Part shown: positions 1 to 64,000 of the stretch, piece after piece
How positions within the stretch are numbered: position 1 is the first letter of the stretch
Layout of the letters: each line of letters opens with the position of its first letter
Assembly: GCA_965203175.1 (NCBI GenBank)
Contig: OZ241867.1
Coordinates: forward strand, 3,680,001-3,744,000
From: Candidatus Latescibacterota bacterium
Lineage (GTDB): Bacteria > Latescibacterota > UBA2968 > UBA8231
DNA: 64,000 nt
Direction: 5' to 3'
Notes under the pieces: generated by a model
Database searches by the model: none
What the model was told of the DNA's origin: nothing
Seen by the model: only the letters and a program-made list of their open reading frames with translations
Position numbers and translations under genes: made by a program

Positions 1-220
1 CATGAGGCAACTCGGACCAGTAGTCCACTACCGAACGCCCCAGATTCCACACCAGATGATCGCAGCCCGCCTGCAGGTGTAGGGCGACGCACTCGTCCAG
101 CGCTTTAGGCCCTGGGCACGGCTTGCCGTAGTTGGCGTAGTAGCACATCCACTCCGAGATGCCGAACACCGGTTTTTCGTTGCCGCTTGCCGTGCGCAAT
201 TCGAGTTGCTCTTGTGCCAT
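1..220 (-). CDS. Partial CDS (N-terminus; runs off the left edge), possibly a TIM-barrel glycoside-hydrolase-like protein
   Basis: Manual translation from ATG at 220 gives MAQEQLELRTASGNEKPVFGISEWMCYYANYGKPCPGPKALDECVALHLQAGCDHLVWNLGRSVVDYWSELPH, open to base 1. It starts 18 bp after the stop of the upstream gene on the same strand. Family call is tentative. Confidence 0.6.
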   Translation of the reverse strand, partial: MAQEQLELRTASGNEKPVFGISEWMCYYANYGKPCPGPKALDECVALHLQAGCDHLVWNLGRSVVDYWSELPH

Positions 221-237
221 CTAAATGTCGGCGTCCA

Positions 238-1167
238 TTAAGCGGGCCATCGCGCGGTTCCAATGGCGTAATACTTGTGTACGAAAGGGGGTGCCGGGCG
301 CGAGGCGTACCAGATGCGGAGGGAGCCGTCGTCGAGGCGCAGTATCGATTGGCTGGTCGTGTAGTGGGATTCCCAGGTCCGCGATGGATCGGGAGCGAAA
401 ACGGGGTTGTCGGGGTCCTTGTGCCAACGCAAGCCGTCGTCGCTGTAGGCACAGCCAATAGCGGTTTTCATTTCCTCGCTGCCGTACTGGCTGTAGCTGC
501 CGTACCACATCCAGTACTGGCCGTCTATGACGACAACCGTGGGATAGACGAGGCGGTCGTGTTCCCAGGATTGGTCGAGCGTCAGAACCGGGTCGGCTGT
601 GACCTGCCAGTTGTACCCGTCGGCGCTTTGGGCATAACGTATGCTCCAGGGCAGAGCCTGGACGTCGGTGTACCAGAGTTTGTAGTGGTCGGCTTCTTTG
701 ATAAGGGTCGGTGCGTATGCGTGTTCGAGTTGCGGAGCCGATGGCGCATCCCACTCGCTGCCGTCGTCGCTGGCGGTTTCGTGCAGGGTGTGCATCCGGT
801 CGCCGGAGGGGAAGTTGCAGGAGGAAAACCACAGACGCAGGCGGCCTTGCTCCCTGCACACCGAGCCGTCGGGGTGGCGGAGGAGCGTGGGGGTTAAAAT
901 CGAGCGCGTGTCCGTGAGGCGGCACACCGGCGAGCGCGGATCTTTGCTAAAGCGGACGCCGTCGGTGGAAGTAGCCAAGCCGAGGGTGAAGGCGCGATTG
1001 TCCACGCGGTCGCGGTCGTTGACATTGTGGCGCGATCCGCTGTACCACATCGAGTACACCCCATCCTCGTAGGCAACGCAGGGGGCGAAAAGGTGCATGT
1101 CGTCGAAGGCTCCTTCAGAGCCTAGGGAGATGCAGGGGCCTTCGTCGCGCTGCCAGTTCTGGATCAT
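238..1167 (-). CDS. Five-bladed beta-propeller glycoside hydrolase-like protein (GH32/43/130 clan-like)
   Basis: Repeated blades of type P-x-V...Y-x-M-W-Y...G-x-A-x-S-x-D-G-x-x-W (YSMWYSG, GLATSTDG, YKLWYT, YAQSADG, YWMWYG, GCAYSDDG, NPVF). Confidence 0.8.
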   Translation of the reverse strand: MIQNWQRDEGPCISLGSEGAFDDMHLFAPCVAYEDGVYSMWYSGSRHNVNDRDRVDNRAFTLGLATSTDGVRFSKDPRSPVCRLTDTRSILTPTLLRHPDGSVCREQGRLRLWFSSCNFPSGDRMHTLHETASDDGSEWDAPSAPQLEHAYAPTLIKEADHYKLWYTDVQALPWSIRYAQSADGYNWQVTADPVLTLDQSWEHDRLVYPTVVVIDGQYWMWYGSYSQYGSEEMKTAIGCAYSDDGLRWHKDPDNPVFAPDPSRTWESHYTTSQSILRLDDGSLRIWYASRPAPPFVHKYYAIGTARWPA

Positions 1168-1318
1168 GCGTTTTATCCCGTGTATGACGCCCCTCTAGCA
1201 AACTCGCAGTTGACCGGAACCAAATGTAGCTTAGCTTGGTTCGCTCAGTGCCTGCGGGCGTCGGCGTTCCAGTCCTCGCTTCGGCACCATTCTAAGCCAA
1301 TAGTTAGTCCCTCACAAG

Positions 1319-2491
1319 ATGACGCATATACAAAACCACGACCTCCGCAAAGATCGAATGACAACCGTTTTTCCCATCACCCAACCGCCTGGATTCCACT
1401 GGTTCAGCTACTACGACAAGTTCCAGTTCGACCCAACGGACCGCTACGCCCTCGGCATGCGCGTAGACTTTGAGCATCGCCTGCCGACCGAGGAAGATGT
1501 GGTTGCCATCGGCATGATTGACCTCGCCGACGGCAACCGGTGGATCGATCTCGGCCAGTCGCGCGCCTGGTGCTGGCAGCAGGGTTGCATGCTCCAGTGG
1601 CGCCCCGGCTCGGATCGCGAGGTAGTGTGGAACGACCGCGACGGAGACGGGTACGTCAGTCGCGTCCTCGATGTAGAGACGCGAAAGATGCGAACTTTGC
1701 CCCGCCCGATCGGCACGCTCAGCCCCGACGGAAAGCTCGCCCTCTGCGAAGACTACAGTCGCATCTGGAACTTCCGCGCCGGCTACGGATATGCGGGAAT
1801 CCCCGACAGGTTCAAAGAGGAGCTCGCCCCAGAGGAGATAGGCGTTTGGCGCATGGATCTCGACACCGGGGATGTTGAGCAACTGATCTCACTCGCCGAG
1901 TTCGTGCGCATCCCGTACCCCGGCCAGACGCCGGAGGACAACCACTACGTCAATCATCTCTCGTGGAACCCCTGCGGCGAGCGGTTCCTCATGTTCAACC
2001 GCTGGGCGGGAGGAGGCCAGCCGACGCGCGTCTTCACCATGGCCGCCGACGGCAGCGATCTGCGACTCCTGTCGGGCCATGGCGCGTCACACTGGACCTG
2101 GTGCGATTCCGATTGCGCTCTCATCTGGGGCGAGGGCGCGTACAAGCTCTACCGCGATGATGGTTCCGGCGAGGCGTGTGAAGTTCTGTGGGAACACGTG
2201 AATGGGCACCAGAGTTATGTGCCTGGGACCGACAACGAGTGGTTGCTGACCGACACGTATCCGGCGAACGACCAGCAGGAACTCTGCCTCTACCACATCC
2301 CGTGCAAAAAGAAGGTCAGCCTTGGGTTCTTCGATGCGCCTTCTGCGTATCGAGGTGAGTGGCGCTGTGATCTTCACCCGCGACTGAGCCGCAGCGGCAC
2401 GAAGGTGGTAATCGATTCGCCGCACCAAGGAAACGGTCGCCAGATGTATCTCATCGAGATCGAGGATGTCTTGGCTCAGGGACGGGCCTGA
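1319..2491 (+). CDS. Oligogalacturonate lyase/TolB-like beta-propeller protein
   Basis: 390-aa ORF with AWCWQQGCMLQW, NHLSWNP, SHWTW, GHQSY, LTDTYP and RCDLHPR motifs. Start may be ATG 1358. Confidence 0.75.
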   Translation: MTHIQNHDLRKDRMTTVFPITQPPGFHWFSYYDKFQFDPTDRYALGMRVDFEHRLPTEEDVVAIGMIDLADGNRWIDLGQSRAWCWQQGCMLQWRPGSDREVVWNDRDGDGYVSRVLDVETRKMRTLPRPIGTLSPDGKLALCEDYSRIWNFRAGYGYAGIPDRFKEELAPEEIGVWRMDLDTGDVEQLISLAEFVRIPYPGQTPEDNHYVNHLSWNPCGERFLMFNRWAGGGQPTRVFTMAADGSDLRLLSGHGASHWTWCDSDCALIWGEGAYKLYRDDGSGEACEVLWEHVNGHQSYVPGTDNEWLLTDTYPANDQQELCLYHIPCKKKVSLGFFDAPSAYRGEWRCDLHPRLSRSGTKVVIDSPHQGNGRQMYLIEIEDVLAQGRA

Positions 2492-2501
2492 GCGCACTGT
2501 C

Positions 2502-3590
2502 TTACTTGGTCAATCCTCGCTTGACTTTCCGCTCAAACTCGCGCATCTCATCCACTCCGTCTAACACGCCGATTTCCATGTTGAACTCGCGCACCTCGCC
2601 CGATTCGATGTACTGCAAGGTCCCGTGCTTGCGGTTCCAAGCGCGACCGAGCACTGAGCAGTTGCCCGGCTCAATGCCGGTGACGTAGGTGCCCTTGTGG
2701 AAGTGCTGCCAGTGGTTGACGATGGGGATCTCGCTGTGCTTGAACTGCCAATACAATCCCAAGCCGAGCTTTTCGTTGAGCAGGCCGATGTGGACGCGCC
2801 CCTGGCGGTCGGTGCGGGGCCGATGCACGTACACATCGTCGTGGGCGCGCGGTTGCGGCCCTTGGGCCACAGTGTAGTCCTCGGGGCTGACGGGGCGGTC
2901 CGCGGTCCACTCGGTGCTCTCGCGGCTGTAGAGGACGAGGCGGGTCCCTTCGTCGAGGAGGGGAAAGCCGGGGTTGCAGTGGTACACGAACATGAGCGGC
3001 GAGCGATCGGCGGCGAGGTTTTCGATGCGGTCGCGGATATGGATGCTGCGCTCGCCGAGTACGGTCGAGATCTCGCGCGACAGTTCTAAATTCTCGGCAA
3101 AGACCTCAGCCTGGCGCATTTGGCCGCGGATGCGCACGACGTAATTGCCGCCCTCCCAGCCTTCCTCAATGCCGACGTTTTTAGCCGGGATGTACGAGAG
3201 GCGACCGTGCAGGGGCATTTCGGCGTTTTCTTCTTCGGGATCGACTTCTGGGTGGCCGACAAAGTCGAGTCCGCAAGAGGTAACCAGCCCGCCGAACCAG
3301 CCGCGTCCCCATTTGAAGCCCTCTGGCTCGTAGAAGGCCGGCCCGACGTCTCCGGGGCCGGAGCGGAAGCACAGCGACTGGCCCTTGTAGTGGGCCGAGG
3401 CAATGTCGAGGGCGCGGCCGGGCAAGACGGAAAACCCCAAGCCCGAAGCGTTGAATACGTCGATGAGATCGGCGCCGCGCTCAAAGCCTTCGCTGCGCTC
3501 GGCGCGGCGGGCGTACATGAGCTGGCTGATGTCACCGACGCGGTTGAGCAGTTGGCGGCGGGTGAAGTTGCGGCCGAAAAGCTTGGGCAT
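2502..3590 (-). CDS. Aldose 1-epimerase family protein (DUF4432-like)
   Basis: GRALDI, GGLVTSCGL, LHGR, YHCNPGFPLL and GIEPGN motifs. AGGAGG RBS precedes ATG 3590. Confidence 0.85.
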   Translation of the reverse strand: MPKLFGRNFTRRQLLNRVGDISQLMYARRAERSEGFERGADLIDVFNASGLGFSVLPGRALDIASAHYKGQSLCFRSGPGDVGPAFYEPEGFKWGRGWFGGLVTSCGLDFVGHPEVDPEEENAEMPLHGRLSYIPAKNVGIEEGWEGGNYVVRIRGQMRQAEVFAENLELSREISTVLGERSIHIRDRIENLAADRSPLMFVYHCNPGFPLLDEGTRLVLYSRESTEWTADRPVSPEDYTVAQGPQPRAHDDVYVHRPRTDRQGRVHIGLLNEKLGLGLYWQFKHSEIPIVNHWQHFHKGTYVTGIEPGNCSVLGRAWNRKHGTLQYIESGEVREFNMEIGVLDGVDEMREFERKVKRGLTK

Positions 3591-3715
3591 GAAGAACCTC
3601 CTGTGTGAATGATAAACCTTGTAAGGGTCTGGGTTTCTCAATATAAGATATAGGGCCGAACGGGCGAATGGCTCTTCTCGGTCAATGCAAACTCATTGAA
3701 AAGGAATCAGAAGGG

Positions 3716-4627
3716 ATGGCTTTTGCAACGGCGGTACAGCTTGAAAACGTGTGGAAGCGCTTCGGCGCGGTCGAGGCCGTGCGCGGGGTGTCGCTGCGCG
3801 TGCCCGCGGGGTGTATCTACGGGCTGTTGGGCCCCAACGGCGCGGGTAAGACGACCCTTATCCGCATGATTATGAGCATCTTCTTCGCCGACTCCGGGCG
3901 CATCGGCCTGCTGGATGGGCAACAGGCCCTCGCGGTCAAAGATCAGCTCGGCTATCTGCCCGAGGAAAAGGGTCTGTATAAGAAGATGAAGGTCGCCGAG
4001 GTGATGATTTATTTCGCGCGGCTCAAGGGGCTTGCTGCGGACGTGGCTCAGCAGCGGGCCGCCGAGTTGTTGCAGCGCTATGGCCTCGGCGACTATCAGG
4101 ATCGGCGCTGCGAGGTGCTTTCCAAGGGCATGGAGCAAAAGGTGCAATTGCTCTCAGCGCTGATCCACGAGCCTGAGTTGGTCATTCTCGACGAGCCTTT
4201 TTCCGGGCTGGACCCGGTCAATCGCGATCTGATGCGGGACGTCATCTTGCAGATGCGCCGCGATGGCAAGACGGTGATCTTCTCGACCCATCTCATGGAG
4301 CAGGCCGAGCAGCTATGCGATTTTGTCGCACTGATCAACAAAGGGCAGAAGGTCGTCGATGGCCCATTGGGCCAAGTGCTCGCCAGCGGAGGGCGCGCCG
4401 CAGTGCTCGACTACGATGGCGACGGGCATCTGCTGAGCGATCTGCCGGGCGTGACCCGGGTCAACGACTCGGGCAAGCGGGCCGAGCTTTTTCTGGCCGA
4501 AGACGCAGACTCGCAAGCGCTGTTGGCCGCGCTCGTCCCCAAGGTGCAGATAAGGGGCTTTGCCCTGCGCACGGCCTCTTTGCACGAGATCTTCATCCGA
4601 GCCATAGGGGAGGCCGACGATGCGTAA
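3716..4627 (+). CDS. ABC-2 exporter ATP-binding subunit (NatA/YhaQ-like, C-terminal DUF4162)
   Basis: Walker A GPNGAGKTT, signature LSKGM, Walker B ILDEPFSGLD, H-loop FSTH, C-terminal SLHEIF. Confidence 0.92.
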   Translation: MAFATAVQLENVWKRFGAVEAVRGVSLRVPAGCIYGLLGPNGAGKTTLIRMIMSIFFADSGRIGLLDGQQALAVKDQLGYLPEEKGLYKKMKVAEVMIYFARLKGLAADVAQQRAAELLQRYGLGDYQDRRCEVLSKGMEQKVQLLSALIHEPELVILDEPFSGLDPVNRDLMRDVILQMRRDGKTVIFSTHLMEQAEQLCDFVALINKGQKVVDGPLGQVLASGGRAAVLDYDGDGHLLSDLPGVTRVNDSGKRAELFLAEDADSQALLAALVPKVQIRGFALRTASLHEIFIRAIGEADDA

Positions 4628-6152
4628 AATTGCTTTGGTTGCCCGGCGCGAATACGCGGAGCACGTCCGCACCAAGGGGTTTTGGATCGGCGTTCTGGCC
4701 TTCCCGCTCATCCTCGCGTTGAGCGTTGTGGTGCCCATTCTATTGAGCGGAACCAAACAGGCGCGCACCTATGCCGTGATCGACCATTCGGGTTTTGTGC
4801 TACAGGAGGTGGAAAAGGGCATTTTGGCCGAGGATCTGGGCATAGTGCTGCGGGATGCGGCGGAGCGCTATCGCGACGGGGGTCGGGCTTGGGAGCGCTT
4901 GCCGGATGCGGTCCGGGCCGCCGCGAAGGGCTATGTGAGCTTGGCGGAAGCGGAGCGGCCGGCGCTGGTCCAGGACCTCGCTGTGGGCGGAGATGAGGTC
5001 GTGCCTGGTCTCGTCGAATGGTGGCAGCAGGTCTCGGCTGAAGAGTTGGAGGCCCTCGACTTGGAACTCTCGCGCAGCCGCTACGTTCGGGTGGAGGTGC
5101 CCAGCGGCGACGATCCGCCAGCCGTGCTCAATCGCATGGTAAACGACGGCTCGCTCTTTGCGTACTTCGTCATCTCCCCAGATCCAGTCGCCAGCGACGA
5201 GGGGTGCAAATACATCTCTTTGAACCGGACCGATCAGGACTTGCGCCGTTGGTTTGCAGACCAGGTGTTTCAAGTGGTGCGGGCGCGGCGCATTGAACAG
5301 GCGGGTCTCGACGCGGAAACCAGCGACTGGTTGCAGTCCTCAGTGCATTTTGCGGAGCGCAAGGTCGATAAGCGCGGCGACGAGGCCGAGGTTTCCACAG
5401 TCGATAGGGTCCAGCAGTGGGCCGTCGTACCGTTCGTTTATCTATTGTGGATGGCGATATTTATCAACGCGCAGACGCTTATGACCAATACTGTGGAGGA
5501 GAAGTCGTCGCGCCTCATCGAAGTGCTGCTGTCCGCGCTCTCGTCCTTTGAATTGATGGCTGGCAAAATTGCCGGCACGGCCGCGGTTGGGCTGACCTTG
5601 GTCTTTACTTGGGTCGCGTGCGTGGTGGTGGGAGTGGTGATCGCGCCGGCCGCGTTGGGGGACGATGTGGCCTCCATCGTCGGCATTGCCGGTACTCCGC
5701 TGTACTTGTGGTCTTTTATTTTTTATTTTTTGGCTGGATTCTTGCTGTACGCCTGCCTGCTGGTGGGAGCTGGCTCGCTGTGCAATAGCTTAAAAGACGC
5801 GCAGAGCCTGATGTTGCCGCTCCTCGTGCCGCTGATGGTGCCGTTGCTCACCATGATACCCATCACTCAAGACCCCAACGGCACCTTGGCGCGAGTTATG
5901 TCCTACATCCCGCTTTTTACCCCTTTTGTCATGATGAATCGGGCCGCTGGTTCACCGCCGCTGTGGGAGTATTTGGTGACCACAGTGCTGCTTTTGTTAT
6001 CCATCTACTTAGCAGTGCGGGGGGCGGGCAAGGTCTTCCGCATCGGTATCTTGATGACGGGCAAGCCGCCGAGGTTGGGAGAGATCATGCGCTGGTTGAC
6101 GGCCAAAGAAGACATCAGCCCGGCGGAGCGCGAAGCGGCCCAGGTCAGTTGA
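4620..6152 (+). CDS. ABC-2 exporter permease (NatB/YhaP-like)
   Basis: N-terminal ARREY plus TM helix, large extracytoplasmic domain, VEEKSSRLIEVLLS and MAGK motifs, C-terminal TM helices. Overlaps the ATPase gene. Confidence 0.9.
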   Translation: MRKIALVARREYAEHVRTKGFWIGVLAFPLILALSVVVPILLSGTKQARTYAVIDHSGFVLQEVEKGILAEDLGIVLRDAAERYRDGGRAWERLPDAVRAAAKGYVSLAEAERPALVQDLAVGGDEVVPGLVEWWQQVSAEELEALDLELSRSRYVRVEVPSGDDPPAVLNRMVNDGSLFAYFVISPDPVASDEGCKYISLNRTDQDLRRWFADQVFQVVRARRIEQAGLDAETSDWLQSSVHFAERKVDKRGDEAEVSTVDRVQQWAVVPFVYLLWMAIFINAQTLMTNTVEEKSSRLIEVLLSALSSFELMAGKIAGTAAVGLTLVFTWVACVVVGVVIAPAALGDDVASIVGIAGTPLYLWSFIFYFLAGFLLYACLLVGAGSLCNSLKDAQSLMLPLLVPLMVPLLTMIPITQDPNGTLARVMSYIPLFTPFVMMNRAAGSPPLWEYLVTTVLLLLSIYLAVRGAGKVFRIGILMTGKPPRLGEIMRWLTAKEDISPAEREAAQVS

Positions 6153-6987
6153 GCGGGATCAGGCGATTGGCAAGGACGCGGATGTTGTGCTCAATGGTGG
6201 GGGCGTCCGGGGCATCGCCGGCTTGACGGAGGTACTCATTAAATGCCTCAATGGCCTTGAGGTACTCGCCGGTGTGGTGATAGAGGAAGCCGAGGTCGCG
6301 GTAGTTTTCGGCTTCGTCTGGCTGTAGATACGCGATTTTCTCGGCCCAGCGGATGGCGGTGGAAAACTCGCGGGCTTGGAAGTGGAGGCGTTTGAGGTTG
6401 CGGAGCATGCGCGCCAATATGTGCAGCGACGAGGTCGGCTCGATGAACTCAGGGGCCAATTCGAGCCGGCGTCCCTCAATGACCGGTAGCCGCTCGCCCA
6501 AGGACTTGCCATCGACAAAAGCGCCGTCGGCAAAGGGATCGACGAAGAGCGGCTCGTCGCCTTGGGTGCTGCGCACGAGGAAGTGGTGCGGAAAATTGAC
6601 CCCTGCGAGGGGGAAAGACAGCCGCTTGCCCAATTCTAGATAGACGACCGCTAGGGTGATGGGAATGCCGAGGCGGCGATCGAGGACCTCGTTGAGGTAG
6701 CTGTTGCGGGGATCGTCGTAGTGGGCGCGGTTGCCGCGGAAGCCGAGGTCGCCGAACACGTATTGGCTCAGGTTGGCCAGCGAGGCCGACAGGGAGTCGG
6801 CCGCGGCATAGCGGGAGCGAAAGTCCTCGCTGAGCGCGTCGAGTTGCCGCAGGTAGTGCTCGATATCGAGGTTGGGATACGCTTGCCGGGCGATGAATAA
6901 GGCTCCGCGGGCGAGGTCGATCTCGCCGGAGGAGTCACGTGCTTTTTGGACGAGCGCGAAGAAAGGATCGGAAGGCCGTGGGCGCAT
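6145..6987 (-). CDS. SirB1/transglutaminase-like (Transglut_core2) protein with C-terminal TPR
   Basis: GFRGNRAHYDDPRNSYLNEVLDRRLGIPITL, GVNFPHHFL, ILARMLRNLK and a TPR tail. Start could be TTG 7029. Confidence 0.85.
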   Translation of the reverse strand: MRPRPSDPFFALVQKARDSSGEIDLARGALFIARQAYPNLDIEHYLRQLDALSEDFRSRYAAADSLSASLANLSQYVFGDLGFRGNRAHYDDPRNSYLNEVLDRRLGIPITLAVVYLELGKRLSFPLAGVNFPHHFLVRSTQGDEPLFVDPFADGAFVDGKSLGERLPVIEGRRLELAPEFIEPTSSLHILARMLRNLKRLHFQAREFSTAIRWAEKIAYLQPDEAENYRDLGFLYHHTGEYLKAIEAFNEYLRQAGDAPDAPTIEHNIRVLANRLIPLN

Positions 6988-7004
6988 AAAAGCTGCGGCC
7001 TCGG

Positions 7005-7994
7005 TTAGACGCTGCGGTTGTGGATCCAACTAAACCGCAGCGGTGCGGTGCCATTTAGCCGCCGCTCATTGCGCTCGGCTAGTCTGGCGTAGCGCGGCCC
7101 GAGCGAGCATAAGTAGTCTTGGGCGGCGGCCGCTTCTCCGGTGAGGCCGCAAAGCGAATCCAACTCCCACTGGCGGACTAGATGCTGGATGATTTCTGCG
7201 TAGTGCTTGGCCGTGTACACCCCGAGCCGCTGGGCTACAATCGAGAAGTGTTCAAAAAGGTCGGGATCTTGCCCGTCGGTCATTAGATGAGCGGGCATGA
7301 CGACTTGGCGTTTCATCAGGTCGCGGAAGGCCAATATTGCGCCGGTGGGATCTAGCTCAAAAATTTTCTTGATAAAGTTCGTGTACGCTTTTTCGTGGCG
7401 GGCTTCGTCGCCGGCCACGACGCCGCAGATAGTCTTGAGGTGCGAATCTCCAGCCCTTTGCGCCAAGCGGGCCACGTTGCTGTGAGAGATGCGGGTCGCC
7501 CGCTCTTGGAAAGACGTATAGACGAAACCCTTGTAGGGGTCTTGGGCGGCTTGCGGGTTGAAGCCGTTGCGCAGCAGGTATTGGATCGTCGTCTCGATGG
7601 CGCGCATATCGACGCGACCGGTGAGGAAAAGGTACTTGTTGAGCAGGTCGCCGTGGCGGTTTTCCTCGGCCGTCCAACCGCGCGACCACTGGGCCCACGG
7701 GCTGGGATCCGTGCCGGTGGTGTCTGACACGCCTTCAAAGCTGTTGAGCAAGGTCTGATAGGTGGGCAGAGCTTCCTCGGTGATCATGTCGCCGACTAGG
7801 ACGACGAGGACGTCGTCGGGAAGCGCTTGAGCGCGGGTGCGGAATTCGCGGATGGAGTCTTCCCAGTTTTCCTCGCCCACATTGGGGAGAAAATCGTCGG
7901 GCTGCCAACTATCCTCTACGGATTTGAGCAACTTGAGCTGGTCCCTAACAAAATCCTCCATGCTCGCGATGACTTCTCTCTTGTGCGGATTCAA
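7005..7994 (-). CDS. Soluble acyl-ACP desaturase (stearoyl-ACP/DesA1-like di-iron enzyme)
   Basis: WQPDDFLP, GDMITEEALPTY, WTAEENRHGD, YTSFQERAT and DEARHE di-iron ligand motifs. TTG start. Confidence 0.93.
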   Translation of the reverse strand: MNPHKREVIASMEDFVRDQLKLLKSVEDSWQPDDFLPNVGEENWEDSIREFRTRAQALPDDVLVVLVGDMITEEALPTYQTLLNSFEGVSDTTGTDPSPWAQWSRGWTAEENRHGDLLNKYLFLTGRVDMRAIETTIQYLLRNGFNPQAAQDPYKGFVYTSFQERATRISHSNVARLAQRAGDSHLKTICGVVAGDEARHEKAYTNFIKKIFELDPTGAILAFRDLMKRQVVMPAHLMTDGQDPDLFEHFSIVAQRLGVYTAKHYAEIIQHLVRQWELDSLCGLTGEAAAAQDYLCSLGPRYARLAERNERRLNGTAPLRFSWIHNRSV

Positions 7995-8061
7995 CTGAGT
8001 TTCTCCATCACTAAGTGATAAAAAAATACCCTAACCGGGTACTCGGGCGGCATGGTTTTGT

Positions 8062-8215
8062 AGACATAAATACTGAATATAAGACAAAATGTACAAGTTG
8101 AGCTATCGATTCAAGCAGTTTTTACTCGGTAGCCCTTTGTTGAAGCAACAAGCGAGTATATTGCAAAACGAATGTTTTGTATATAAAACAAATGTAATAT
8201 AATATAAACAAATTC
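8062..8215. promoter_or_regulatory. AT-rich divergent promoter region with 20-bp-phased direct repeats
   Basis: AAAACGAATG (8165), AAAACAAATG (8185), TAAACAAATT (8205); AGACATAAAT (8062) and AGACAAAATG (8082); TATAAT at 8198-8203. Confidence 0.5.
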
Positions 8216-8420
8216 TTTTAGCCCGTCAACGCGCGCCGCAATGTACGAGCGGCTGGCGACAGTCGCCAAAAGTGGCGAACGCCGCCATAAACGCGGGCGA
8301 TGCTCACGCACCTCTTAATCTTATCCGGTTGTTTACAAATAAGTTATGATCTGAGCAAAACGGCGGTACGCCCTTTGCTGATAAACGGGGTGAATCCCTT
8401 ACCCCAACAAGGAGGATACC

Positions 8421-8618
8421 TTGGTGAACAGAGGATTTAGTAGGGAGCAGATCGAGCGCGTAGCGCGGATGTACAAATGCAATCAGGACGCCAGCCGGGC
8501 GCTGGGGATCACGATTCGCAGCTTTAGCCGGCTCTGCCGCAAATACGAGATTGAATCGCCTTTTGCGCGGCGACGGCGGCAGCGCGGTCAGGCGACCCAA
8601 AGCCCTAACTTTGAATAG
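8421..8618 (+). CDS. Small standalone Fis-like helix-turn-helix protein
   Basis: AAGGAGG RBS at 8409-8415. NQDASRALGITIRSFSRLCRKYEI resembles the Fis/HTH_8 motif; basic tail. Start TTG 8421 or GTG 8424. Confidence 0.7.
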   Translation: MVNRGFSREQIERVARMYKCNQDASRALGITIRSFSRLCRKYEIESPFARRRRQRGQATQSPNFE

Positions 8619-8628
8619 GAGGCATATC

Positions 8629-9294
8629 ATGGGAGCAATAGAACGGATCGCCGCCATCTGGAAAGCGAACCTCAACGAGGTGCTGGACCGGATCGAGGAT
8701 CCAGCAAAGATGGTGGATCAGATCGTCCGCGACGCAGAGCGCGCCGTTGACCAAGCGGTAGCCTCGCTGGTCAAGGCGCGGGCCACCAAGCGGCGTCTAG
8801 AGCGCGACCTCCAGCGCAACGCCGAGCAGATACAGATGTGGCAAGCGAAAGCCACAGCCGCGGTGGAGGCCGGAAACGACGAGGGCGCGCGGCTCGCCTT
8901 GATACAGAAGACGGAGCTGGATCAGGCGCATGTGCGTCTGGAACCGGCCCTCGCAGAAAGCTGTGATACCGTGGCTGAGCTAGAGGAGCAGGTCGAGGTC
9001 CTGCGCCAAAAGCTGCGCGATATCCGCGCGCGGCGGGGCAAGCTAATCGCCCGCTGTTGCGCTGAGCGCGAGCGCGGTGTAGCATTCGGCGAAGACACGT
9101 CTGCGCATCGCTTTGACGCGATCGCGCAGCGGGTGCAGCAGAGCGAGCGCGAGTTGGCGCGCTTTGAGGAGGAGGTCGATCAGGCCGTCGCCGAGGCCGA
9201 AGTGCTGCGCGAATTAGCCGCTAAGCGCCGCGCCGAGCGCGACCACAAAGTCGCGGAGGAACTGGCCGCACTGAAAGCGGAAAAGATATCGTAA
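8629..9294 (+). CDS. pspA: PspA/IM30 (Vipp1/LiaH) family protein
   Basis: MGAIERIAAIWKANLNEVLDRIEDPAKMVDQ, AVEAGNDEGARLAL, C-terminal EELAALK coiled coil. AGGAGG RBS. Confidence 0.9.
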   Translation: MGAIERIAAIWKANLNEVLDRIEDPAKMVDQIVRDAERAVDQAVASLVKARATKRRLERDLQRNAEQIQMWQAKATAAVEAGNDEGARLALIQKTELDQAHVRLEPALAESCDTVAELEEQVEVLRQKLRDIRARRGKLIARCCAERERGVAFGEDTSAHRFDAIAQRVQQSERELARFEEEVDQAVAEAEVLRELAAKRRAERDHKVAEELAALKAEKIS

Positions 9295-9306
9295 AGGAGG
9301 CCGGTC

Positions 9307-9675
9307 ATGTTGGCCAGAATACTAGGTGTGCTATTGATAATTGGGGGCGTTGCTTGGGGGATCGAACTGATTTGGCCCTTGTTCGGCGGCCTCTTTGGTT
9401 TGCTCGGCGCGGTCGCGGTCGTCCTCTTGGCCGCCGGGGCGCTCTACATAGGTCTGCGCTTGTTGCGCGGCGAGAGCATCTTGGGTCGGGTCGTCGGGGC
9501 CTTGATCCTGCTCGCTGGGATCTGGCTGGCCTTTTGGGCGGCGTTTAGCTTGGTGGCCGGTGTCTTTGGGGCTGCGTTTTTGCTGTTGCAAGCCGCCTTG
9601 GTGCTGGCGCTGCTCTACGTGGGTTGGCGGTGGCTGGACAACGGCGAGTTTAGCCTGCGGAGATGGAGAATTTGA
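9307..9675 (+). CDS. Small multi-TM membrane protein with internal duplication (LiaI-like PspA anchor candidate)
   Basis: AAGGAGG RBS. Very hydrophobic 122 aa made of two ~57-aa halves (LARILGVLLIIGG...LYIGLRLLRGE and LGRVVGALILLAG...LYVGWRWLDNGE). Confidence 0.75.
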   Translation: MLARILGVLLIIGGVAWGIELIWPLFGGLFGLLGAVAVVLLAAGALYIGLRLLRGESILGRVVGALILLAGIWLAFWAAFSLVAGVFGAAFLLLQAALVLALLYVGWRWLDNGEFSLRRWRI

Positions 9676-9709
9676 GGGCGAAAAAAACGCGTTGCAAGGA
9701 TTAAATTGC

Positions 9710-9762
9710 TTGACAACTGCACTTGTGTTCAGTATATTTTAATTACTGAACACAAGTGCAGT
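9710..9762 (+). promoter_or_regulatory. Sigma70-type promoter overlapped by a perfect 19-bp inverted repeat
   Basis: TTGACA 9710-9715, 17-bp spacer, TATATT 9733-9738. Arms ACTGCACTTGTGTTCAGTA (9716-9734) and TACTGAACACAAGTGCAGT (9744-9762), 9-nt AT spacer. Confidence 0.8.
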
Positions 9763-9827
9763 AAAGCGATTTCCCAAGTCCTTTCTGGCGCACTCCCGAG
9801 CGCCAGTACTCCCTTAGGAGGTTTTCA

Positions 9828-10121
9828 ATGCACAGGCAGCGCGCATTCCCCATGTCCCCATCGATATCCCGTCTGGGCGGCGAGCTCAGTGCGGTCATCA
9901 ATCGGGTGCGGAGCGCTTTCGGCCCCATTCCCATGCACGGCTCGGCCGCCCGTCCCCAAGTCCAGCGGGCCGAGCAAGTCGTCGACCAAACTGCCCGTCA
10001 GCTTCTGCGCGGCGAGGCGGATTTGAGCGCGTGGTATCGGGTGCTGCGTCAGTACGAAGATGCTTGGATGCTAGAGTTGGAAAGGATTCGCGGTACTCGG
10101 ACCGAGCGCTGTGCGGCTTAG
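9828..10121 (+). CDS. Hypothetical small helical protein (97 aa)
   Basis: AGGAGG RBS just upstream of ATG 9828, near-consensus promoter upstream, stop overlaps the stop of the convergent BMC-P gene. Confidence 0.65.
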   Translation: MHRQRAFPMSPSISRLGGELSAVINRVRSAFGPIPMHGSAARPQVQRAEQVVDQTARQLLRGEADLSAWYRVLRQYEDAWMLELERIRGTRTERCAA

Positions 10122-10381
10122 TCGAGGCGTATCTCGTCCACCTTGCCGACGATAGCTGCATCCACAGGCAGGGGAGGGGTGAAGGCGTTGCAGGCTTCGC
10201 GCGCGACCTCGACGATCACCGCGTCTCCCTCACGCAGGGCTGCCCACGTCGCGCAGACCTCGGCCTCGCCCATAGGCTCTAGACGCTCGTCGATGTCTTG
10301 GGTCAGGTGCAATATCTGGCCGTGGAACGGCTCAATGCACTGCGAGAGCACTACGGTGCCCACCACCTTGGCTAGCTTCAC
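10118..10381 (-). CDS. EutN/CcmL family microcompartment vertex (BMC-P) protein, divergent copy
   Basis: MKLAKVVGTVV...REGDAVIV...PVDAAIVGKVD. GTG start overlaps the previous stop (GTGA). Confidence 0.85.
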   Translation of the reverse strand: MKLAKVVGTVVLSQCIEPFHGQILHLTQDIDERLEPMGEAEVCATWAALREGDAVIVEVAREACNAFTPPLPVDAAIVGKVDEIRLD

Positions 10382-10641
10382 TCGGCGACCTCCTCTTCGT
10401 CGATAATGCCCACGATCACGCTCCTGCATGGCGGGCGCTCAGCCCCGGTCACCTCGGTCCCGGCAGCTCCTGACTGCACGACTAGCACTTTGTTGCCGAC
10501 CCCCGCCTGAACCCCATCCACCGCCACCTGCAAAGCGCCACTCTCCTCGTCTTCAGGGCGCACTACCATGATCTTCTGCCCGGCGAGCAAGGGATGTTTG
10601 CTGCTGGCGACTACGTGGCCAATGACGCGGCAAACCCTCAT
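10378..10641 (-). CDS. EutN/CcmL family microcompartment vertex (BMC-P) protein
   Basis: MRVCRVIGHVVASSKHPLLAGQK...VAVDGVQAGVGNKVLV...IVGIID. ATGA overlap. Confidence 0.9.
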   Translation of the reverse strand: MRVCRVIGHVVASSKHPLLAGQKIMVVRPEDEESGALQVAVDGVQAGVGNKVLVVQSGAAGTEVTGAERPPCRSVIVGIIDEEEVAE

Positions 10642-10940
10642 GCGACTTGCTTTTCTAGGGGGCGTCCAAATGCCTGTAGCGAATCTACGATGCCGATGAT
10701 CAGCGCATCTACTGGCATCTGATCCATGCCCGGTGCCTGCCGCGCCGAGCTGCCCTGTACGACGACGACGAGTTCGCCCTCGCCCGCTTGCACGCCGTCA
10801 ATGCAGACGATGTGCTTTTGCGTGCGCTGCAAGCCTTCGGGCGTGGCGGCGAGGATCTCGACTATTAAGAGTTTCTCGCCCTCAAGGGCATCTACCTTGG
10901 CGCTGGAGACTACATGACCTTTGACGAGGCCGAGTATCAC
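10638..10940 (-). CDS. EutN/CcmL family microcompartment vertex (BMC-P) protein
   Basis: MILGLVKGHVVSSAK...IDGVQAGEGELVVVVQGSSAR...PVDALIIGIVD. GTGA overlap with the ispH stop. Confidence 0.92.
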   Translation of the reverse strand: MILGLVKGHVVSSAKVDALEGEKLLIVEILAATPEGLQRTQKHIVCIDGVQAGEGELVVVVQGSSARQAPGMDQMPVDALIIGIVDSLQAFGRPLEKQVA

Positions 10941-12193
10941 GGGCTTTCCTCAAAGAGTTGCAAGCTGGCGGTGTCGATTGCTTGCGCGTCGTACCCGTAT
11001 AAGCCAACGACCTTATCTAGCACTTGGTCCATGAGGACATCCGGGCAGGATGCACCCGAGGTTATGATCAGTCGCACGGGCAGGGGACGCGGTAGCCAGC
11101 CTTCGCTCTCGATTATTTTCTTAGAGTGGACGTCGAAATGGCGGATGCGCTGGTCCGATAGGATCTCGTCGCTGTTGGCGATGAGGAAGCTCGGCATGGA
11201 TTGGAGACACAGCTCGACTAAATGCGAGGTGTTCGAGCTGTTGTAGCCGCCAACGATCAGCGCCAAATCGGCACCGGAGCTTAGCAGCGTGCGCGTGGCG
11301 TTTTGGTTTTGGTGGGTGGCATAGCACAAGGTGTCGTTGGTGTCGGCGCAGTGGTAGTCGAGGTTTTCCTCGCCATAGCGCTGGCGCATGGCGCGGCGCA
11401 AAATGGCGGCCACTTCCTGCGTTTCCTCGGCGAGCATGGTCGTCTGGTTGACCACGGCCACTCGCTCTAGGTCCTTTTGCGGGTCGAAATCCTCTGAACC
11501 TTTACCGGCAAAGGCGCGCTCAAAGTCGGCAAGCGGCAGCGCACCCGTGATGTACGCGGCTACCTTCTCGGCTTCGGCGGCGTCGAGCACCACTAGGGTT
11601 TTGGTGTGTTCTTCGGTGTGCGAATGAGTCGCTTGGGTTTCCTCGTGGTTGTACTTGCCGTGGATGATGATGGTATAGCCTTGGCGGCCTAGCTCCTCGC
11701 CGCGCTTCCACACCTTGGATACAAAGGGGCAAGTGGTATCGTAGTTTTCCCGGTATTCCTCAGACTCGATGTCGATGCCGCTTTGGCGGAGCGAGTCCTC
11801 GATCTGCATAGTGGTGCCAAAGGCCGGGATGAGCGCGAGGTCGTCGCTGCTCAGTTCTTCCTCGGAGACTTGGCGGTCGCCCTCGGAGTCGTAGATGAAG
11901 CGGACGCCTTGCTTTTTGAGGTCGTTGTTGACTAAGGGGTTGTGGATGATCTCGTTGACGAGGTACGCGTTGCGATCCGGGTTTTCCTTGACGGCTGAAA
12001 AGGCCATGTGAATGGCCCGTTCTACCCCAAAGCAAAAGCCAAAGTGCCGGGGGATTAAGACCTGTAGCTGACCGATTTGCAAGAGCGTCGGGCACAGCGA
12101 GCGCTTGCCGTTTTCTAGGCGGTAGTCCTTGACGCGCTGGATGGTGGGGCCGGCGTAGTGATTGGGAACCTGGTCGAATTGCTGATACGCCAT
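10937..12193 (-). CDS. ispH: 4-hydroxy-3-methylbut-2-enyl diphosphate reductase
   Basis: FGFCFGVERA, EIIHNP, DTTCPFV, HEET, NQTTM, DTLCYAT, GGYNSSNT, GASCP: the three Fe-S Cys and the active-site motifs. Confidence 0.95.
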   Translation of the reverse strand: MAYQQFDQVPNHYAGPTIQRVKDYRLENGKRSLCPTLLQIGQLQVLIPRHFGFCFGVERAIHMAFSAVKENPDRNAYLVNEIIHNPLVNNDLKKQGVRFIYDSEGDRQVSEEELSSDDLALIPAFGTTMQIEDSLRQSGIDIESEEYRENYDTTCPFVSKVWKRGEELGRQGYTIIIHGKYNHEETQATHSHTEEHTKTLVVLDAAEAEKVAAYITGALPLADFERAFAGKGSEDFDPQKDLERVAVVNQTTMLAEETQEVAAILRRAMRQRYGEENLDYHCADTNDTLCYATHQNQNATRTLLSSGADLALIVGGYNSSNTSHLVELCLQSMPSFLIANSDEILSDQRIRHFDVHSKKIIESEGWLPRPLPVRLIITSGASCPDVLMDQVLDKVVGLYGYDAQAIDTASLQLFEESP

Positions 12194-12326
12194 GCGAACT
12201 CCTTGTGGAATTTCTATGGAAGTACATAGTACAGCATCAGGTTAAGCTGTCAATAGTGCGCCCTGCTCGGGGCCGGGCGATTGGTTATATTGCTCGGTGT
12301 CGGATTTATCTATACAGGAGCAACCA

Positions 12327-13406
12327 ATGAAATTCGTCATTCGCGCCGGAGGGGTCGGCACGCGACTGTGGCCTTATAGCCGAGCGCGCAAGCCCAAGCA
12401 ATTCCACTGCATGGCCGGCGAGCAGACTATGCTGCAAGACGCGGTCGCCCGCATTGGCGCAATTGCCGCGCCAGCCGATGTGTACATATCGACCGGACAC
12501 CCATTGCGGTCGCTGGTGAGCGAGCAGGTGCCGACGCTGCCGCCCGAGCAGCTAATCGTCGAGCCGGCGCTGCGCAATACTGGACCGGCCATCGGCTTGG
12601 AGTGCGCGCTGTTAGAAGCCCGCCATCCAGGCTGCACGGTCGCCAGTTTGGGATCGGATCACTACATAGGTCGGCCCGAGGAGTTCTGCCGCTTGTTGCA
12701 GGTCGCCGACCAAGCCCTAAATAAATGGCCCGACTACTTGTTTACGCTTGGGGTCAAGCCGACGCGCGCTGAGACTGGTTATGGCTATATTCGCCGCGGC
12801 CCTGTGCTAGCAGAGGTGGACGGAACGCCCGTGTACGAAGTCGCCGAGTTTACTGAAAAGCCCGCCGCACAACAGGCGGCCGAGTACGCGGCTAGCGGCC
12901 ACTATTTGTGGAACAGCAACATGTTTGTCTGGAAGGCGGCGACCGTGCTGGAGCTTTTTGCCCGCTTTGAGCCGGAAATGCACGACGGATTGCAGCGCAT
13001 CCAAGCCGCCGTTGGCACGCCGGAAGAGGAAGCGGTCATCGCCCGCGAGTATCCAAAACTCAAACCGATCTCCATCGACCACGCCTTGGTCGAGCGCACC
13101 TCCAAGGTCGCCACGCTAGAGGCCGATATCGACTGGGGCGACATCGGCTCTTGGGCGGCGCTGACGGATGTGTTGCCGACGGATGCGGCGGGCAATTTGC
13201 TATCGGGCGAGGTGGTGGCGTTGGACGCGGCCCGTTCGACGGTGTACGGGCAGGCCGACAAGGTCGTGCTGCTGCTGGGGGTGGAGGACTTGGTGGTGGT
13301 GGATACCGAAGACGCGCTGCTGGTGTGTGCGAAGGGGGCGGCTCAGCAGGTGAAAGACGCGGTGGATCTGCTAAAAGAAAAGCAGGGGTACGAGAAATAT
13401 CTCTAG
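12327..13406 (+). CDS. manC: Mannose-1-phosphate guanylyltransferase
   Basis: AGGVGTRLWPYSR..PKQF, EPALRNTGPA, SDH, ETGYGYI, FTEKP, WNSNMF, SIDHA, WGDIGSW. Confidence 0.9.
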   Translation: MKFVIRAGGVGTRLWPYSRARKPKQFHCMAGEQTMLQDAVARIGAIAAPADVYISTGHPLRSLVSEQVPTLPPEQLIVEPALRNTGPAIGLECALLEARHPGCTVASLGSDHYIGRPEEFCRLLQVADQALNKWPDYLFTLGVKPTRAETGYGYIRRGPVLAEVDGTPVYEVAEFTEKPAAQQAAEYAASGHYLWNSNMFVWKAATVLELFARFEPEMHDGLQRIQAAVGTPEEEAVIAREYPKLKPISIDHALVERTSKVATLEADIDWGDIGSWAALTDVLPTDAAGNLLSGEVVALDAARSTVYGQADKVVLLLGVEDLVVVDTEDALLVCAKGAAQQVKDAVDLLKEKQGYEKYL

Positions 13407-13408
13407 GT

Positions 13409-14167
13409 TCACTCTACGTCGAGGATGTAGCGCGCTAGCGGCGAGAGCCGTTGGGCGGTTGCGGGCCGCAAGTACTCGCGCTGGTTGGTCTGCTGTGGGT
13501 GCTCGCGGGCGATAAAGGCGCAGTGCAGGGTGCGGCGGGGGGCGTTACTGTCGTTGCGATACGAGCTGTGCCAGAGGCTGCCGTTGAACACGGCGACCGA
13601 GCCGGCGCGGCCCGTTAACTGCACTTGCTCGGGGTGATCGGCCAAGGGATCGGCCACGTGGTCGGCGACCCTGCCGGGTTTGCGGTGACTGGCGGGGACG
13701 CAGCGGGTCGCGCCGTTGACTTGGGTGAAATCGTCGAGCATCCACATGGAGTTGACGACGTGGTACGGCCCGCCGGGCACAGTGTGTTGACCCCAATCCG
13801 CATGTAGGGCTTGTAAACCGTTGCCGGGCAGTGGATCGTGCCCATTGAGCGAGTGCAGCTTAAACGGCCGCTGCAAGACGTGGAAGACTGCCGTCAGCAG
13901 CGTCGGTTGTAGGTACACGGCGTCGAAGACCGTTCCTTTGTTGACCAAATCGGCGAGGCGGCGCACGCCTTCAACTTGGGAGACCTCAGCGCCGGCTTTG
14001 TCGCCTTCGCGGGCAAAGGTCGCGTCAAAAGCACGGCGCAACTCGGCCAGCCAGTCGGGGGCGATGACCTCTTCCAATATGACGAAGCCGTTGGTGTCCA
14101 GCGCGCTGCATTGCGCGGGCGTCAGCGGCTGGGGGACGAACCCTCGTTGCAACAGTTCGCTGTCCAA
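13409..14167 (-). CDS. Phytanoyl-CoA dioxygenase (PhyH) family Fe(II)/2-oxoglutarate dioxygenase
   Basis: HxD motif LHADW, LDDFTQVNGATRCVPASH, distal His LWH and Arg (PRR). Probable TTG start at 14167 after GAAGGA. Confidence 0.88.
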   Translation of the reverse strand: MDSELLQRGFVPQPLTPAQCSALDTNGFVILEEVIAPDWLAELRRAFDATFAREGDKAGAEVSQVEGVRRLADLVNKGTVFDAVYLQPTLLTAVFHVLQRPFKLHSLNGHDPLPGNGLQALHADWGQHTVPGGPYHVVNSMWMLDDFTQVNGATRCVPASHRKPGRVADHVADPLADHPEQVQLTGRAGSVAVFNGSLWHSSYRNDSNAPRRTLHCAFIAREHPQQTNQREYLRPATAQRLSPLARYILDVE

Positions 14168-14184
14168 AGCGGATGTTCCTTCGC

Positions 14185-15348
14185 TTAGCTTCCGGCTTGT
14201 TGCGCGAATTCGCAGATGGTGGTCACGCCGCGGCGGATGTGTTCTTCGGAGGCGGCGATGGAGATGCGCACGTGGTCGCGGCACATCTGGCCGAAGGTGC
14301 TGCCCGGGGCCACGGCCACGCGCTTTTCTTTGAGCAGTCGGATGGCGAATTCGCCGGAGTCCATGCCAGCCGCGGAGATGTCGATCATCAGGTAGATCGC
14401 GCCGCCTGGGGTGTAGCGGTACAAGTTGTATTCTCGCAGGACATCAAGGGCAATGTCGCGGCGGCGCGCATAGGCGCGGCACATGGCGGCTACGTCGTCT
14501 TGCGGGCCATCGAGCGCGTCGGCTGACGCGAGTTGGGAAAATCCCGTGCCACACGAGATAAACGGCTCTTGGAGCTTGGTAGCTAGTTCGATGTACTCGG
14601 GATTGGCACGGGTGAAGCCGACTCGGTAGCCGGTCATGGCATAGCTTTTGGACATGCCGGAGACGATGATGGCGCGTCCGTCCGCATCGTGCGGCAGCGC
14701 GCTCTGATGCGGTTGATCGAAGACGATCTGGCCGTAGATCTCGTCGGACAGCACCCACAAATCATGGCGCTGGGCCAAGTCCATGAGTTGGCGCATCAGG
14801 GCCTCGTCGTACACTTGGCCGGTGGGGTTAGAGGGCGTGCAGAGGAGGAGGAGCTTGGTGCGGGGGCTGACTAGGCGGTCGATTTCGTCGAGGTCGGGCA
14901 GAAAGTGGTTTTTCGCCCGCAGATTGTAAAAGACGGGTTGTCCGTGGACGATGGAGACGGCCATCTCGTAGTTGGGCCAGCCTGGGTCGGGTAACAGGAC
15001 CTCGTCGCCCGGTTCGAGCAGGGCAAGGAAAGTGGTCGCCACGCTCATGACGGCTCCAGGGGTGACGAGGATGTTTTCGCTGGTGGTGGACACGCCGGTG
15101 CGGCGCTCAAAGTAGCGGGCTGCGGCCGCGCGCAACGCATCGACTCCGGCGTTGGGGACGTACTTGGTGTGGCCGGCGCGCGCGTAGCGGCAGGTGGCTT
15201 CGACAATGGACTCTGGGGTGGCAAAATCGGGTTGCCCGACTTCGAGGTGGATGACCTCGCCCGTCTTTTCGACGGCCCAAGCCAAATCCATGATCTCGCG
15301 GATGCCCGAGCGGGGAATAGACGCGGGGATGCGGGCAAAAGGCTTCAT
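14185..15348 (-). CDS. PLP-dependent class I/II aminotransferase (aspartate aminotransferase-like)
   Basis: LEVGQPDF, PSNPTG, SDEIY, SKSYAMTGYRVG (PLP lysine), VAVAPGSTFG, VRIS. ATG overlaps the upstream stop. Confidence 0.92.
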   Translation of the reverse strand: MKPFARIPASIPRSGIREIMDLAWAVEKTGEVIHLEVGQPDFATPESIVEATCRYARAGHTKYVPNAGVDALRAAAARYFERRTGVSTTSENILVTPGAVMSVATTFLALLEPGDEVLLPDPGWPNYEMAVSIVHGQPVFYNLRAKNHFLPDLDEIDRLVSPRTKLLLLCTPSNPTGQVYDEALMRQLMDLAQRHDLWVLSDEIYGQIVFDQPHQSALPHDADGRAIIVSGMSKSYAMTGYRVGFTRANPEYIELATKLQEPFISCGTGFSQLASADALDGPQDDVAAMCRAYARRRDIALDVLREYNLYRYTPGGAIYLMIDISAAGMDSGEFAIRLLKEKRVAVAPGSTFGQMCRDHVRISIAASEEHIRRGVTTICEFAQQAGS

Positions 15349-16142
15349 CGGAGATGAATGCCCGGGCCGGTCGCGCCGATCATCTGCACGGTGTTGTAGA
15401 TGGAGACCGGTGTCGAGGCCCCGGTGACTCCGGTGATTCCCTCGCTGCGCGCAACCTTGAGGTCGAGGCCCGGGCCTTGGGCGTGGATTTCGACGATGGC
15501 TTCGCTCCACTCCGGGCTTACCAGCAGCAGCGAGTGCGTGCGGTCAAAGCCGATGCCGGCGTAGGCGATGGCCGCGTGGGTATTGACGTTGCGCGGGAAG
15601 AGTGGACAGATGCCGCGCGTCGGGCCGTCGTAGAGAACCGTTTCTTCTTTGATGTCGTCGGGATCGAGGCCGGCGGCCGCGCAATCGACGTTGTGCGGGG
15701 GCTTTTTCATCACCACATCGACGGACTCCCACACGTCGCGGTTTTCCAACAGCGCGTCCATGCCGACTACGCCTCCGTGCGGGACGAAGGCGCGGGTGCC
15801 AGCGCGGCGGGTCGTCTCCTCAATGGTGGTTTCGACGGCTCGGTCGGCGAGGGCGGTCACTGAGATGAACATGTAGTTGGTTTTTTCGAGAATCGTCTGG
15901 CCCCATTGGCGGGTGACGTCTGGATGGGCCATCTCGACGACGAGGTCGGGCTGCCGCGATTCAAAGTCGCTCAAGTCCGCTAGGCAGAGGTCGGCGGGGA
16001 GGTTTTGGACGGCCGCGGCCATTTGATCGTGGACGAAGACGACCTCCATGCCGTTGTCTGCGTCAGCGTCTATCATCTTGTGGACGACTTGGCCGATCTG
16101 GCCGTAGCCGATTAGGCCGATGCGGGTCGATTGTTGGCGCAT
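15345..16142 (-). CDS. Aspartate dehydrogenase (NadX/DUF108)-like NAD-dependent oxidoreductase
   Basis: Rossmann GLIGYGQIG, DLVVEMAHP, PHGGVVGMD, KKPP, FPRNVN. C-terminal motifs are divergent. Confidence 0.8.
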   Translation of the reverse strand: MRQQSTRIGLIGYGQIGQVVHKMIDADADNGMEVVFVHDQMAAAVQNLPADLCLADLSDFESRQPDLVVEMAHPDVTRQWGQTILEKTNYMFISVTALADRAVETTIEETTRRAGTRAFVPHGGVVGMDALLENRDVWESVDVVMKKPPHNVDCAAAGLDPDDIKEETVLYDGPTRGICPLFPRNVNTHAAIAYAGIGFDRTHSLLLVSPEWSEAIVEIHAQGPGLDLKVARSEGITGVTGASTPVSIYNTVQMIGATGPGIHLR

Positions 16143-16295
16143 GATTTGGCTCCTCAAAACGGGGTGAAAGCAGAAGTAGCGAATATATGCACTGGCCGGG
16201 GATATGGCGAACAAAGGGCGCGTTTTGGCTGGCAGGAAAGGTACCCGCCGCCATTGTTGAGAAGCGCAGCGTAGCGACGGCGGACAAGCGGCCTC

Positions 16296-17312
16296 TCAAT
16301 CCAGCCAATCGACGACCATCCCGACGATATTCCCATCCCGCTCTCGCTTAATGCGCTCGAACATCGCCGGCATCTCGGCGCACCCTATTCGATGGGTAAT
16401 GCAGTGTTCCCATTTGAGCACTCCCATCGCCATGTTCTTGATTACAGCGCGGCGGCAGGGCTGCCAGCCGTCATCGCAGGGAAAGAACATCTGTAGCCGC
16501 TTGCCGTGTGGCGTAGGAAAGTCCAAGGCGATCGGATCGTCCCCGTAGTGGCCCTGCCAGACGAAAGAGCCAAACCGCCGACAGAGGGCAATCGCCGGAT
16601 CGATGCACTGCGGGTGTCCGGTACACTCGAATACTACATCGGCACCTTCGGGCGCGAGCTCTCCTACTACAGCGGCCACGTCCTGCTTTTTGCCGTTGAT
16701 TGCACAATCCGCTCCCAGCGCCTTGGCGACTGCCAGCGGTTTTTCATCAATGTCCACTGCCACCACCACGCACCCCCGCTGTGCACAAGCTGCCACCACC
16801 CCTAAGCCAATCATCCCCACCCCGTGCACCACCACCGTATCTCCCATCCGCGGATTGGCCATATCGACGCCGTAGAGCCCCACGGCCGGCATCACAAACA
16901 AACTCGCCACATCCATCCCCGCTCCGGGCACCATCTTGGCCACGCCATGCGTGGTATTGGGCCGAGTTACGATGCGGCTGCAATGCCCCCCGGAAACGCA
17001 CCCAACTTCCGTCCCGTCGGCCAGTCGCATCGCGTCATTGCCGCGAAAATACACTTCGTCGCCGACCGCAAAATTGTCGATATCGGCCCCGACAGCTTCT
17101 ATGGTGCCCGTGCCCTGATAGCCGGTGCACAACGGAAAGGGGTTGCGGTTCATTTTGCTGATCTTGCCGCTGATCAGTCCGAACTCGGTGCCGATACTGA
17201 CCCCGGTGAAATGGGTGCGGATCGCGACTTGGTCGGGGGCGGGATCGTTCAGTACGACCTTAGTCAGCGCGAAATTTTGCTGCTCGTCGCAGATGAGCGC
17301 TTTGGCATCCAT
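16296..17312 (-). CDS. Medium-chain (Zn-binding) alcohol/sugar dehydrogenase
   Basis: VSIGTE, PLCTGYQGTG, GDEV, Rossmann VHGVGMIG, DVVFECTG, ITHR. Confidence 0.85.
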   Translation of the reverse strand: MDAKALICDEQQNFALTKVVLNDPAPDQVAIRTHFTGVSIGTEFGLISGKISKMNRNPFPLCTGYQGTGTIEAVGADIDNFAVGDEVYFRGNDAMRLADGTEVGCVSGGHCSRIVTRPNTTHGVAKMVPGAGMDVASLFVMPAVGLYGVDMANPRMGDTVVVHGVGMIGLGVVAACAQRGCVVVAVDIDEKPLAVAKALGADCAINGKKQDVAAVVGELAPEGADVVFECTGHPQCIDPAIALCRRFGSFVWQGHYGDDPIALDFPTPHGKRLQMFFPCDDGWQPCRRAVIKNMAMGVLKWEHCITHRIGCAEMPAMFERIKRERDGNIVGMVVDWLD

Positions 17313-17335
17313 GAAAATCCTTTCGGGTGGTTAAT

Positions 17336-19804
17336 TTATTTTCTTTCGGCGATTTTGCAGACCCAGATGCTGATTTCGTAGAGCAGGAGCAGGGGCAGGG
17401 CCATGAGGAGCTGGGAGACTGGGTCGGGCGGCGTGAAGATCGCGCCGAGGACGAAGATGCCGATGATGGCATAGCGGCGGATACGGCGCATCCGCGCGGC
17501 AGTTAGCACCCCGACCTTGGCCAAAAAAAGCGACAGCACGGGCATCTCAAAGACGATGCCAAAACCGGCGATCAGCCGCAGCACAAAGCCGATGTACTCG
17601 TCGGCCGCCCATTGCGAGGTCATGTCGGGCGGTTCTAGCGCGAGGAAAAAGCGCAACCCGAGCGGGAGGACGATGTAATAGGCGATCAGCGCGCCAATCG
17701 AGAAGCAGAGGACGCTCAGCGAGATGATGGGCAGCGTGAGCCGTTTCTCGCGCTGCAAAAGCCCTGGGGCGACAAAGCGCCAGGCTTGGTAGAAGATGAC
17801 CGGCAGCGCCAACAGCAGCCCGCCGACAAAGGCGATTTGCAGGCTGATGAAGAAGTAAGTCATGGGTCGGAGGGCTTGCAGGCGGCGCGCTGGGGGCAGG
17901 TCGGGGATGGGCGCGTCCGGTTCGGGCGCAGCATCGGGTTGGTCCAACCACTGGCTCACTAGTTTTTTGACCGCCAGCACCACGCCCGAGGATTGCTGGC
18001 TCTCCAAGCTGAGGACGGCCTCTTCGTACGGACGGGTCAAGATCTGCATAATCGAGTCGGAGAAGGCGAAGCAAATTACCGCGCCCACGACGAGCGCGGC
18101 TAGGGCCTTGAGAATGCGCCAGCGGAGTTCTTCGAGATGGTCGAGAAAGGGCATGTTGGCTTCTCGGGGTGAGTCTGGGGCGTGGGAGGCTTCTATGTCG
18201 TGATCAACTTCTGGATCATGGTCAGCTTCTATGTCGTGATGAGTTTCCGGTTCGTGGTCGGCAGCCGCTGGCTCGCGGGCGGGTCGCGGTTTGCGGAAAC
18301 GGGCGACAAAAGCGATCAAGACGATCAGCAGGCAGTTCCAGGCGAAGAGGTCGCCGTGCCGAGTGTAAAAGGTCGTGGGTTGGCCGACTGGCACGGTGGC
18401 AACTGCGACTGCGGGCGTGAAGAGATCGGTCGCCTCGTAGGTGCGGCCAAATGGGTCGATAAACAGGGAAATGCCGGTGGTGGCGGAGCGGGCTATGGCT
18501 GTGCGGTTTTCAACGGCGCGCATGGCGTTGATGAGTGCGTGTTGATAGGGGCCCGCGCTGCGGCCAAACCACGAGTCATTGGTGATGTTGACCAACACGC
18601 GCGCCCCAGCCGCCACGTGCTGGCGCACCAGATCGGGAAAGATGGACTCAAAGCAGATGAGCACGGCAAAGGGATGCCGGGGATGGGCAAAAACCGCGTG
18701 CTCTGTGCCGCGCGCGAATTCCGCTGGGCCTAGGTCGCCGGTCAGGCGGGTCCAGTCGATGTCGCGCAGCAGGGGGATGGCGTCGCGGTAGGGCGTCCGC
18801 TCGCCAAAGGGCACCAAGTGCATCTTGGCGTACGAGGGCAGGGTGGTGGCCCCGGGTTGGACGAAGAAGGCCGCGTTGTAGTTCGCGTGCGGCGCGCCGG
18901 TCAGCAAGGGGATGCCCAGCTCCTCGACGAGCGCTTGGATGTGGCCCTGGCAACTGGCCCGGCGCACGGGATCGCACGGCACGGCAGTCTCGGGCCAAAC
19001 CAACAGCTCGGGATTGCGCTTGGCTGCTTGGCGCGAGAGGGTGGCAAGAGCTGAGAAAGTGCGCTCCAGCCCGTTGGGACCCCATTTATCGACGTACGTA
19101 GTGTTCGGTTGGATCAGACCGATGCGCAGGCTCTCGGTCGGGACGGCGGTCGCCATAGCGCTCTGAGCGTGGACCCAAGGCAAGAGATAGCCCAAGGCAA
19201 CGCCCGCGAGAAAGACGCGCCGCTCGACGAGCGCCAAGTACAATAACGCGTTGAGGCCGACGACCCAGCAGGAGACGCCAAAGACGCCGGTCCAGGTGGC
19301 GTACTGGATGAAGTGGGGCAGGGCCGCTTGGCTGTGCCCCAGCAAGAGCCAGGGAAAACCCAACTCCCCGAGCGAGAGCAGATATTCCTGACCGGTCCAC
19401 AACAAAGGCAGCAGTGCGAGTGCCTTCGCGCCCCACCGCGCGGCGAGCACGTTGAACAGCCCGGTACAGAGACCGGTAAAAAGGCCCAAATAAGCGGCCA
19501 TTAGCCCGGTACCTGCGACGACGGCGGGCCCGCCGCCTTGAGTATAGGCCACCCAGTACAGGGATAGCAGATTCCAGACCAAGCCGCTGATCCAGCCCGC
19601 GGCAAAGCCGGCTTTGAAGCCGCGGCCTTTTAGCGCGAGCAGCAAAGGCACCAGCGCACAATGGGCCCAGAGCGGATGAAAGAGAAAGGCGAGGGGGTGA
19701 TCGGGGTGGCTGGGAAAGGCCAGCGAGAGCAAGGCCCCGCTCAGTGCGGCCAGCAGCAGGCGGTAAAGCGGGGTTAGGACCAGAACAAAGCGCGGGTTAG
19801 ACAT
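17336..19804 (-). CDS. lnt-tatC: Apolipoprotein N-acyltransferase (Lnt) fused in frame to twin-arginine translocase subunit TatC
   Basis: Residues 1-~505 are Lnt (GFPW..LGHSQ, WPETA, KMHLVPFGE, ICFESIFP, NITNDSWFG, MRAVENR, TFYTRHGD). From Met551 the sequence is TatC (MPFLDHLEELRWR, WRFVAPGLLQREK, FEMP, TPPDPVSQ, LLYEIS). No stop between them. Confidence 0.9.
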   Translation of the reverse strand: MSNPRFVLVLTPLYRLLLAALSGALLSLAFPSHPDHPLAFLFHPLWAHCALVPLLLALKGRGFKAGFAAGWISGLVWNLLSLYWVAYTQGGGPAVVAGTGLMAAYLGLFTGLCTGLFNVLAARWGAKALALLPLLWTGQEYLLSLGELGFPWLLLGHSQAALPHFIQYATWTGVFGVSCWVVGLNALLYLALVERRVFLAGVALGYLLPWVHAQSAMATAVPTESLRIGLIQPNTTYVDKWGPNGLERTFSALATLSRQAAKRNPELLVWPETAVPCDPVRRASCQGHIQALVEELGIPLLTGAPHANYNAAFFVQPGATTLPSYAKMHLVPFGERTPYRDAIPLLRDIDWTRLTGDLGPAEFARGTEHAVFAHPRHPFAVLICFESIFPDLVRQHVAAGARVLVNITNDSWFGRSAGPYQHALINAMRAVENRTAIARSATTGISLFIDPFGRTYEATDLFTPAVAVATVPVGQPTTFYTRHGDLFAWNCLLIVLIAFVARFRKPRPAREPAAADHEPETHHDIEADHDPEVDHDIEASHAPDSPREANMPFLDHLEELRWRILKALAALVVGAVICFAFSDSIMQILTRPYEEAVLSLESQQSSGVVLAVKKLVSQWLDQPDAAPEPDAPIPDLPPARRLQALRPMTYFFISLQIAFVGGLLLALPVIFYQAWRFVAPGLLQREKRLTLPIISLSVLCFSIGALIAYYIVLPLGLRFFLALEPPDMTSQWAADEYIGFVLRLIAGFGIVFEMPVLSLFLAKVGVLTAARMRRIRRYAIIGIFVLGAIFTPPDPVSQLLMALPLLLLYEISIWVCKIAERK
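18189..18260. repeat. Two 36-bp tandem repeats in the Lnt-TatC linker
   Basis: GCTTCTATGTCGTGAT starts at both 18189 and 18225; encodes DHEPETHHDIEA and DHDPEVDHDIEA. Confidence 0.8.
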
Positions 19805-19976
19805 CGGCAGTGGGGGGTAATGCGCAAAAATATAGGAGGGGGATCGGGGCGGAGCAAGGTGCTGGCACAGATTGTGCTTATACGTCGGTTGCGTCTAGTA
19901 CCCACAGACTCGTGGGAGCTGGGCGCTACATTCGCGTGGTTTTTTTGCTACAGCTTTGCTCAAGGAGGAACGCGCC

Positions 19977-20696
19977 GTGCCAACGCAAACTCAGCCCATT
20001 GACTACGACTTTGCCGCCCGCACTGTGGGCGAGGGGCCGCCCGTCCATCGCGGCGAACTGCCACGAGAGCGGCTCGCGCGCCTGGGGCCGCAGGCGCTCA
20101 AAGACCAAGAGCTGTTGGCCGTGGCCTTGGGGACGGGGTATCGCGGCCGACACGTGATGGACTTGGCCGAGAGCATCCTCGCTGATTATCCAAAGGAATC
20201 GCTGGTGGACATGGACTTAGGGCAATTGAGCCGGATTAAGGGACTGGGCAAGGCCAAGGCCGGGGTCTTGGTCGCGGCGTTTGAACTGGCGCGCCGCGGG
20301 TTGCACAAGGGCTTGGGGGTGCGGCCGGTGATTAGTGCGCCCGGCGACGCGCTGTCCATGCTGTCCGACATCAAGGATCAGCAGCGCGAGCACTTTCTCT
20401 GCTTGTATCTCAACGCCCGCAATCAGGTGATCCACAAGGAGGTCGTGTCCATCGGCAGTCTATCTTCGGCCATCGTGCATCCGCGCGAGGTCTTTCGCAC
20501 GGCTGTAGCGCAGGCTGCGGCCAGCGTGATCTTGGCGCACAACCATCCCTCCGGCGACGTGTCGCCCAGCCAAGACGACATCAACTTGACGCGGCGCTTG
20601 GTGCAGGCCGGCGAAATTATGGGCATTGACGTACTCGACCATCTCATCATCGGCAGCGATGATTTTATCAGCTTGAAGGAGCGCGGATTGATATGA
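19977..20696 (+). CDS. radC: RadC/UPF0758 JAB-domain protein
   Basis: PRERL, ELLA, GLGKAKA, VHPREVF, AHNHPSGD...SQDD, DVLDHLII. AAGGAGG RBS before GTG. Confidence 0.93.
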   Translation: MPTQTQPIDYDFAARTVGEGPPVHRGELPRERLARLGPQALKDQELLAVALGTGYRGRHVMDLAESILADYPKESLVDMDLGQLSRIKGLGKAKAGVLVAAFELARRGLHKGLGVRPVISAPGDALSMLSDIKDQQREHFLCLYLNARNQVIHKEVVSIGSLSSAIVHPREVFRTAVAQAAASVILAHNHPSGDVSPSQDDINLTRRLVQAGEIMGIDVLDHLIIGSDDFISLKERGLI

Positions 20697-20773
20697 AGAA
20701 AGAAAATTGTATTTGCCCGGCAAAAGCCTATATTACTGACAAACGCAGCAATTTATACAAGGGTACGCGAGCG

Positions 20774-21472
20774 ATGAAAGACGAAGAAAGTCATCTAATT
20801 CCAGTGTACATTTTCGACATGTACCCCTATCCAGACTCGGAACAGGGTTTGGGCATGCCGCAGAAGTTCTTGGTTTTGCTCAAGGGCACGGAAAACAGCG
20901 TGGTGCCCATCACGATCGGCCACTTCGAGGGCCAAGCCCTCGCCATGGCCCTGCGCAAAATCGCCTTGCCGCGACCCCTGCCGCACGATCTGTTGTGCAA
21001 CCTGCTCAAGCGAATCGACGCCGTGGTCCACAAGCTGGTGGTCCACACCCTCAAAGAGGATGTTTTCCACGCGTACCTGCTGGTCCAAGCCCAAGGCCAG
21101 TCCTTTTACCTCGACTGCCGCCCGAGCGACGGTATGATCGTGGCCACGCTCTTGGGCGTGCCGCTCTTTTTGACCCCAGAGGTCATGGAGGCGGCTGGCC
21201 AACCGCTGGAGCACTCCGACGAGCGCGAAGGGGCTAGCAGCGAACAAGCTGCTGCGCCCGAGGTGGTCCAGGATGCGCCCGCAGAGGACAAAGCGGCTGA
21301 GTGCGAAAGTGCCGCGAATAAGCCGGAGGCGTTCGTGGATCCGCAGACGGGCGAGCCGATAAGCCAGTTGGAACAGCTCAAGGCGCACTTGGACTGGCTC
21401 ATCGCCTGCGAGGCCTACGAGCAGGCAGCCAAGGTCCGCGACCGCATCAGCGAGCTAGAGTCCGACAGCTGA
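20774..21472 (+). CDS. Bifunctional nuclease (DUF151) with C-terminal UVR domain
   Basis: PITIGHFEGQA, PRPLPHDL, DCRPSDG; C-terminal AYEQAAKVRDRI (UvrB/C motif). Confidence 0.85.
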   Translation: MKDEESHLIPVYIFDMYPYPDSEQGLGMPQKFLVLLKGTENSVVPITIGHFEGQALAMALRKIALPRPLPHDLLCNLLKRIDAVVHKLVVHTLKEDVFHAYLLVQAQGQSFYLDCRPSDGMIVATLLGVPLFLTPEVMEAAGQPLEHSDEREGASSEQAAAPEVVQDAPAEDKAAECESAANKPEAFVDPQTGEPISQLEQLKAHLDWLIACEAYEQAAKVRDRISELESDS

Positions 21473-21498
21473 GGTCATTCTCGCTGCGCCGCGCTTAG

Positions 21499-21538
21499 AC
21501 GCTCTTGTACGGCTGTTGTCGTGCAGGGGCGTTTTTTT
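21499..21538 (+). terminator. Intrinsic terminator after radC-DUF151
   Basis: Stem ACGCTCTTGTACGGC / GTCGTGCAGGGGCGT (several G-U pairs, so plus-strand specific) followed by a T run. Confidence 0.7.
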
Positions 21539-21545
21539 GTGCGCG

Positions 21546-23429
21546 CTAGGTGGCGGATCGAGTGCGGGCGTGCAAGAAGACCATGAGCGAAGCGAGGTCC
21601 GCGGGCGAGACTCCGGAAATGCGCGAAGCCTGTCCTAGGGTCTGCGGGCGGATGGTCTCGAGCTTTTGGCGCGCCTCAGTTGAAATGTTCAGTCCGGGAG
21701 CGGCGAAGTCAAAATCGGTCGGCAGGCGCAGGGATTCGAGGCGCTTGAGCTTTTGCGCTTGGGTTTCTTGGCGCTTGATGTACCCCGCGTATTTGATCTC
21801 GGCCTCGACGTGTTCGGCCGCGTCTGGGGACAGGGGCTGTGGAGGCGGGGCGAATTCGCAGAGGTGGTCGTAGTTGAGTTGGGGGCGGCGCAGCAACTCG
21901 GCGAGCGAGGTCGATTCGGCAATGGGAGCAGTGCCCTGCCGCGTCAAGACCTCTTGCACTTTTTCAGTCGGTTTGACGCGCTCGTGTTGTAGGCGTTCGC
22001 GCTCGGCACCCACCTGTTGCTGCTTGGTTTGAAACTGGTGCCACAGGTCGTCGCCGATCAATCCCAGGGCCCGGCCCTTGGCCATCAAACGGTCGTCGGC
22101 GTTGTCCTCGCGCAAGAGCAGGCGGTGCTCGGCGCGCGAGGTGAAGATGCGGTACGGCTCTAGCGTGCCTTTGGTCACGAGGTCGTCGATTAGCACGCCG
22201 ATGTAGGCGTCGGCGCGCGTGAGCACGAGCGGGTCGTCGCCGCGCGCCTTGAGTACGGCGTTGATACCGGCCATAATCCCTTGGGCCGCGGCTTCTTCAT
22301 AGCCAGTGGTGCCGTTGATCTGGCCGGCGAAGAAGAGATTGGCCACGCGCTTGGTCTCTAAGTGGGGGTAGAGTTGGGTCGGCGGGGCGTAATCGTATTC
22401 GACTGCGTACGCCGGGCGCAGGATCTCGGCTCGTTCGAGGCCGGGCAGGGAGCGCACGATCTGGGGCTGCAGGGTCTCCGGCAGGCTCATCGACAGGCCG
22501 TTGAGATAAAATTCGAGAGTGCGCCGCCCCTCTGGCTCGACGAAAACTTGGTGTCGTTCCTTGTCGGCAAAGCGCGCGATTTTGTCCTCTATGGAGGGAC
22601 AGTAGCGCGGGCCGATGCCCTCGATGCGCCCACTGTACATGGCCGAGTGCGCTAGGTTGTCTTGGACGAGCTCGTGGGTGTGGGCGTTGGTGTAGGTGAT
22701 CCAGCAGGGCATTTGCGGCTGGATGATCTTTTGCACCGCATAGGAAAAGGGGCGCGGCGGGTCGTCGCCGGGCTGTTCTTCGAACGCGGCAAAGTCGAGG
22801 GTGCGGCCATTGACGCGCGGTGGGGTGCCAGTCTTGAGCCGGCCGGTTTCAAAGCCGAGCGCGACCAAGCCCTCGGCGGCCTTTTCAGCGGCAGTCTCGC
22901 CGGCGCGGCCTGCGCTATAGGAGAAATCGCCGACGTGAATTTTGCCGCGCAGGAAGGTGCCGGTCGTGAGGATGACGGTGCGGCTGCGGTAGGCGATGCC
23001 GCCCTTGACGCCGATGCCTTGGACGGTTCCGTCCTCGATTAGCAAGCTCTCCATCAGGCCCTGGCGGATGTCGAGATGTTCTTGCTGTTCGCAGGTGTAC
23101 TTCAGTTCGAATTGGTAGTCCTTTTTGTCGGCTTGGGCTCGCGAGGCGCGCACGGCTGGGCCGCGCGAGGTGTTGAGGCGGCGGAATTGGATGCCGGTGC
23201 GGTCGATGTTGACGGCCATCTGGCCGCCGAGCGCGTCGATTTCCTTGACGATGTGCCCCTTGCCGATCCCGCCGATAGCCGGGTTGCAGGATAGCTGGCC
23301 AATGGTATCCAAGTTCATGGTCAGGAGCAGGGTCTCGGCTCCCATGCGCGCCGCGGCGAGCGCGGCCTCGGTGCCGGCGTGGCCGCCGCCGACGACGATG
23401 ACTTGGTACGCTTTGTCGTAGAAAATCAC
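21546..23429 (-). CDS. mnmG: tRNA uridine-5-carboxymethylaminomethyl(34) synthesis enzyme MnmG (GidA)
   Basis: [67 protein letters not shown]. Confidence 0.97.
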
Positions 23430-23707
23430 GATCGTTTATACTCGGCGAGGATGCGGTCGCCTTCCTCTTCGGTTTCGCGCAAGAGCGTTTGTAGCACGTC
23501 TTCGGGCGTGCCGGCGCGCTCTTGCTTTGCGGACCAGTGCCACTGATCCAAATAGGCGTCGGTGCCCACCTGTCCCTCCTGCATGGCGATGCGGTCGATC
23601 GCGAGTTGGAAGCGGCCGGGCAGGGTGTGCGAACTCGGTCGGCGGCCGGCAAAGAGCTTGATTTGCACGGGAATGTCGCGCCAGTAGAGGATCTGGTATT
23701 GAATCAT
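23426..23707 (-). CDS. Small 'virulence factor' domain protein (family found beside MTHFR/methyltransferase genes)
   Basis: [10 protein letters not shown]...[14 protein letters not shown]...DAYLDQW pattern. 4-nt overlaps with both neighbours. Confidence 0.8.
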
Positions 23708-24693
23708 GGGTTGAGTGCTCGGCGAAAGGCGCGGATGTGATCCGGCGTGGTGCCGCAGCAGCCGCCGATGATCTGGATGCCAGCGGCTGCTAAGTTTGGG
23801 ATAAACGCGGCCATTTCCTCGGGACTTTGCGAGTAGATGGTACGGAGGGCGCTGTTGAGCTGCGGCATACCGGCATTGGGATAGATCATCAGCTTCTTGT
23901 CGAGGCCGCGCTCCTGCATGGCGGCCTTAAACTGCTCAACGCCGTGGAGGGCGTATGGCATGCCGGTGTGCTCGCTGCGCCGGGTTTCAGCGCCGCAGTT
24001 GACCCCGACGAGGTGGACATAGTCGAGGAGATTGTCGCCGCCGGAGTATTGGCCCGAGGCGAGTACGTCCAAAAGGTCGGCGACCGAGTGACCCCAATCG
24101 GTGCGATAGACGACCTGCTTGCTTTTGCGGTCCTGCGTGTATTTGAGCGCGAGGTTGACGGCAATGGGCAGGCCGGTCTGGCGGGCGATGTCGCAGACCA
24201 TGGCCGCTTCGACGGCTGAAAACTGGGTCTCAATGGAGAAAAAATCGACTCCGCCTTCGCAGAGCGCGTCGATGATGCGCTGATGCGCGGCGCGAACCTT
24301 GTCGTTGGCAATGCCGAAATCCGTACTACCCGCGTCGGCCTCGATGGCCCCGGGGGAGGGGCCGATGGAGCCGGCGATGAAGACATCGCGCTCGCTGCGA
24401 TCCCGGGCGCGCTGTGCCAACTCGGCCCCGCGCCGGGCCAGCGCACCGGCTTGGGTCGGGTCTTTGTCGGCCATGGCGAGGTGCAGCTCAGAGGCGACAA
24501 AGGTGTTGGTGCCAATGCAGTCGGCACCTGCGGCAATGTATTCGGCGTGGATATCGACGACCTCCTCTGGATAGCTTTCGTTGGCAAGGGTGGAGTTGGT
24601 CAGTTCGATTTGGCGGGCGAAAAGCTCGGAGCCAAAACCGCCGTCGTATAAGAGAGGGCGCGGGTCGTCAAGGCGCTGGAGGAAAAGGGACAC
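23704..24693 (-). CDS. Standalone homocysteine S-methyltransferase (Hcy-binding module of a split methionine synthase)
   Basis: LYDGGFGSEL, HAEYIAAGAD..TNTF, AGSIGP, GVNC, YPNAG, IIGGCCGTTPDHI (Zn-binding Cys). Probable GTG start at 24693. Confidence 0.9.
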   Translation of the reverse strand: MSLFLQRLDDPRPLLYDGGFGSELFARQIELTNSTLANESYPEEVVDIHAEYIAAGADCIGTNTFVASELHLAMADKDPTQAGALARRGAELAQRARDRSERDVFIAGSIGPSPGAIEADAGSTDFGIANDKVRAAHQRIIDALCEGGVDFFSIETQFSAVEAAMVCDIARQTGLPIAVNLALKYTQDRKSKQVVYRTDWGHSVADLLDVLASGQYSGGDNLLDYVHLVGVNCGAETRRSEHTGMPYALHGVEQFKAAMQERGLDKKLMIYPNAGMPQLNSALRTIYSQSPEEMAAFIPNLAAAGIQIIGGCCGTTPDHIRAFRRALNP

Positions 24694-24707
24694 AGATTGG
24701 TCTCCGT

Positions 24708-25625
24708 CTAAGATAGGGTGTCGGCGCGGGAGGCGTTGAACAGCCATTCGAGCAAGCGTTGGCCAAAGTCCGGCGCAAAGTGCGGTACGTGCGTGCCTTG
24801 CTCTATGGTCCACAGCTCGATGGTGACGTCGTTGCGGCAGCCCGTGCGGTAGCGAGTGCGGACGGTCTCGGAGCCGTCGAGTTTTTGGTCGAGGTCGAGT
24901 GGGGGGAGGGTTTCTGGATCGGTGAGGTCGCAGCGTGCGAGTGCAGCCCAGCGCAGCGCGACTTCTTCTGCGCCTGCGTACTCATTTTCACCCGTGCTGC
25001 CGTCGTAGGCTACGACCTTGTCGTTTGTGCCGTGGATTTGTAGCACCGAGACTGGGGATGCGAAGGCACAACGGGAGGGGTCGCTAAAGGAAGTGCCAGC
25101 GAGGCTGGCAATGGCGACTAGGCCCGGGATGCCTTCGCAGGCGAGTCGGTAGGACATGAAGCCGCCGTTGGAGTGCCCGAGGGCGAAGATGCGCTCTACG
25201 GCGATGTGCGTGGCGGCCTCTTCGAGTAGTCCGGAAAGGTATTTCACGTCATCGACTTGGGTGTTGTGGAGATCGCAGCAGAAGTCCGTGGCGTTCCAGA
25301 AGCGCTTGCCATCGGGGTCGCGCGTGCCGTTGGCCATGATGAGGGCGAAGCGATCAGCATTCACCCGCTTCGAAAGACCAAAATAGCGGTCGTGTTGGGC
25401 CAAGTGGCTGGTGAAGCCGTGCAGGCTGAGTACGAGCGGAATGGGCGTCTCGGGGTCGTGATCGGCTGGGAGGACCAAGAAAGCCGGGCGTTGATCGCCC
25501 AACGTGTGGACGATGTGATCCTTGCTCAGGTCGGCGACCGGTTCGGTATGGGATATTTCTTCGCCGCAGGCGATGAAGGTCAACGACAGCAGAGCAGCAA
25601 AGGTACAGATTTTGTTGTTCCGCAT
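24708..25625 (-). CDS. Alpha/beta hydrolase lipoprotein (PHB depolymerase/LpqC-like esterase)
   Basis: Lipobox FIAC, PLVLSLHG, WNATDFCC, nucleophile GHSNGG, HGTND, catalytic His GTH. GAAAGGAGG RBS. Confidence 0.85.
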   Translation of the reverse strand: MRNNKICTFAALLSLTFIACGEEISHTEPVADLSKDHIVHTLGDQRPAFLVLPADHDPETPIPLVLSLHGFTSHLAQHDRYFGLSKRVNADRFALIMANGTRDPDGKRFWNATDFCCDLHNTQVDDVKYLSGLLEEAATHIAVERIFALGHSNGGFMSYRLACEGIPGLVAIASLAGTSFSDPSRCAFASPVSVLQIHGTNDKVVAYDGSTGENEYAGAEEVALRWAALARCDLTDPETLPPLDLDQKLDGSETVRTRYRTGCRNDVTIELWTIEQGTHVPHFAPDFGQRLLEWLFNASRADTLS

Positions 25626-25728
25626 ATTGACCCTCCTTTCTGTTCGCGATCTACAGGCCGACGGCAACAAAGTCCGCCCTGAGCTTCAGTTTTTAATCTA
25701 CGGGATAAGGCCAATAATAACCAATGCG

Positions 25729-26757
25729 CTAGGCAGCGAGTTCGCCTTTGCGATAGGCGCGCAGGAAGGAGGCGCAGTACTCGTCTCGGCCTAGCAACAT
25801 ATCCTCAGCTAGCTGGTAGGGACGGGCTTGGCGGTCGAGGGCAAAGATGTCGGCTAGGGAGGTGGTAGTCGGGTCCATGATCGCGCTGTCGGCACCGGCT
25901 TCGACGGCCAGCAGCAAGAAGACATCGTTGATCAAGTGGCGGCAGGGCAGGCCGAAGGAGACATTGGAGAAGCCACCGGTGATATGGACGTCGGCCCCTA
26001 ATTCGCCGCGCAGTTGGCGGATGGCGTCAAAAGCGTGGTGGCCGAATTGTGCATCAACCGAGATGGGGAAGATCAGGGGGTCGATGTAGAGGTCAGAAAG
26101 CGGCAGGTCCAATGCCTGTGCCTTATCGACCATTTGCCGAGCGTGGTCAATTCGTTCCTCGGCGCTTTGCGGCATGCCGGACTCGCCCGCCGAGGTGATG
26201 ATGACTTGGGCGTTGTACTGTTTGGCCAGCTTTAGGGCTTCGGGCCGCTCTAAAGACGCGGAGTTGAGCAGTAGGCGCTGGGGGTGGTCGGCCCCGGCTT
26301 CAAGGCCGACGGCGAGGGTGTCTAGCTGGGAGGAGTCGATGGCCAGCGCCGTCTGCGATATGGCCGATACCGCCTGTACCAACCAGCGCATGGCCTCTTG
26401 CCGCTCTGCGGGCTTGAGGGATATCTCATCGACATTGAGGTCGAGGAAATCGGTGCCAGCCGCTTCTTGGCGCTGTACTTGGCGACGGAGGTAGTCGAGG
26501 GCATCTGTGTTGCCGAGCATGGCTTGTTGCACGGCGATTTTGAGGTGTTTGACGCGGCCTTCCTCGTAGTCTTGGGTTGTTTTGACTGACTCGGGAATCT
26601 GGAGGAAGCGGCGCTTGTTATTGGAGTCGCGGAAGCGCACCGATTCGACGCCTTGGGGGTCTGGGCCGATGAGCTTGCCTTTGCGCAAGACGACGCGGGT
26701 AGTGTGGATGTTTTCGCCGATGACGAAGAAGGGACGGTCCGTACCGGGGATGTTCAT
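25729..26757 (-). CDS. Pterin-binding methyltetrahydrofolate:corrinoid methyltransferase (AcsE/MetH folate-module-like)
   Basis: VIGENIHTTR, LDLNV, AIDSS, LLNS, YIDPL, GGFSNVSFGLP, DSAIMDP. Confidence 0.88.
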   Translation of the reverse strand: MNIPGTDRPFFVIGENIHTTRVVLRKGKLIGPDPQGVESVRFRDSNNKRRFLQIPESVKTTQDYEEGRVKHLKIAVQQAMLGNTDALDYLRRQVQRQEAAGTDFLDLNVDEISLKPAERQEAMRWLVQAVSAISQTALAIDSSQLDTLAVGLEAGADHPQRLLLNSASLERPEALKLAKQYNAQVIITSAGESGMPQSAEERIDHARQMVDKAQALDLPLSDLYIDPLIFPISVDAQFGHHAFDAIRQLRGELGADVHITGGFSNVSFGLPCRHLINDVFLLLAVEAGADSAIMDPTTTSLADIFALDRQARPYQLAEDMLLGRDEYCASFLRAYRKGELAA

Positions 26758-26867
26758 TGGTCTGCTCCAATTTATTTCGGGGTGTAAGTTACTTCGAGTT
26801 TGATACCGTCAGGGTCGGAGAAGAAAGTCGCATAGTATCCCTCTCCGTACTCTGGACAATGTTTACC

Positions 26868-27449
26868 CTATTGAGTAGATGCCTGTCTTCGTTGCAGGTC
26901 GCTCAGTTCAGCAAAGGCACCTTCTGTATCTAGGTGTGTGAGCCAGAAAGTTTGCAGTGCCTCAGTTGAGGCGCTGAGGATGATATCGTCTTTGCCAAGC
27001 ACTTCATGGCGAATTGCGTTGGGATTCTTCGCAAGCAGCTCTTGCAACCAGTCTGAATCAGGAAAACTTATCTGTAATGTTGGCTCAATTTGCTTGACGT
27101 ATGCAAAGGAATGGACGGGCAGGACGTGAAGTTGGTAGAAAACACCTTCCTGCCGATCTAATTCTGTGGGGAAAAAATCCAAAAACTTTTTCCCTTTGAT
27201 GTCCAAAAGGTGAACCGCAAGGATGCTCTGTTCGCCGTCCTCCTCGTAAACGACGCACTTATACTGTTGCTCACCCTGTTGCGAGAATTCCCATATCTCT
27301 TTTGAGTTTTCCTCTGCCCACTGGCCAATAAGGCGTGCATCAAAGATCACATTTTCATCGGTATATAGTGGGTGCAGAGACCGGACTATACATCCAGATA
27401 GCAAGAGCAAAATCCCGAACGGGAAGACCAATAGCTTTAAACGCTGCAT
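26868..27449 (-). CDS. Hypothetical lipoprotein (lower GC)
   Basis: Lipobox LLLSGC followed by IVRSLHPLY. GAAAGGAGG RBS. Visibly more AT-rich than its neighbours. Confidence 0.75.
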   Translation of the reverse strand: MQRLKLLVFPFGILLLLSGCIVRSLHPLYTDENVIFDARLIGQWAEENSKEIWEFSQQGEQQYKCVVYEEDGEQSILAVHLLDIKGKKFLDFFPTELDRQEGVFYQLHVLPVHSFAYVKQIEPTLQISFPDSDWLQELLAKNPNAIRHEVLGKDDIILSASTEALQTFWLTHLDTEGAFAELSDLQRRQASTQ

Positions 27450-27514
27450 GATTCATCCTCCTTTCGGTCGTTTGCTTGTCTAACCCCCAAGCCCGCGAGT
27501 TTTGTCACTGTGCG

Positions 27515-29068
27515 TCAGTCGTTCTTCTTGCCGCGGTGATCTCTTTGCAAAAAGGCGTTGGCCCAGGCGCTAGTGCCCTGTAGTGCCGCGTCCTTGATGA
27601 CGGCTGCATCGCCGAGCATTTGCTCCTCTTCGCCGTAGGCCTTGAGGCGGTCGTACGCGCGCGCCCAGATGCAGTCTTTGTCGCCGATTTCGCACTTGCC
27701 TTGGCGCGTGCCGCCGCAGGGGCCGTTGCGCTGGTTTTTGACGCACTGCGATTCCGGGCACAAGTAGGCGATGTCCGGCAGCGAGCAATCGCCGCAGTCG
27801 CGGCAGTCAAAAGCGGCGATTTTGAGCGCGTGCTCTGCGGTGTGCAGGGGCTTTTGCAGTTTCCCGCCCTCGACTTTGCGCGCCAGGGCCGCTCCGAGGC
27901 GAAATAGAGCTTTGCCCGGCTCAAAGACGCGGTCGTGGACCTGGCGATTGATTCGGTACGTTAGGGGAGCGCGGCGACGGCCACTAGGCGTCTTTGAGTC
28001 GAGATAGGCTTGGTTGACTTGGGTGGAGGCCAAGCCGGTGTTCGGGTCTTCTTCGAAATAGAAGAATTCGCCGGGGCGCGAGTAGCGGATCTGGCGGGCG
28101 AAATCGCGCCAATCATCTGCAGCGTACTCGGCGGCTAGTTCCAAAATGCGGCCGTATTCTTCCGCCCCGATGTGCCCTCCCAAGTACACGCCGCGGTAGC
28201 CTAGGCCTCGGGCAATGGCGCATTGCTGGGCGGCGAATTCGAGGAAGAAGGCCCTGCCCTTATCGGGAGAAGCGGCTTGCTTTTGCGCGACGGCGAGCAA
28301 TTCGTCGGTGACTTCGACGCCGGGGATGCGGCCAGCGTGAAAGAAGCGGGCCACGCCTCCGGACAAGACGAAGACGTTGGCGATGACTGGAACTTGGAGG
28401 CCGTGCAGAGCCATGTACTTGAGCAGTTCGTCCTGCTTGCGGGCGTCGTAGCCGATTTGGTTGATGATGAAGCGAGCGCCGGTGCGGATCTTTTTGGCCA
28501 GCTTGAAATACTGTGGCATGACCTCGGCTTCGAGCCGCTTGTGGTTGTTGACTACGGCGCCGAGAAAAAAGCGGGTGGGTTTTAACGGACGTGGTTTGCG
28601 GCCCGGCGAGGCGTCTTCGAAGCGCCCCTCGTTCATGTCGGAGAGCAATTGCAACAAGCCGACTGAATCAATGTCGAACACGCCGCCGGCCTGGCCTTGG
28701 TACCCGGCTATGGGGTAATCGCCCGACAAAGTGAGAATGTTATTGAAACCCCCATCGGCTAGCTTCCAAGCTTGGCCCATCAACCCGTTGCGGTTGAAGT
28801 CTTTGCAGGACAGGTGGATGATGACTTCTTGGCCGCTTTCTTTGAGCGGAGTTCCCAGCGCGTCCGCGGTAATCATGGGATTGCCGCCGGGGTTGTCGGT
28901 AATCGAGAGGGCGTCAAAGCGCGGGTCGGCGGCTAGGGCCTGGGCCATCTCTAGCACCCGCTTGCCGCCGCGGTCGGCTAGGGTGCCCCGGGACGTGACC
29001 AGCTCGACGCAGGTGATAAAGCGGTCGGTCTCTTCTAGCAGATGGCGCAGGGTGGCAGTTTGCTGCAT
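27515..29068 (-). CDS. Methylenetetrahydrofolate reductase with fused C-terminal MetV-like Cys-rich domain
   Basis: SITDNPGG, HLSCKDFNR, LTLSGDYP, DIDSVGLL, KKIRTGARFIINQ; C-terminal CRDCGDC...CPESQCVKNQRNGPCGG...CE...CIW. Confidence 0.9.
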   Translation of the reverse strand: MQQTATLRHLLEETDRFITCVELVTSRGTLADRGGKRVLEMAQALAADPRFDALSITDNPGGNPMITADALGTPLKESGQEVIIHLSCKDFNRNGLMGQAWKLADGGFNNILTLSGDYPIAGYQGQAGGVFDIDSVGLLQLLSDMNEGRFEDASPGRKPRPLKPTRFFLGAVVNNHKRLEAEVMPQYFKLAKKIRTGARFIINQIGYDARKQDELLKYMALHGLQVPVIANVFVLSGGVARFFHAGRIPGVEVTDELLAVAQKQAASPDKGRAFFLEFAAQQCAIARGLGYRGVYLGGHIGAEEYGRILELAAEYAADDWRDFARQIRYSRPGEFFYFEEDPNTGLASTQVNQAYLDSKTPSGRRRAPLTYRINRQVHDRVFEPGKALFRLGAALARKVEGGKLQKPLHTAEHALKIAAFDCRDCGDCSLPDIAYLCPESQCVKNQRNGPCGGTRQGKCEIGDKDCIWARAYDRLKAYGEEEQMLGDAAVIKDAALQGTSAWANAFLQRDHRGKKND

Positions 29069-29075
29069 GGCCTGA

Positions 29076-30968
29076 TCAGACGGAGGCCGCGGTCAGTTTG
29101 CGGGGCATGGGTTTGAATTGGCAGCCCTCGACGAAGAGCTCAAAAAAGTCGGGGGTCGTCTCCAGTTCGACGTGCTCAATGCGCTTGGCCAGCGCTTCGA
29201 TGTGGGCGCGTTTGCGGGCGGAGAGAAGCACTTCGCGCGCACCTTGAGCGGCGGCATTGCCCACCTTGGCGATGCGCGCTGTGGGCACCGGGGCCAAAAA
29301 GCCGATGTCGATGGCGGCTTGGACATCAACGTAATTGGCAAAGCCGCCGGCGAGGTAGAGCTGTTGCACGTCGCCGGGATTCAGGCCCAAGGTCCGCAAG
29401 ACGATGTACTGACCGCAGAAATTGGCGGCTTTGGCTTGGGCGAGGTTTGAAGCGTCGAGGCGCGAGAAGGTGATGCCGCGCTCGGGGACTAGCTCAAACT
29501 GGCGCTTTTTGTCGGCGAAGACGCCTTTGGGAGTCATTAAGTCGTGGCGGCTCAACTCGGCGAGGAGGTCGATTAGCCCGGAGCCGCACAGTCCCGCCGG
29601 CGCGGTGTCGCCGATGGTCTCCCACTGCCAGTGCGCGCCGTCCCAGCGGATGGATTCAATGGCTCCATCGCAGCCGGGCATCCCATAGGTGATGCCTCCG
29701 CCTTCAAAGGCCGGGCCGGCCGGGCAAGAGGCCGCGACGAGACGGCCTTGGTGGGCGACGACGACTTCGGTGTTGGTGCCCACATCGACCAGCATCGCGC
29801 TCTCGCTGGCAAGGTCCATATCGACGGCGACTAAGTCGGCGGCCACATCCGCGCCGACGTGGCTGGCAATCAGCGGCAGCGAGTACGCGCGCGCTTTGGG
29901 ATTGGCCTTCAGGCCGAGGCGGCGGGTCTTTTCAACTAGGCTGGTCGCGGTTCGTTCGCCGCTTAGGTATTCGTGCTCAATGCGCGATTTGTAGGGCTTT
30001 TGGCCGATGCTCTGCACGTCGAGGCGGAAGAGGATGTCGCGCATCGTCGAGTTGCCAGCGACCGCGATCTCGTAAATTTCCTGCCGCACAAAGCCGCCGC
30101 GCCGGCAGAGGTCTGCGATCTCGTGGTTGAGCGCCTTGACCAGGGCTTGACGCAGCTCGCCGGGGTGTTGCCCGTCGTAGGAAATGCGGTGCATGATGTC
30201 GCTGCCGCCAAAGCGCTGCGGGTTTTCAAATGCGCTCAAATGCACGCTCTGGCCCGTCTCCAGATCGACTAAGTCGAGGACAATAGTCGTGGTGCCCAAG
30301 TCGATGGCTAGGCCGTAGAGGTGGCCGCGGTATTGATCGATTTCCTCGTCGCCGTAGTAGATGGCTTGCCCGCGCCGCTGGACTACTGGGTCGATCTCAG
30401 CGGGGCGATCTACGGTTTGGGTCAGTATGCGGGGCGTGCGGAAAAGCGGTGCAAACTCGATATCGACATCGGCGTCTTCGACTTTGGCTTGGCAGGCGAG
30501 CCGGAACTCACCGCCGAGGAAGTCCTCGGCCGGTGTGGGCGCGTTGAGGGCTTGCGCGCCGCTCGTGACTTCGACGATGCACTCGTGGCAGTGGCCAGTG
30601 CGCCCACAGGAAGTGGGCACGCGGGCGCCGAGTTGATCCGCGTAGTCGAAGAGAGTGCCGTCGGCAGACAGCGGGTAGGAGGTGCCGTCGCAGCGGATTT
30701 GCCCGCGGCCGGGTGTGGCCGGGCGTTGGTCCGTCTCCCAGGCCGAGCGGTAGTCGAGTTGGTCGTCGCTGCCGCACTGGAACAGCCCGCCCGGCTCTTT
30801 TGGCTTGCGCTGGTTGCGGCAGCCGAAGTGAGCGGTGCATTGGTCGAAGCGGTTCTTGTACGGGCAGCGGAAGGTCGCCTGCACGTCGGCATGGGTGGCA
30901 ATGCCCGCGAGAATGCCCGACAGGCGGTCGAGGCTCTTTTGGTACTCTTGGGGGTCGATTTGGGTCAT
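29076..30968 (-). CDS. RACo/RamA-type ASKHA ATPase corrinoid reductive activase (DUF4445) with [2Fe-2S] domain
   Basis: CGRTGHCHEC...RLACQA ferredoxin domain; AIDLGTTT, NPQRFGGSDI, GNSTM, DVGTNTE, AGPAFEG, GLCGSG, AGGF, GNAA. Confidence 0.92.
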   Translation of the reverse strand: MTQIDPQEYQKSLDRLSGILAGIATHADVQATFRCPYKNRFDQCTAHFGCRNQRKPKEPGGLFQCGSDDQLDYRSAWETDQRPATPGRGQIRCDGTSYPLSADGTLFDYADQLGARVPTSCGRTGHCHECIVEVTSGAQALNAPTPAEDFLGGEFRLACQAKVEDADVDIEFAPLFRTPRILTQTVDRPAEIDPVVQRRGQAIYYGDEEIDQYRGHLYGLAIDLGTTTIVLDLVDLETGQSVHLSAFENPQRFGGSDIMHRISYDGQHPGELRQALVKALNHEIADLCRRGGFVRQEIYEIAVAGNSTMRDILFRLDVQSIGQKPYKSRIEHEYLSGERTATSLVEKTRRLGLKANPKARAYSLPLIASHVGADVAADLVAVDMDLASESAMLVDVGTNTEVVVAHQGRLVAASCPAGPAFEGGGITYGMPGCDGAIESIRWDGAHWQWETIGDTAPAGLCGSGLIDLLAELSRHDLMTPKGVFADKKRQFELVPERGITFSRLDASNLAQAKAANFCGQYIVLRTLGLNPGDVQQLYLAGGFANYVDVQAAIDIGFLAPVPTARIAKVGNAAAQGAREVLLSARKRAHIEALAKRIEHVELETTPDFFELFVEGCQFKPMPRKLTAASV

Positions 30969-30981
30969 TGGAGTTTAGGCG

Positions 30982-31737
30982 CTACTCGTCCTCAATTTCG
31001 TTCAGCAAGTCCTTGGCCAAGGACACGCAGGCGAGGGCGTCCTTGCCGTAGCCGTCGGCACCCATGTCGTCGGCAAATTCTTGGGTTACGGGCGCGCCGC
31101 CGACCATGATTTTGACGTCGTCGCGCAAGTCGGCGTCGATGAAGGCCTCGATGGTCTTGCCCATGTTGGGCATGGTGGTGGTCAACAGGGCCGACATGCC
31201 CAAGAGCGGAGCTTCGTGCTCTTCGACGGCATCGATGAAATCGTCTTCGGAGGTATCTACGCCGAGGTCGTGGACGACGAAACCGGCCCCGCGCAGCATC
31301 ATAATGCACAAGTTTTTGCCGATGTCGTGGAGATCGCCCTTGACCGTGCCCATGATCACAATGCCGATGGGTTCGACGCCCGAGGCCGAGAGAATGGGCT
31401 CGATGTGGGTCATGCCGGCCTTCATGGCGCGGGCGCAGGCGAGCACTTCGGGGACGAAGATGAAGTTTTCGCGGAATTTGATGCCGACGATGGCCATGCC
31501 GGCGATCAGTCCGTCGTCCATGACTTCGAGGGCCTCCACGCCGCCGGCAATGGCTTGGCCGGTCAGTTCATCGACCGTTAGGTGGTCGCCGTCGATGAGG
31601 GCCGCGGCGATGTTCTGCATCTGCTCGCTGGCTTGGGCGAAGATGCCGATGATGCGCTCGCGCTCTTCGTCGCGCTCGATGAATTCTTCGATCTCATCGC
31701 GGATAAATTCGTTGGCGATATCGGTAATGTCTGCCAT
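30982..31737 (-). CDS. Corrinoid (B12-binding) methyltransferase protein (MtaC/MtbC-like)
   Basis: Cap domain GLIAGMAIVG..F...FVPEV; GTVKGDLHDIGKN (DxHxxG), SALLTTT, MVGGAP, GADGY. Acidic N-terminal extension. Confidence 0.95.
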   Translation of the reverse strand: MADITDIANEFIRDEIEEFIERDEERERIIGIFAQASEQMQNIAAALIDGDHLTVDELTGQAIAGGVEALEVMDDGLIAGMAIVGIKFRENFIFVPEVLACARAMKAGMTHIEPILSASGVEPIGIVIMGTVKGDLHDIGKNLCIMMLRGAGFVVHDLGVDTSEDDFIDAVEEHEAPLLGMSALLTTTMPNMGKTIEAFIDADLRDDVKIMVGGAPVTQEFADDMGADGYGKDALACVSLAKDLLNEIEDE

Positions 31738-31750
31738 AGGATCTCTTCTT

Positions 31751-32785
31751 TTAGTTGCGCGCTTGGTCGCGGTGCCACTCTTGTACCGTGCGGGGAATGG
31801 CCTTGAGGTTTTCGATGGAAGTCTGCAAGGGGATGGCGCACTCTGGGCCGATGAGCTGGACGCCGGCTTCGAGGTTGCGCAGGACTTCGGCACCGACGAC
31901 TTCTGGCCCTTTAGAAAAAAGGGTTTCGGGGTTGTTGATGTTGCCTACTAATGAGATGCGGTCGCGCACGATTTGGGTGGATTCTTCGGGCGTGTTCTTG
32001 GAATCGAAGTGGAAGGCCGCCATGCCGGTTTGGGCGATGTACTCCATGCGGTCAACCGTGCGGCCGCAGATGTGGAGGATGATGGGCACCGAAAGCCGCT
32101 CGGCAAACTCGATGTGCAGGTCGCGCAGGTAGCGCTCGTAGTACTCGCCGCTGACGAGGTCGCCAGTGGCGTGGTCGGGCAGGGTCAAGGCATCGGCACC
32201 GGCCTCGATCTGCGCTTGCCCGAACTCAATGGTGATCTCCTTCATGCGGTCGAGGCAGAGCTTGGTCTTGCCGGGATCGTCGAGCGACAGCAGCAGAAAA
32301 GGCTCGACCCCAAAGCAGTGGTAGCCCAGCGACCAAGGCCCCATGGTCTTGCCGACGATGGCAACTTCGTCGCCGTATTCCCTGCGCAGAATCTTGATCG
32401 CCTCAGTGACGCAGGCCGTGTCGGGATGGGTGCAGAGGTCGGCGGGGATTTTGATGTCGTCTGGCTCGTGCCAGATTGGCTCGCTCATGCGGACGGTCGG
32501 CCAGTTGTCCTTTTGCTCCCACTGGATTTTGCACCCGAGGGCCGAGGACTCTTGGATGATGGTGAAGACCGGCATGATGGTGTCAAAGCCCAACTCGGTG
32601 TAGCCAGTGGCGGCTAGCCGCGCCATGAGCTCGGGCTCGCGATTGGCCGCGGGGAAGGGGGCATCGACGAGGTCCATCAATTCGACGGTGGCCACCGAGG
32701 TCGGGTTGCAGAGCGGGGTGCGGTCCACGGGCTGGCGGGCGAGGGCGGCGAGGACGCGCTCGCGGCTGGTCATCGAAGAGGTCAT
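31751..32785 (-). CDS. MtaA/CmuA family (URO-D fold) corrinoid-dependent methyltransferase
   Basis: MTSRERVLAAL...VDRTP, FPAANREPELMARLA, GPWSL, QIEAGAD, ILHICG (HxC), GNIN, IGPECAIP (third Zn ligand), ENLKA. Confidence 0.9.
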   Translation of the reverse strand: MTSSMTSRERVLAALARQPVDRTPLCNPTSVATVELMDLVDAPFPAANREPELMARLAATGYTELGFDTIMPVFTIIQESSALGCKIQWEQKDNWPTVRMSEPIWHEPDDIKIPADLCTHPDTACVTEAIKILRREYGDEVAIVGKTMGPWSLGYHCFGVEPFLLLSLDDPGKTKLCLDRMKEITIEFGQAQIEAGADALTLPDHATGDLVSGEYYERYLRDLHIEFAERLSVPIILHICGRTVDRMEYIAQTGMAAFHFDSKNTPEESTQIVRDRISLVGNINNPETLFSKGPEVVGAEVLRNLEAGVQLIGPECAIPLQTSIENLKAIPRTVQEWHRDQARN

Positions 32786-32796
32786 GGTAGACTCCT

Positions 32797-33438
32797 TTAT
32801 TCCTGGGAGCTAGGGGCTGAGAGCACGCCGCGGCTGGCCATGGATTCGGCCTCGCGCATGGCGGCGCGCACGTTGGGGGCGCGGACGAGCAACAGGCCGA
32901 TTAGAGCATCGTGGGAGTGGCCGCAGCCGAAGCGAGCTTGGTTGGGTTGGTCGGCGACTTCTTCCATCTCACCGAGGCGGATCAGGCCGCGGGCGATGGT
33001 GGCGACGCGGCGTTCCACGCCTCGGACCTGTTCGGTGGCGCGGGCTTCGTACAGGCCTTGTCCGAGGCTAGCGACGGCGATAGTGGCGTTGGCCTTTTTG
33101 TCGAAGATGTGCAGTGGCCGCGGCTCTATGGGTTGCCCCGGCGGCAGCTTGCAAGCCTCTAGGAAGAGCCGCTTGACTGCGAGCAGATGGGCGTGGCCGC
33201 AGGAAAAGCTGAGCAGGCCATCGCTGGTTTGTTCCATGCCTCCGAGTACCTGCATGGCGCGGGCGACTCCGGCGATGCGCTCGGCCGCCCCGGGGAGACG
33301 GCTGTAGGTGTGGACTTGGTAGCAGGGAGAGTCAGAGTCGTCCGGGGAGTAGAGCGCAATGGAAATGTCGTCGAAGTGGGGATCCATGGAGACCAATTCG
33401 ACGCGCGAGCCAAGGTCTAAAGTTTGTGCCATCTGCAT
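32797..33438 (-). CDS. Hypothetical protein with two tandem domains, each ending in F-x-C-G-H-x-H
   Basis: First gene of the operon, GAGGA RBS. Internal repeat ending FSCGHAH and FGCGHSH. Confidence 0.8.
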   Translation of the reverse strand: MQMAQTLDLGSRVELVSMDPHFDDISIALYSPDDSDSPCYQVHTYSRLPGAAERIAGVARAMQVLGGMEQTSDGLLSFSCGHAHLLAVKRLFLEACKLPPGQPIEPRPLHIFDKKANATIAVASLGQGLYEARATEQVRGVERRVATIARGLIRLGEMEEVADQPNQARFGCGHSHDALIGLLLVRAPNVRAAMREAESMASRGVLSAPSSQE

Positions 33439-33477
33439 TTCCTCTTGACAGCAAAGCGCTAAGTTGATTTGTTAGAC

Positions 33478-33506
33478 AAAATAGCTAATGGTCAGACCAT
33501 CGGCAA
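33478..33506 (-). promoter_or_regulatory. Promoter of the methyl-transfer operon with a FadR/GntR-type operator in its spacer
   Basis: Minus strand reads TTGCCG-N17-TATTTT. The spacer holds the palindrome ATGGTCAGACCAT (33488-33500), matching the TGGT-N3-ACCA FadR-subfamily box. Confidence 0.75.
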
Positions 33507-33527
33507 ATCTTTTTTCGCTATCCGCTA

Positions 33528-34286
33528 TTGAATACCTTGGCTCACTCTACTAAGAAAGCCGCAGCCGCGGCCATGCGCCCGGTGCAGCGCACATCTGTAA
33601 GCGACGAGATTATCGCGCAGATAACCGATTTAATCGAGCGCAACGTCCTCAAGCCCGGCGACAGGCTGCCGCCGGAGCGGGAGTTGTGCAAGCGCTTTCA
33701 GGTTGGGCGCTCCTCGCTGCGCGAAGCTCTGCGCTCGTTGTCCATGATGGGCTTGCTCGACGGTCGCGTGGGCGAGGGCACCTTTGTCTGCGACAAGGGC
33801 CAATACGTGGAGCGGGCGTTGCAATGGGGGTTTTTGCTCGACGGCAAGAAGCTCCAAGACCTGAGCGAGACGCGGATGATGCTCGAGTCGCAAAACGCCT
33901 ATTTGGCGGCTGAGCGGGCCACCGCCGAGGATTTGGCGGCCATTGCCGATGCGCTGGCCGGCATGGCCAGGGGGCTGGCCGACGCGGGGCGCTTTCTCGC
34001 CAGCGATTTGCAGTTCCACCTACTTATCGCCCGGGCCACGCACAATTCCATTCTCTACAGCTTGCTTGAAACGACTCGTAACTATCTGCAAGAATGGATC
34101 AAAGAAAGCTTGGCGGAGCCGTCGCTGGCTGGCCCTCGGGCCGAACTCTCGCTAGCGGAACACCGCCAGATCTTGGAGGCACTGCAGCGGCGGGATGCAG
34201 AGGCCGCGCGGCAAGCGATGGCGGCGCACATCCGCTCCAGCAGCGGGGATTTGCAGCGGATTAGCCGTCGATCAGGGTCCGGTTGA
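33528..34286 (+). CDS. FadR-subfamily GntR transcriptional regulator
   Basis: LKPGDRLPPERELC..F.VGRSSLREAL...GEGTFV wHTH; FCD domain (D..FH, N, EHRQIL, M.AH). Confidence 0.93.
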   Translation: MNTLAHSTKKAAAAAMRPVQRTSVSDEIIAQITDLIERNVLKPGDRLPPERELCKRFQVGRSSLREALRSLSMMGLLDGRVGEGTFVCDKGQYVERALQWGFLLDGKKLQDLSETRMMLESQNAYLAAERATAEDLAAIADALAGMARGLADAGRFLASDLQFHLLIARATHNSILYSLLETTRNYLQEWIKESLAEPSLAGPRAELSLAEHRQILEALQRRDAEAARQAMAAHIRSSSGDLQRISRRSGSG

Positions 34287-35265
34287 CGAATTCAGTGACT
34301 TCCTCGATTCGCCCCAATCCCGTTAAAATCAGGCTCTGGGCAATGCGCCGCGAGAGCCCGACGATGCGTTCGTCGTCGAGTGCGGCGGGCTGGCGGCCGT
34401 CGGTCGCGCTCAACAGCAGGCAGCCGAGGTCGCGCACGGCTTGGTGTTTGACTTCCTCGGCTTTCTTGTAGCTCGCGCTCTGAAAATAGCTATTCCAGAA
34501 TACATTGACGGCTTCTAAATAAGCGGCTTTTTGGGCGGTATTTTGCATGGCCTTGATGCACATATCGGCCGTGTAGAAGGCGAGGTCAAAAGTGGGGTAG
34601 CCGTAGTGGGCGGTGGCAAAATCGACCCAGTAGGGGTGGCCGTCGACGACCCATACATTGCGGGGCCGCAGGTCGCCCAAGACGAGGCAAATCCCCTCGT
34701 TGAGCAGGAGATTGGTGTGGACGGCAATGGCCTTTTTGAGGTCGGGATAGGCGTTGGCGATGTAGTTGTAGTGCGGGTCAATGCGCAGTTGCTCAAAAGC
34801 CTTAGTGGATGCAAACTCATCGGCGACCTCAGACGAGCCGGCGGTCTCGTTGTGGACAGTGGCCAGCAACTCGCCGCACTGGACGGCGATTTGCAGATCG
34901 ATGCGGCCGTTGACCAAGTCGCCCTCCCACGATAGGGCGTTGTGCGGTGGTGGGGTCGTCACGAGAATGAAGTCCGTGCGGTCTTCGAGCAAGACTTCCG
35001 GCAAGATCTCGGGAGCGAGGAGATGCCCCAAGCGTTCGATACAGCTTTTCTCGGCGAAGATGCGCCGCCGATCGATCCACCAGCGCTCCTTGATTTGGAC
35101 GCGCGAGTGCGCCTGCTTGACGATCCAAGTCTGGTTGGACGACGCCACGTAGTACACCCGATTTTTCATCCCGTCGCTCAAGGTCTGGACGCGGATCGGA
35201 CCTCCGTTGGCGAGCAGTTTCTTGCGTTTCAGATATTTGGGTATGGCCTTTTTATCTAGGTTCAT
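34261..35265 (-). CDS. Aminoglycoside phosphotransferase/5-methylthioribose kinase-like protein
   Basis: LSDGMKNRV, IVKQA, FEQLRIDP, LGDLRPRNV, VDF, GYPTFDL. Confidence 0.75.
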   Translation of the reverse strand: MNLDKKAIPKYLKRKKLLANGGPIRVQTLSDGMKNRVYYVASSNQTWIVKQAHSRVQIKERWWIDRRRIFAEKSCIERLGHLLAPEILPEVLLEDRTDFILVTTPPPHNALSWEGDLVNGRIDLQIAVQCGELLATVHNETAGSSEVADEFASTKAFEQLRIDPHYNYIANAYPDLKKAIAVHTNLLLNEGICLVLGDLRPRNVWVVDGHPYWVDFATAHYGYPTFDLAFYTADMCIKAMQNTAQKAAYLEAVNVFWNSYFQSASYKKAEEVKHQAVRDLGCLLLSATDGRQPAALDDERIVGLSRRIAQSLILTGLGRIEEVTEFVNRTLIDG

Positions 35266-35274
35266 CGGCTTCTC

Positions 35275-36162
35275 TCAAGAGGTAGTGGCGGTGGTGGCCC
35301 GCACCTGTTCGACTTGGCTGGCGGCGTGGTACGAGCTGCGCACTAGCGGGCCGGACTCGACGTGGCGAAAGCCCAAGCCGAGGGCGAAGCTCTGCCACTG
35401 TGCAAACTCGTCCGGGTGGACGAACCGCTCTACGGGCACGTGATGGGCGGATGGGCTTAGGTATTGGCCCAAGGTCAGAATGGCGCAGCCGACATCCGCT
35501 AGGTCGTGGATGCTCTGGGCTATTTCTCTTTTGGTCTCGCCCGCCCCCAGCATCATGCCGGACTTGGTGGGTGCCGGACTCATCTTGCGGGCCCGGTCGA
35601 GGAGTTCCAGCGAGCGGCCGTACTGGGCTTGTGGGCGCATGGTGGGGTAGAGGCGAGGCGGAGTCTCAATGTTGTGGTTGAGGATGTCCGGGCCGGCTTC
35701 GAGGACGGTCGTTAGGGCCTGCCAGTCGCCCTTGAAGTCCGGAATCAGGACTTCGACACTCGTCTCGGGGCAAAGGCGATGTACTGCCGAGATCGTCCGG
35801 GCGAAGATGCGCGCCCCGCCGTCTGGCAGTTCGTCGCGATTGACTGAGGTAATCACCGCGTGGTCCAGCCCGAGGTGAGCAATGGCGGCGGCGACGCGTT
35901 CAGGCTCGCCCTCGTCGAGCCTTTGGGGGCGTCCCGTCTTGATCGCGCAAAACCCGCAGCTGCGGGTGCAGACATCGCCCAGAATCATAAAGGTCGCCGT
36001 GCGCTGGCTCCAGCACTCGCCGATGTTGGGGCACTGGGCACTCTCGCACACCGTGTTAAGCTGTAAGTCAGCGAGCAGGTTTTTTAGGGCGATGTAATTG
36101 GGGTGGCCCGGGGCTTTAGCCTTGAGCCAGGGTGGGAGTCGGCGCTTGGAGTCAGATGCCAT
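35275..36162 (-). CDS. lipA: Lipoyl synthase
   Basis: TVCESAQCPNIGECW, CTRSCGFC, ITSVNRDEL, NHNIET, GQYL, GPLVRSSYHA. Confidence 0.97.
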   Translation of the reverse strand: MASDSKRRLPPWLKAKAPGHPNYIALKNLLADLQLNTVCESAQCPNIGECWSQRTATFMILGDVCTRSCGFCAIKTGRPQRLDEGEPERVAAAIAHLGLDHAVITSVNRDELPDGGARIFARTISAVHRLCPETSVEVLIPDFKGDWQALTTVLEAGPDILNHNIETPPRLYPTMRPQAQYGRSLELLDRARKMSPAPTKSGMMLGAGETKREIAQSIHDLADVGCAILTLGQYLSPSAHHVPVERFVHPDEFAQWQSFALGLGFRHVESGPLVRSSYHAASQVEQVRATTATTS

Positions 36163-36222
36163 AAGACAGACGGGGAAAAACTAAAAGAGAATAGAATATA
36201 ATACGGCTCCGGCATGCTAATA

Positions 36223-37440
36223 TCAAGACTTGGTGGATGCGGCGGCTAAGCACGTGCGCCACAGCCCGTACCACAGGCAGCCGAGGGGAATGAGTTTGGT
36301 ACTGCGATAGGCGATGGAAACGGCCGGTTCCCATGTGCGCTCAGGGTCAATCGGCCCATAGACCCCAGGCTCGATATCGAAGAGAACGAAGGGAGTCGGC
36401 AGGGCGATAAAAGCAAATATCCACAATAACTTAGGAGATCCTGAGTGCGCGTACAAACCCACGAGTACGGGCTGGAGAAAGACGTAGTGGTGTTCCCAAA
36501 CGTCTTTATAAACGAGAAAAAAGGTACATATCCACAGGGCGAGTAGAGGCAGGGCATCGCGGCCACGCCAGGTGGCCATTAGTGCCGCGATGAGAATAGC
36601 GGCCTGCGAGCCGTAAATGACCGCGCGGCCTGCAAAAGGGAGGTCGGCGAGGGTCGTCAGCTCGCCTAGAGGCCGCCCGGCTAGTTGGGCCACGACGCTG
36701 ACCAGCCCGCCTTGCAGCCCGAGATTGCCCGCGTGGGTGAGGGCACCTTGGACGGGACTGCCATGGATATTGGCGGCGAAAAAAGTTGCCAAGCTATTTG
36801 GATGCAGGAGGAAGTAAGGCAGCGAAGTGAGCAAGCCGGCCAGCAGCCCCAAGACGAGGACGCGCCAGGCGCGGAGCCTCAGGAGCGCAGGAGAGAGGAT
36901 TAAGGCGTTGGGTTTGACCAAGAGGGCACCCGCCCAACAGAAGCCGGTCGCCCATCTCCGGTCGCTGTGGAGGCCGACGATGAGCCAAAAGATCAGCGAG
37001 GCCGCCCAGAAACTAACCTGCCCCATGTAGAGTTCGAGAAAATAAGGCGAATACGCCAGCCACATAAACAGGGCCAAGCCCCGGCCTGGCCCTTCGACCC
37101 ATCGCCAAGTTAGATAGAGGTTGGCCGCGAGAAAAAGTTCGGTGCAACAGAGGTGCAGGAGGTATGCGGTAAGAGGCTGAAAGTGGGCAAAAAAGCTGGC
37201 GACCAAGGCAAAGGCCGGCAGATAGCGGAAGCCGAAAGCACCCGACACCGAGTAGATGTCGCGGCCTTCGGCTAGGGCTTGGCCCGCCAAATAGAAGACC
37301 CCGAAGTCAAAGCCACGGCGGGTGTGGGAGGCGTCGTTGAAGAAGGGCCGGAGGAGGTCGGTACCGAGCGCGGCGAGGAAAAAGGCGTGAATTAAAAGGC
37401 CCGCTGCGAGGTAGGGAACAGGCCCTCTAAAGCGATTCAT
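36223..37440 (-). CDS. GT-C membrane glycosyltransferase (GT87/DUF2029-like)
   Basis: DFGVFY, FRYLP, MGQVS, LLVKP, VWEHHY; many TM helices. Confidence 0.8.
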   Translation of the reverse strand: MNRFRGPVPYLAAGLLIHAFFLAALGTDLLRPFFNDASHTRRGFDFGVFYLAGQALAEGRDIYSVSGAFGFRYLPAFALVASFFAHFQPLTAYLLHLCCTELFLAANLYLTWRWVEGPGRGLALFMWLAYSPYFLELYMGQVSFWAASLIFWLIVGLHSDRRWATGFCWAGALLVKPNALILSPALLRLRAWRVLVLGLLAGLLTSLPYFLLHPNSLATFFAANIHGSPVQGALTHAGNLGLQGGLVSVVAQLAGRPLGELTTLADLPFAGRAVIYGSQAAILIAALMATWRGRDALPLLALWICTFFLVYKDVWEHHYVFLQPVLVGLYAHSGSPKLLWIFAFIALPTPFVLFDIEPGVYGPIDPERTWEPAVSIAYRSTKLIPLGCLWYGLWRTCLAAASTKS

Positions 37441-37461
37441 GCCGCTGAAAAATACAAACTC

Positions 37462-39336
37462 CTATTGGAGGTCTCCGCTGCCGTCTTCTTGGGCAATGGA
37501 TTCCTCTTCTAGCACGCCTATTTCTCCCTTGTCGAACCACATCTGGTACTCGCTTGGGTCGGCGATGATGCGGCGCGCCTCCAGTACTTGGGGATCCACA
37601 GTTACATTGTACGCTTCGGCCACTTGCTGCCCGAATGCCTTTTCGAGGATGTCGAAGGTGAGCCGCCAAGCGATGAGGTCTTCGTTCTCCTGCCAGTGTT
37701 TTTCCTCGATTTTGTCGATTTCGTCAATCAGGTGACTGAGCGGCTTGGCGAGTTGGTTGTACTCCTCGCCTTCGGCGACCTTGTCCAATTCTTCGACTCG
37801 GGCTTCGAGTTCGCTGATGTAGTTGAATCCGCGGTTTTCGGCAAAAGCGCGAAAGGCCGCTAAGTCCTCTGGACCAGCGACGAAGTCTGGAGTCAATTCT
37901 GGGTATTTGAGCCGGTGCTCGCGGGCGTAGTAGAAGAATTGATTGTTGAGGCTGTAGACGCCGCTGAGCTGGGCGTAGAGGCGGTTGCCGCTACGCCCAG
38001 GCACCACGATGTCTGGGGTAATGCCGCCGCCGCCGCGGACGATGCGTTCAAGCCGGAGGGTCTTGAACGCCTTGTCGTACCCGCGGACGAGGGTGGAGTC
38101 TTTGCGCATGCGTTTGTCGATGGAGCGGCCCGAAGGCGTGTGCCAAGCGGCCATGGTCAGCTTGAGCTCGGCGCGGTCGTCGATGTGGACGATCTGCTGA
38201 ACGGATCCCTTGCCCACGGTCGTATCCCCCAGCACCAGCCCGCGGTCCCAGTCTTGGATGGCGCCGGCGACTATCTCGGACGCCGAAGCGGACAGGTAGT
38301 TGACCAAGACGATGAGGGGTGTGTCGCGCAGCAGAGCGTCCTCGCTGGTTTCGTATCTAACCGTGTCCTCAAAGGCGCGGCCCGCGGTAAAGACCACGAG
38401 GCGATCGCGGGGCAGGAAGCGGTCGGCGACTTGCACGGCTTCTTCGAGATACCCGCCGCCATTGCCTCGCAGGTCGAAGATCAGCCGCTGCATGCCTTGT
38501 TCCTCTAACTCGACAATGGCGTTGAACATCTCCCGGCTCGACCCCTTTTGGAAGCTGTAGAGCTTGATATAGCCAGTGTCGTCGGGGAAGAGAGTGGCAA
38601 GAGTAACGCTGTTCATCTGCACTTCTTGCCGTTCGATCGTCAGGTCAAAAGGGGTGGGGAGGTCGGCGCGCTTTAGGGTCAGGGTTACGGAGGTGCCAGG
38701 CTCGCCACGCATGCTGTCGGCAGCCACGCCAGCCGACATGCTCTTGGTGGAGGTGTTGTTGATTGTAGTGATGAGGTCGCCCGACTTGACACCCGCTAGG
38801 GCCGCCGGCGTCTGGTCGTGTAGGAGGTTCCATACGGCAATCGCGCTATCGGGATAGACAACTTGGATGCGAAAGCCTAGTCCTCCGTATTTGCCTTGGG
38901 TTTGGATGTTGAAATTGTCGAGGTTACGCTTTTCCAAAAACACTGAGTAGGGATCGAGAATTTCCATCATCCCGGCAATTCCAAAGCGGATTAGCGTGTC
39001 CGCAGCAACAGGATAAAAAGCATTCTCGTCGATGGCTTGGGCCATCTGCATGAGGGTGTAGAAGCGGTGATCTAGCTGCCTAGCGTCGTCCGCGTCGTCG
39101 AGCTGGGTTCGGGCGTTGAAGGTGTACTCCGAGGCTGGATCCAAGGCATGAAATATTCCGCGCGCAGCCGCCTGCATGAGGGAATCGGGATGCACTTCTT
39201 CAAAGTAGTAGTGGTGAATGCGGTGGGCTGTCTTCCACAACAGGGCTTTGTATTCATCTTCAATGGAACGCTCGGCCTGCAGGTCGGAGATAAACGCGAC
39301 GAGGGCGAGCAGTAGCGAAATTCGCAAAGTGGACAA
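37462..39336 (-). CDS. S41A carboxyl-terminal processing protease (CtpA/Prc-like) with PDZ domain
   Basis: LDPYS, YGGLG (PDZ), GYIKL, DLRGNGGG, SASASEI, GKGSVQ, TPSGRSI, GGGITPD. Probable TTG start at 39336 after GAGGAG. Confidence 0.9.
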   Translation of the reverse strand: MSTLRISLLLALVAFISDLQAERSIEDEYKALLWKTAHRIHHYYFEEVHPDSLMQAAARGIFHALDPASEYTFNARTQLDDADDARQLDHRFYTLMQMAQAIDENAFYPVAADTLIRFGIAGMMEILDPYSVFLEKRNLDNFNIQTQGKYGGLGFRIQVVYPDSAIAVWNLLHDQTPAALAGVKSGDLITTINNTSTKSMSAGVAADSMRGEPGTSVTLTLKRADLPTPFDLTIERQEVQMNSVTLATLFPDDTGYIKLYSFQKGSSREMFNAIVELEEQGMQRLIFDLRGNGGGYLEEAVQVADRFLPRDRLVVFTAGRAFEDTVRYETSEDALLRDTPLIVLVNYLSASASEIVAGAIQDWDRGLVLGDTTVGKGSVQQIVHIDDRAELKLTMAAWHTPSGRSIDKRMRKDSTLVRGYDKAFKTLRLERIVRGGGGITPDIVVPGRSGNRLYAQLSGVYSLNNQFFYYAREHRLKYPELTPDFVAGPEDLAAFRAFAENRGFNYISELEARVEELDKVAEGEEYNQLAKPLSHLIDEIDKIEEKHWQENEDLIAWRLTFDILEKAFGQQVAEAYNVTVDPQVLEARRIIADPSEYQMWFDKGEIGVLEEESIAQEDGSGDLQ

Positions 39337-39407
39337 GTGATACTCCTCGATCAGTTGGGCGTACAGAGTTGCTGTTAAAGACATACTATGGACGGGCCGG
39401 TATCGAG

Positions 39408-40196
39408 TCAAGCAGTACGCCGCCTGTACGCGAAGGCCAAACCGCGGAGTACGAGGTCTGGATCGCAAGTGTGGACCGCGCGGATATGCGGCTGGAGCAG
39501 GGGGCTATCGCCGCCGGTGAGAAAGACCGCGACAGGACTATCTAAGGCCGCAGCCATGTGCGCGCAGAGACCCTCGACGAGCGCGGCCGATCCGTGCAGC
39601 GCACCCGACCGCAGACCGTCCGTAGTGTTCTTGCCCAGCAGGGGTGTTGTGGATGCTAACTCGACTTGAGGCAAAAGGTTGGTGCCCGCGCTGAGGGCCT
39701 CTAACCCGAGGCGCAGCCCCGGGGCAATCGCGCCGCCGCGGAAGGTGCCCGTGCTGTCGATGGCATCGACCGTTAGCGCGGTACCGGCATCGACGACTAC
39801 GGCTGCCCGGCCGGTTGGGGTTGCGCGATGAGCGGCCGCAGCCCCGGCGAGGCGATCAACGCCAATCTGAGCGGGGTCATCGTAGTCGATGCACAGGCCC
39901 CAATCCCACGCGCTACTCGCTTGGAGAACGGGGCCGGAAGAAAAGTCGCGGCAAACCTCTGAGTACGCAGCCCCCAATTCCGCGACGACTGACCCTATGA
40001 CTGCGCCAACCGGGGGCGCGTCAAGCGATGCGAGCAGGCGTTGTAGGCCGGCATCGGCCGGAGGGGCTGTGGGGTATTTGTGGTGGAAGACGGGGTCTTC
40101 ACCGGCCAAAAGGCCAATATCGATGCAGGTGTTGCCAATGTCGATGGCCAATAGCATGGAGGAATTTGGCGATTGACTTTCCGCCGTGGCGTCCAT
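39408..40196 (-). CDS. coaX: Type III pantothenate kinase
   Basis: AIDIGNT, GSVV, IGVDR, VVDAGTALTVD, GGAIAPG, NTTDGLRSG, LTGG. Confidence 0.92.
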   Translation of the reverse strand: MDATAESQSPNSSMLLAIDIGNTCIDIGLLAGEDPVFHHKYPTAPPADAGLQRLLASLDAPPVGAVIGSVVAELGAAYSEVCRDFSSGPVLQASSAWDWGLCIDYDDPAQIGVDRLAGAAAAHRATPTGRAAVVVDAGTALTVDAIDSTGTFRGGAIAPGLRLGLEALSAGTNLLPQVELASTTPLLGKNTTDGLRSGALHGSAALVEGLCAHMAAALDSPVAVFLTGGDSPLLQPHIRAVHTCDPDLVLRGLAFAYRRRTA

Positions 40197-40292
40197 AATT
40201 TACCTAGGCTTAACTCAAACAATATCCAATAGATAGAATCTAACGAATGCCTCAAAATTTGCTATCAAGCTAGCAGACAGAGGAATATAGTT

Positions 40293-41327
40293 ATGAATCT
40301 ATTAGGCAAGCGCTGTACTTTTATTGTCATTTCCCCGCGCGACGGTCAGGTGCGCGAGTACGGTTTTTTCCCTCGCATCCTATGGCTGCTTCTGCTGGGG
40401 GGCTTTGGTTTTGTGGGGTCGCTTGGTTACTACATCTACGCCCAGGATTTTTATCAGCCGGGCGGTCAGAAGGCTCTGCTGGCCTTGCAGGACGAGAACA
40501 AAACTCTCCTACACAGCTTAGAGCAAACCCGCGAGGAAGTGCAGCAGCTCGGGGTGGCTATGGATCAGCTCAAGGCCACTGAAGACAGATTGCGCGCCCA
40601 CCACGAGATGGAGCCACTCAAGATGGAGCCGCTCGCTGCGGATCAAGAGCCGGGCGGCGTCGGGGGAGTGGAGGATTTGTCCCAGAAGTTCACGTCCTTG
40701 CCGCTGCAAAAGCAGTTGATGATGCGAGAGATGAGCGTGCGCATCGACTATCTGAAGCGGATGGCCAACCTCCAAGAAAAGAGCTTTGAGGAAATCGAGC
40801 GCAGATTCCAAGAGACTAGTGTCCAATACTTGCCCACGATTTCACCGGTTCCCGAGCAGATGACTTGGCGGTCGTCGTCCTTTGGCTGGCGCATCGATCC
40901 CTTCACCGGGCGTCGGGCCTTCCACAGCGGCGTCGATTTTGCCGGTCGCACAGGCACGCCTATCTACGCGACGGCTGATGGCTTTGTAAGCTACGCCGCG
41001 AGGGATAAATATCTCGGCAAGACGGTTGTTCTTGATCATCGGAAAAAGGAACTCGACGAGCAGGGTCAGCCCTATGCGCGCCAAGGCGGCTATCAGACCG
41101 AATATGGCCACTTGGACAAAATCTTGGTCGAGCAGGGGCAGGAGGTAAAGCGCGGAGAGAAGATCGGGACGATGGGCAACACGGGCCGCTCAACCGGTCC
41201 GCATTTGCACTATGCGGTGCGCTTGCGGGACCGCGAGTTGAGCAAGCACCGGGGATACAAGAATCCAGAAGATTTCATCTTCGATTTCGACAGGAGCGAG
41301 GACGATAGGTGGGCCGCAGGCGAGTGA
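40293..41327 (+). CDS. M23 family metallopeptidase with N-terminal TM and coiled coil
   Basis: SSFGWRIDPF, HSGVDF (HxxxD), YGHL, GNTGRSTGPHLHY (HxH). Confidence 0.92.
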   Translation: MNLLGKRCTFIVISPRDGQVREYGFFPRILWLLLLGGFGFVGSLGYYIYAQDFYQPGGQKALLALQDENKTLLHSLEQTREEVQQLGVAMDQLKATEDRLRAHHEMEPLKMEPLAADQEPGGVGGVEDLSQKFTSLPLQKQLMMREMSVRIDYLKRMANLQEKSFEEIERRFQETSVQYLPTISPVPEQMTWRSSSFGWRIDPFTGRRAFHSGVDFAGRTGTPIYATADGFVSYAARDKYLGKTVVLDHRKKELDEQGQPYARQGGYQTEYGHLDKILVEQGQEVKRGEKIGTMGNTGRSTGPHLHYAVRLRDRELSKHRGYKNPEDFIFDFDRSEDDRWAAGE

Positions 41328-41349
41328 GTAGAATCCCACCAAGTATATC

Positions 41350-41388
41350 GAGACCGGTCCAGCAAGCGCGGGCCGGTTTCTTTGTTTT
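41350..41388 (+). terminator. Possible intrinsic terminator after the M23 gene
   Basis: GAGACCGGTCC / GGGCCGGTTTC stem followed by TTTGTTTT. Confidence 0.55.
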
Positions 41389-41402
41389 AGGAGCACAACT
41401 GC

Positions 41403-41960
41403 ATGAGTACACCTATTGAAGGCAAGGTCGCCGCCATTATCGACGATACAACCTTGGTGCTCAACGTCGGTAGCGCGCAGGGCGTCCAGGAGGGCATGGC
41501 CTTTGCCATTTTCGCCTCGCACGGGGAGATTGAGGACCCGGACAGTGGGCAGTCGCTGGGCCGCTGGGAAGCGGTCAAGGCGCGGGTGGTCGTCACGCAT
41601 GTGCAGGAGCGCCTGTGTACAGTGCGCGCTCCGGTGGTAGGCGAGGCACCGGTGGTAGGCGACACCCGGCCGTTAAGTGCGATGATGGTCGAGCACTCGG
41701 TGGCCCGCGCCCCGGGCCAAGAGCAGTGGCAGCGGCTGGAGGTGCGGGGGACCGATGTCCGGGGACGACCCCAGAACCAGCCTATTGCCGTGGGTGACGG
41801 AGCGCGGTCGCTGACGGCGACTGAGGACGATGCGGGCAAGTCGGCGGCTGAGGACGATGAGAGTAAGCCTACGGCTGAGGACGATGAGAGTAAGCCTACG
41901 GCCGCGGACGATGCGAGCAAGCCTGCAACAGAGGACGATGCGGGCAAGTCAAACGATTAG
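41403..41960 (+). CDS. Hypothetical beta-barrel protein (FlgT C-terminal-like) with acidic repeat tail
   Basis: IEGKVAAII...LVLNVGSAQGVQEGMAF...EIEDPDSGQSLG pattern. AGGAG RBS. Confidence 0.7.
   Translation: MSTPIEGKVAAIIDDTTLVLNVGSAQGVQEGMAFAIFASHGEIEDPDSGQSLGRWEAVKARVVVTHVQERLCTVRAPVVGEAPVVGDTRPLSAMMVEHSVARAPGQEQWQRLEVRGTDVRGRPQNQPIAVGDGARSLTATEDDAGKSAAEDDESKPTAEDDESKPTAADDASKPATEDDAGKSND
41823..41957 (+). repeat. Five 27-bp tandem repeats (coding VNTR)
   Basis: Units start GAGGACGATG (one is GCGGACGATG). ATGs at 41830, 41857, 41884, 41911 and 41938. Encode EDDAGKSAA/EDDESKPTA/EDDESKPTA/ADDASKPAT/EDDAGKSND. Confidence 0.9.
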
Positions 41961-42438
41961 AGCCGCGCTAGCCGCGCTCTGTATCGGAGGATGCGCTTAC
42001 TACTCGACCTCCGGCGGCCTGCTGGGCGGCATCCGCAGCATTGGCATACCCGTGGCCGACAACCAGACCGCGGAATTTGCCGTGGCCGAGCGCCTAACTG
42101 AACTCGCTATTGATGCCTACGCCGAGGATGGCCAGTTGCGGGTCGTTGACGAAGAAAGCGCCGATGCCCTCTTGCAGCTCAACGTGATCTCGGTTGAGGA
42201 CCGCCCCCATATCTATACGACGGCCGAGCAGACCGAACAGTACCGGTTTGTGGTCTTGGTGGCAGCCGAGTTGATAAGGGTGGAGGATGGGGAGGTGTTG
42301 TTGTCGTTAGCCGAGCTAGAAGGATGGGGGACCTATGACGCAGCGTCGTCCGAGGAAGAGGGGCGAGATCCAGCGGTAGAGGGGGCGCTGGACATGGTGC
42401 TAGAGGAATTGGTGGATCGGACGACGGCGGGGTGGTAG
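41938..42438 (+). CDS. LptE-like LPS assembly lipoprotein
   Basis: Lipobox IGGC-AYY, IRSIGIPVADNQTAEF, ADALL, C-terminal LVDRTTAGW, as in Bacteroidota-type LptE. Confidence 0.75.
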   Translation: MRASQTIRAALAALCIGGCAYYSTSGGLLGGIRSIGIPVADNQTAEFAVAERLTELAIDAYAEDGQLRVVDEESADALLQLNVISVEDRPHIYTTAEQTEQYRFVVLVAAELIRVEDGEVLLSLAELEGWGTYDAASSEEEGRDPAVEGALDMVLEELVDRTTAGW

Positions 42439-42454
42439 CCAGTCCACGGCGAAA

Positions 42455-44149
42455 TCAATCAGCATCCGTTTTCCTTCCCACGACAAAGATCACTACGACA
42501 ACGAGGCATAGCCCCACGGCTAGGCCGGTGGTCGGCGACCACAGCAGGGTGCTGCCCAAGTAGCCGCATAGCCCGGCGATCGTCATCGTCGTCAGGGCGT
42601 AGGGTATCTGGGTGCGAACGTGGGCTAGGTGGTCGCAGGCGGCGGCAATGCTAGAGAGGACGGTGGTGTCGCTGATGGGGGAGCAATGGTCGCCGAAGAT
42701 CGCGCCGTCCAATACCGCGGCGGCGACGAGGACCGTCAGCGCCAGACCGCCTAGGTCGTAGGCTACTGGCACCATGGTCGGCAAGAGCACGGCCATGGTC
42801 GTCCACGAGGTGCCGATGGAGAAGGCGACCACCGCGGCGAGTAGGAAGACGAGGAGGGGAAGGAAGTGCGGATCGAGGAAGCCGGAGAGCGCACCGACGA
42901 TATAGGCCGAAGTCTCAACGGCCTCGCAGGTTTCCTTAATCGCCCAGGCCAAGATCAAGATCACCAGCGCATAGGAAAAGCCCGTAATGCCGCTCGCCCA
43001 AGTCTTGCAGACTTCCACTAGGCCGAGCGGGCGTCTAGGGCTTGCCTCCTCGCGGCGGGTTAGGGCCAAGACCGCTGCCAGTACCGAGCCAGCTAAAGCG
43101 GATAGGAACATCACTTTGGCTCCGTCGGCGTGGGAGAAAACCTGAGTCCAGTAGAGCCGGGCGAAAAAGCCGTGTTCGGCGCGGGCGGCCACCACGGCCG
43201 GTGCTTGGCTGGCGTCTAGGTGCATTCCGCCGAGAACGCCAGCGACGACGAGGAGGACGGGGCCTGCGGCCACGGCCCAATGAGCGCGGAGGCTGGGGTG
43301 CTCGGGGAGTTGGGAGGCGTCTCCGGTCATCGGGCGGTGGCCCGGTGCGAGGACTTGGCCCGTTCGCCGGGCGCGGCGCTCGGCTTTGAGCATGGGGCCA
43401 AAATCGCGGCCAGCTATGGTAGAGAACAGCACGAAAGTCAGCGTTAGCAGGCAATAGAAGCGGGCCGGCAGGGCGCGGAAGAACAGTTCGTAACCGGAGA
43501 TACCCGCGCCGACTTGCTCCATGGCGCTGTCGAACAGGCCCACCTCAAAGCCGATCCAGGTGCTGACGACGGCGATGCCAGCTACGGGGGCAGCGGTGGA
43601 ATCGACGAGAAAGGCCAGCTTTTCGCGCGAGATGCGGAAGCGATCGGCGATGGGGCGCATGGTGGTACCGACGACGAGTGTGTTGGCGTAATCGTCGAAG
43701 AAGACCGCCAGCCCCAGTAGCGCGGTGGCCAGCCGAGCCGAGCGCACACCAGCGGCTCGGGCGACTAACAGGTCGGCAATGCCTCGGGTGCCGCCGGCCA
43801 GCGAGATGACGCGCACCATGCCAATGAGCGAGGCGGTGAAGCCGAGGATGAAGAGTTGAAAGGAGTCGCGCAGCGGGACCCAAACAAAATCTAGGAGGGC
43901 ACGCTCTAAACCGCGGAACGGGATCGCGTAGAGTGGAACATCTGACGGCAGGGAGATGAACGCACCGCCGACGATTGCCAACCCTAGTCCCAAGATCAGG
44001 CGGCCGGTGGCGACGGCGATGAGGATGGCTGCGGCGGGCGGAAAAAGGCTCAGTCCGCTCGTTGAGCCTTGATCGGGCAAGAGCAGCGCACCGAGCAGAG
44101 CCGCGCCTAGCGCTAGCACTAGGCGGAGAAAGGGAAAGGCGGAGCGCAC
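42455..44149 (-). CDS. Na+/H+ antiporter NhaC family transporter
   Basis: FFDDYANTLVVG, ISREKLAFLVDSTAAP, GTSWTT, GAIFGDHCSPISDTTVLSS, HVRTQIPYA. Confidence 0.92.
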   Translation of the reverse strand: MRSAFPFLRLVLALGAALLGALLLPDQGSTSGLSLFPPAAAILIAVATGRLILGLGLAIVGGAFISLPSDVPLYAIPFRGLERALLDFVWVPLRDSFQLFILGFTASLIGMVRVISLAGGTRGIADLLVARAAGVRSARLATALLGLAVFFDDYANTLVVGTTMRPIADRFRISREKLAFLVDSTAAPVAGIAVVSTWIGFEVGLFDSAMEQVGAGISGYELFFRALPARFYCLLTLTFVLFSTIAGRDFGPMLKAERRARRTGQVLAPGHRPMTGDASQLPEHPSLRAHWAVAAGPVLLVVAGVLGGMHLDASQAPAVVAARAEHGFFARLYWTQVFSHADGAKVMFLSALAGSVLAAVLALTRREEASPRRPLGLVEVCKTWASGITGFSYALVILILAWAIKETCEAVETSAYIVGALSGFLDPHFLPLLVFLLAAVVAFSIGTSWTTMAVLLPTMVPVAYDLGGLALTVLVAAAVLDGAIFGDHCSPISDTTVLSSIAAACDHLAHVRTQIPYALTTMTIAGLCGYLGSTLLWSPTTGLAVGLCLVVVVIFVVGRKTDAD

Positions 44150-44150
44150 C

Positions 44151-46025
44151 TCAGGCGTCTTGCGGCGGGGATTCGACCTCGCTGGTAGGGACGGTGGACA
44201 TTTCCAGCTTAAAGGCCAGCAGATACATCATAAAACAGCCGATGATCCACCAGGCGATCTGCCATATCCACAGCGAGGGAATCCCCAAGGGCCATTGGGT
44301 GGGGTCGGTCTGATTGCCAAGGACGGCAAAGGGGCCGATAGCACAGAGGAACCAGACTATCGTCAAAATCCAGACCGGCGTTTTCCATTTCTTTTTGGCC
44401 TCGGGCAGAGCCGTATGCTCTTTGAGAAAGTGGTGGTAGCGATCGCGGTGGGCCAGATGGTTGGCTTCCTTGGGCTGAGTGAAAAAACTGACGACGATGA
44501 CAGTGCCCATGTTAAAGAGGATACCCCAACCAGCGCTATGGAGTGTGAGCGGATAGCGGCCAATGCCGATGAGTCCGCCTAGCTCGGTTATGTAGGTGAA
44601 GGTAACGGCGATGAGTCCGGCGATGAGTCCGGCGACGATGGCCTTGGGAGTGAAGAAGCGGATGTAGCAGATGCCCAAAAGCGCTGGCCACATTTGGAAT
44701 CCATACGAAACGGCCAGCCCTCCGAGTAAGACGAGCAGGTCGCCGGAGGCTAAGCCGACTAGCAGGGCTAGGCTGACGACGACCGCCACAGTCAAGCGGC
44801 CGACAAAGACTTGGGCCGAATGCGATGCCTCTTTGTTGAAGAAATGGCGGTAGAGGTCGCGGGTGATAATGCCGCTGGCCGTGGACATATAGGCGGCCCC
44901 GGTCGATTGCATTGCGGCTAGCGCGCAAACGGCCAAAAGCCCCAAGAGAAAGGGAAAGCTGCCGGCTAAGGTGTCGATTAGGTAGGGAACCAAGTGGTCG
45001 GATGCGGGCAGGCCGAGGGGTTTAGTCCCTGGGATCAGTTCCATATCGAGCAGCCGGACGCCCAGCCCTTGGAAGGCGGTAAAAAAGAACAAGATGCCGC
45101 CGATGACCAGCGAAGAGGCGAAAACCTGTTGCCAGGGAAAAGGCCGAGGGTCGCGGTTGGCAAAAGCCCACATTGAAAAGGCCGGAGCCGACTGGATGCC
45201 CATCAAGGCGAACATATAGGTCAGGATCATCAGGCCGGTCCAAGGACCGCCTTGGGCGTCGAAAAACAGGGTGCCGACTCGTTCAAAAAAGGAGTCTGAC
45301 TCCGGCCGGGTCGGAATGGCGACCATATCGGGTTTTTGCTGGGCGAGGGCGGCCAATCCCCCCTTGAAGGCCGTCCAGCCGCCGACCAAGTCGAGGGCAA
45401 TAAAGCCGAGGACGACGATGCCGAAAGCCAAAAGGATGCACTGGGCGCAGTCCACGTAGGCGACCGAGCGCAACCCGCCGGATGCTACGTAGATAAAGAC
45501 GATGACCGAGAGCACAATGGCCCCTCCTTCGACAGAGCCGATGAAGCTGCCCTCCAGCGGCGTGCCGGTCGTCAGACGGTTGAACAGCAAGCCCGATGCT
45601 TTGAGTTGGATTCCGAGATAGGGTACGCTGAAGACGAGCGCGACGATGACGGTGAGGAAGCGCATCGCATCCGTGCGGTAGTAGTCGCTGAACATCTCGC
45701 CCGGCGTGATATAGCCAAAGCGCTGGCCCAAAAGCCACTGGCGCTTGAGGAACAACACCCCGGTAAAAGGGATGGTGATGGCGTAGAAGGAGGCAAAGGC
45801 GTAGGGCAGGCCGACGTTGTAGATGGTGCCGGGGTGGCCGACAAAGGTCCAGCCGCTAAAGGAGGTAGCGGTGGCGGCCAGCACAAAAACCCACAGGCCG
45901 ATGCCGCGACCGGCGATAAAGTAATCCGATGCCGTCTTAGCCCGGCGAGCTCCTTTAACGCCCCAGAAGATGCAGTACGACCAATAGCCGACGGTAAAGA
46001 GCAGTAGCCAGACCAGTTTTTCCAT
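44151..46025 (-). CDS. Sodium:solute symporter (SSS) family protein
   Basis: DYFIAGR, ATSFSGWTF, GYITPGE, YLGIQL, GGLRSVAYVD..Q, ALAAMQST...DLY. Confidence 0.92.
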   Translation of the reverse strand: MEKLVWLLLFTVGYWSYCIFWGVKGARRAKTASDYFIAGRGIGLWVFVLAATATSFSGWTFVGHPGTIYNVGLPYAFASFYAITIPFTGVLFLKRQWLLGQRFGYITPGEMFSDYYRTDAMRFLTVIVALVFSVPYLGIQLKASGLLFNRLTTGTPLEGSFIGSVEGGAIVLSVIVFIYVASGGLRSVAYVDCAQCILLAFGIVVLGFIALDLVGGWTAFKGGLAALAQQKPDMVAIPTRPESDSFFERVGTLFFDAQGGPWTGLMILTYMFALMGIQSAPAFSMWAFANRDPRPFPWQQVFASSLVIGGILFFFTAFQGLGVRLLDMELIPGTKPLGLPASDHLVPYLIDTLAGSFPFLLGLLAVCALAAMQSTGAAYMSTASGIITRDLYRHFFNKEASHSAQVFVGRLTVAVVVSLALLVGLASGDLLVLLGGLAVSYGFQMWPALLGICYIRFFTPKAIVAGLIAGLIAVTFTYITELGGLIGIGRYPLTLHSAGWGILFNMGTVIVVSFFTQPKEANHLAHRDRYHHFLKEHTALPEAKKKWKTPVWILTIVWFLCAIGPFAVLGNQTDPTQWPLGIPSLWIWQIAWWIIGCFMMYLLAFKLEMSTVPTSEVESPPQDA

Positions 46026-46028
46026 GAG

Positions 46029-46943
46029 TTAGTCGGAAAGTTCCAACCCCAAATCGAAGACCATGTTGGTGATCTTCCACGAGCCGGAGCGGCGGCTCAG
46101 CGTCCAGAACACGTAGCGCTCCTTGTCGTGTTTGGCTGGCCCTTTGACGTGCTCGACGGCCACTTTTTCGCGCGTGACGGCCAAGGCTTCGTCGCCGGTA
46201 GGGCCTATGGCTGTGTGGAGCACTTTGCGGTCGAGGTCGTACTGCACGTAGGGCAGTCGCTTGTCGAGCCACTTTTCTAGTTCCTCGCTGCCGCTGAAGG
46301 CGATTTTGTAGGAGGCTGGTTTGAAAGTGCCCAAGGCGTCATAGCCAGTGAAGTTGGCATCGAAGAAGCCGAGGATGCCGCTTCCGGCTTCCCACGCTTG
46401 ACTTTCGCGCTGCAACAGCTCGGTGATCTCGCCGTTGGCGGTCGCGCCGGCCGCGGGCAAGAGCGTATCGCCCAAATCTGCGACCATACCCGTGGCCAGC
46501 CAGTCGTCCTCTTCCTTGAGGAAGGTCCAGAAGCGGTGGACGACAAGTGGCTTGGCCTCGCTAGTCTGGCGATCGACGACGCGCCCGGAGTCCACGCTGG
46601 TGGCAATGGCGTGGGTTGTGCGCACCGCGATAAAGGGAACCGTGCGCGTGACCTCGTAGCGCTGAGCGCTGAGATCCGCCGCTAGCTGGCTGGCGAACGC
46701 ATCGCGGTTTTCGTGCAGGACCGTCCAAGCGCGAGGGTCGCCATTGTCATGGCCCTCATAGGCGACGAAGTGCGGGTGATACGCCTTGAGGGCCAACTCG
46801 GCATCGGCCCGGCGATGCCCGGCGATGTCGTTGGCGAGGGCTTGGCGGATGAGGAGGGTCTCGGGCGTTTCGCCAGCGCGGCTGGGTGCGGCAAATGGCG
46901 GCAGGGCCAAGAGAACGAACAACAGGCAGATTGCATTTTGCAT
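46029..46943 (-). CDS. Secreted protein with two NTF2-like (SnoaL/DUF4440) domains
   Basis: Signal peptide; two repeats ending FWTFLKEEDDWL and FWTLSRRSGSWKI. Confidence 0.65.
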   Translation of the reverse strand: MQNAICLLFVLLALPPFAAPSRAGETPETLLIRQALANDIAGHRRADAELALKAYHPHFVAYEGHDNGDPRAWTVLHENRDAFASQLAADLSAQRYEVTRTVPFIAVRTTHAIATSVDSGRVVDRQTSEAKPLVVHRFWTFLKEEDDWLATGMVADLGDTLLPAAGATANGEITELLQRESQAWEAGSGILGFFDANFTGYDALGTFKPASYKIAFSGSEELEKWLDKRLPYVQYDLDRKVLHTAIGPTGDEALAVTREKVAVEHVKGPAKHDKERYVFWTLSRRSGSWKITNMVFDLGLELSD

Positions 46944-46966
46944 GGCGCGAAAAGGGGGGGTTAGGG

Positions 46967-48181
46967 TCAACTCGATCCGAGCTGACCTAAGGCCCACTCG
47001 GCGTAGTAGGAAACGGTAGTGTCGCTGTCATGGCGCAATTTTTCGAGCTGAGCGCGGCTTTGATCGCCGCCGATGTGGCCGAGGGCAATGGCCACATTGG
47101 CTCGCACATCAGCGACCTCGTCCATGGTGGCTGCCAGCAGGGCGCTGAGGGCGGATTGTACCCGCGCTTGGCCCAAGACTTGAGCGGCGCCCGCGCGGGC
47201 GAGCGGATCCTCATCGCTGAGGGCAGCTATGAGTTGCGATTCGACTGCGCCTGATTGTTGCTGGACATTGGTGAGAAACTTGACGGCATTGGCGCGGAGG
47301 ATGGAGTCGGTGTTGCGCAGGGCCTCAAAGAGGAATTCAATGCCCCGGCTGCTCTCCATGGTGGCTAGGGCAGCGGCCGTGCTGAAGCGCACCTGATTGC
47401 TGGGATCTTCCAGCAGATCAGCTAGGGCGGACGCCGTGCTCTCGTCGCCGATGTAGCCGAGAGCTTGCGCGGCGCGCTGGCGGTGGACCGGCTCTTCGGC
47501 CTCTAACTGGGTGATGAGCTGGTCTTTGACCTTGGCTATCACCGAGCGCAGCGCAGCTTGGTGAGGACCGGTGTGGTCGCTCAACTCCACGAGCAGCGGG
47601 ACGCCGAAGTAGCCGGATTCCTCTAGCCCTTGCAGGGCGGTTTGGGCTAACTCTGGGTCGCCGTTGGCTAGGGCTGCTTCGATTTCACTGGTGCCGAGCT
47701 CGTCGTCCATCTTGAGTAGGGCAATAGCCGCATGGATGCGGATGATGGGGTCTTCGTCTTCGAGCTGGACTTTGGCTGCATCCACGCCCGCTTGGACGTA
47801 GCCGACTTGGCCCATGGCCCACAGGCAGGCGATGCGCTCGCGATCCGTGTAAGCGGTGGTGATCCGGTCCTTGAGCGCGGCCGTGGCTCCGCGCGGCTTG
47901 ATGTGGCCTAGGGCTCGGGCGCAGCCGATGCGGAGCTTTTCCTGTTCGTCGCGGAACTCGCGGTAGTTCTCGCCGAGGTACAGGTCGGGGTTAAGGCGGG
48001 CAATGAGCTGGCGGGCCGCTGGCCGGCCAATGGCGGCCAATTCGTCGATGGATTGCTGATAGGCGGGCGAATCCACTGGGTTGGCGGCCATCTGTTCTAG
48101 GAGCTCGACGACCTGCTCTTCAGTGGTGCTACAGGCGCTGAGGCCCAGTAGAAGCAGACAGGTTAGGCGCTTGGCGATCAT
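46967..48181 (-). CDS. HEAT-repeat lipoprotein
   Basis: Lipobox LSAC; repeated L.D.D..VR..AA.ALG units. Confidence 0.85.
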   Translation of the reverse strand: MIAKRLTCLLLLGLSACSTTEEQVVELLEQMAANPVDSPAYQQSIDELAAIGRPAARQLIARLNPDLYLGENYREFRDEQEKLRIGCARALGHIKPRGATAALKDRITTAYTDRERIACLWAMGQVGYVQAGVDAAKVQLEDEDPIIRIHAAIALLKMDDELGTSEIEAALANGDPELAQTALQGLEESGYFGVPLLVELSDHTGPHQAALRSVIAKVKDQLITQLEAEEPVHRQRAAQALGYIGDESTASALADLLEDPSNQVRFSTAAALATMESSRGIEFLFEALRNTDSILRANAVKFLTNVQQQSGAVESQLIAALSDEDPLARAGAAQVLGQARVQSALSALLAATMDEVADVRANVAIALGHIGGDQSRAQLEKLRHDSDTTVSYYAEWALGQLGSS

Positions 48182-48241
48182 GGTTTATGGCGGGTTAGAG
48201 GTGGCAGAATGCGGATAAGGTAAGCCGTGAGACACCATAAA

Positions 48242-50479
48242 TCAATTCTTGGATGCTGCGCCCGGCTGCCCTTCCGCCACGACAAATACCTGAGGCGTCG
48301 TCCAAGTCACCGTGTGATTGGCCAAACTTTGCTCAAAGAACTTGCGCACCTGCCGCAGTTCACCTTCGTCGAGATGCTGGATCAGATGGTGGGCGTACGT
48401 GTGCCGCTTTTCGCCGCCGGGATTGAACCAGTGCGCAAGATGGCGTGGTTCGATGTGCCGCTGCGATTGGACCGCTTCCACCCGCACCTGCACCGCAGCA
48501 AAGCCCGCGGTCGCGAACATTTGTTCGAGATCTGCGGCATCCCAGTTGACTCGCGGGTTGTCGGGCGCGGCGTAGATGGCCTCTTCGGCGGCGACGAGGC
48601 GCTCGCCTAAGTCGCCTAGTTGCTGTAAGTCGAGTAGCTGGTACAAACGCTGTGACCGACGTGCGAGGGTCTCGACCAAGCTGATGCGGCCTTGTGGGGT
48701 GAGGTGGCGATAGAGGGCCGCGATGACTTCGGCCTTGTGCGCTAGCGCGCCGAGGGCATTGCGCCCGACGATGGCGTCAAAGAGGATGTCGGGGTTGTGG
48801 TCGGCGATCTGGTCGGCGAGGGTGGTAAGCGGGCCTTGCAGCACTTGGGGTCGCTCGATTTCGGCTAGGTGGGCGGAAGTTTCGTGCAGAGCCACGGCCG
48901 CGATCTTGTCGCTGGTGTGCGCCCAGACGCCGCCTTCGGGCACGTGCCGCAGGGCTTCCCAAGTGAGCAGACCCGTGCTGGCCTCCAAGTCGAGGACGAG
49001 GTGGTGGCGCGCGAGCACAAGCGGAGCGAAGAGGCGTTGGCGCGTGCGTTCTAGTTGGGCGCTAACGTCGCCGCTGGCGCGTTTGAGCCACTGGTCGCGC
49101 GCTTGGTCGGGCGGGGATAGGGACAGCACCTCGGTCGGGATGGATTCTGCTTCGCGCATGGCCGCGAGCTGTAGCTCGCGGCGTTGGCGGACGCGGTCGC
49201 CGATGTCTTTTTCTTGGCCTTGGTCCGAGGGCTGGTAGAAGATGCGGCCCTGCAGACCAGCAGGCAGGTACTGCTGGGCAACCCAGTGCTCGCGGTAGGC
49301 GTGGGGATAGAGATAGCCGGCGCCGTGGCCAAAGCCCTCGCTGTCGCGGCTGGCGTCTTTGAGGTGATTGGGCACCTCGCCTTCGCGCTCTTTTTCCACG
49401 ACTGCCAGCGCGTCGAAGAAAGCCATAGTCGAGTTGCTCTTGGGCGCGGTGGCCAAGTACAAGGCGGCGTGGGCCAGTGGAAAGCGCCCCTCGGGCAGGC
49501 CGATGCGGTCGAAGGATTCAGCCGCGGCGATGACGACCTGAAGGGCGCGATCGTCGGCGAGGCCAACGTCCTCGCTGGCGAAGATGAGCATGCGGCGGAA
49601 GAGGAAGCGCGGGTCTTCGCCGGCGTACACCATCCGCGCCAGCCAATAGAGGGTGGCGTCTGGGTCCGAGCCGCGCATAGACTTGATGAAGGCGCTGATG
49701 GCGTCGAAGTGGTAGTCGCCTTCCTTGTCGTAGAGCAGGGCACGACGCTGGATGGACTCCTCGGCTACTGCTAGGTCGACGACGATCCGTCCTTGGGTGT
49801 CTGGATCGGTGGTTTCGACTGCCAGTTCCAGGGCGTTGAGCAGGGCGCGGGCGTCTCCGTTAGCTACGTCGATCAGGTGGGCGAGGGCGTCGGGGTGCAG
49901 ACCGACGCGGAGATGGTCGTAGCCGCGCGAGTCGGTAAGTGCCTGCTGGGCGATGTGCGCAAGGGCTTCGGAACTAAGGCCCTGTAGCTGAAAAACCCGG
50001 CTGCGCGAGAGCAGGGGGCGATTGACCGAGAAGTAGGGATTCTCCGTGGTTGCGCCGATGAGGATGATGGTGCCGTTTTCGACCCAAGGCAGGAGTGCGT
50101 CTTGCTGGGCTTTGTTGAAGCGGTGGACCTCGTCGATAAAGAGAATGGTTTTGCGGCTGTGCAGCTTGCGCAACTGGCCGGCTTCATCGACGGCTTGGCG
50201 GATGTCGGCGACCCCGGCCAAGACAGCGTTGATGGAGATAAAATGGGCGCTGGTGGTGTGGGCAATGACCGCGGCGAGCGTGGTTTTGCCCGTGCCGGGC
50301 GGGCCGTAGAAAATCAGCGAGGAGAGCTGGTCGGCCTCAATGGCGCGCCGCAGCAGGCGACCCGGCCCGAGAATGTGGTCTTGGCCGACGTATTCGTCTA
50401 AGGTGCGCGGTCGCAGGCGAGCGGCTAGGGGTTGATCCGCCGCTTGGCGATCCCGCAGTCCGGCGTCGAAGAGATCCAT
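48242..50479 (-). CDS. rarA: Replication-associated recombination protein RarA/MgsA with C-terminal methyltransferase-like domain
   Basis: [62 protein letters not shown]; extra ~280 aa with VLDLEASTG. Confidence 0.9.
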
Positions 50480-50618
50480 GCTTTCACCTCCGGGGAAAGA
50501 AGGCGCGGACTAAGAACATAACCACTCAGTTGAACCGCGCGAACCCTTATGCGCGTAGCGGCTAGGCCGACTCTTCTTTATGTTTTCTGAGAAAGCATTT
50601 TTACGCTGGAGAGACCGT

Positions 50619-51740
50619 GTGAAAATTACTCATTTGGAACTACATTCGGTGGCGGCGTCGCACCGCAGCAATTGGATCTTCGTGCAAGTTCACACCGACG
50701 CCGGGCTGAGCGGGCTGGGCGAAGCGAGCCAGAGCGGCAACGACGGCTTGGTCGCGGCCGCGCTGGAGCAACTGGGACCGCGGTTGGTAGGTGTGGACCC
50801 GACCCAAGTAGAGGTGTTGTGGGAGCAGATGGCGCGGGGATCGGCGATTTTCTCGGGAGACACCGGCCGCGTCGGGGCCACGGCGCGGAGCGCGATCGAC
50901 CAAGCGCTGTGGGACTTGGCTGGCAAGGCGCTCGGAGTACCGGCTTGGCGCCTGTTGGGCGGCAAGCGGCGCGACTCCGTGCGATTGTACGCCAATCTCA
51001 ATCGCGGCACCCGCGACCGCAGCACACAGGGGTTTGCCGATGCAGCGCGCCGAGCGGTTGATGCTGGTTTTAGCGCCGTCAAAAGTACGCCCTTTGACGA
51101 GGTGCATTGGCGGCGGATGGATCGCGGCGGGGTCGAGCGCGACGCGGATAAAGGGATCGCGCGGCTGGTGGCGACGCGGGAGGCCATTGGCGACGAAATC
51201 GAACTGCTGGTGGATTGCCATCAGCGCTTTGACTTGGCCTTGGCTTTTAAGGTGGCCGAAAAAGTGCGTCCGCTCGATCTTTACTGGTTTGAGGAGCCGG
51301 TGCCGCGCGACCAAGTCGATGCGCTGCGCCAGTTGCGGCTGCACTCGGGCCATACCATTGCCGGTGGAGAGTCGCTCGTCGGTCGCGAGGGGTTTTGGCC
51401 CTACATCGCCCAAGGAGCAGTGGATGTGCTAATGCCGGATGTCAAACACGCCGGCGGCATTACTGAATGCCGGCGCATTGCCGCGCTGGCCGAGATAGCG
51501 CAGATGCCGATTGCGCCCCACAGCCCGGCTGGTCCGGTATCGACGATGGCCGGGGTACACTTGGCGGCGACGGTTGCCAACTTCACGGTGCTCGAATACG
51601 CGTTTGGCGAGGTGGATTGGCGCGGCGAGTTGGTGCGTCCGGCAGAAACCATAATAGATGGCCACATTCGAGTGCCGGACGCGCCCGGCTTGGGGATTGA
51701 ACTCGACGAAGCGGTGCTTATGGCGCACCAGGTGCAATAA
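50619..51740 (+). CDS. Mandelate racemase/enolase-superfamily acid-sugar dehydratase (DgoD-like)
   Basis: SAIDQALWDLAGK, AVK, VDCH, WFEEP, GES, MPD, GGITE, APH, LE, PGLG. Confidence 0.88.
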   Translation: MKITHLELHSVAASHRSNWIFVQVHTDAGLSGLGEASQSGNDGLVAAALEQLGPRLVGVDPTQVEVLWEQMARGSAIFSGDTGRVGATARSAIDQALWDLAGKALGVPAWRLLGGKRRDSVRLYANLNRGTRDRSTQGFADAARRAVDAGFSAVKSTPFDEVHWRRMDRGGVERDADKGIARLVATREAIGDEIELLVDCHQRFDLALAFKVAEKVRPLDLYWFEEPVPRDQVDALRQLRLHSGHTIAGGESLVGREGFWPYIAQGAVDVLMPDVKHAGGITECRRIAALAEIAQMPIAPHSPAGPVSTMAGVHLAATVANFTVLEYAFGEVDWRGELVRPAETIIDGHIRVPDAPGLGIELDEAVLMAHQVQ

Positions 51741-52346
51741 ATGTTCTGTCAGCTCGACGAAGCGATCGCGGATTTTCGCGCGGGGAAGTTTTTGGTCTTA
51801 GTCGATGCGCAGGAACGCGAAGACGAGGGCGACCTAATCTTAGCGGCTGAGCGCGTTTCTACCGCCAAGATAAATCGGATGCTGCAAGAGGCGCGCGGTC
51901 TGCTGCACTTGGCCACGACCGAGGTTCATCTAGCACGGCTCGGCGTGGGGTTGATTGAGCCGCACAATGCCGATTGGACGACCCCGCGCTTCGGCCTGCC
52001 CTTTGACGCGCGCGAGGGGATTGAAACCGGTGTCTCGGCTGCCGATCGCGCCACGTCCATTCAGTGCGCCCTCGACCCAGACACCGGCCCGGCGGACATT
52101 GTCATTCCCGGGCACGTATTTCCATTGGCAGCTCGCCCAGAGGGTTTGCTCAGCCGCCAGGGGCACACCGAAGGCGCAGTAGAGCTAGCTCGCCAAGCCG
52201 GTCTTTTTCCGGCGGCTGTCATGTCCGAGGTGATGACCGCGGATGGCACCATGGCCAAGGGCCAGCAACTCGTGGATTTTGCCGCTAGCTTCGGCTGTCG
52301 CTTGATCGACGTGGAGCAACTCCACCAAGCCGTGCTGGGCGGGTGA
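51741..52346 (+). CDS. ribB: 3,4-dihydroxy-2-butanone 4-phosphate synthase (RibB)-like protein
   Basis: DAQEREDEGDL, TGVSAADRA, PGHVFPL, RQGHTEGAVELAR.AG; some conserved positions differ. Confidence 0.82.
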   Translation: MFCQLDEAIADFRAGKFLVLVDAQEREDEGDLILAAERVSTAKINRMLQEARGLLHLATTEVHLARLGVGLIEPHNADWTTPRFGLPFDAREGIETGVSAADRATSIQCALDPDTGPADIVIPGHVFPLAARPEGLLSRQGHTEGAVELARQAGLFPAAVMSEVMTADGTMAKGQQLVDFAASFGCRLIDVEQLHQAVLGG

Positions 52347-52435
52347 TGTAGGGGCACCGGTGCTAGGGGCTAGGCGTTGTACCTGTAACGAATCCATTCA
52401 CCTCAACGTTCCCTTATCTCTCCCTTGAGGCTCCT

Positions 52436-54562
52436 ATGTACAATCTCATCTTTCTTCTCACCGTAGTCCTCTGCGGGCGGCTCTATGCCGACGATCACCC
52501 GGTGAAGGCCAATTTTTTTGCCGATGTAGATGCCGTAGCGCCCGGCCAGTCTTTCCGGTTGGGGATCGAGCTGACGATGGAGGAGAAATGGCACACCTAC
52601 TGGCTTTTTAGCGGCGATGCCGGCCTGCCCATCGAAGTCGAGTGGCAGCTACCTGCCGACGTTGCAACAGGACCGTTGCAATGGCCCTTGCCCAACAAAT
52701 TCGAGGAACAGGGGGAACTGGTGGTCTATGGGTATGCCGACGAAGTGCTACTCATGGCCGAGGCTACTGCGCCGCAGGCGTTAGCAGCAGGGGATACACT
52801 GCACTTTGGGGCTGAGGTCTCTTGGTTGGTATGCCGCGAACTGTGCATCCCCGGAGGGGCATCGTTGACGTTGGCACTGCCAGTGGCCGCCGTCGGCAAG
52901 CCGAGCGTCCAGCAGGCACAATTTGACCGCTATGCAGCACAGGTGCCGGGCGCGTTGGACGAGCGCGTTGCGGTAGAACTCGCCGTGCGGGGCGAGGGGG
53001 CTGTGGAGGTTGACGTGCGCCTTTCCCACGAGGACAAGGCTTTGGAGCAGGGTGAGCAGACCCCCGACTTTTATCCGCTGGAGGCCGACGGTTTTGCGTT
53101 GTCCACCCGGCGTCTAGCTGCCGACCATCTCGTGCTGTCCGTCGAACCCTACGGCGACGCCGAAGTCGATGCGTTGCGCGGAGTGCTCGTCTATAGGCTA
53201 GATGGCGAGGTGCAGGCCGGGATGCTGGCGCTGGATTTGCGCGCTGCGCCGCGCCAGGGAGGAGGAATCTTGGAGCGGGATTACCGTGCGGCTAGCGGGG
53301 AGGTCGCGCGGTCGCTGTGGGTCTATATCGCCTTTGCGGTGTTGGGTGGGTTGATCCTCAACTTGATGCCCTGCGTGTTACCAGTCATCTCGCTCAAGGT
53401 GCTCGGCTTTGTCAATCAAGCCGGCGAGGAGACCAGGCGAGTACAGCAACTAGGGTGGGCGTTTTGCGCTGGTATTGTGGCTACTTTTTTGGTGCTGGCG
53501 CTAGCGGTGCTCTTGGTCAAAAGCAGTGGGGAGCAGATCGGTTGGGGTTTTCAGTTCCAGTACCCGGGTTTTGTGGTGGCGATGAGTGCCTTGGTTTTTG
53601 CGTTGGCTCTGAGTCTGTTCGGCGTCTATGAAATCCTGCTTCCGGGAACTAGTAACTTGGGGGGTATAGGGGGACGCGAGGGATTGACGGGCTCCTTTCT
53701 CAACGGCGTGCTGGCGACGATTCTGGCCACGCCTTGCACTGCGCCCTTTTTGGGGACCGCGCTTGGGTTTGCCTTTGCCCAGCCGGGCCTCGTCGTCGTC
53801 GCGGTCTTTTTGGCGATTGGCGTGGGGATGGCGCTGCCGTATGTGGTACTGGCGCTCAAGCCGGTGTGGATCGAGCATTTGCCGAAGCCCGGTTCTTGGA
53901 TGGTGCGGTTCAAGCAGCTAATGGGCTTTTTGTTGATGGCTACCGTGCTGTGGTTGCTATGGGTTTTAGGCAATCAGGTCGGGGTCGAAGGCGTGGTGTG
54001 GACGGGGGCCTTTTTGCTGGGTCTGGGGCTAGCCTGCTGGGTTTGGGGTCAGTGGGGCAGTTTCCAGCATTCCACCCGTTCAAAGAGGGTGGCCCGAGTG
54101 GTGGTACTGGTGCTGGTTGTGGGCAGCTATGCGATCTTTGTCCATCCGTTGTTGGCTGCCGAGCAGACCCTAGCCGCGCAGACTACTGAGTCTGGGCTAG
54201 ACTGGCAGCCGTTTAGTGCCGCGCACGTCGAGGAGTTGGTCGCGGGTGGGCAGATGGTCTTTATAGATTTTACGGCCGAGTGGTGCTGGACGTGCAAAGT
54301 CAACGAGCAGGCGGTGTTGGCGCAGCAAGTGGTACGCGAGCGGTTTGCCGCCCTAGATGTGGCTCTAGTCAAAGCCGATTGGACCAACCGCAATCCCGAA
54401 ATCACTCAGCTCTTGCGCGCCTTTGGGCGCTCAGGAGTGCCTCTGTACGTGATCTTTCCCGCCGGTCTTATCGACCAGCCGCTGGTGTTGCCCGAGGTTA
54501 TTACTGCAGAAATGGTCATCGAAAAACTAGACGCAGCCGCCGTGCTCGCCAACGGTGGCTGA
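52436..54562 (+). CDS. dsbD: Protein-disulfide reductase DsbD family
   Basis: WHTYW, CRELC, LNLMPCVLP, ATPCTAPF, PKPGSWM, thioredoxin motif DFTAEWCWTCK. Confidence 0.92.
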   Translation: MYNLIFLLTVVLCGRLYADDHPVKANFFADVDAVAPGQSFRLGIELTMEEKWHTYWLFSGDAGLPIEVEWQLPADVATGPLQWPLPNKFEEQGELVVYGYADEVLLMAEATAPQALAAGDTLHFGAEVSWLVCRELCIPGGASLTLALPVAAVGKPSVQQAQFDRYAAQVPGALDERVAVELAVRGEGAVEVDVRLSHEDKALEQGEQTPDFYPLEADGFALSTRRLAADHLVLSVEPYGDAEVDALRGVLVYRLDGEVQAGMLALDLRAAPRQGGGILERDYRAASGEVARSLWVYIAFAVLGGLILNLMPCVLPVISLKVLGFVNQAGEETRRVQQLGWAFCAGIVATFLVLALAVLLVKSSGEQIGWGFQFQYPGFVVAMSALVFALALSLFGVYEILLPGTSNLGGIGGREGLTGSFLNGVLATILATPCTAPFLGTALGFAFAQPGLVVVAVFLAIGVGMALPYVVLALKPVWIEHLPKPGSWMVRFKQLMGFLLMATVLWLLWVLGNQVGVEGVVWTGAFLLGLGLACWVWGQWGSFQHSTRSKRVARVVVLVLVVGSYAIFVHPLLAAEQTLAAQTTESGLDWQPFSAAHVEELVAGGQMVFIDFTAEWCWTCKVNEQAVLAQQVVRERFAALDVALVKADWTNRNPEITQLLRAFGRSGVPLYVIFPAGLIDQPLVLPEVITAEMVIEKLDAAAVLANGG

Positions 54563-55391
54563 GACTCCCGTGTTCTCGGTTGTCATTCCCGTGTACAATC
54601 GCCGCGCATTAGTCGGCCGGGCGATCCGTTCGGTACTGGCGCAGCAGGGGGCGGACTTTGAGGTGATCGTAGTTGACGACGCCTCCGACGACGGTACGCC
54701 CGAGCGGGTACGCGAGGAATTTGGCGACGCGGTCAAAATAGTAATTATGGAAGAAAACAGCGGGGTATCCGCCGCGCGCAATCGCGGGATCGCCGCGGCT
54801 GAGAGAGAGTGGATCGCCCTGCTCGATTCGGATGACGAGTGGTTGCCCAACAAACTCACACAACAATCAGCGGCCCTGCGCGAGAGCGGGTTGTTAATCT
54901 GTCACACCGACGAGATCTGGATCCGCAATGGCGTGCGGGTCAACCCTCACAAACACCACCAGAAATACGGCGGCGACATTTTCTTTCGGGCTTTGCCGTT
55001 GTGTGTTATGTCGCCTTCGTCGATTGCAATTCACCGCCAGGTTTTTGTGGATGTTGGGATGTTTGACGAATGTCTGCCTGCCTGCGAGGACTACGAACTT
55101 TGGTTGCGAATTGCCTGCCGCTACGAGGTAGTCTATTTGGCGGAGAAACTCATCCGCAAATACGGTGGCCACGCCGATCAATTATCGCAGGCTCACTACG
55201 CGATGGATCGCTTCCGAGTGTACGCGCTCGACAAGCTGCTGCGCGAGGCACCGCAACTCGCACCGGATCGCGCCGCGGCCGCGCGCGCCATGCTATTGCG
55301 CAAGGCGCGCATTGTCGAGCGCGGAGCCGCCAAGCGCGACAACGCGGAATTGCAGCGGCAGATGGGCGATTATATAGCGCGCTGGCAGTGA
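54555..55391 (+). CDS. Glycosyltransferase family 2
   Basis: SVVIPVYNR, VDDASDD, GVSAARNRG, LDSDD, CEDYELWLR. Confidence 0.92.
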   Translation: MAETPVFSVVIPVYNRRALVGRAIRSVLAQQGADFEVIVVDDASDDGTPERVREEFGDAVKIVIMEENSGVSAARNRGIAAAEREWIALLDSDDEWLPNKLTQQSAALRESGLLICHTDEIWIRNGVRVNPHKHHQKYGGDIFFRALPLCVMSPSSIAIHRQVFVDVGMFDECLPACEDYELWLRIACRYEVVYLAEKLIRKYGGHADQLSQAHYAMDRFRVYALDKLLREAPQLAPDRAAAARAMLLRKARIVERGAAKRDNAELQRQMGDYIARWQ

Positions 55392-55400
55392 TAGGTCGAA

Positions 55401-55439
55401 ATAAAATCCCCCTAGTCCGCAAGACTAGGGGGATTTTAT
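55401..55439. terminator. Bidirectional intrinsic terminator
   Basis: Perfect 17-bp stem ATAAAATCCCCCTAGTC / GACTAGGGGGATTTTAT with a CGCAA loop, between convergent genes. Confidence 0.85.
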
Positions 55440-55458
55440 GATCGTTCTGTAAAGCCTG

Positions 55459-55896
55459 TTATTCGCCGAGTTGTTTCTTGAGTTCTCGCTTGCTTATGGT
55501 GCGGAGTTGGTCAAGCCTTGGGAGGTGCTTGCGGCGCGGTTTGGATGTGCCCGCTTCCCAGCGCAGAACAGTGTTGGTGCTAACGTTGAGTATTTCGCCG
55601 AGTTCGGCTTGAGAGAGCTTGAGGCGCTTGCGATGCTTCTTGATTGTATTCGGGGCGATCCGAAGTTGTTTTCTCCTATCGGTATCGCCTGCGGGTTTGC
55701 GGACTTTGGCGGCTGGTTTGGCAGCAGCCGATTTGGTAGTGGCCTTTGCCTTCGCTGAGCCGAGTTGTTTTTCCAAGCGAGCGATCGCATCGCGTTGTTC
55801 GCGCACTGTTTGCTTGAGCTCGCGCACTTGGTCTTGCACCTCTTTGCGGGCGATCTTACTGATCTCTTCTCTCAAAAGAGTTGCTATGCTAGGCAT
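55459..55896 (-). CDS. XRE-family HTH protein with N-terminal coiled coil
   Basis: MPSIATLLREEISKIARKEV coiled coil; RKRLKLSQAELGEILNVSTNTVLRWEAGTSKP HTH. Confidence 0.85.
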   Translation of the reverse strand: MPSIATLLREEISKIARKEVQDQVRELKQTVREQRDAIARLEKQLGSAKAKATTKSAAAKPAAKVRKPAGDTDRRKQLRIAPNTIKKHRKRLKLSQAELGEILNVSTNTVLRWEAGTSKPRRKHLPRLDQLRTISKRELKKQLGE

Positions 55897-56183
55897 GAAA
55901 TATCCTTTCACTCTTGAATAGGTTTATGTATAACGTTTCTAAATTAAGAAAAAAACCTAGTATTTAGCAAATGCACCGCAAAGTGATATTGCACGTGCTA
56001 ACGGAAAAGTAGCAAAAGACGGTGCAGTAAATATTCTCATCTTCTACCGGAATATTAGAGACAAAACCCTCTTGTCGGTCCAAACAAAGGACAACAACAG
56101 GGATTGTTCTTATAACTGAATTGCTAGCGACGGTATGCGACAAATTGCGCACGTCATTACAACTTTTGTCGAACGTTTTTACG

Positions 56184-57638
56184 CTAGGCGTTGTAAGCCG
56201 TCGATGCCGTAGTTCCTCCACGCCCGGTCCAGTTGGTGTGAAAAAACATGCCGCGCGGTTTGTCAGTGCGCTCATACGTGTGGGCACCAAAGTAATCGCG
56301 TTGGGCTTGGAGCAGGTTGGCGGGTAGGCGGGCGGAGCGATAGCCGTCGTAGTACGCAAGGGCACTGGCAAAGGTCGGTACGGGTATGCCGAGGGTCGTA
56401 GCTGTAGCCACGACTCTGCGCCAAGACGCTTGGGCTTGCGCGATTGCTGCGCTGAAGTACGGTGCGAGCAGCAGATTGGCCAGCGTTGGATCCGCGTCAA
56501 AGGCTTCCTTGATGCGGCCCAAAAACTGAGCGCGAATGATGCAGCCGCCGCGCCACAGCAGGGCGATGCCGCCATAGTTGAGTTCCCATCCATATTCGCG
56601 GGCAGCGAGGGCGAGCAATTGATAGCCTTGGGCGTAGGAACAAATTTTAGCCGCGTACAAGGCTTGGCGGATGTCTGCGACAAAAGCGTCTTTGTCGCCA
56701 GTGAATGAAGCGTCTGGGCCTTGGAGGACATCGGCCGCAGCTACGCGCTCGTCTTTGAGAAAGGATAGGGCGCGGCTGAAGACCGCCTCGGTAATGGCGG
56801 TTACTGGAGCGCCCAATTGCAGGGCGTCGATGCCGGTCCACTTGCCGGTGCCCTTTTGGCCGGCCGCGTCGAGTATGACATCGACCATTGGCTGGCCGGT
56901 TTCTTCGTCGATCTTGGCGAGGATATCGCCAGTGATTTCGATGAGGTAGCTGTCGAGTTCGCCCTCGTTCCACTGCTTGAAAATTTCGCTCTGTGCCTGC
57001 GGCTCGATGCCGAGGCCTTCGCGCATCAGGGCGTATGCCTCGGCGATCATCTGCATGTCGCCGTATTCGATGCCGTTGTGGACCATTTTTACATAGTGGC
57101 CGGCACCGTCGCGGCCCACCCAATCGCAACACGGGTTGCCGTCGGCGACTTTGGCGGCAATGGCTTGAAAGAGAGCTTTGATGTGGGGCCAGGCCGCGGG
57201 ATTGCCCCCAGGCATGATACTCGGGCCTTTGAGCGCGCCCTCCTCGCCACCGGAGACGCCCGTGCCCACGTAGAGCAAACCTTTGGCTGCGAGCTCTTGG
57301 GTGCGACGGGCCGTGTCTTGGTAGTTGGAGTTGCCGCCGTCGATGAGGATGTCGCCTTGGTCGAGCAGGGGCACGAGTTCGGCTATAACGCGGTCCACGG
57401 CTTGGCCGGCTTGAACCATCAGCATCACGCGGCGCGGCTTTTTGAGCTGGGCGAGCAGTTCGGCTGGCGAGTGGGTACCTATGATGGATTTACCGCGGGC
57501 GCGACCGGCCATAAAGGCATCGACCTTAGCGGTTGTGCGGTTGTAAACGGCAACAGTGAAACCGTGACTAGCCATGTTGAGGACGAGGTTTTCGCCCATC
57601 ACGGCTAGGCCGATTAGGCCGATGTCTGCTCGGCTCAT
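56184..57638 (-). CDS. gnd: 6-phosphogluconate dehydrogenase, decarboxylating (NADP+)
   Basis: [57 protein letters not shown]. Confidence 0.97.
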
Positions 57639-59329
57639 TGGACTTCTCCTGTAAGGTCGTTGTTCGAGTCTAAGGCGCGGCGCAATTGGGCAATACCCGC
57701 GTCGATGTCCGCGCCTAGATGGATGCAGAGTACGGCTCTTCCTTGATCGACGAGGGCTTGGCGGTCGCCGAGGGCTTGGGCTTGGGCGAGGACGCCGAAC
57801 GTGATGCTAGAGGCCGAGGTTCCGGCTTCGTCGGGAATCGGCGCATCCTCTGCTGAGTCGGCCGTTAGCTGAATGAAAAGTCCGCGTCCGGCGTCGCCCT
57901 TGTGCAATTGGCCGGTCGAGTGCAGGAAGCGCGGCCCAAAGCCGAGGGTCGTAGCTAGACCGGTGCGCGCTAGTAGCTGGCGGCGCAGATCCTGTAGGGC
58001 GTTGGTGGTCGCCGGGGTCGGCGGGAGGTGCGCTTGCAGGGCAATGTACGCGCGTCCTGGTTCGCCGATTGCCAGAAAGTGCGCCAAGGCCTGTGGTAAG
58101 GTGGTGCCCTGTACTGGTCCGTATAGCGCGAGACCATCGACGAGATCGGGTGTGGAGGCGGGCAGCGCGCCGCGTTGCTGGTAGGTGGCCACCATCTGGC
58201 GGGCCAGTTCCTTGGCTGCCTCGACATCGGGCTGGTCGAAGGGATGGATGTCGAGAAAGAATCCGGCGATGGCCGTGGCAATTTCCCAGTGAAAGAAGGC
58301 CGCGCCGAGATCGTAGGCGTCTGCTAACTGGAGGCGCAGGATCGGGTGTCCGGCTGCGGCAATGGCTTGGGCGTGGGTATCGGCCGCGTCGTCCAAACGG
58401 AGATGGATGAAGAGCCGATCAGGTCCGTAGGTGTGGGCTGCGCACTCAGGTTCTAGATCGACTGGCAGCAGGCCCTTGCCGTCTTTGCCCGTACTCTCGG
58501 CGATGAGTTGCTCGATCCAAGCGCCCGCCGCGCTGGTGGCTGGCGAAGTGATGAGCGTTAGCTTGTCGCGGCCAGCGAGCGCACCAGCGCCGAGAAAGGC
58601 ACCGAGTTGGATGCCCGGTTGCGGGTCGGTAGTGGCTCGCTCGGCCCGATCGAGCAGGCGGTCGAGATCCGCACCAATGGCACCGACCGCGACCAAGCCA
58701 TAGTACGACAGGGCCGAGTAGCGCCCGCCGATGTTGGGGTCGTTGCGGAAGATATGGCGAAAGCCGAGGTGTTGCGCGAGGGATTCGAGGCCGCTGCTTG
58801 GATCGGTGATAGCGGCGAAGTGCTGTCCGGCTTCCTCTAGCCCGACAGCGTTTGCCGTGCGGTTGTAGAAGTACTTGAGCAAGGACAGCGTCTCTACGGT
58901 GCCGCCGGATTTGGTGGCCGGGAGAAATAGGGTGCGGGTTAGGTCGAGGGTGCGCTCTTTGGCTAAGACGGCGTCGGGCTGGGTGCTGTCGAGTACCGAG
59001 AGGTCGAGAAAACCGTCGGCGACGCCAAAAATCGCGCGGAAGACTTCCGGCGCGAGGCTAGAGCCGCCCATGCCCAACAGCAGGGCGTGGGTGTAGCCAT
59101 CGGCGCAGACGGCGTCGATGAATTGGCGGATGGGGCCGATGGCATCCCGCATGACGTGCGGGCTGTCGAGCCACCCGAGCCGGTTGGCTATCTCGGTTGG
59201 GTCGGGCCGCCAGACAGTGTGATCGCGCGCGAGGATGCGCCCATAGACGCGCTCGGCGGCTAGGCGCTCGGCGGCCTGCTGCACCTGTGCGCCGAAATCG
59301 GCCGAGGCCCGAAGGGCAGAAATCTGCAT
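57635..59329 (-). CDS. pgi: Glucose-6-phosphate isomerase (PGI half of the Tal-Pgi type)
   Basis: [67 protein letters not shown] overlap with gnd. Confidence 0.9.
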
Positions 59330-59429
59330 TGGATGTCCTACGCGATTTGTCTTCTACGTTGGGAATGCTTAAAGAAAGTACGCGGTCGGACGGGGAGCGC
59401 AAACGACGCGATTCAGCGAGAGGAACTCT

Positions 59430-59663
59430 ATGCAAGCGACACTTTATACAGACGATGGGGCGTATTTCATCCGCTTGGGCAATGGTTTGGTACTCCGGTG
59501 GTGCCAAGCGGAAGAGGGGTGGAACAAGAACCGAGTCGAGTTGCCCGGCGGGGCTAGGCAGATCGACTTCGCGGACCTGCCGGAGGTCCTGCGCGAAGAG
59601 GTGCTAGCGGTTTTGGCGCGCGCCGCGGCGATGCAAGGGGCGATGGGAGGGGCGAATAACTGA
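59430..59663 (+). CDS. Small hypothetical protein (77 aa)
   Basis: GAGAGGA RBS, natural-looking sequence, fills the gap between pgi and the next gene. Confidence 0.6.
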   Translation: MQATLYTDDGAYFIRLGNGLVLRWCQAEEGWNKNRVELPGGARQIDFADLPEVLREEVLAVLARAAAMQGAMGGANN

Positions 59664-59707
59664 ATTGTCGCCTGACGCAAATGGCTCATGCTGACTTAGC
59701 AGGCTCG

Positions 59708-61939
59708 TCAATTGCGAGCAGGGCTGTGGTGGCCTTGGGCCGCGCCATCCCGCTCGGGTGCCAAAGACACGGCCTTCCGCACTAGTGGAATTAAGGCCGC
59801 TTGGCCTTGCCGCACCCGATAAGCCTGGTCCAGCGGAACATCCGCAAAGCGCTGAACCTCGTCCTCGCCCGGCCAGATTATCGCAATTTCCCGGATGGCC
59901 GTGGCCTGTCCCAGACCGATTTCCTGTTGCAGGCTCGAAGCTCCGAAGCTGGCACCGCTGCTCACCGTCCTGTGGATTGATCGGGTGTCCCCTGAAGTTT
60001 CTACTTGGACCTCGACGCGGGCTCCAATGGCACTGCGATTGGCTTGGGTGCCCTCCAAGAGCAAGGTGATCCAGTGGTGGCCGTGTCCGGGATTTTCGAA
60101 AAGGACATTCTGGAAGATATCCCCCGTATAGGCCCCGCCTATGACCGCGTAGATATCCTGGTCGCCATCGTTGTCTAAATCGCCGACAGCCACCCCGTGT
60201 CCTTTCTGCAAATGGCCGAAGCCGCCCGAGGCGGTGACGTCCTGAAAGACCCGTCCTCCGGCGTTGCGAAACATGCGGTTGGGCATCACCGAGCGCAGGG
60301 AAGGCGCGCCTGTGCCAGCATAGAAATCGAGCCAGCCGTCGTTGTCTAGATCGACGTAATTGCACCCCATCGTATAGAGCACTTTGTGGAGGTGGTGGCC
60401 CTGGCTGACATCGGCAAAGGTGCCGTTGCCTCGGTTGCGAAAAAGTCGGGCGCGTTCGGCGTCGGTGGGCAGGCCCAGATAATCGGCTGCTACATCCCCG
60501 GCGTTGATTTCGGGATTGTAGTGATAACCCGAAGCGAATAAGTCGAGCCAGCCGTCGTTGTCAAAGTCCCAAAACCAAGTGGGGAAACTGTTGTGCGGCT
60601 GTTTGACTCCTGCTAGGCTGGCTACATCGACGAAGCGCGGCCCTTCGGTCGATTCGGTCCCTCGGTTGCGGAAGAGGAAATTGTCGCCCATCAGGCGCGA
60701 GACGTATAAATCGACCTGCCCATCGTTGTCAAAGTCTCCCCAAGTCGCGCCCTTGACAAAGCCTTGGGTGGCTAATCCGAGAGAGGCGGCCTTTTCGGCG
60801 AAGGTGCCGTCGCCTTGGTTGTGGAAGAGTTCGCTGGGGTGGATATCACCGTCGTCGAGAAAGGTCTCGTTGCCGATGAATAGATCGAGCCAGCCATCGT
60901 TGTCGAAGTCGGCCCAAGCCGCGGTCTGGGTGGGATGGAAACTGAGTAAGCCTGCCGCTTCTGTCACGTCGGCAAAGGTGCCGCCTTGGTTGCGCACCAG
61001 CGAATTGGGGTGCTGGCCGTCGACTCCCATCCAAGCTCCTCGCAGGACCAGAAAATCGAGCCAGCTATCGTTGTCGAAATCGGCGTGGACCAGTTGCAGA
61101 CCACCGGTGAGGCCAGTGAGGCCGACTGCTTGGGTGCGCTCGCTGAAAGTGCCATCGCCTTGGTTGCGGAAATAGCGGAGTTGGTCGTCTAAGGCCCAAG
61201 ACGAGACCACTAGATCGAGTAGGCCGTCGTTGTCAAAATCGTCCATGATGCTGCCGCCGGATAAGGATACCAAGTCGAGCCTCAGGAAGGGAGCGATGTC
61301 GGGGAAGTGGCCGATGTCGTACTCAGAGGCAAAAAGCGACGGCGCGAGAAGCCACTGGGACGGGACTTGATCGGGGTACTCCCCTAGGGTCATATAGGCG
61401 ATATTGAGAAGCCAGCGAGCGGTCAAATCGTCGGGATTTTGCTCCAGCACGGTGGTGAAGTAGGCCAAGGCCGTCCGCGATCCCTGTGGGTCGGCGTGAA
61501 CGCCGTCGGGACCGATGGGGAATAGACACGCGGCTGTCGTATGACCTTCCAGACAATTGACCTGTTCGCCCAAGCGCATATAGGCGAGACCCAAGATCAT
61601 GTCTAGGCTCGGCTGCGTGCGGATCCGATGATGTTCGATCTCAGGCTGCAATGCGTATAATTCGTCAATGGAAGCCTGAGTCTGGCCAGCTCGCAGACGC
61701 TCGCGGGCCAATACAATCCGGGTGCGCAGGCGGGCTAGGGGATATGAGTGTTCTTGTAGGCGGCTGAAGTGCTCCACCCGCAAGTCGTTCAGATAGATGT
61801 TGGAAATCGGATTGCGGTTGAGGGCAATTTGTCGCAGACGCTCGGCCATTCGCTGGGTATCCGCAGCGGACGGCGGAGCTTCGGGAGCTGTACAGGCGGC
61901 TAGGGATACGACGGCTAGGGAGAGGGTAGAGTACAGCAT
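59708..61939 (-). CDS. CRTAC1-like FG-GAP/VCBS repeat lipoprotein with TPR region and ASPIC/UnbV domain
   Basis: Lipobox LAAC; repeated DFDNDGxLDL/N.GDGTF; C-terminal NRSAIGARV...QQEIGLG...IIWP. Confidence 0.9.
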   Translation of the reverse strand: MLYSTLSLAVVSLAACTAPEAPPSAADTQRMAERLRQIALNRNPISNIYLNDLRVEHFSRLQEHSYPLARLRTRIVLARERLRAGQTQASIDELYALQPEIEHHRIRTQPSLDMILGLAYMRLGEQVNCLEGHTTAACLFPIGPDGVHADPQGSRTALAYFTTVLEQNPDDLTARWLLNIAYMTLGEYPDQVPSQWLLAPSLFASEYDIGHFPDIAPFLRLDLVSLSGGSIMDDFDNDGLLDLVVSSWALDDQLRYFRNQGDGTFSERTQAVGLTGLTGGLQLVHADFDNDSWLDFLVLRGAWMGVDGQHPNSLVRNQGGTFADVTEAAGLLSFHPTQTAAWADFDNDGWLDLFIGNETFLDDGDIHPSELFHNQGDGTFAEKAASLGLATQGFVKGATWGDFDNDGQVDLYVSRLMGDNFLFRNRGTESTEGPRFVDVASLAGVKQPHNSFPTWFWDFDNDGWLDLFASGYHYNPEINAGDVAADYLGLPTDAERARLFRNRGNGTFADVSQGHHLHKVLYTMGCNYVDLDNDGWLDFYAGTGAPSLRSVMPNRMFRNAGGRVFQDVTASGGFGHLQKGHGVAVGDLDNDGDQDIYAVIGGAYTGDIFQNVLFENPGHGHHWITLLLEGTQANRSAIGARVEVQVETSGDTRSIHRTVSSGASFGASSLQQEIGLGQATAIREIAIIWPGEDEVQRFADVPLDQAYRVRQGQAALIPLVRKAVSLAPERDGAAQGHHSPARN

Positions 61940-61969
61940 TATAGCATTCCTGCGAGCATTGTTTGGGTG

Positions 61970-64000
61970 CTAGGCTTTAGCTGCAATAAGCTGGGCGATG
62001 AGGTCGTCGAGGCGGTTGCGGGCTGCCGCTAGACCGGCTGGTGTGAAACGCACAAGACGCTCTTCGTCTAAGTCGGTAAAGTACAGCGTAGCGCGGTATT
62101 CGTCTTGGCCCGGATGGAGGCTCTGTAAGCAGAGGGCGTAAATTTCCAACTGCAGTCGGTAGTATTGTACTGCCTCTTCTGTGTTCGCGCGGTGGCCGGT
62201 CTTGTAATCGACTAGCTCCCACAGTCCGTCGGCTCCGCGCCCTATGTAATCGACTACTCCGTGTACTAAACCGCGCTCCAGCGAGAGCGTAAAGCGCACT
62301 TCGGTACGAGCTTCCGCATGGGCGAGCCAGCGTTCGGCTAAGGGCGATTGACGACAGCGGCGCAACAGGGCTGCCAACTCGCGCTCGAACGGGTCGCGAT
62401 AGGAGGCTACGGGTAGGCTGGCGGCGGTGACGAGGTCGGCGGCGAGGGCTGCGGGATCGGCGTCTGGGCTATTACTCAGGGCTTCTATACCGGCATGGGC
62501 AAGCTGGCCGAAGAGCATGCCACGGCGGCGGCGCGCATCTACTTGGCCGAGAGGCCACGGCGGCAGGCCCAGCGCGTACTGGCGATGGTGCGCGGCTGGA
62601 TCTGCGGCGAAGAGAACCAACTCGCTGGCCGCAAATTCGGGCCGGTCCTGGAGATCGTCGAGCGGCGAGAGTAGGTCCAACATCGGTTCTGCCACTTGGG
62701 TGGGCGCGGCGTCGAGGGCTCGAAAGGCTGGCTCGGCCCGGTGATCGGTACTCGTGGGGGCTGGAAACGCACTGGGGTCGGTGTGGATGGGCAAGGGGGA
62801 TGGCACGCCTGCAACTGCCTTGGTACCTCGGGCGAGGTCGGACTCTGTCAATTCTAAGCTCCCACAAATCCAGCCAAGACAGTCCGCAGCCGCGTCGAGG
62901 TCGGCGGCAAAGTGCTTGTCGGTAAGCGCGCCGCCGAGCAGCAAATGGTCGCGGGCGCGGGTGCAAGCCACGTATAGCAGGCGCTTCTCTTCGGCGCGCT
63001 GGCGACGGCTCGCGTTGCGATTGATGAGGGTGCGGACAAAGGAGGAGATCCTTTTGTAATCCTGCTCGGGATCAAGCGCGCGCAAGCCGATGCCCTTTTC
63101 CGCGTCAATGAGCGCAGGGTCGCTGTTTTGAAAATTGAATCGCGCGGCTAAGTCGGGCACTACGACGATGGGAAATTCCAAGCCCTTGGCCGCATGTACG
63201 GTCAGGATGTGCAAGGCGTCCGCGTCGAGGACGGCTTCGCCCTCTTGTTCTTCTGTAGTCAGCAAGTCGAGGCGAGCTGCGAAATCGGCGAGGGGGCCGC
63301 GGAATTCGCGGGCGAGATCGAGGAGCTTGTACACGTTGGCCACGGCCTGCTCCCCGCGCTCGCCATAGCAGAGAAAGCCCCAAGCCCCAGTGTCTTCTAG
63401 GATGGTGTGGAGGAGCTCGACAAGAGGGACGCGGTCGCGCAGCTCGCCCCAATACTGGAGTCGGGCGACGGCGTCCTCGGCGGCCTCTTGGTCCGCAGGG
63501 ACCAGACGCTGCCGCTGATCCGCGTCCGCGAGATTCTTTGCGAGCCGCCCGCCTTGGGGTGCAGTCAGCGCGTACAGCGCGTTGTCCGAAAGGCCGAAGT
63601 ACGGCGAGCGCAACGCGCCCATCAGGGCGATGCCGTCGCCGGAATTGCACAGGACGCGGAGGATATTGGCTAGGTCGTAGATTTCTTGGCGCTGGTAAAA
63701 GCCTCGGCCCCCGGCTACTTGGAAGGGGATGCCGCAGGCCCGCAGCGCGTCTTCGTACGCGGAGAGATTGCGGCGGCGGCGCAGGAGCAAGGCGATGTCT
63801 TTGGGTTCGGGTGGACGCAAACCGTCTTGGTCGGCGACTTGCAGGTCGTTGCCTTCCAAAAGGTGACTCAGACGGCGGGCGACCAATTCGGCTTCGCGTA
63901 GCGCAATTTCCGTCGCGTTGCAGTTGACGTCCGGTGGCAAGAGTAAAAGCTCGACCGAACCCTCGCTTACATTGGTGGGGCGGCACCCAACGAGCGGGTC
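61970..64000 (-). CDS. addA: AddA/UvrD-like helicase-nuclease, C-terminal part (runs off the right edge)
   Basis: DIALLLR, GRGFYQRQEI, LRSPYFG, LTVHAAKGLEFP, EEKRLLYVACTRA; RecB-type nuclease GVVD...VDYKT...QLEIY. Frame stays open to base 64000. Confidence 0.9.
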   Translation of the reverse strand, partial: DPLVGCRPTNVSEGSVELLLLPPDVNCNATEIALREAELVARRLSHLLEGNDLQVADQDGLRPPEPKDIALLLRRRRNLSAYEDALRACGIPFQVAGGRGFYQRQEIYDLANILRVLCNSGDGIALMGALRSPYFGLSDNALYALTAPQGGRLAKNLADADQRQRLVPADQEAAEDAVARLQYWGELRDRVPLVELLHTILEDTGAWGFLCYGERGEQAVANVYKLLDLAREFRGPLADFAARLDLLTTEEQEGEAVLDADALHILTVHAAKGLEFPIVVVPDLAARFNFQNSDPALIDAEKGIGLRALDPEQDYKRISSFVRTLINRNASRRQRAEEKRLLYVACTRARDHLLLGGALTDKHFAADLDAAADCLGWICGSLELTESDLARGTKAVAGVPSPLPIHTDPSAFPAPTSTDHRAEPAFRALDAAPTQVAEPMLDLLSPLDDLQDRPEFAASELVLFAADPAAHHRQYALGLPPWPLGQVDARRRRGMLFGQLAHAGIEALSNSPDADPAALAADLVTAASLPVASYRDPFERELAALLRRCRQSPLAERWLAHAEARTEVRFTLSLERGLVHGVVDYIGRGADGLWELVDYKTGHRANTEEAVQYYRLQLEIYALCLQSLHPGQDEYRATLYFTDLDEERLVRFTPAGLAAARNRLDDLIAQLIAAKA

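Follow-up and report, generated by a model that had tools for sequence, protein, structure and literature searches.

Lipoprotein N-acyltransferase Lnt and the Tat translocase core TatC encoded in a single open reading frame of a Latescibacterota genome

Described relatives of the Lnt-TatC protein

The closest described system is Ppm1 (Rv2051c) of Mycobacterium tuberculosis, an Lnt domain fused to a polyprenol-monophosphomannose synthase; in M. smegmatis and Corynebacterium glutamicum, the second Ppm1 activity resides on a separate, immediately adjacent open reading frame (PMC3460810). The gene described here is like Ppm1 in combining an N-terminal Lnt with a second activity in one open reading frame and in being fused or adjacent depending on the lineage (PMC3460810). 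The partner in Ppm1 is a cytoplasmic glycosyltransferase domain, whereas the partner here is the six-helix core of a translocase, and Ppm1 belongs to the Actinobacteria and has a functional link that was tested experimentally, whereas Lnt-TatC is known from sequence (PMC3460810).

The Lnt half aligns end to end (residues 13-510) with canonical Lnt of Escherichia coli and Pseudomonas aeruginosa (PDB 5n6h, 5vrg, 5xhq, 6nwr, and 5n6m) and shares with it the E-K-C triad, the W/E auxiliary residues, and the LNT_N plus CN_hydrolase architecture, but the fusion has a 317-residue C-terminal addition consisting of a linker and TatC. The TatC half resembles canonical TatC of Aquifex aeolicus (4b4a/4hts) and E. 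coli (9dzz/9r91) in its full-length Pfam and TIGRFAM matches, its six transmembrane helices, and the HLxELR motif. Unlike canonical TatC, it follows an acidic extension and, in the fused forms, a whole Lnt. Compared with Aquifex TatC, about 43 residues are inserted in its first periplasmic loop.

Engineered E. coli TatB-TatC translational fusions, in which the TatC N terminus is likewise joined to a membrane protein via a cytoplasmic linker, are reportedly functional. These are artificial and attach TatC to a Tat component that has a single transmembrane helix, whereas the fusion described here is natural and its partner is an unrelated eight-helix enzyme. Both families occasionally occur in other multidomain proteins, which are rare and have different partners; those met in our searches were NadA-TatC (P0450 and P0451), Lnt-CbiQ, Lnt-SNase, Lnt-LEA_2, and Lnt-alpha/beta-hydrolase.

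The fused gene and its predicted product

The window, the whole stretch of 64,000 nucleotides that was analyzed (contig OZ241867.1, positions 3,680,001 to 3,744,000), carries the lnt-tatC open reading frame at 17336..19804 on the minus strand (822 codons, ATG start, TAA stop at 17336-17338). A sequence-only reading of the window had proposed an in-frame fusion with an intact E-K-C triad, an acidic His/Pro-rich linker of about 45 residues, a complete TatC starting at Met551 behind a weak ribosome-binding site, a compatible topology, and no tatA or tatB nearby. Each of these points was borne out by the data given below. The fusion itself was confirmed by the coordinates of the open reading frame, by Pfam matches to LNT_N, CN_hydrolase, and TatC (residues 555-804) on the 822-residue protein, and by NCBIfam, in which both moieties exceeded the equivalog cutoffs (lnt, 316.9 bits with a cutoff of 132.9; tatC, 216.8 bits with a cutoff of 132.7). 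Continuity across the junction, for which the same reading had asked, was found in two runs that belong to separate studies: the DNA contig of run X2 covers the whole open reading frame with 4 differences and 0 indels, and the X3 contig, from an independent study, traverses the junction without a gap. Median dN/dS values against 12 congeners were 0.11 for Lnt and 0.12 for TatC; purifying selection acts on both halves.

The Lnt moiety (residues 1-505; 18290..19804, minus strand) has eight transmembrane helices and a periplasmic nitrilase-like domain, and its TIGR00546 match of 316.9 bits spans profile positions 2-395. Within it lie the LNT_N membrane domain (residues 22-187; 19244..19741, minus strand; PF20154, E = 1.2e-27) and the CN_hydrolase domain (residues 229-473; 18386..19120, minus strand; PF00795, E = 2.9e-28). 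The pLDDT of this moiety in the AF2 model was mostly >90, and the alignment to the E. coli Lnt structures covered residues 13-510. The motifs WPE (E272), AKMHLVPFGE (K327 and E335), and ICFE (C384) are present, and the catalytic codons, which were checked, are located on the minus strand at 18989-18991 (E272), 18824-18826 (K327), and 18653-18655 (C384). In the alignment to E. coli Lnt (PDB 5vrg), whose triad we take to be E267/K335/C387, the residues E272, K327, and C384 fall on the motifs WPE, K-x-HLVPFGE, and IC[YF]E. All four residues, E335 included, are the same in every fused (29/29) and every Lnt-only (14/14) row of alignment A1. Judged by these motifs, the fused Lnt is an apolipoprotein N-acyltransferase with predicted catalytic competence.

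The chain is brought back to the cytoplasm by TM8 (residues 485-503; 18296..18352, minus strand), which was identified by hydropathy (peak of 1.92), by an AF2 helix at residues 486-502, and by its match to the helix with which E. coli Lnt ends. It is followed by RFRKPRP and a disordered cytoplasmic linker that leads into the TatC N terminus, and the alignments to solved Lnt and TatC proteins agree with this topology. The linker (residues 506-550; 18155..18289, minus strand), delimited by composition, the AF2 model, and comparison with split relatives, contains 14 D/E, 3 K/R, 6 His, and 7 Pro among its 45 residues; residues 516-549 were modeled as coil with a pLDDT of <50. Among the fetched fused open reading frames, its length is 16 to 57 residues inside the genus and up to 85 elsewhere. 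A tandem repeat at 18189..18259 (36-nt unit, 2.0 copies; 18-nt unit, 2.8 copies) encodes DHDPEx-type units, and the proteins of relatives have 810, 816, 822, 828, or 834 residues; on this pattern, the repeat is the source of the length variation in steps of 6 residues. With its hypervariable length (16 to 85 residues) and sequence and its predicted disorder, the linker would fit a passive tether.

The TatC moiety (residues 551-822; 17339..18154, minus strand) was recognized by PF00902 (241.5 bits, E = 1e-71, full profile, positions 1-208), by TIGR00945, and by its alignment to residues 1 to 233 of Aquifex TatC (4b4a/4hts), with Met551 opposite Met1. Six hydropathy peaks and the helices of the AF2 model mark its six transmembrane helices; the cytoplasmic location of both termini was taken from solved homologues. 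The loop insertion (residues 595-637; 17894..18022, minus strand) appears in comparison with Aquifex TatC as the gap between the aligned residues 551-594 and 638-822 and had a pLDDT of 53 to 72. Residues H556, E558, E559, and R561 of HLxELR, the signal-peptide-binding motif whose Glu is presumably equivalent to E15 of E. coli TatC, do not vary among the fused (29/29) or the TatC-only (17/17) rows of alignment A1. Taken together, the product would be a single 14-helix polypeptide of the inner membrane composed of Lnt (residues 1-505), a tether (506-550), and TatC (551-822).

The genome was searched as a single contig of 6.58 Mb. It contains one TatC, the fused moiety, and one TatA_B_E match, a TatA of 102 residues located about 1.8 Mb from the fusion; a second TatA/B-family gene was not found in the 6.58 Mb, so that this TatA is the only partner detectable for the fused TatC. 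Likewise, a single gene of the TatA family is present in each of the five complete fused genomes (5/5). The fused TatC and the single TatA would make a minimal TatA/TatC translocase. The search for further copies of lnt, which the sequence-only reading had suggested together with that for tatC, revealed a second, standalone Lnt. It matches E. coli Lnt with 183 bits versus 127 bits for the fused copy, its nearest named relatives carry Latescibacteria or Gemmatimonadaceae labels at about 50% identity, and in the Lnt tree it forms one long-stemmed clade in families f1 and f2. Two Lnt paralogues are found in f1, the family of the window; in f3 (21/22) and f4 (31/31), there is exactly one Lnt, and it lies in the TatC frame. 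The genes lgt and lspA are encoded far from the fusion gene. The dN/dS of 0.11, the sole Lnt of f3 and f4, and the presence of lgt and lspA are consistent with the predicted N-acylation by the fused Lnt.

Distribution and origin of the fusion

In the class survey, 150 TatC rows were listed, 126 from the same class and 24 from other classes, and a TatC match was scored as fused if its open frame had 713 residues or more. Among the matches listed, TatC was in such an Lnt-sized frame in 84/126 rows of the same class and in 0/24 rows of other classes. By family, again among the matches listed, fused rows made up 24/29 in the genus of the window, g1 (25/29 with G127, which is cut by a contig end and has both domains in one frame), 7/41 in the other genera of f1, 0/3 in f2, 21/22 in f3, and 31/31 in f4. 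Lnt and TatC in a single frame were confirmed in the 44 open reading frames that were fetched. The architecture, looked for in related genomes as proposed beforehand, hence recurs across the whole class. A search for long TatC-bearing proteins gave 757 rows with E of ≤1e-10, and 118 of the best 120 were Lnt plus TatC, while both domains were present in only 2 of the best 150 rows among 1.84 billion representatives; on this last count, the architecture is restricted to a lineage. Hundreds of public protein clusters have it and are labeled just "apolipoprotein N-acyltransferase." The initial remark that such a fusion was not known from characterized systems held up as well: no description was found in the openly accessible literature, searched largely at the level of abstracts, and the fusion appears to be unreported so far.

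Many close relatives carry lnt and tatC as split genes. In the split relatives of the class, lnt is located directly upstream of tatC, and in the other classes checked, the two genes are unlinked. At 15 of the 18 analyzable split loci, an ATG in the tatC frame lies between -20 and +9 nt from the lnt stop; six split loci have ATGA overlaps of the lnt stop and the tatC start, and in the split sister group within the genus of the window, the lnt stop, one codon, and the ATG follow each other in frame. The split TatC proteins have an extension of 16 to 42 residues before the MPFLDHLEELRW motif, which is mostly acidic with a net charge of +1 to -11, and an acidic upstream stretch is also present on unlinked TatC proteins. 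By this comparison, the linker of the fused forms is the N-terminal TatC extension of the split relatives.

The Lnt and TatC trees contain the same four fused clades, nested among split forms, and no split member was found inside these clades in either tree. The label would have to change between fused and split four times on the Lnt tree, with at least 3 changes forced by starred branches, and four times on the TatC tree, with all 4 forced; gain versus loss was judged by outgroup rooting and parsimony. Four changes on each tree indicate that a coupled lnt-tatC pair fused repeatedly. The fusion would have arisen from an lnt-tatC pair whose translational coupling extends through the class; once the lnt stop is lost, the TatC extension would become an interdomain linker, and this would have happened about four times independently. 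The fusion would be tolerated because the Lnt C terminus and the TatC N terminus are both cytoplasmic.

We consider it probable, at roughly 70%, that fusion of a coupled pair into one bifunctional polypeptide whose halves work independently is the whole explanation. We infer that translation yields mainly the full-length polypeptide and that each half probably does its usual job independently of the other; the effect of the fusion would then consist only in obligatory 1:1 coexpression and colocalization, with no new mechanism. Four fusions without a split member inside their clades could reflect positive selection that favored coupling; halves that work independently would leave this unexplained.

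Free TatC, Tat export, and what the fusion means

The codon of Met551 (ATG; 18152..18154, minus strand) opens the MPFLDHLEELRW motif and is a possible internal start, from which free TatC might be made besides or instead of the fusion protein; cleavage of the linker would have the same outcome. The methionine is kept in 43/44 fetched fused open reading frames in spite of the hypervariable linker, and all database proteins that have the motif (60/60) and all fused rows of alignment A1 (29/29) keep it too; its correspondence to Met1 of Aquifex TatC also speaks for a start. However, all 12 residues of the motif, Met551 included, are invariant in alignment A1, and split relatives, whose likelier start is the coupled upstream ATG, conserve the core Met just as well. 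Thus, conservation of Met551 need not reflect initiation. Purine-rich codons are frequent ahead of the core Met, and in genus g18, GGGGGAG is located immediately 5' of it (-7 to -11.5 kcal/mol). In the genus of the window, the signal is at background: the duplex with the anti-Shine-Dalgarno sequence before Met551 has -3.0 kcal/mol, compared to genome-wide means of -2.6 for internal ATGs and -4.3 for first ATGs, in agreement with the weak site noted before. Genuine starts of this genome frequently lack a Shine-Dalgarno sequence, however; merely 32% of the first ATGs reach -6 kcal/mol, and the start of the fusion gene itself has +1.9. At the core Met, values ranged from +0.4 to -10.8 kcal/mol in split relatives and from +0.3 to -11.5 in fused forms. 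In one fused genome, G156, ATA (Ile) replaces the core Met, albeit with an in-frame ATG 15 codons upstream. This assembly consists of 150 contigs and has one TatC, and a close database relative, P0061, carries the Met. A contig from an RNA library, X17, of a relative with about 92% identity covers 17352-18288, that is, tatC and the linker, and ends at a depth of 5, and X18 leaves the stretch from about 17917 to 18414 uncovered; these are assembled contigs from libraries that may contain DNA, and neither transcript ends nor expression can be read from them. On balance, a second, free TatC product is unlikely.

The sequence-only reading had gone further and inferred a physically coupled machine for the export and acylation of Tat lipoproteins. 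In such a machine, Lnt, which carries out the final maturation step, would be held by its tether to the Tat receptor at the translocon exit and would N-acylate folded Tat-exported lipoproteins efficiently; the family of the window could then use the fused Lnt for Tat substrates and leave those of Sec to the standalone paralogue. That two genes are fused, or stay neighbors across lineages, classically hints at a functional link, and both were observed here, with lnt directly upstream of tatC throughout the class and unlinked in the other classes checked, and with four independent fusions of which none reverted inside its clade. Two paralogues in f1 would permit a division of labor, and the Lnt-PPM synthase fusion of M. 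tuberculosis is a precedent for joining functionally related steps (PMC3460810). The proposed count of RR lipoproteins was done as a census by crude regular expressions on stop-to-stop frames, which is valid for orders of magnitude only: a few plausible precursors with twin arginines and a lipobox exist, such as SRRNFLK...LSSC and SRRSFLQ...LAAC, but only 6 of about 80 Tat-like N termini (3 or 4 of them convincing) had a lipobox, compared to about 290 lipobox-like frames. Lgt and LspA must act between lipoprotein export and Lnt. Since they are encoded elsewhere, a tethered Lnt alone cannot channel substrates, and since the fused protein is the only Lnt in f3 and f4, it must serve Sec lipoproteins there as well. 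With so few candidates, with lgt and lspA elsewhere, and with Sec lipoproteins to be served in f3 and f4, a dedicated machine is unsupported. It is weakened further by the hypervariable, disordered linker, by the many close relatives that keep the genes split, and by the standalone Lnt, of which the sequence-only reading did not know. A complex prediction for Lnt (residues 1-512) and TatC (551-822) based on alignment A1 (score of 0.00, mark of 0.32) was neutral with respect to binding. We therefore regard coupled export and acylation as improbable, somewhat more so than a free TatC. More speculative still is the picture of Lnt and the Tat receptor as a working unit in Gemmatimonadetes that would mature folded Tat lipoproteins on site, with the f1 copies specialized for Tat and Sec, the acidic tether by the twin-arginine site handling substrates, and the repeated fusion as a trace of selection.

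Around the linker repeat, some database records that are nearly identical to the fusion are cut short or shifted in frame: P0053 to P0056 and P0066 stop within the linker, close to it, or enter another frame of the repeat, and the TatC part of P0049, P0050, and P0052 is in another frame. Either faulty assembly or genuinely broken alleles may account for these records, but an artifact of assembly or a decaying gene is effectively refuted by the frame being intact in the 84/126 rows of the same class among the matches listed, many from single-contig genomes, and in the contigs of two runs from different studies, by dN/dS values of about 0.1 in both halves, and by the fused TatC being the only one of the genome.

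The binding site for twin-arginine signals includes the N-terminal region of TatC, and TatC works in tight oligomers. A cell whose only TatC is permanently tied to an eight-helix enzyme at this very end is therefore an experiment of nature on what the Tat receptor complex can accommodate, and the sole TatC is tied to Lnt in two whole families, by a tie that arose about four times. Because the public label is only "apolipoprotein N-acyltransferase," automated surveys would score these genomes as lacking tatC. The fusion is also a "Rosetta-stone" hint that links Tat export with lipoprotein maturation and could be tested in cultured Gemmatimonadetes. If the halves act independently, as we favor, it would be a neat case of translationally coupled neighbors that repeatedly slid into fusion. 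Both halves are textbook proteins; their joining is not.

Architecture and authenticity of the fused gene

The 822-codon open reading frame at 17336-19804 (minus strand, ATG start, TAA stop) encodes Lnt and TatC in one polypeptide, and the elements described in the sequence-only reading, that is, the frame itself, the triad motifs, a linker and a TatC from Met551, are all present. The Pfam domains are LNT_N (residues 22-187), CN_hydrolase (229-473) and TatC (555-804; full profile, E 1e-71), and the protein passed the NCBIfam equivalogs for both lnt (316.9 bits; cut-off, 132.9) and tatC (216.8 bits; cut-off, 132.7). Solved E. coli Lnt structures align end to end with residues 13-510, with the triad motifs WPE (E272), K-x-HLVPFGE (K327, E335) and ICFE (C384) kept. 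Aquifex TatC aligns from Met1 to its end with residues 551-594 and 638-822; the gap is an insertion of ~43 aa in the first periplasmic loop (residues 595-637; 17894-18022, minus strand), for which the AlphaFold2 model has lower confidence and one short helix. The TatC match spans 750 nt in g1, the genus of this bacterium, ~740-840 nt elsewhere in its family (f1) and 633-669 nt in f3 and f4, two other families of the class. Overall, the model (60-row alignment) has two confident domains (mean pLDDT, 85.7; pTM, 0.65). The last Lnt helix, TM8 (residues 485-503, minus strand), is followed by RFRKPRP, and between TM8 and Met551 lies a linker of 45 aa (14 D/E, 3 K/R, 6 His, 7 Pro), of which residues 516-549 are modeled as coil with a pLDDT below 50. 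Inside the linker, an 18/36-nt tandem repeat (18189-18259) encodes DH-D/E-rich hexapeptide units. Linker length is 16 to 57 aa within g1, where it changes in six-residue units and repeat copy number varies among species, and up to 85 aa elsewhere. That the His/Asp/Glu-rich repeat might bind metal is pure speculation.

The source genome is a single 6.58-Mb contig. The Lnt/TatC junction was also crossed without gap or indel by contigs from two public sequencing runs: a 12.5-kb DNA contig from run X2, which may derive from the source sample, spans the gene in full and differs by four substitutions, and a contig of run X3, from a different study, passes 18148-18581 gap-free. Of the 120 rows listed in the first protein search, ~50 were full-length, carried the three Pfam domains and had 87-96% identity, and twelve more formed a group at 51-54%. 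Truncations or frameshifts affect a minority of the near-identical records, either inside or close to the linker (P0053-P0056, P0066) or within the TatC part (P0049, P0050, P0052); the linker repeat is an obvious site for assembly breaks, and some of these records may be real broken alleles. The fusion is not an artefact. The public runs best covering 17336-19804 (21 rows, 13 studies) are labeled as sponge or marine metagenomes or carry coded organism names, and small shares of the gene were found in five metatranscriptome runs.

None of the neighboring genes is unusual or related to the envelope. A zinc-type alcohol dehydrogenase, 24 nt past the stop and on the same strand, is the first of the downstream genes (14185-17312), the others being an aspartate-dehydrogenase-like gene and a class I/II aminotransferase. 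The upstream side (19956-23429) has, in divergent orientation, RadC-like and bifunctional-nuclease/UVR genes, then MnmG.

Distribution and origin of the fusion

TatC matches were sought in 168 genomes of the phylum, and a match was counted as fused when the open frame holding it was at least 713 aa long. Among the matches listed (150 of 166), the fusion recurs across the class, being found in 24/29 rows of g1, 7/41 of other f1 genera, 21/22 of f3, 31/31 of f4, 0/3 of f2, a further family of the class, and 0/24 of other classes. In g1, a contig end cuts the gene of G127, yet both domains share one frame, which raises the count to 25/29; the remaining four genomes have adjacent lnt and tatC with an in-frame stop between them. 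The 22nd f3 row (G060), a 506-aa frame with fragmentary Lnt matches, is probably cut. Both domains in one frame were confirmed directly in 44 fetched ORFs. When 1.84 billion representatives were searched exhaustively, both domains occurred in only 2 of the best 150 rows, which points to lineage restriction, as any fusion from elsewhere would be expected near the top of the ranking. TatC-bearing proteins longer than 476 aa numbered 757 (E<=1e-10), and the best 120 of them comprised 118 Lnt+TatC and 2 NadA+TatC proteins. Where sources give a taxon, it is Gemmatimonadetes/Gemmatimonadota/Gemmatimonadaceae (8 rows), "Candidatus Latescibacteria" (3) or "bacterium" (2); products are named "apolipoprotein N-acyltransferase" or "hypothetical protein," with TatC named once, on a partial record. 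Other rare fusions were NadA(PF02445)-TatC (P0450, P0451), Lnt-CbiQ, Lnt-SNase, Lnt-LEA_2 and Lnt with alpha/beta-hydrolase or thioesterase domains, the Lnt proteins concerned including P0237, P0249, P0209, P0299 and P0322. Unexpectedly long TatC frames that are not Lnt fusions occur in other classes, in f10 (406-464 aa; G012, G014, G015, G021, G022), G002 (653 aa) and G025 (553 aa).

In split relatives, tatC lies directly downstream of lnt. An ATG in the tatC frame falls -20 to +9 nt from where the lnt stop codon ends in 15 of the 18 analyzable split loci, six of these 15 having ATGA overlaps. From the coupled ATG to the invariant MPFLDHLEELRW there are 16-42 residues with a net charge of +1 to -11 (negative in 14/15), and an acidic stretch also precedes the unlinked TatCs of f2, g2 and another class. 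The linker is thus a former N-terminal extension of TatC, and the two genes form a translationally coupled pair. In the split sister group of this bacterium's clade, the boundary is a stop, one codon and an ATG, everything in the lnt frame; loss of the lnt stop or a small indel would each suffice for fusion. The fused state requires four changes on the Lnt tree (86 rows), three or more of which are forced by strongly supported branches, and four on the TatC tree (65 rows), all forced. The four fused clades (f3+f4, g17, part of g18 and the crown of g1) are identical on both trees, each nested among split forms. With other classes as the outgroup, four gains are most parsimonious, the direction being that which we infer from the trees.

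Paralogues and maintenance of both halves

The genome has one TatC, the fused copy, and, in line with the earlier remark that no tatA/tatB is adjacent, its sole TatA-family gene (102 aa) lies ~1.8 Mb away. One TatA-family gene was found in 5/5 complete fused genomes, immediately adjacent in none. Two Lnt genes exceeded the cut-off: the fused gene and a standalone lnt of 503 aa (plus strand; contig C1, ~4.6238-4.6253 Mb, 1327..2838 of fetched locus L003, C1:4622475-4626659) with an intact triad (TIGR00546, 345 bits), which sits behind a CorC/CBS-like ORF. On the Lnt tree, the standalone Lnts group in a single clade on a long stem, found in f1 and f2 only. The tatC-linked Lnt scores higher against the single Lnt of other classes (261-365 bits) than against the standalone copy (162-237 bits), yet it is the standalone copy that better matches E. 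coli Lnt (183 bits versus 127 bits for the fused copy). In the matches listed, nearly every genome of the phylum has a single TatC, and f1 genomes mostly have two Lnts. Exactly one Lnt, sharing the frame of TatC, was found in 21/22 f3 and 31/31 f4 genomes, where one polypeptide holds the sole copy of both functions. The g2 genomes (G093, G094; loci L060, L089) have a standalone-type Lnt only, and their unlinked TatC retains the acidic extension; they appear to have lost the tatC-linked lnt.

No substitution of E272, K327, E335 or C384 occurs in any of the 29 fused or 14 Lnt-only rows, nor of M551, H556, E558, E559 or R561 in any of the 29 fused or 17 TatC-only rows. With a median dN/dS against twelve congeners of 0.11 (Lnt) and 0.12 (TatC), the fused Lnt is not in decay, despite the paralogue.

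Function and significance

The best-supported reading of these sequences is a bifunctional 14-helix membrane protein, each half of which would do its ordinary job. Engineered TatB-TatC fusions reportedly suggest that TatC can function with a partner fused to its N-terminus. The TatC half with the single TatA would form a minimal translocase, and the fusion would add obligatory co-expression and co-localization. The sequence-only reading went further and proposed a machine dedicated to Tat lipoproteins. The fusion on which this was built is genuine, and its repeated gain without visible reversal leaves room for selection, but we consider such dedication improbable: a crude regex census gave only six N-termini with a lipobox among ~80 Tat-like ones, versus ~290 lipobox-like frames; Lgt and LspA, which act before Lnt, are unlinked to the fused Lnt, lspA and both lgt-like genes (C1:4250471-4251208, 151 bits, above the cut-off; 2277543-2278274, 99 bits, below it) being distant; the fused Lnt is the sole Lnt in f3 and f4; and the tether is hypervariable and, in the AlphaFold2 model, disordered. 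Alternatively, a free TatC might also be translated from Met551, whose equivalent is kept in 43/44 fused ORFs and 60/60 database proteins with the motif, but the whole motif is invariant, not Met551 alone, and the Met is equally kept where the coupled start lies upstream. Of the 44 fused ORFs, only L042 (from G156) lacks this Met; it has ATA (Ile) before PFLDHLEELRW and an in-frame ATG 15 codons upstream. Shine-Dalgarno strength does not separate the possible starts in this genome.

No description of an Lnt-TatC fusion was found in the open literature searched. The closest precedent is M. tuberculosis Rv2051c, in which PPM synthase, instead of TatC, is joined to an N-terminal Lnt domain; related species have the two as adjacent ORFs (PMC3460810), an evolutionary pattern shared with Lnt-TatC. 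Built from two known families, the Lnt-TatC fusion is unreported yet widespread. As a natural test of Tat receptor architecture it is moderately interesting, and it offers a testable hint that Tat export may be linked to lipoprotein maturation.

Follow-up and report, generated by a model that had tools for sequence, protein, structure and literature searches.

A predicted split methionine synthase hub of Latescibacterota, headed by an MtaA-like methyltransferase and an orphan protein

The mtg locus of Sinorhizobium meliloti has been described as a dual hub, which serves both as methionine synthase and as glycine-betaine demethylase (Mausz et al., 2025, PMC12478193). Its substrate enzyme, as published there, is a glycine-betaine methyltransferase of the MttB family. 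According to the genetic evidence of that account and of a previous one (Price et al., 2018, PMC5764234), parts of this kind form a methionine synthase that is also fed by a separate MT1 enzyme. In Phaeobacter, the split methionine synthase is reported to require a DUF1638 protein as well (Price et al., 2018, PMC5764234). Here we consider a locus of a Candidatus Latescibacterota bacterium in which this known hub bears a conserved two-gene module where the known substrate enzyme would stand. The whole stretch of DNA analysed, hereafter the window, is 64,000 nucleotides long; the locus was compared with a sample of 80 related loci from other genomes.

The split methionine synthase frame

As identified with Pfam and NCBIfam, eight genes of the minus strand and a divergent regulator gene span positions 23426-34286 (Table 1). 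An earlier note on this DNA had named these eight genes, their strand and their order, and all of this holds, but it had overlooked two ORFs that interrupt the array. The lipoprotein-like one matches no family of Pfam or NCBIfam, has a homologue in a single locus of the 80 and lies where the regional G+C is lower (0.56). The esterase-like one scores 96 bits with NF050058, under the cut-off, and has a homologue in three of the 80. Both are outside the conserved system.

Table 1. Features of the cluster and of its upstream region, with positions in the window
Feature	Positions	Strand	Families and remarks
GntR+FCD regulator, 252 aa	33528-34286	+	PF00392 + PF07729
Operator-like perfect palindrome ATGGTCAGACCAT	33488-33500		core TGGTCAGACCA at 33489-33499
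Putative weaker second GntR-type palindrome TTGTTAGACAA	33469-33479		read from sequence
Possible operon promoter	33478-33506	-	candidate, read from sequence
Orphan protein Unk213, 213 aa	32797-33438	-	family-less
MtaA/CmuA-family (UroD superfamily) corrinoid methyltransferase (URO-D), 344 aa	31751-32785	-	PF01208
Corrinoid protein, 251 aa, cap + B12-binding domains	30982-31737	-	PF02607 + PF02310
RACo/RamA-type ATP-dependent reductive activase	29076-30968	-	PF00111, PF17651, PF14574
MTHFR + MetV-type Cys-rich C-terminal domain fusion, 517 aa	27515-29068	-	PF02219 + PF12225
Inserted lipoprotein-like ORF, 193 aa	26868-27449	-	family-less
Pterin-binding methyltransferase (MeTr/MtgD-like), 342 aa	25729-26757	-	PF00809
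Inserted esterase-like ORF (PHB-depolymerase family), 320 aa	24708-25670	-	NF050058 below cut-off
Stand-alone homocysteine S-methyltransferase (MtgE/Bmt-like)	23704-24693	-	PF02574
PF13769 'virulence factor' protein, 93 aa	23426-23707	-	PF13769, 63 bits

The components of the frame are readily recognized. The corrinoid protein carries the DxHxxG motif as DLHDIG; its ORF reaches 31893, with a likely ATG start at 31737 that gives a length in line with that of its orthologues (247-254 aa). The activase combines Fer2 (2Fe-2S ferredoxin), RACo middle and ASKHA domains and is found in 61 of the 80 loci. The pterin methyltransferase scores 205.5 bits with PRK07535 (cut-off 259). The homocysteine methyltransferase matches PF02574 with 188 bits and has the cysteine motifs NCG and GGCCG; its ORF extends to 24813, the likely start being a GTG at 24693 with GGAG upstream. 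The small PF13769 protein, whose gene overlaps by 4 nt both the stop of the homocysteine methyltransferase gene and the start of mnmG/gidA, is modelled by AF2 with a pLDDT of 95.9, and the model has no fold match in the PDB.

Six proteins of the window match genes of the S. meliloti mtg locus with 28-45% identity. These are the corrinoid protein (45%, to the cobalamin-binding protein), the PF13769 protein (44% in an aligned stretch of 57 residues, to the 'virulence factor' gene that neighbours MetV/MetF), the pterin methyltransferase (31%, to the methyl-THF:cobalamin methyltransferase), the activase (31%, to an ASKHA protein), the homocysteine methyltransferase (29%, to Bmt) and the MTHFR-MetV fusion, which has two separate matches there, MetF (28%) and an MTHFR-C-terminal protein (31%). 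This homology supports the proposal that one corrinoid serves both homocysteine and folate, and the cluster can be assigned, by its predicted proteins, to the split cobalamin-dependent methionine synthases that double as an MtgCDE-type methyl-transfer hub. The frame itself (split MetH hub, MetVF, RamA-type activase and PF13769 protein) is known from publications of 2018 and 2025, and to that extent the cluster is not the undescribed system that had been proposed. By contrast, the S. meliloti mtg locus contains nothing that corresponds to the URO-D and orphan genes, and their module is absent from the results of our literature searches. The undescribed part is the head of the operon, i.e. the orphan protein and the MtaA-like URO-D methyltransferase.

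The head of the operon and its control

The URO-D protein exceeds the cut-offs of TIGR01463 (254.6 bits for 235.4) and PRK06252 (261.2 for 244), while it falls under the equivalog cut-offs of MtaA (230.8 against 400) and MtbA (197.8 against 600). The structure of MtaA, 4AY7, aligns to its residues 3-336 (E 5.5e-52, 180 bits). Its predicted zinc ligands form a His-Cys-Cys set, H238 and C240 (in the sequence H238-I-C240) plus C316; none of the three varies among 24 orthologues, and all line up with the motifs of MtaA. In the account of Kountz and Balskus (PMC10418091) such a triad is the mark of S- and Se-methyltransferases in the UroD superfamily, and the O-demethylases of the superfamily have their Cys ligands replaced. 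Because the invariant triad aligns with that of MtaA, this rule leads us to propose sulfur chemistry for the enzyme. Its partner is probably the neighbouring corrinoid protein: the two genes are 13 nt apart, four natural fusions of a URO-D orthologue with B12/corrinoid domains are known and, across 50 distant loci, both proteins have a median conservation of 82%, the other proteins of the cluster ranging from 54 to 65.5%.

The orphan protein has no match in Pfam, NCBIfam or the PDB sequences, and its 1092 homologues (272 representatives of 50%-identity clusters) are every one unnamed or 'hypothetical'. It consists of an internal duplication followed by a conserved disordered C-terminal tail: its halves align with each other (hhalign probability 97.6%, E 3.3e-12) and each has one C-x3-H, in CGHAH (residues 80-84) and CGHSH (residues 172-176). 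These Cys and His residues are missing from a few distant members, so that a metal site would not be universal in the family. The AF2 model (pLDDT 88.3, pTM 0.85) gave no Foldseek match in the PDB at E<=0.001.

The family of this pair is present in 442 species genomes, with Latescibacterota and Poribacteria-type MAGs as hosts. The arrangement recurs in the 80 loci of other genomes, which places it beyond chance, and the pair is conserved alongside, its two genes being side by side in 78 of them. In 16 loci the pair stands by itself, away from any nearby corrinoid or activase gene. Adjacency and solitary occurrence together indicate that the two genes form a unit. The 55 ORFs of the window comprise no MttB or MtaB family gene, in agreement with the earlier note, and tblastn (E<=1e-4) found no homologue of MttB, DUF1638 or the ferredoxin in the window or the 80 loci. 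The pair thus replaces the MttB-type enzyme of the mtg locus, a swap of modules that supports the view, already put forward in the earlier note, that these two genes are the substrate-specific part. No transporter gene, catabolic gene or gene for a thiol-product enzyme is conserved beside them.

The divergent regulator had been called FadR. This label is too specific and we reject it: the protein belongs to the FCD class, but the FadR equivalog models give about 27 bits for cut-offs of 189 and 249. Its best NCBIfam matches, NanR (155 bits) and LldR (137 bits), are also under cut-off. In 48 of the 80 loci a homologue precedes the orphan gene in divergent orientation, and 45 of these 48 have an operator-like [T/A]GGTC[A/T]GACCA 57-117 nt upstream of that gene. 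Among the 32 loci where no regulator is detectable the motif appears once, at L011, where the contig ends 176 nt upstream. Regulator and putative TGGTC[A/T]GACCA operator therefore co-occur almost perfectly. In the window, the 89 nt between the two divergent genes contain the palindrome ATGGTCAGACCAT, which lies within the 17-nt spacer of a candidate minus-strand promoter (-35 TTGCCG, 33506-33501; -10 TATTTT, 33483-33478), in agreement with the box that had been noticed there. The candidate matches 8 of 12 consensus positions, which is under the threshold of the promoter scan, and the scan did not list it. Riboswitches are absent. It is from position only that we infer repression by the regulator.

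Source and direction of the methyl transfer

The reading that we favour, to which we give somewhat less than an even chance, is that a methylated thiol supplies methyl groups which the pair puts onto the common corrinoid, whence they go to homocysteine or folate. The activase would hold the small corrinoid protein at Co(I), while the pterin-binding methyltransferase, with the MetVF-type MTHFR behind it, would exchange methyl groups between corrinoid and tetrahydrofolate and the PF02574 protein would move them to homocysteine. The pair would be the donor-side (MT1) module. In this role the URO-D enzyme would hold a small methylated thiol by its sulfur at the predicted zinc site and pass the methyl group to Co(I), with the orphan protein assisting this step, for example in docking or in handling substrate or product. 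Candidate donors are MMPA, methanethiol/DMS or some S-methyl carboxylate related to them. The methyl group would then make methionine or be oxidized via folate. The GntR/FCD repressor, bound to TGGTCAGACCA, would keep the operon off until an effector, probably a carboxylate, appears. The identity of the donor, the direction of transfer and the role of the orphan protein are all points that we infer. A donor-side role is suggested by a second layout, found in 12 loci, where homocysteine methyltransferase, PF13769, orphan, URO-D, corrinoid protein and RACo genes follow each other with no pterin methyltransferase or MTHFR gene within 10 kb on either side, hence no other visible loader of the corrinoid within that distance; the pterin methyltransferase may sit elsewhere in these genomes, beyond the 10-kb flanks. 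Against it stand the 16 pair-bearing loci with no corrinoid protein nearby, and the fact that neither a transporter nor a thiol-product enzyme is conserved next to the pair.

Thermodynamics raises a difficulty. Transfer from MMPA to Co(I) is unfavourable according to the MtpA preprint (10.1101/548461) and, since methyl transfer from a thioether to Co(I) goes uphill, the MtaA-like enzyme may run in reverse. It would then be an MT2, taking methyl groups from a corrinoid loaded from methyl-THF to an acceptor that is a thiol but not homocysteine (such as sulfide or methanethiol, a mercapto-acid, or a thiol resembling a cofactor), for detoxification or biosynthesis, and the orphan protein would bring or bind the acceptor. 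MtaA, the closest characterised relative (E 5.5e-52), is indeed a methylcobalamin:thiol methyltransferase, the same preprint gives methyl-Co to thiolate as the favourable direction, and the URO-D protein has the His-Cys-Cys site. We nevertheless hold this to be unlikely: the 12 loci just mentioned have a homocysteine methyltransferase but would have no visible donor within 10 kb, genes related to CoM or to thiol biosynthesis are not conserved near the pair, and two thiol acceptors per hub, together with a repressor of the substrate type, would be less economical.

The conservation of the URO-D enzyme (82%) is above what one expects from a niche catabolic enzyme, and would fit a housekeeping role equally well. 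The pair, with no external substrate, might prime or rescue the corrinoid of the split methionine synthase, replacing the DUF1638 protein that Phaeobacter needs (Price et al., 2018, PMC5764234), yet which is missing from the window and from 80 of 80 loci. That the URO-D and corrinoid proteins are the most conserved of the cluster, and that neither transporter nor catabolic gene accompanies the pair, would agree with this. We find it unlikely all the same. The orphan protein shows no relationship to DUF1638 (hhalign probability 0.14%), the pair occurs in 16 loci with no corrinoid or activase gene around it, a conserved repressor-operator pair would be unusual for a pure maintenance factor and, in the account of Kountz and Balskus (PMC10418091), MtaA-family enzymes are known solely as substrate methyltransferases.

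Distinctly unlikely, in our view, is a donor that is not a thiol, i.e. a methyl halide, in a pathway like that of Cmu, or an O-methyl compound. The gene set does parallel cmuA (methyltransferase and corrinoid), cmuB (pterin methyltransferase) and metF, CmuA keeps the H-x-C...C pattern when aligned with URO-D, and fused forms of URO-D and corrinoid domains with a CmuA-like architecture are known. Some regulators of the GntR family, besides, sense aromatic acids. Yet the methyltransferase domain of CmuA is only 26% identical to URO-D, with 44 bits as compared to 180 bits for MtaA, which also makes methyl halide a less likely member of the list of donors initially proposed; pCMU01 was unmatched at E<=1e-5 in a plasmid search, though present in the collection; the window has neither folD nor purU; and the Cys ligands that O-demethylases replace (PMC10418091) are invariant here. 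A methylated selenium substrate (methylselenol or dimethylselenide, as proposed for mlp clusters), with the orphan protein capturing the released selenide, is most improbable. In its favour, a His-Cys-Cys site suits the soft ligands S and Se, selenide was methylated in vitro by an Mlp2 enzyme (PMC10418091) and Cys/His pairs are conserved in the orphan protein; but the window has no selenium-metabolism gene, a single URO-D gene with folate and homocysteine methyltransferases departs from the definition of type 1 mlp clusters, and these are reported, in that account, from obligate anaerobes only.

Comparison with known systems

Type 1 mlp clusters, as described by Kountz and Balskus (2023, PMC10418091), also encode bacterial MtaA-like proteins with a His-Cys-Cys site, adjoined by a corrinoid protein and a RACE/Ram activase, and a role in methyl-S or methyl-Se metabolism is proposed for them. 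According to that description they have two or three distinct Mlp paralogues without a folate methyltransferase, whereas the window combines a single URO-D gene with the orphan gene and with methyltransferases for both folate and homocysteine.

The methanogen enzymes MtaA, MtsA and MtpA share with the URO-D protein the UroD fold, the His-x-Cys...Cys zinc site and a small cognate corrinoid protein; fusions of methyltransferase and corrinoid domains, known in the URO-D family, exist likewise in MtsF (MtpA preprint, 10.1101/548461). The URO-D enzyme differs by its bacterial host, by its tie to homocysteine and folate methyltransferases instead of CoM, and by its orphan partner (78 of 80 loci). 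The window also encodes O2-dependent enzymes, an acyl-ACP desaturase (7005-7994) and a PhyH protein (13409-14284), both of which had been pointed out before. CmuAB of Methylorubrum extorquens CM4 (pCMU01) has in common with the window a corrinoid-domain methyltransferase, a pterin methyltransferase and an MTHFR; the C-terminal part of CmuA shares 35% identity with the corrinoid protein of the window, but URO-D is unfused in the window and its likeness to the methyltransferase domain is low (26%, 44 bits).

The closest system is the MtgBCDE or split MetH hub of Ruegeria, Phaeobacter and Sinorhizobium (PMC12478193, PMC5764234). The window differs by the URO-D and orphan genes in place of the MttB-family MtgB, DUF1638 and ferredoxin genes, by the fusion of MTHFR with MetV, by its GntR/FCD regulator with a conserved operator, and by hosts that are Latescibacterota and Poribacteria-type MAGs instead of Pseudomonadota. 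Both have, as far as these accounts describe the hub, a separate corrinoid protein, a pterin methyltransferase, a PF02574 protein, a RamA/RACo activase, MetV with MetF and the PF13769 protein, and both would obey the same logic, one corrinoid being common to methionine synthesis and to a donor-specific MT1.

Gene array, regulator and neighbourhood

The minus-strand genes that the earlier note had listed between 23426 and 34286 are confirmed by Pfam and NCBIfam scans, and their order stands for the genes it named; two intervening lipoprotein-like ORFs had been overlooked (see the table). Both are treated here as lineage-specific insertions, because so few of the best 80 related loci hold homologues of them. 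The G+C content of the 26–28 kb stretch is 0.56, as against about 0.61. The first five genes of the operon lie 7–13 nt apart, while overlaps of 4 nt link the homocysteine methyltransferase gene to that of the PF13769 protein, and the latter to mnmG (gidA). An Rfam scan of the window returned no riboswitch and no other RNA family, hence neither a B12 nor a SAM riboswitch.

Features of the operon and its regulator, with their occurrence (tblastn) in the best 80 loci carrying a relative of the orphan, the lower counts (homocysteine methyltransferase, PF13769 protein, pterin methyltransferase end of the list) being kept down by inserted DNA and by the 10-kb length of the flanks; median identity in 50 distant loci; and identity to the Sinorhizobium meliloti counterpart
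Feature	Position	Strand	Assignment	Best 80 loci	Median identity	Identity to S. meliloti
GntR+FCD regulator	33528-34286	+	PF00392 + PF07729	48/80	61%	
Palindrome ATGGTCAGACCAT	33488-33500	.	intergenic region, regulator/orphan			
Orphan protein, 213 aa	32797-33438	-	without Pfam/NCBIfam family		57%	
MtaA/CmuA-family URO-D methyltransferase	31751-32785	-	Pfam/NCBIfam	78/80 (directly after orphan gene)	82%	
Corrinoid protein	30982-31737	-	start at the ATG giving 251 aa, as in orthologues	62/80	82%	45%
RACo activase	29076-30968	-	PF14574 + PF17651 + PF00111	61/80	65.5%	31% (ASKHA protein)
MTHFR fused to MetV-type domain	27515-29068	-	Pfam	42/80	64%	31% (MetV part); 28% (MetF part)
Lipoprotein-like ORF, 193 aa	26868-27449	-	no family	1/80 (homologues)		
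Pterin-binding methyltransferase	25729-26757	-	Pfam	22/80	58%	31%
Lipoprotein-like ORF, 320 aa	24708-25670	-	PHB-depolymerase esterase family	3/80 (homologues)		
Homocysteine methyltransferase	23704-24693 (likely start)	-	Pfam (PF02574)	30/80	59%	29%
PF13769 protein	23426-23707	-	Pfam	30/80	54%	44%

A pattern scan for relatives of the orphan, taking one genome per species, found them in 442 genomes, and the best 80 loci were kept. By their titles these come from Latescibacterota, which are nearest to the window with up to 93%, and from Poribacteria, Gemmatimonadota, Planctomycetota, a Moanabacter and unclassified bacteria; several of these phyla, to which many of the best-matching genomes belong, are sponge-associated. 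Conservation of the cluster, which the earlier note had proposed to examine, is borne out: 50 of these loci have a window-like array, and in all but two the URO-D gene directly follows that of the orphan. A six-gene layout (homocysteine methyltransferase, PF13769 protein, orphan, URO-D, corrinoid protein, RACo), with pterin methyltransferase and MTHFR absent within 10 kb, accounts for 12 more; the orphan and URO-D genes (the pair) stand alone in 16 and the orphan alone in 2. Neither a transporter nor a thiol-processing enzyme is consistently found near the pair in the best 80 loci.

In many close loci (L001, L009, L013, L023 and others) an insertion of several kb, about 6 kb long in L001 and L009, parts the corrinoid gene from RACo, and L080 has an HNH endonuclease gene (11846-12631) between those for the URO-D and corrinoid proteins; insertions are tolerated by the array. 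In six Poribacteria loci (L034, L038, L054, L069, L078 and L080, at about 16–20 kb) an Ldh_2-family oxidoreductase gene adjoins that of the PF13769 protein; where the flank reaches the homocysteine methyltransferase gene, the oxidoreductase gene lies between the two. A PhyH-family dioxygenase, a family seen in nine Poribacteria loci, follows RACo in L046, L061, L062, L078 and L080 (about 14.5–16.4 kb). These extras may point to a substrate of the 2-hydroxy or 2-oxo acid kind.

The divergent regulator had been called FadR. This name does not hold, as the protein scores far below the FadR equivalogs (NF003444, 27.4 vs 189; TIGR02812, 26.7 vs 249); it belongs to the FCD-domain class of the GntR family, and a palindromic operator-like site, TGGTCAGACCA, is conserved alongside it. 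Operators of GntR/FCD proteins are palindromes with a consensus of the GT-N-AC type. In 46 of the best 80 loci the 200 nt preceding the orphan gene contain the core [T/A]GGTC[A/T]GACCA; these are 45 of the 48 that bear the regulator and L011, where the contig ends before the regulator could appear. The core is absent from all 31 remaining loci, which have no detectable regulator. By our own reading, a weak candidate promoter on the minus strand (TTGCCG / TATTTT) holds the palindrome within its 17-nt spacer, which suggests repression relieved by an effector; it lies below the listing of the promoter and terminator scan, where nothing rose above shuffled expectation. FCD-domain regulators usually sense carboxylates. 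That the regulator is conserved speaks against a methionine synthase that is simply constitutive, and through the conserved regulator–operator pair the substrate can be approached directly by experiment.

Other neighbours deserve a word. The gene of an APH-family kinase (34261-35265), whose N-terminal part weakly resembles methylthioribose kinase (TIGR01767, 51 bits vs 275), adjoins the regulator; it is conserved there, with lipoyl synthase, in 34 of the best 80 loci, and may have a link to the salvage of methylthio compounds. The PF13769 gene is followed by mnmG/gidA in the window (overlap 23426-23429) and in 10 loci (L020, L026–L028, L030–L033, L035 and L048); MnmG uses methylene-THF. The PF13769 protein, modelled with a pLDDT of 95.9 and devoid of cysteines, had no Foldseek match in the PDB at E<=0.001. 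Its name of 'virulence factor' looks a misnomer, since it is always accompanied by MTHFR or homocysteine methyltransferase genes. Farther away, an 822-aa ORF (17336-19804) combines the apolipoprotein N-acyltransferase domains LNT_N and CN_hydrolase with a full TatC, an unusual fusion if real; a MgsA/WRNIP-type AAA+ ATPase of 745 aa (48242-50479) carries a C-terminal class-I methyltransferase domain; and two genes for EutN/CcmL-type microcompartment vertex proteins (10118-10940) adjoin ispH/lytB, with no shell or enzyme genes seen near them in the Pfam scan.

The URO-D methyltransferase and the orphan

Judged by pairwise and HMM scores, the URO-D protein passes the family cut-offs (TIGR01463, 254.6 vs 235.4; PRK06252, 261.2 vs 244) and falls well below those of the MtaA and MtbA equivalogs (NF040654, 230.8 vs 400; NF041608, 197.8 vs 600), scores too low for a methylcobamide:CoM methyltransferase proper, be it MtaA or MtbA. 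Its alignment with MtaA 4AY7 is full-length (E 5.5e-52), and HemE follows among the PDB matches at E 1e-12 or worse. Its predicted zinc ligands, H238, C240 and C316, do not vary among 24 orthologues and align with the LHICG and PGCGI motifs of 4AY7. In the UroD superfamily, as outlined by Kountz and Balskus (PMC10418091), a His-Cys-Cys set marks S- and Se-methyltransferases, and the cysteines are replaced in O-demethylases.

The corrinoid protein is encoded 13 nt downstream, and a search for fusions, which gave 5 matches among 7993 scored candidates, revealed four natural proteins of 607–634 aa (P0272–P0275) joining a URO-D domain, 78–83% identical to that of the window, to cap and B12-binding domains. 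Their existence argues that the URO-D protein acts directly on this corrinoid protein. Family cut-offs, ligands and cognate corrinoid protein taken together, the URO-D protein is, at the level of sequence, an MtaA/CmuA-family methyltransferase of the UroD superfamily. The architecture of the four fusions is CmuA-like. As for CmuA itself, identity to the methyltransferase domain of the pCMU01 protein is 26% (44 bits), and two separate genes encode the URO-D and corrinoid proteins in the window, so that this assignment was discarded. Querying a plasmid collection with the URO-D protein gave a best match of 26% identity, hence no orthologue on the plasmid of a cultured organism.

Homologues of the orphan, similar to it in length, number 1092, every one unnamed or 'hypothetical' and none with a Pfam domain; a profile search gathered 272 cluster representatives at 50% identity, many of them fragmentary. 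The orphan's halves are homologous to each other (hhalign 97.6%, E 3.3e-12), which pairs D19 with D113, R54 with R144, C80 with C172 and H84 with H176. In the 27 closer members C80, H84, C96, C172, H176 and D177 are invariant. In 26 more distant ones invariance is limited to G10, D19, D113 and R144, H176 being retained in at least 90% and the cysteines missing from a few. The C-terminal tail, disordered in the model yet strongly conserved, reads RGVLSAPSQQ in one subfamily and RGQMTTxTLGFS in the other.

The AlphaFold model of the orphan (pLDDT 88.3, pTM 0.85) found nothing in the PDB with Foldseek at E<=0.001. Matches of the family profile to PDB sequences, and of 26 members to Pfam at E<=10, stayed at chance level, and the ESM Atlas gave no usable match. 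A diverged DUF1638 was rejected (hhalign probability 0.14%). A predicted complex with the URO-D protein scored 0.01, which we count neither for nor against binding. Two odd proteins were set aside as likely products of deletion or frameshift: P0121, a single chimera of an MTHFR N-terminal part with the second half of the orphan but without the Cys/His motif, and P0202 (345 aa), where the N-terminal part of the orphan precedes the start of a URO-D domain.

Possible source of the methyl group

We tentatively favour, with a little less than even confidence, the view that the pair replaces MtgB, a glycine-betaine methyltransferase of the MttB family, as donor-side module of an MtgCDE-type hub, the methyl group being carried by sulfur (or selenium). 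The pair would load this methyl onto the corrinoid protein in MtgB's place, while an effector would lift GntR/FCD repression of the operon. The chief counter-argument comes from the MtpA preprint (10.1101/548461), according to which transfer from a thioether to Co(I) is unfavourable, so that the URO-D protein could work in the reverse direction and methylate a thiol. We find this unlikely: in the six-gene layout, with no pterin methyltransferase within 10 kb, the pair is the only visible loader of the corrinoid beside the homocysteine methyltransferase, and this is also our main argument for the pair as loader. A housekeeping accessory role for the pair, for which very high conservation speaks together with the lack of DUF1638 in the window and in the best 80 loci, appears quite unlikely. 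A halide or O-methyl donor is improbable, given the low similarity to CmuA and the invariance of cysteines that O-demethylases replace. Selenium as the actual substrate, though within the reach of the His-Cys-Cys signature, is scarcely to be expected.

The favoured donor-side role of the pair lends itself to a more daring version, which we regard as speculative and rather unlikely. Here the orphan and the MtaA-like enzyme would form an S-methyl demethylase of oxygen-exposed bacteria, removing the methyl of MMPA, methanethiol, DMS or another organosulfur compound. The methyl would pass through the shared corrinoid directly to homocysteine, making methionine without folate in the six-gene unit, and the orphan, as a metal-binding subunit of a new fold, would drive the uphill step from thioether to Co(I). 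Were this true, an enzyme missing from organosulfur cycling would be at hand, since relatives of the orphan occur in so many species genomes. With a methylated sulfur compound as donor, we would have a bacterial enzyme for the demethylation of, for example, MMPA or methanethiol, and in the literature we searched no enzyme of this type from aerobic bacteria was found. In host-associated bacteria the turnover of organosulfur compounds would then be tied to the demand for B12 and the supply of methionine.

Comparison with known corrinoid systems

Corrinoid methyltransferase systems outside MetH have long been regarded as a speciality of anaerobes. The MtgBCDE work places in aerobic marine bacteria a corrinoid system that is common to methionine synthesis (Mausz et al., 2025, PMC12478193), and its authors note the co-located genes of S. 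meliloti. A cobalamin-binding protein of the S. meliloti pSymB plasmid is among the best cultured relatives of the window's corrinoid protein in the plasmid collection. The mtg locus there comprises bmt, an MttB-family gene and genes for a ferredoxin, the cobalamin-binding protein, DUF1638 and the 'virulence factor', as well as an MTHFR C-terminal-domain gene, MTHFR, a methyl-THF:cobalamin methyltransferase and an ASKHA protein. Six window proteins have counterparts in it, one gene per match, the MetV and MetF parts of the fusion matching separately. Fitness data identify the Phaeobacter versions as a three-part methionine synthase that depends on DUF1638 and on a RamA-like protein (Price et al., 2018, PMC5764234).

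As in the MtgBCDE hub, the window has a separate corrinoid protein (cap and B12 domains, with DLHDIG as its DxHxxG motif), a pterin methyltransferase, a PF02574 protein and, in place of the MetH reactivation domain, a RamA/RACo-type activase. On its gene content, the cluster is a methionine synthase frame of the MtgCDE type. The single corrinoid hub proposed in the earlier note was therefore the right idea, albeit one already in print (Price et al., 2018; Mausz et al., 2025). As that note had also seen, an MT1 of the MttB/MtaB type is absent from the 55 window ORFs scanned; unlike the mtg locus, the window has no MtgB of the MttB superfamily (no PF06253 among these ORFs). The MttB, DUF1638, ferredoxin and small hypothetical proteins of S. 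meliloti had no match in the window or the best 80 loci (tblastn, E<=1e-4), and conversely the mtg locus contains nothing that corresponds to the orphan or the URO-D gene.

The claim of an undescribed system fails for the frame and, within the literature searched, holds for the pair, of which we found no description in work on corrinoid methyltransferases, sponge phyla, methionine synthase, PF13769-MetV and methanethiol. The nearest account is the preprint on mlp clusters, which have two or three URO-D paralogues and no folate methyltransferase, and are reported from obligate anaerobes alone (Kountz and Balskus, PMC10418091). Unlike a type 1 mlp cluster, with at least Mlp2 and Mlp3 beside the corrinoid protein and activase, the window has one URO-D gene. 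What we would have here is a hub of the MtgBCDE type fitted with another donor module, akin to that of methanogens, and with an unannotated protein family that has no detectable relative in fold.
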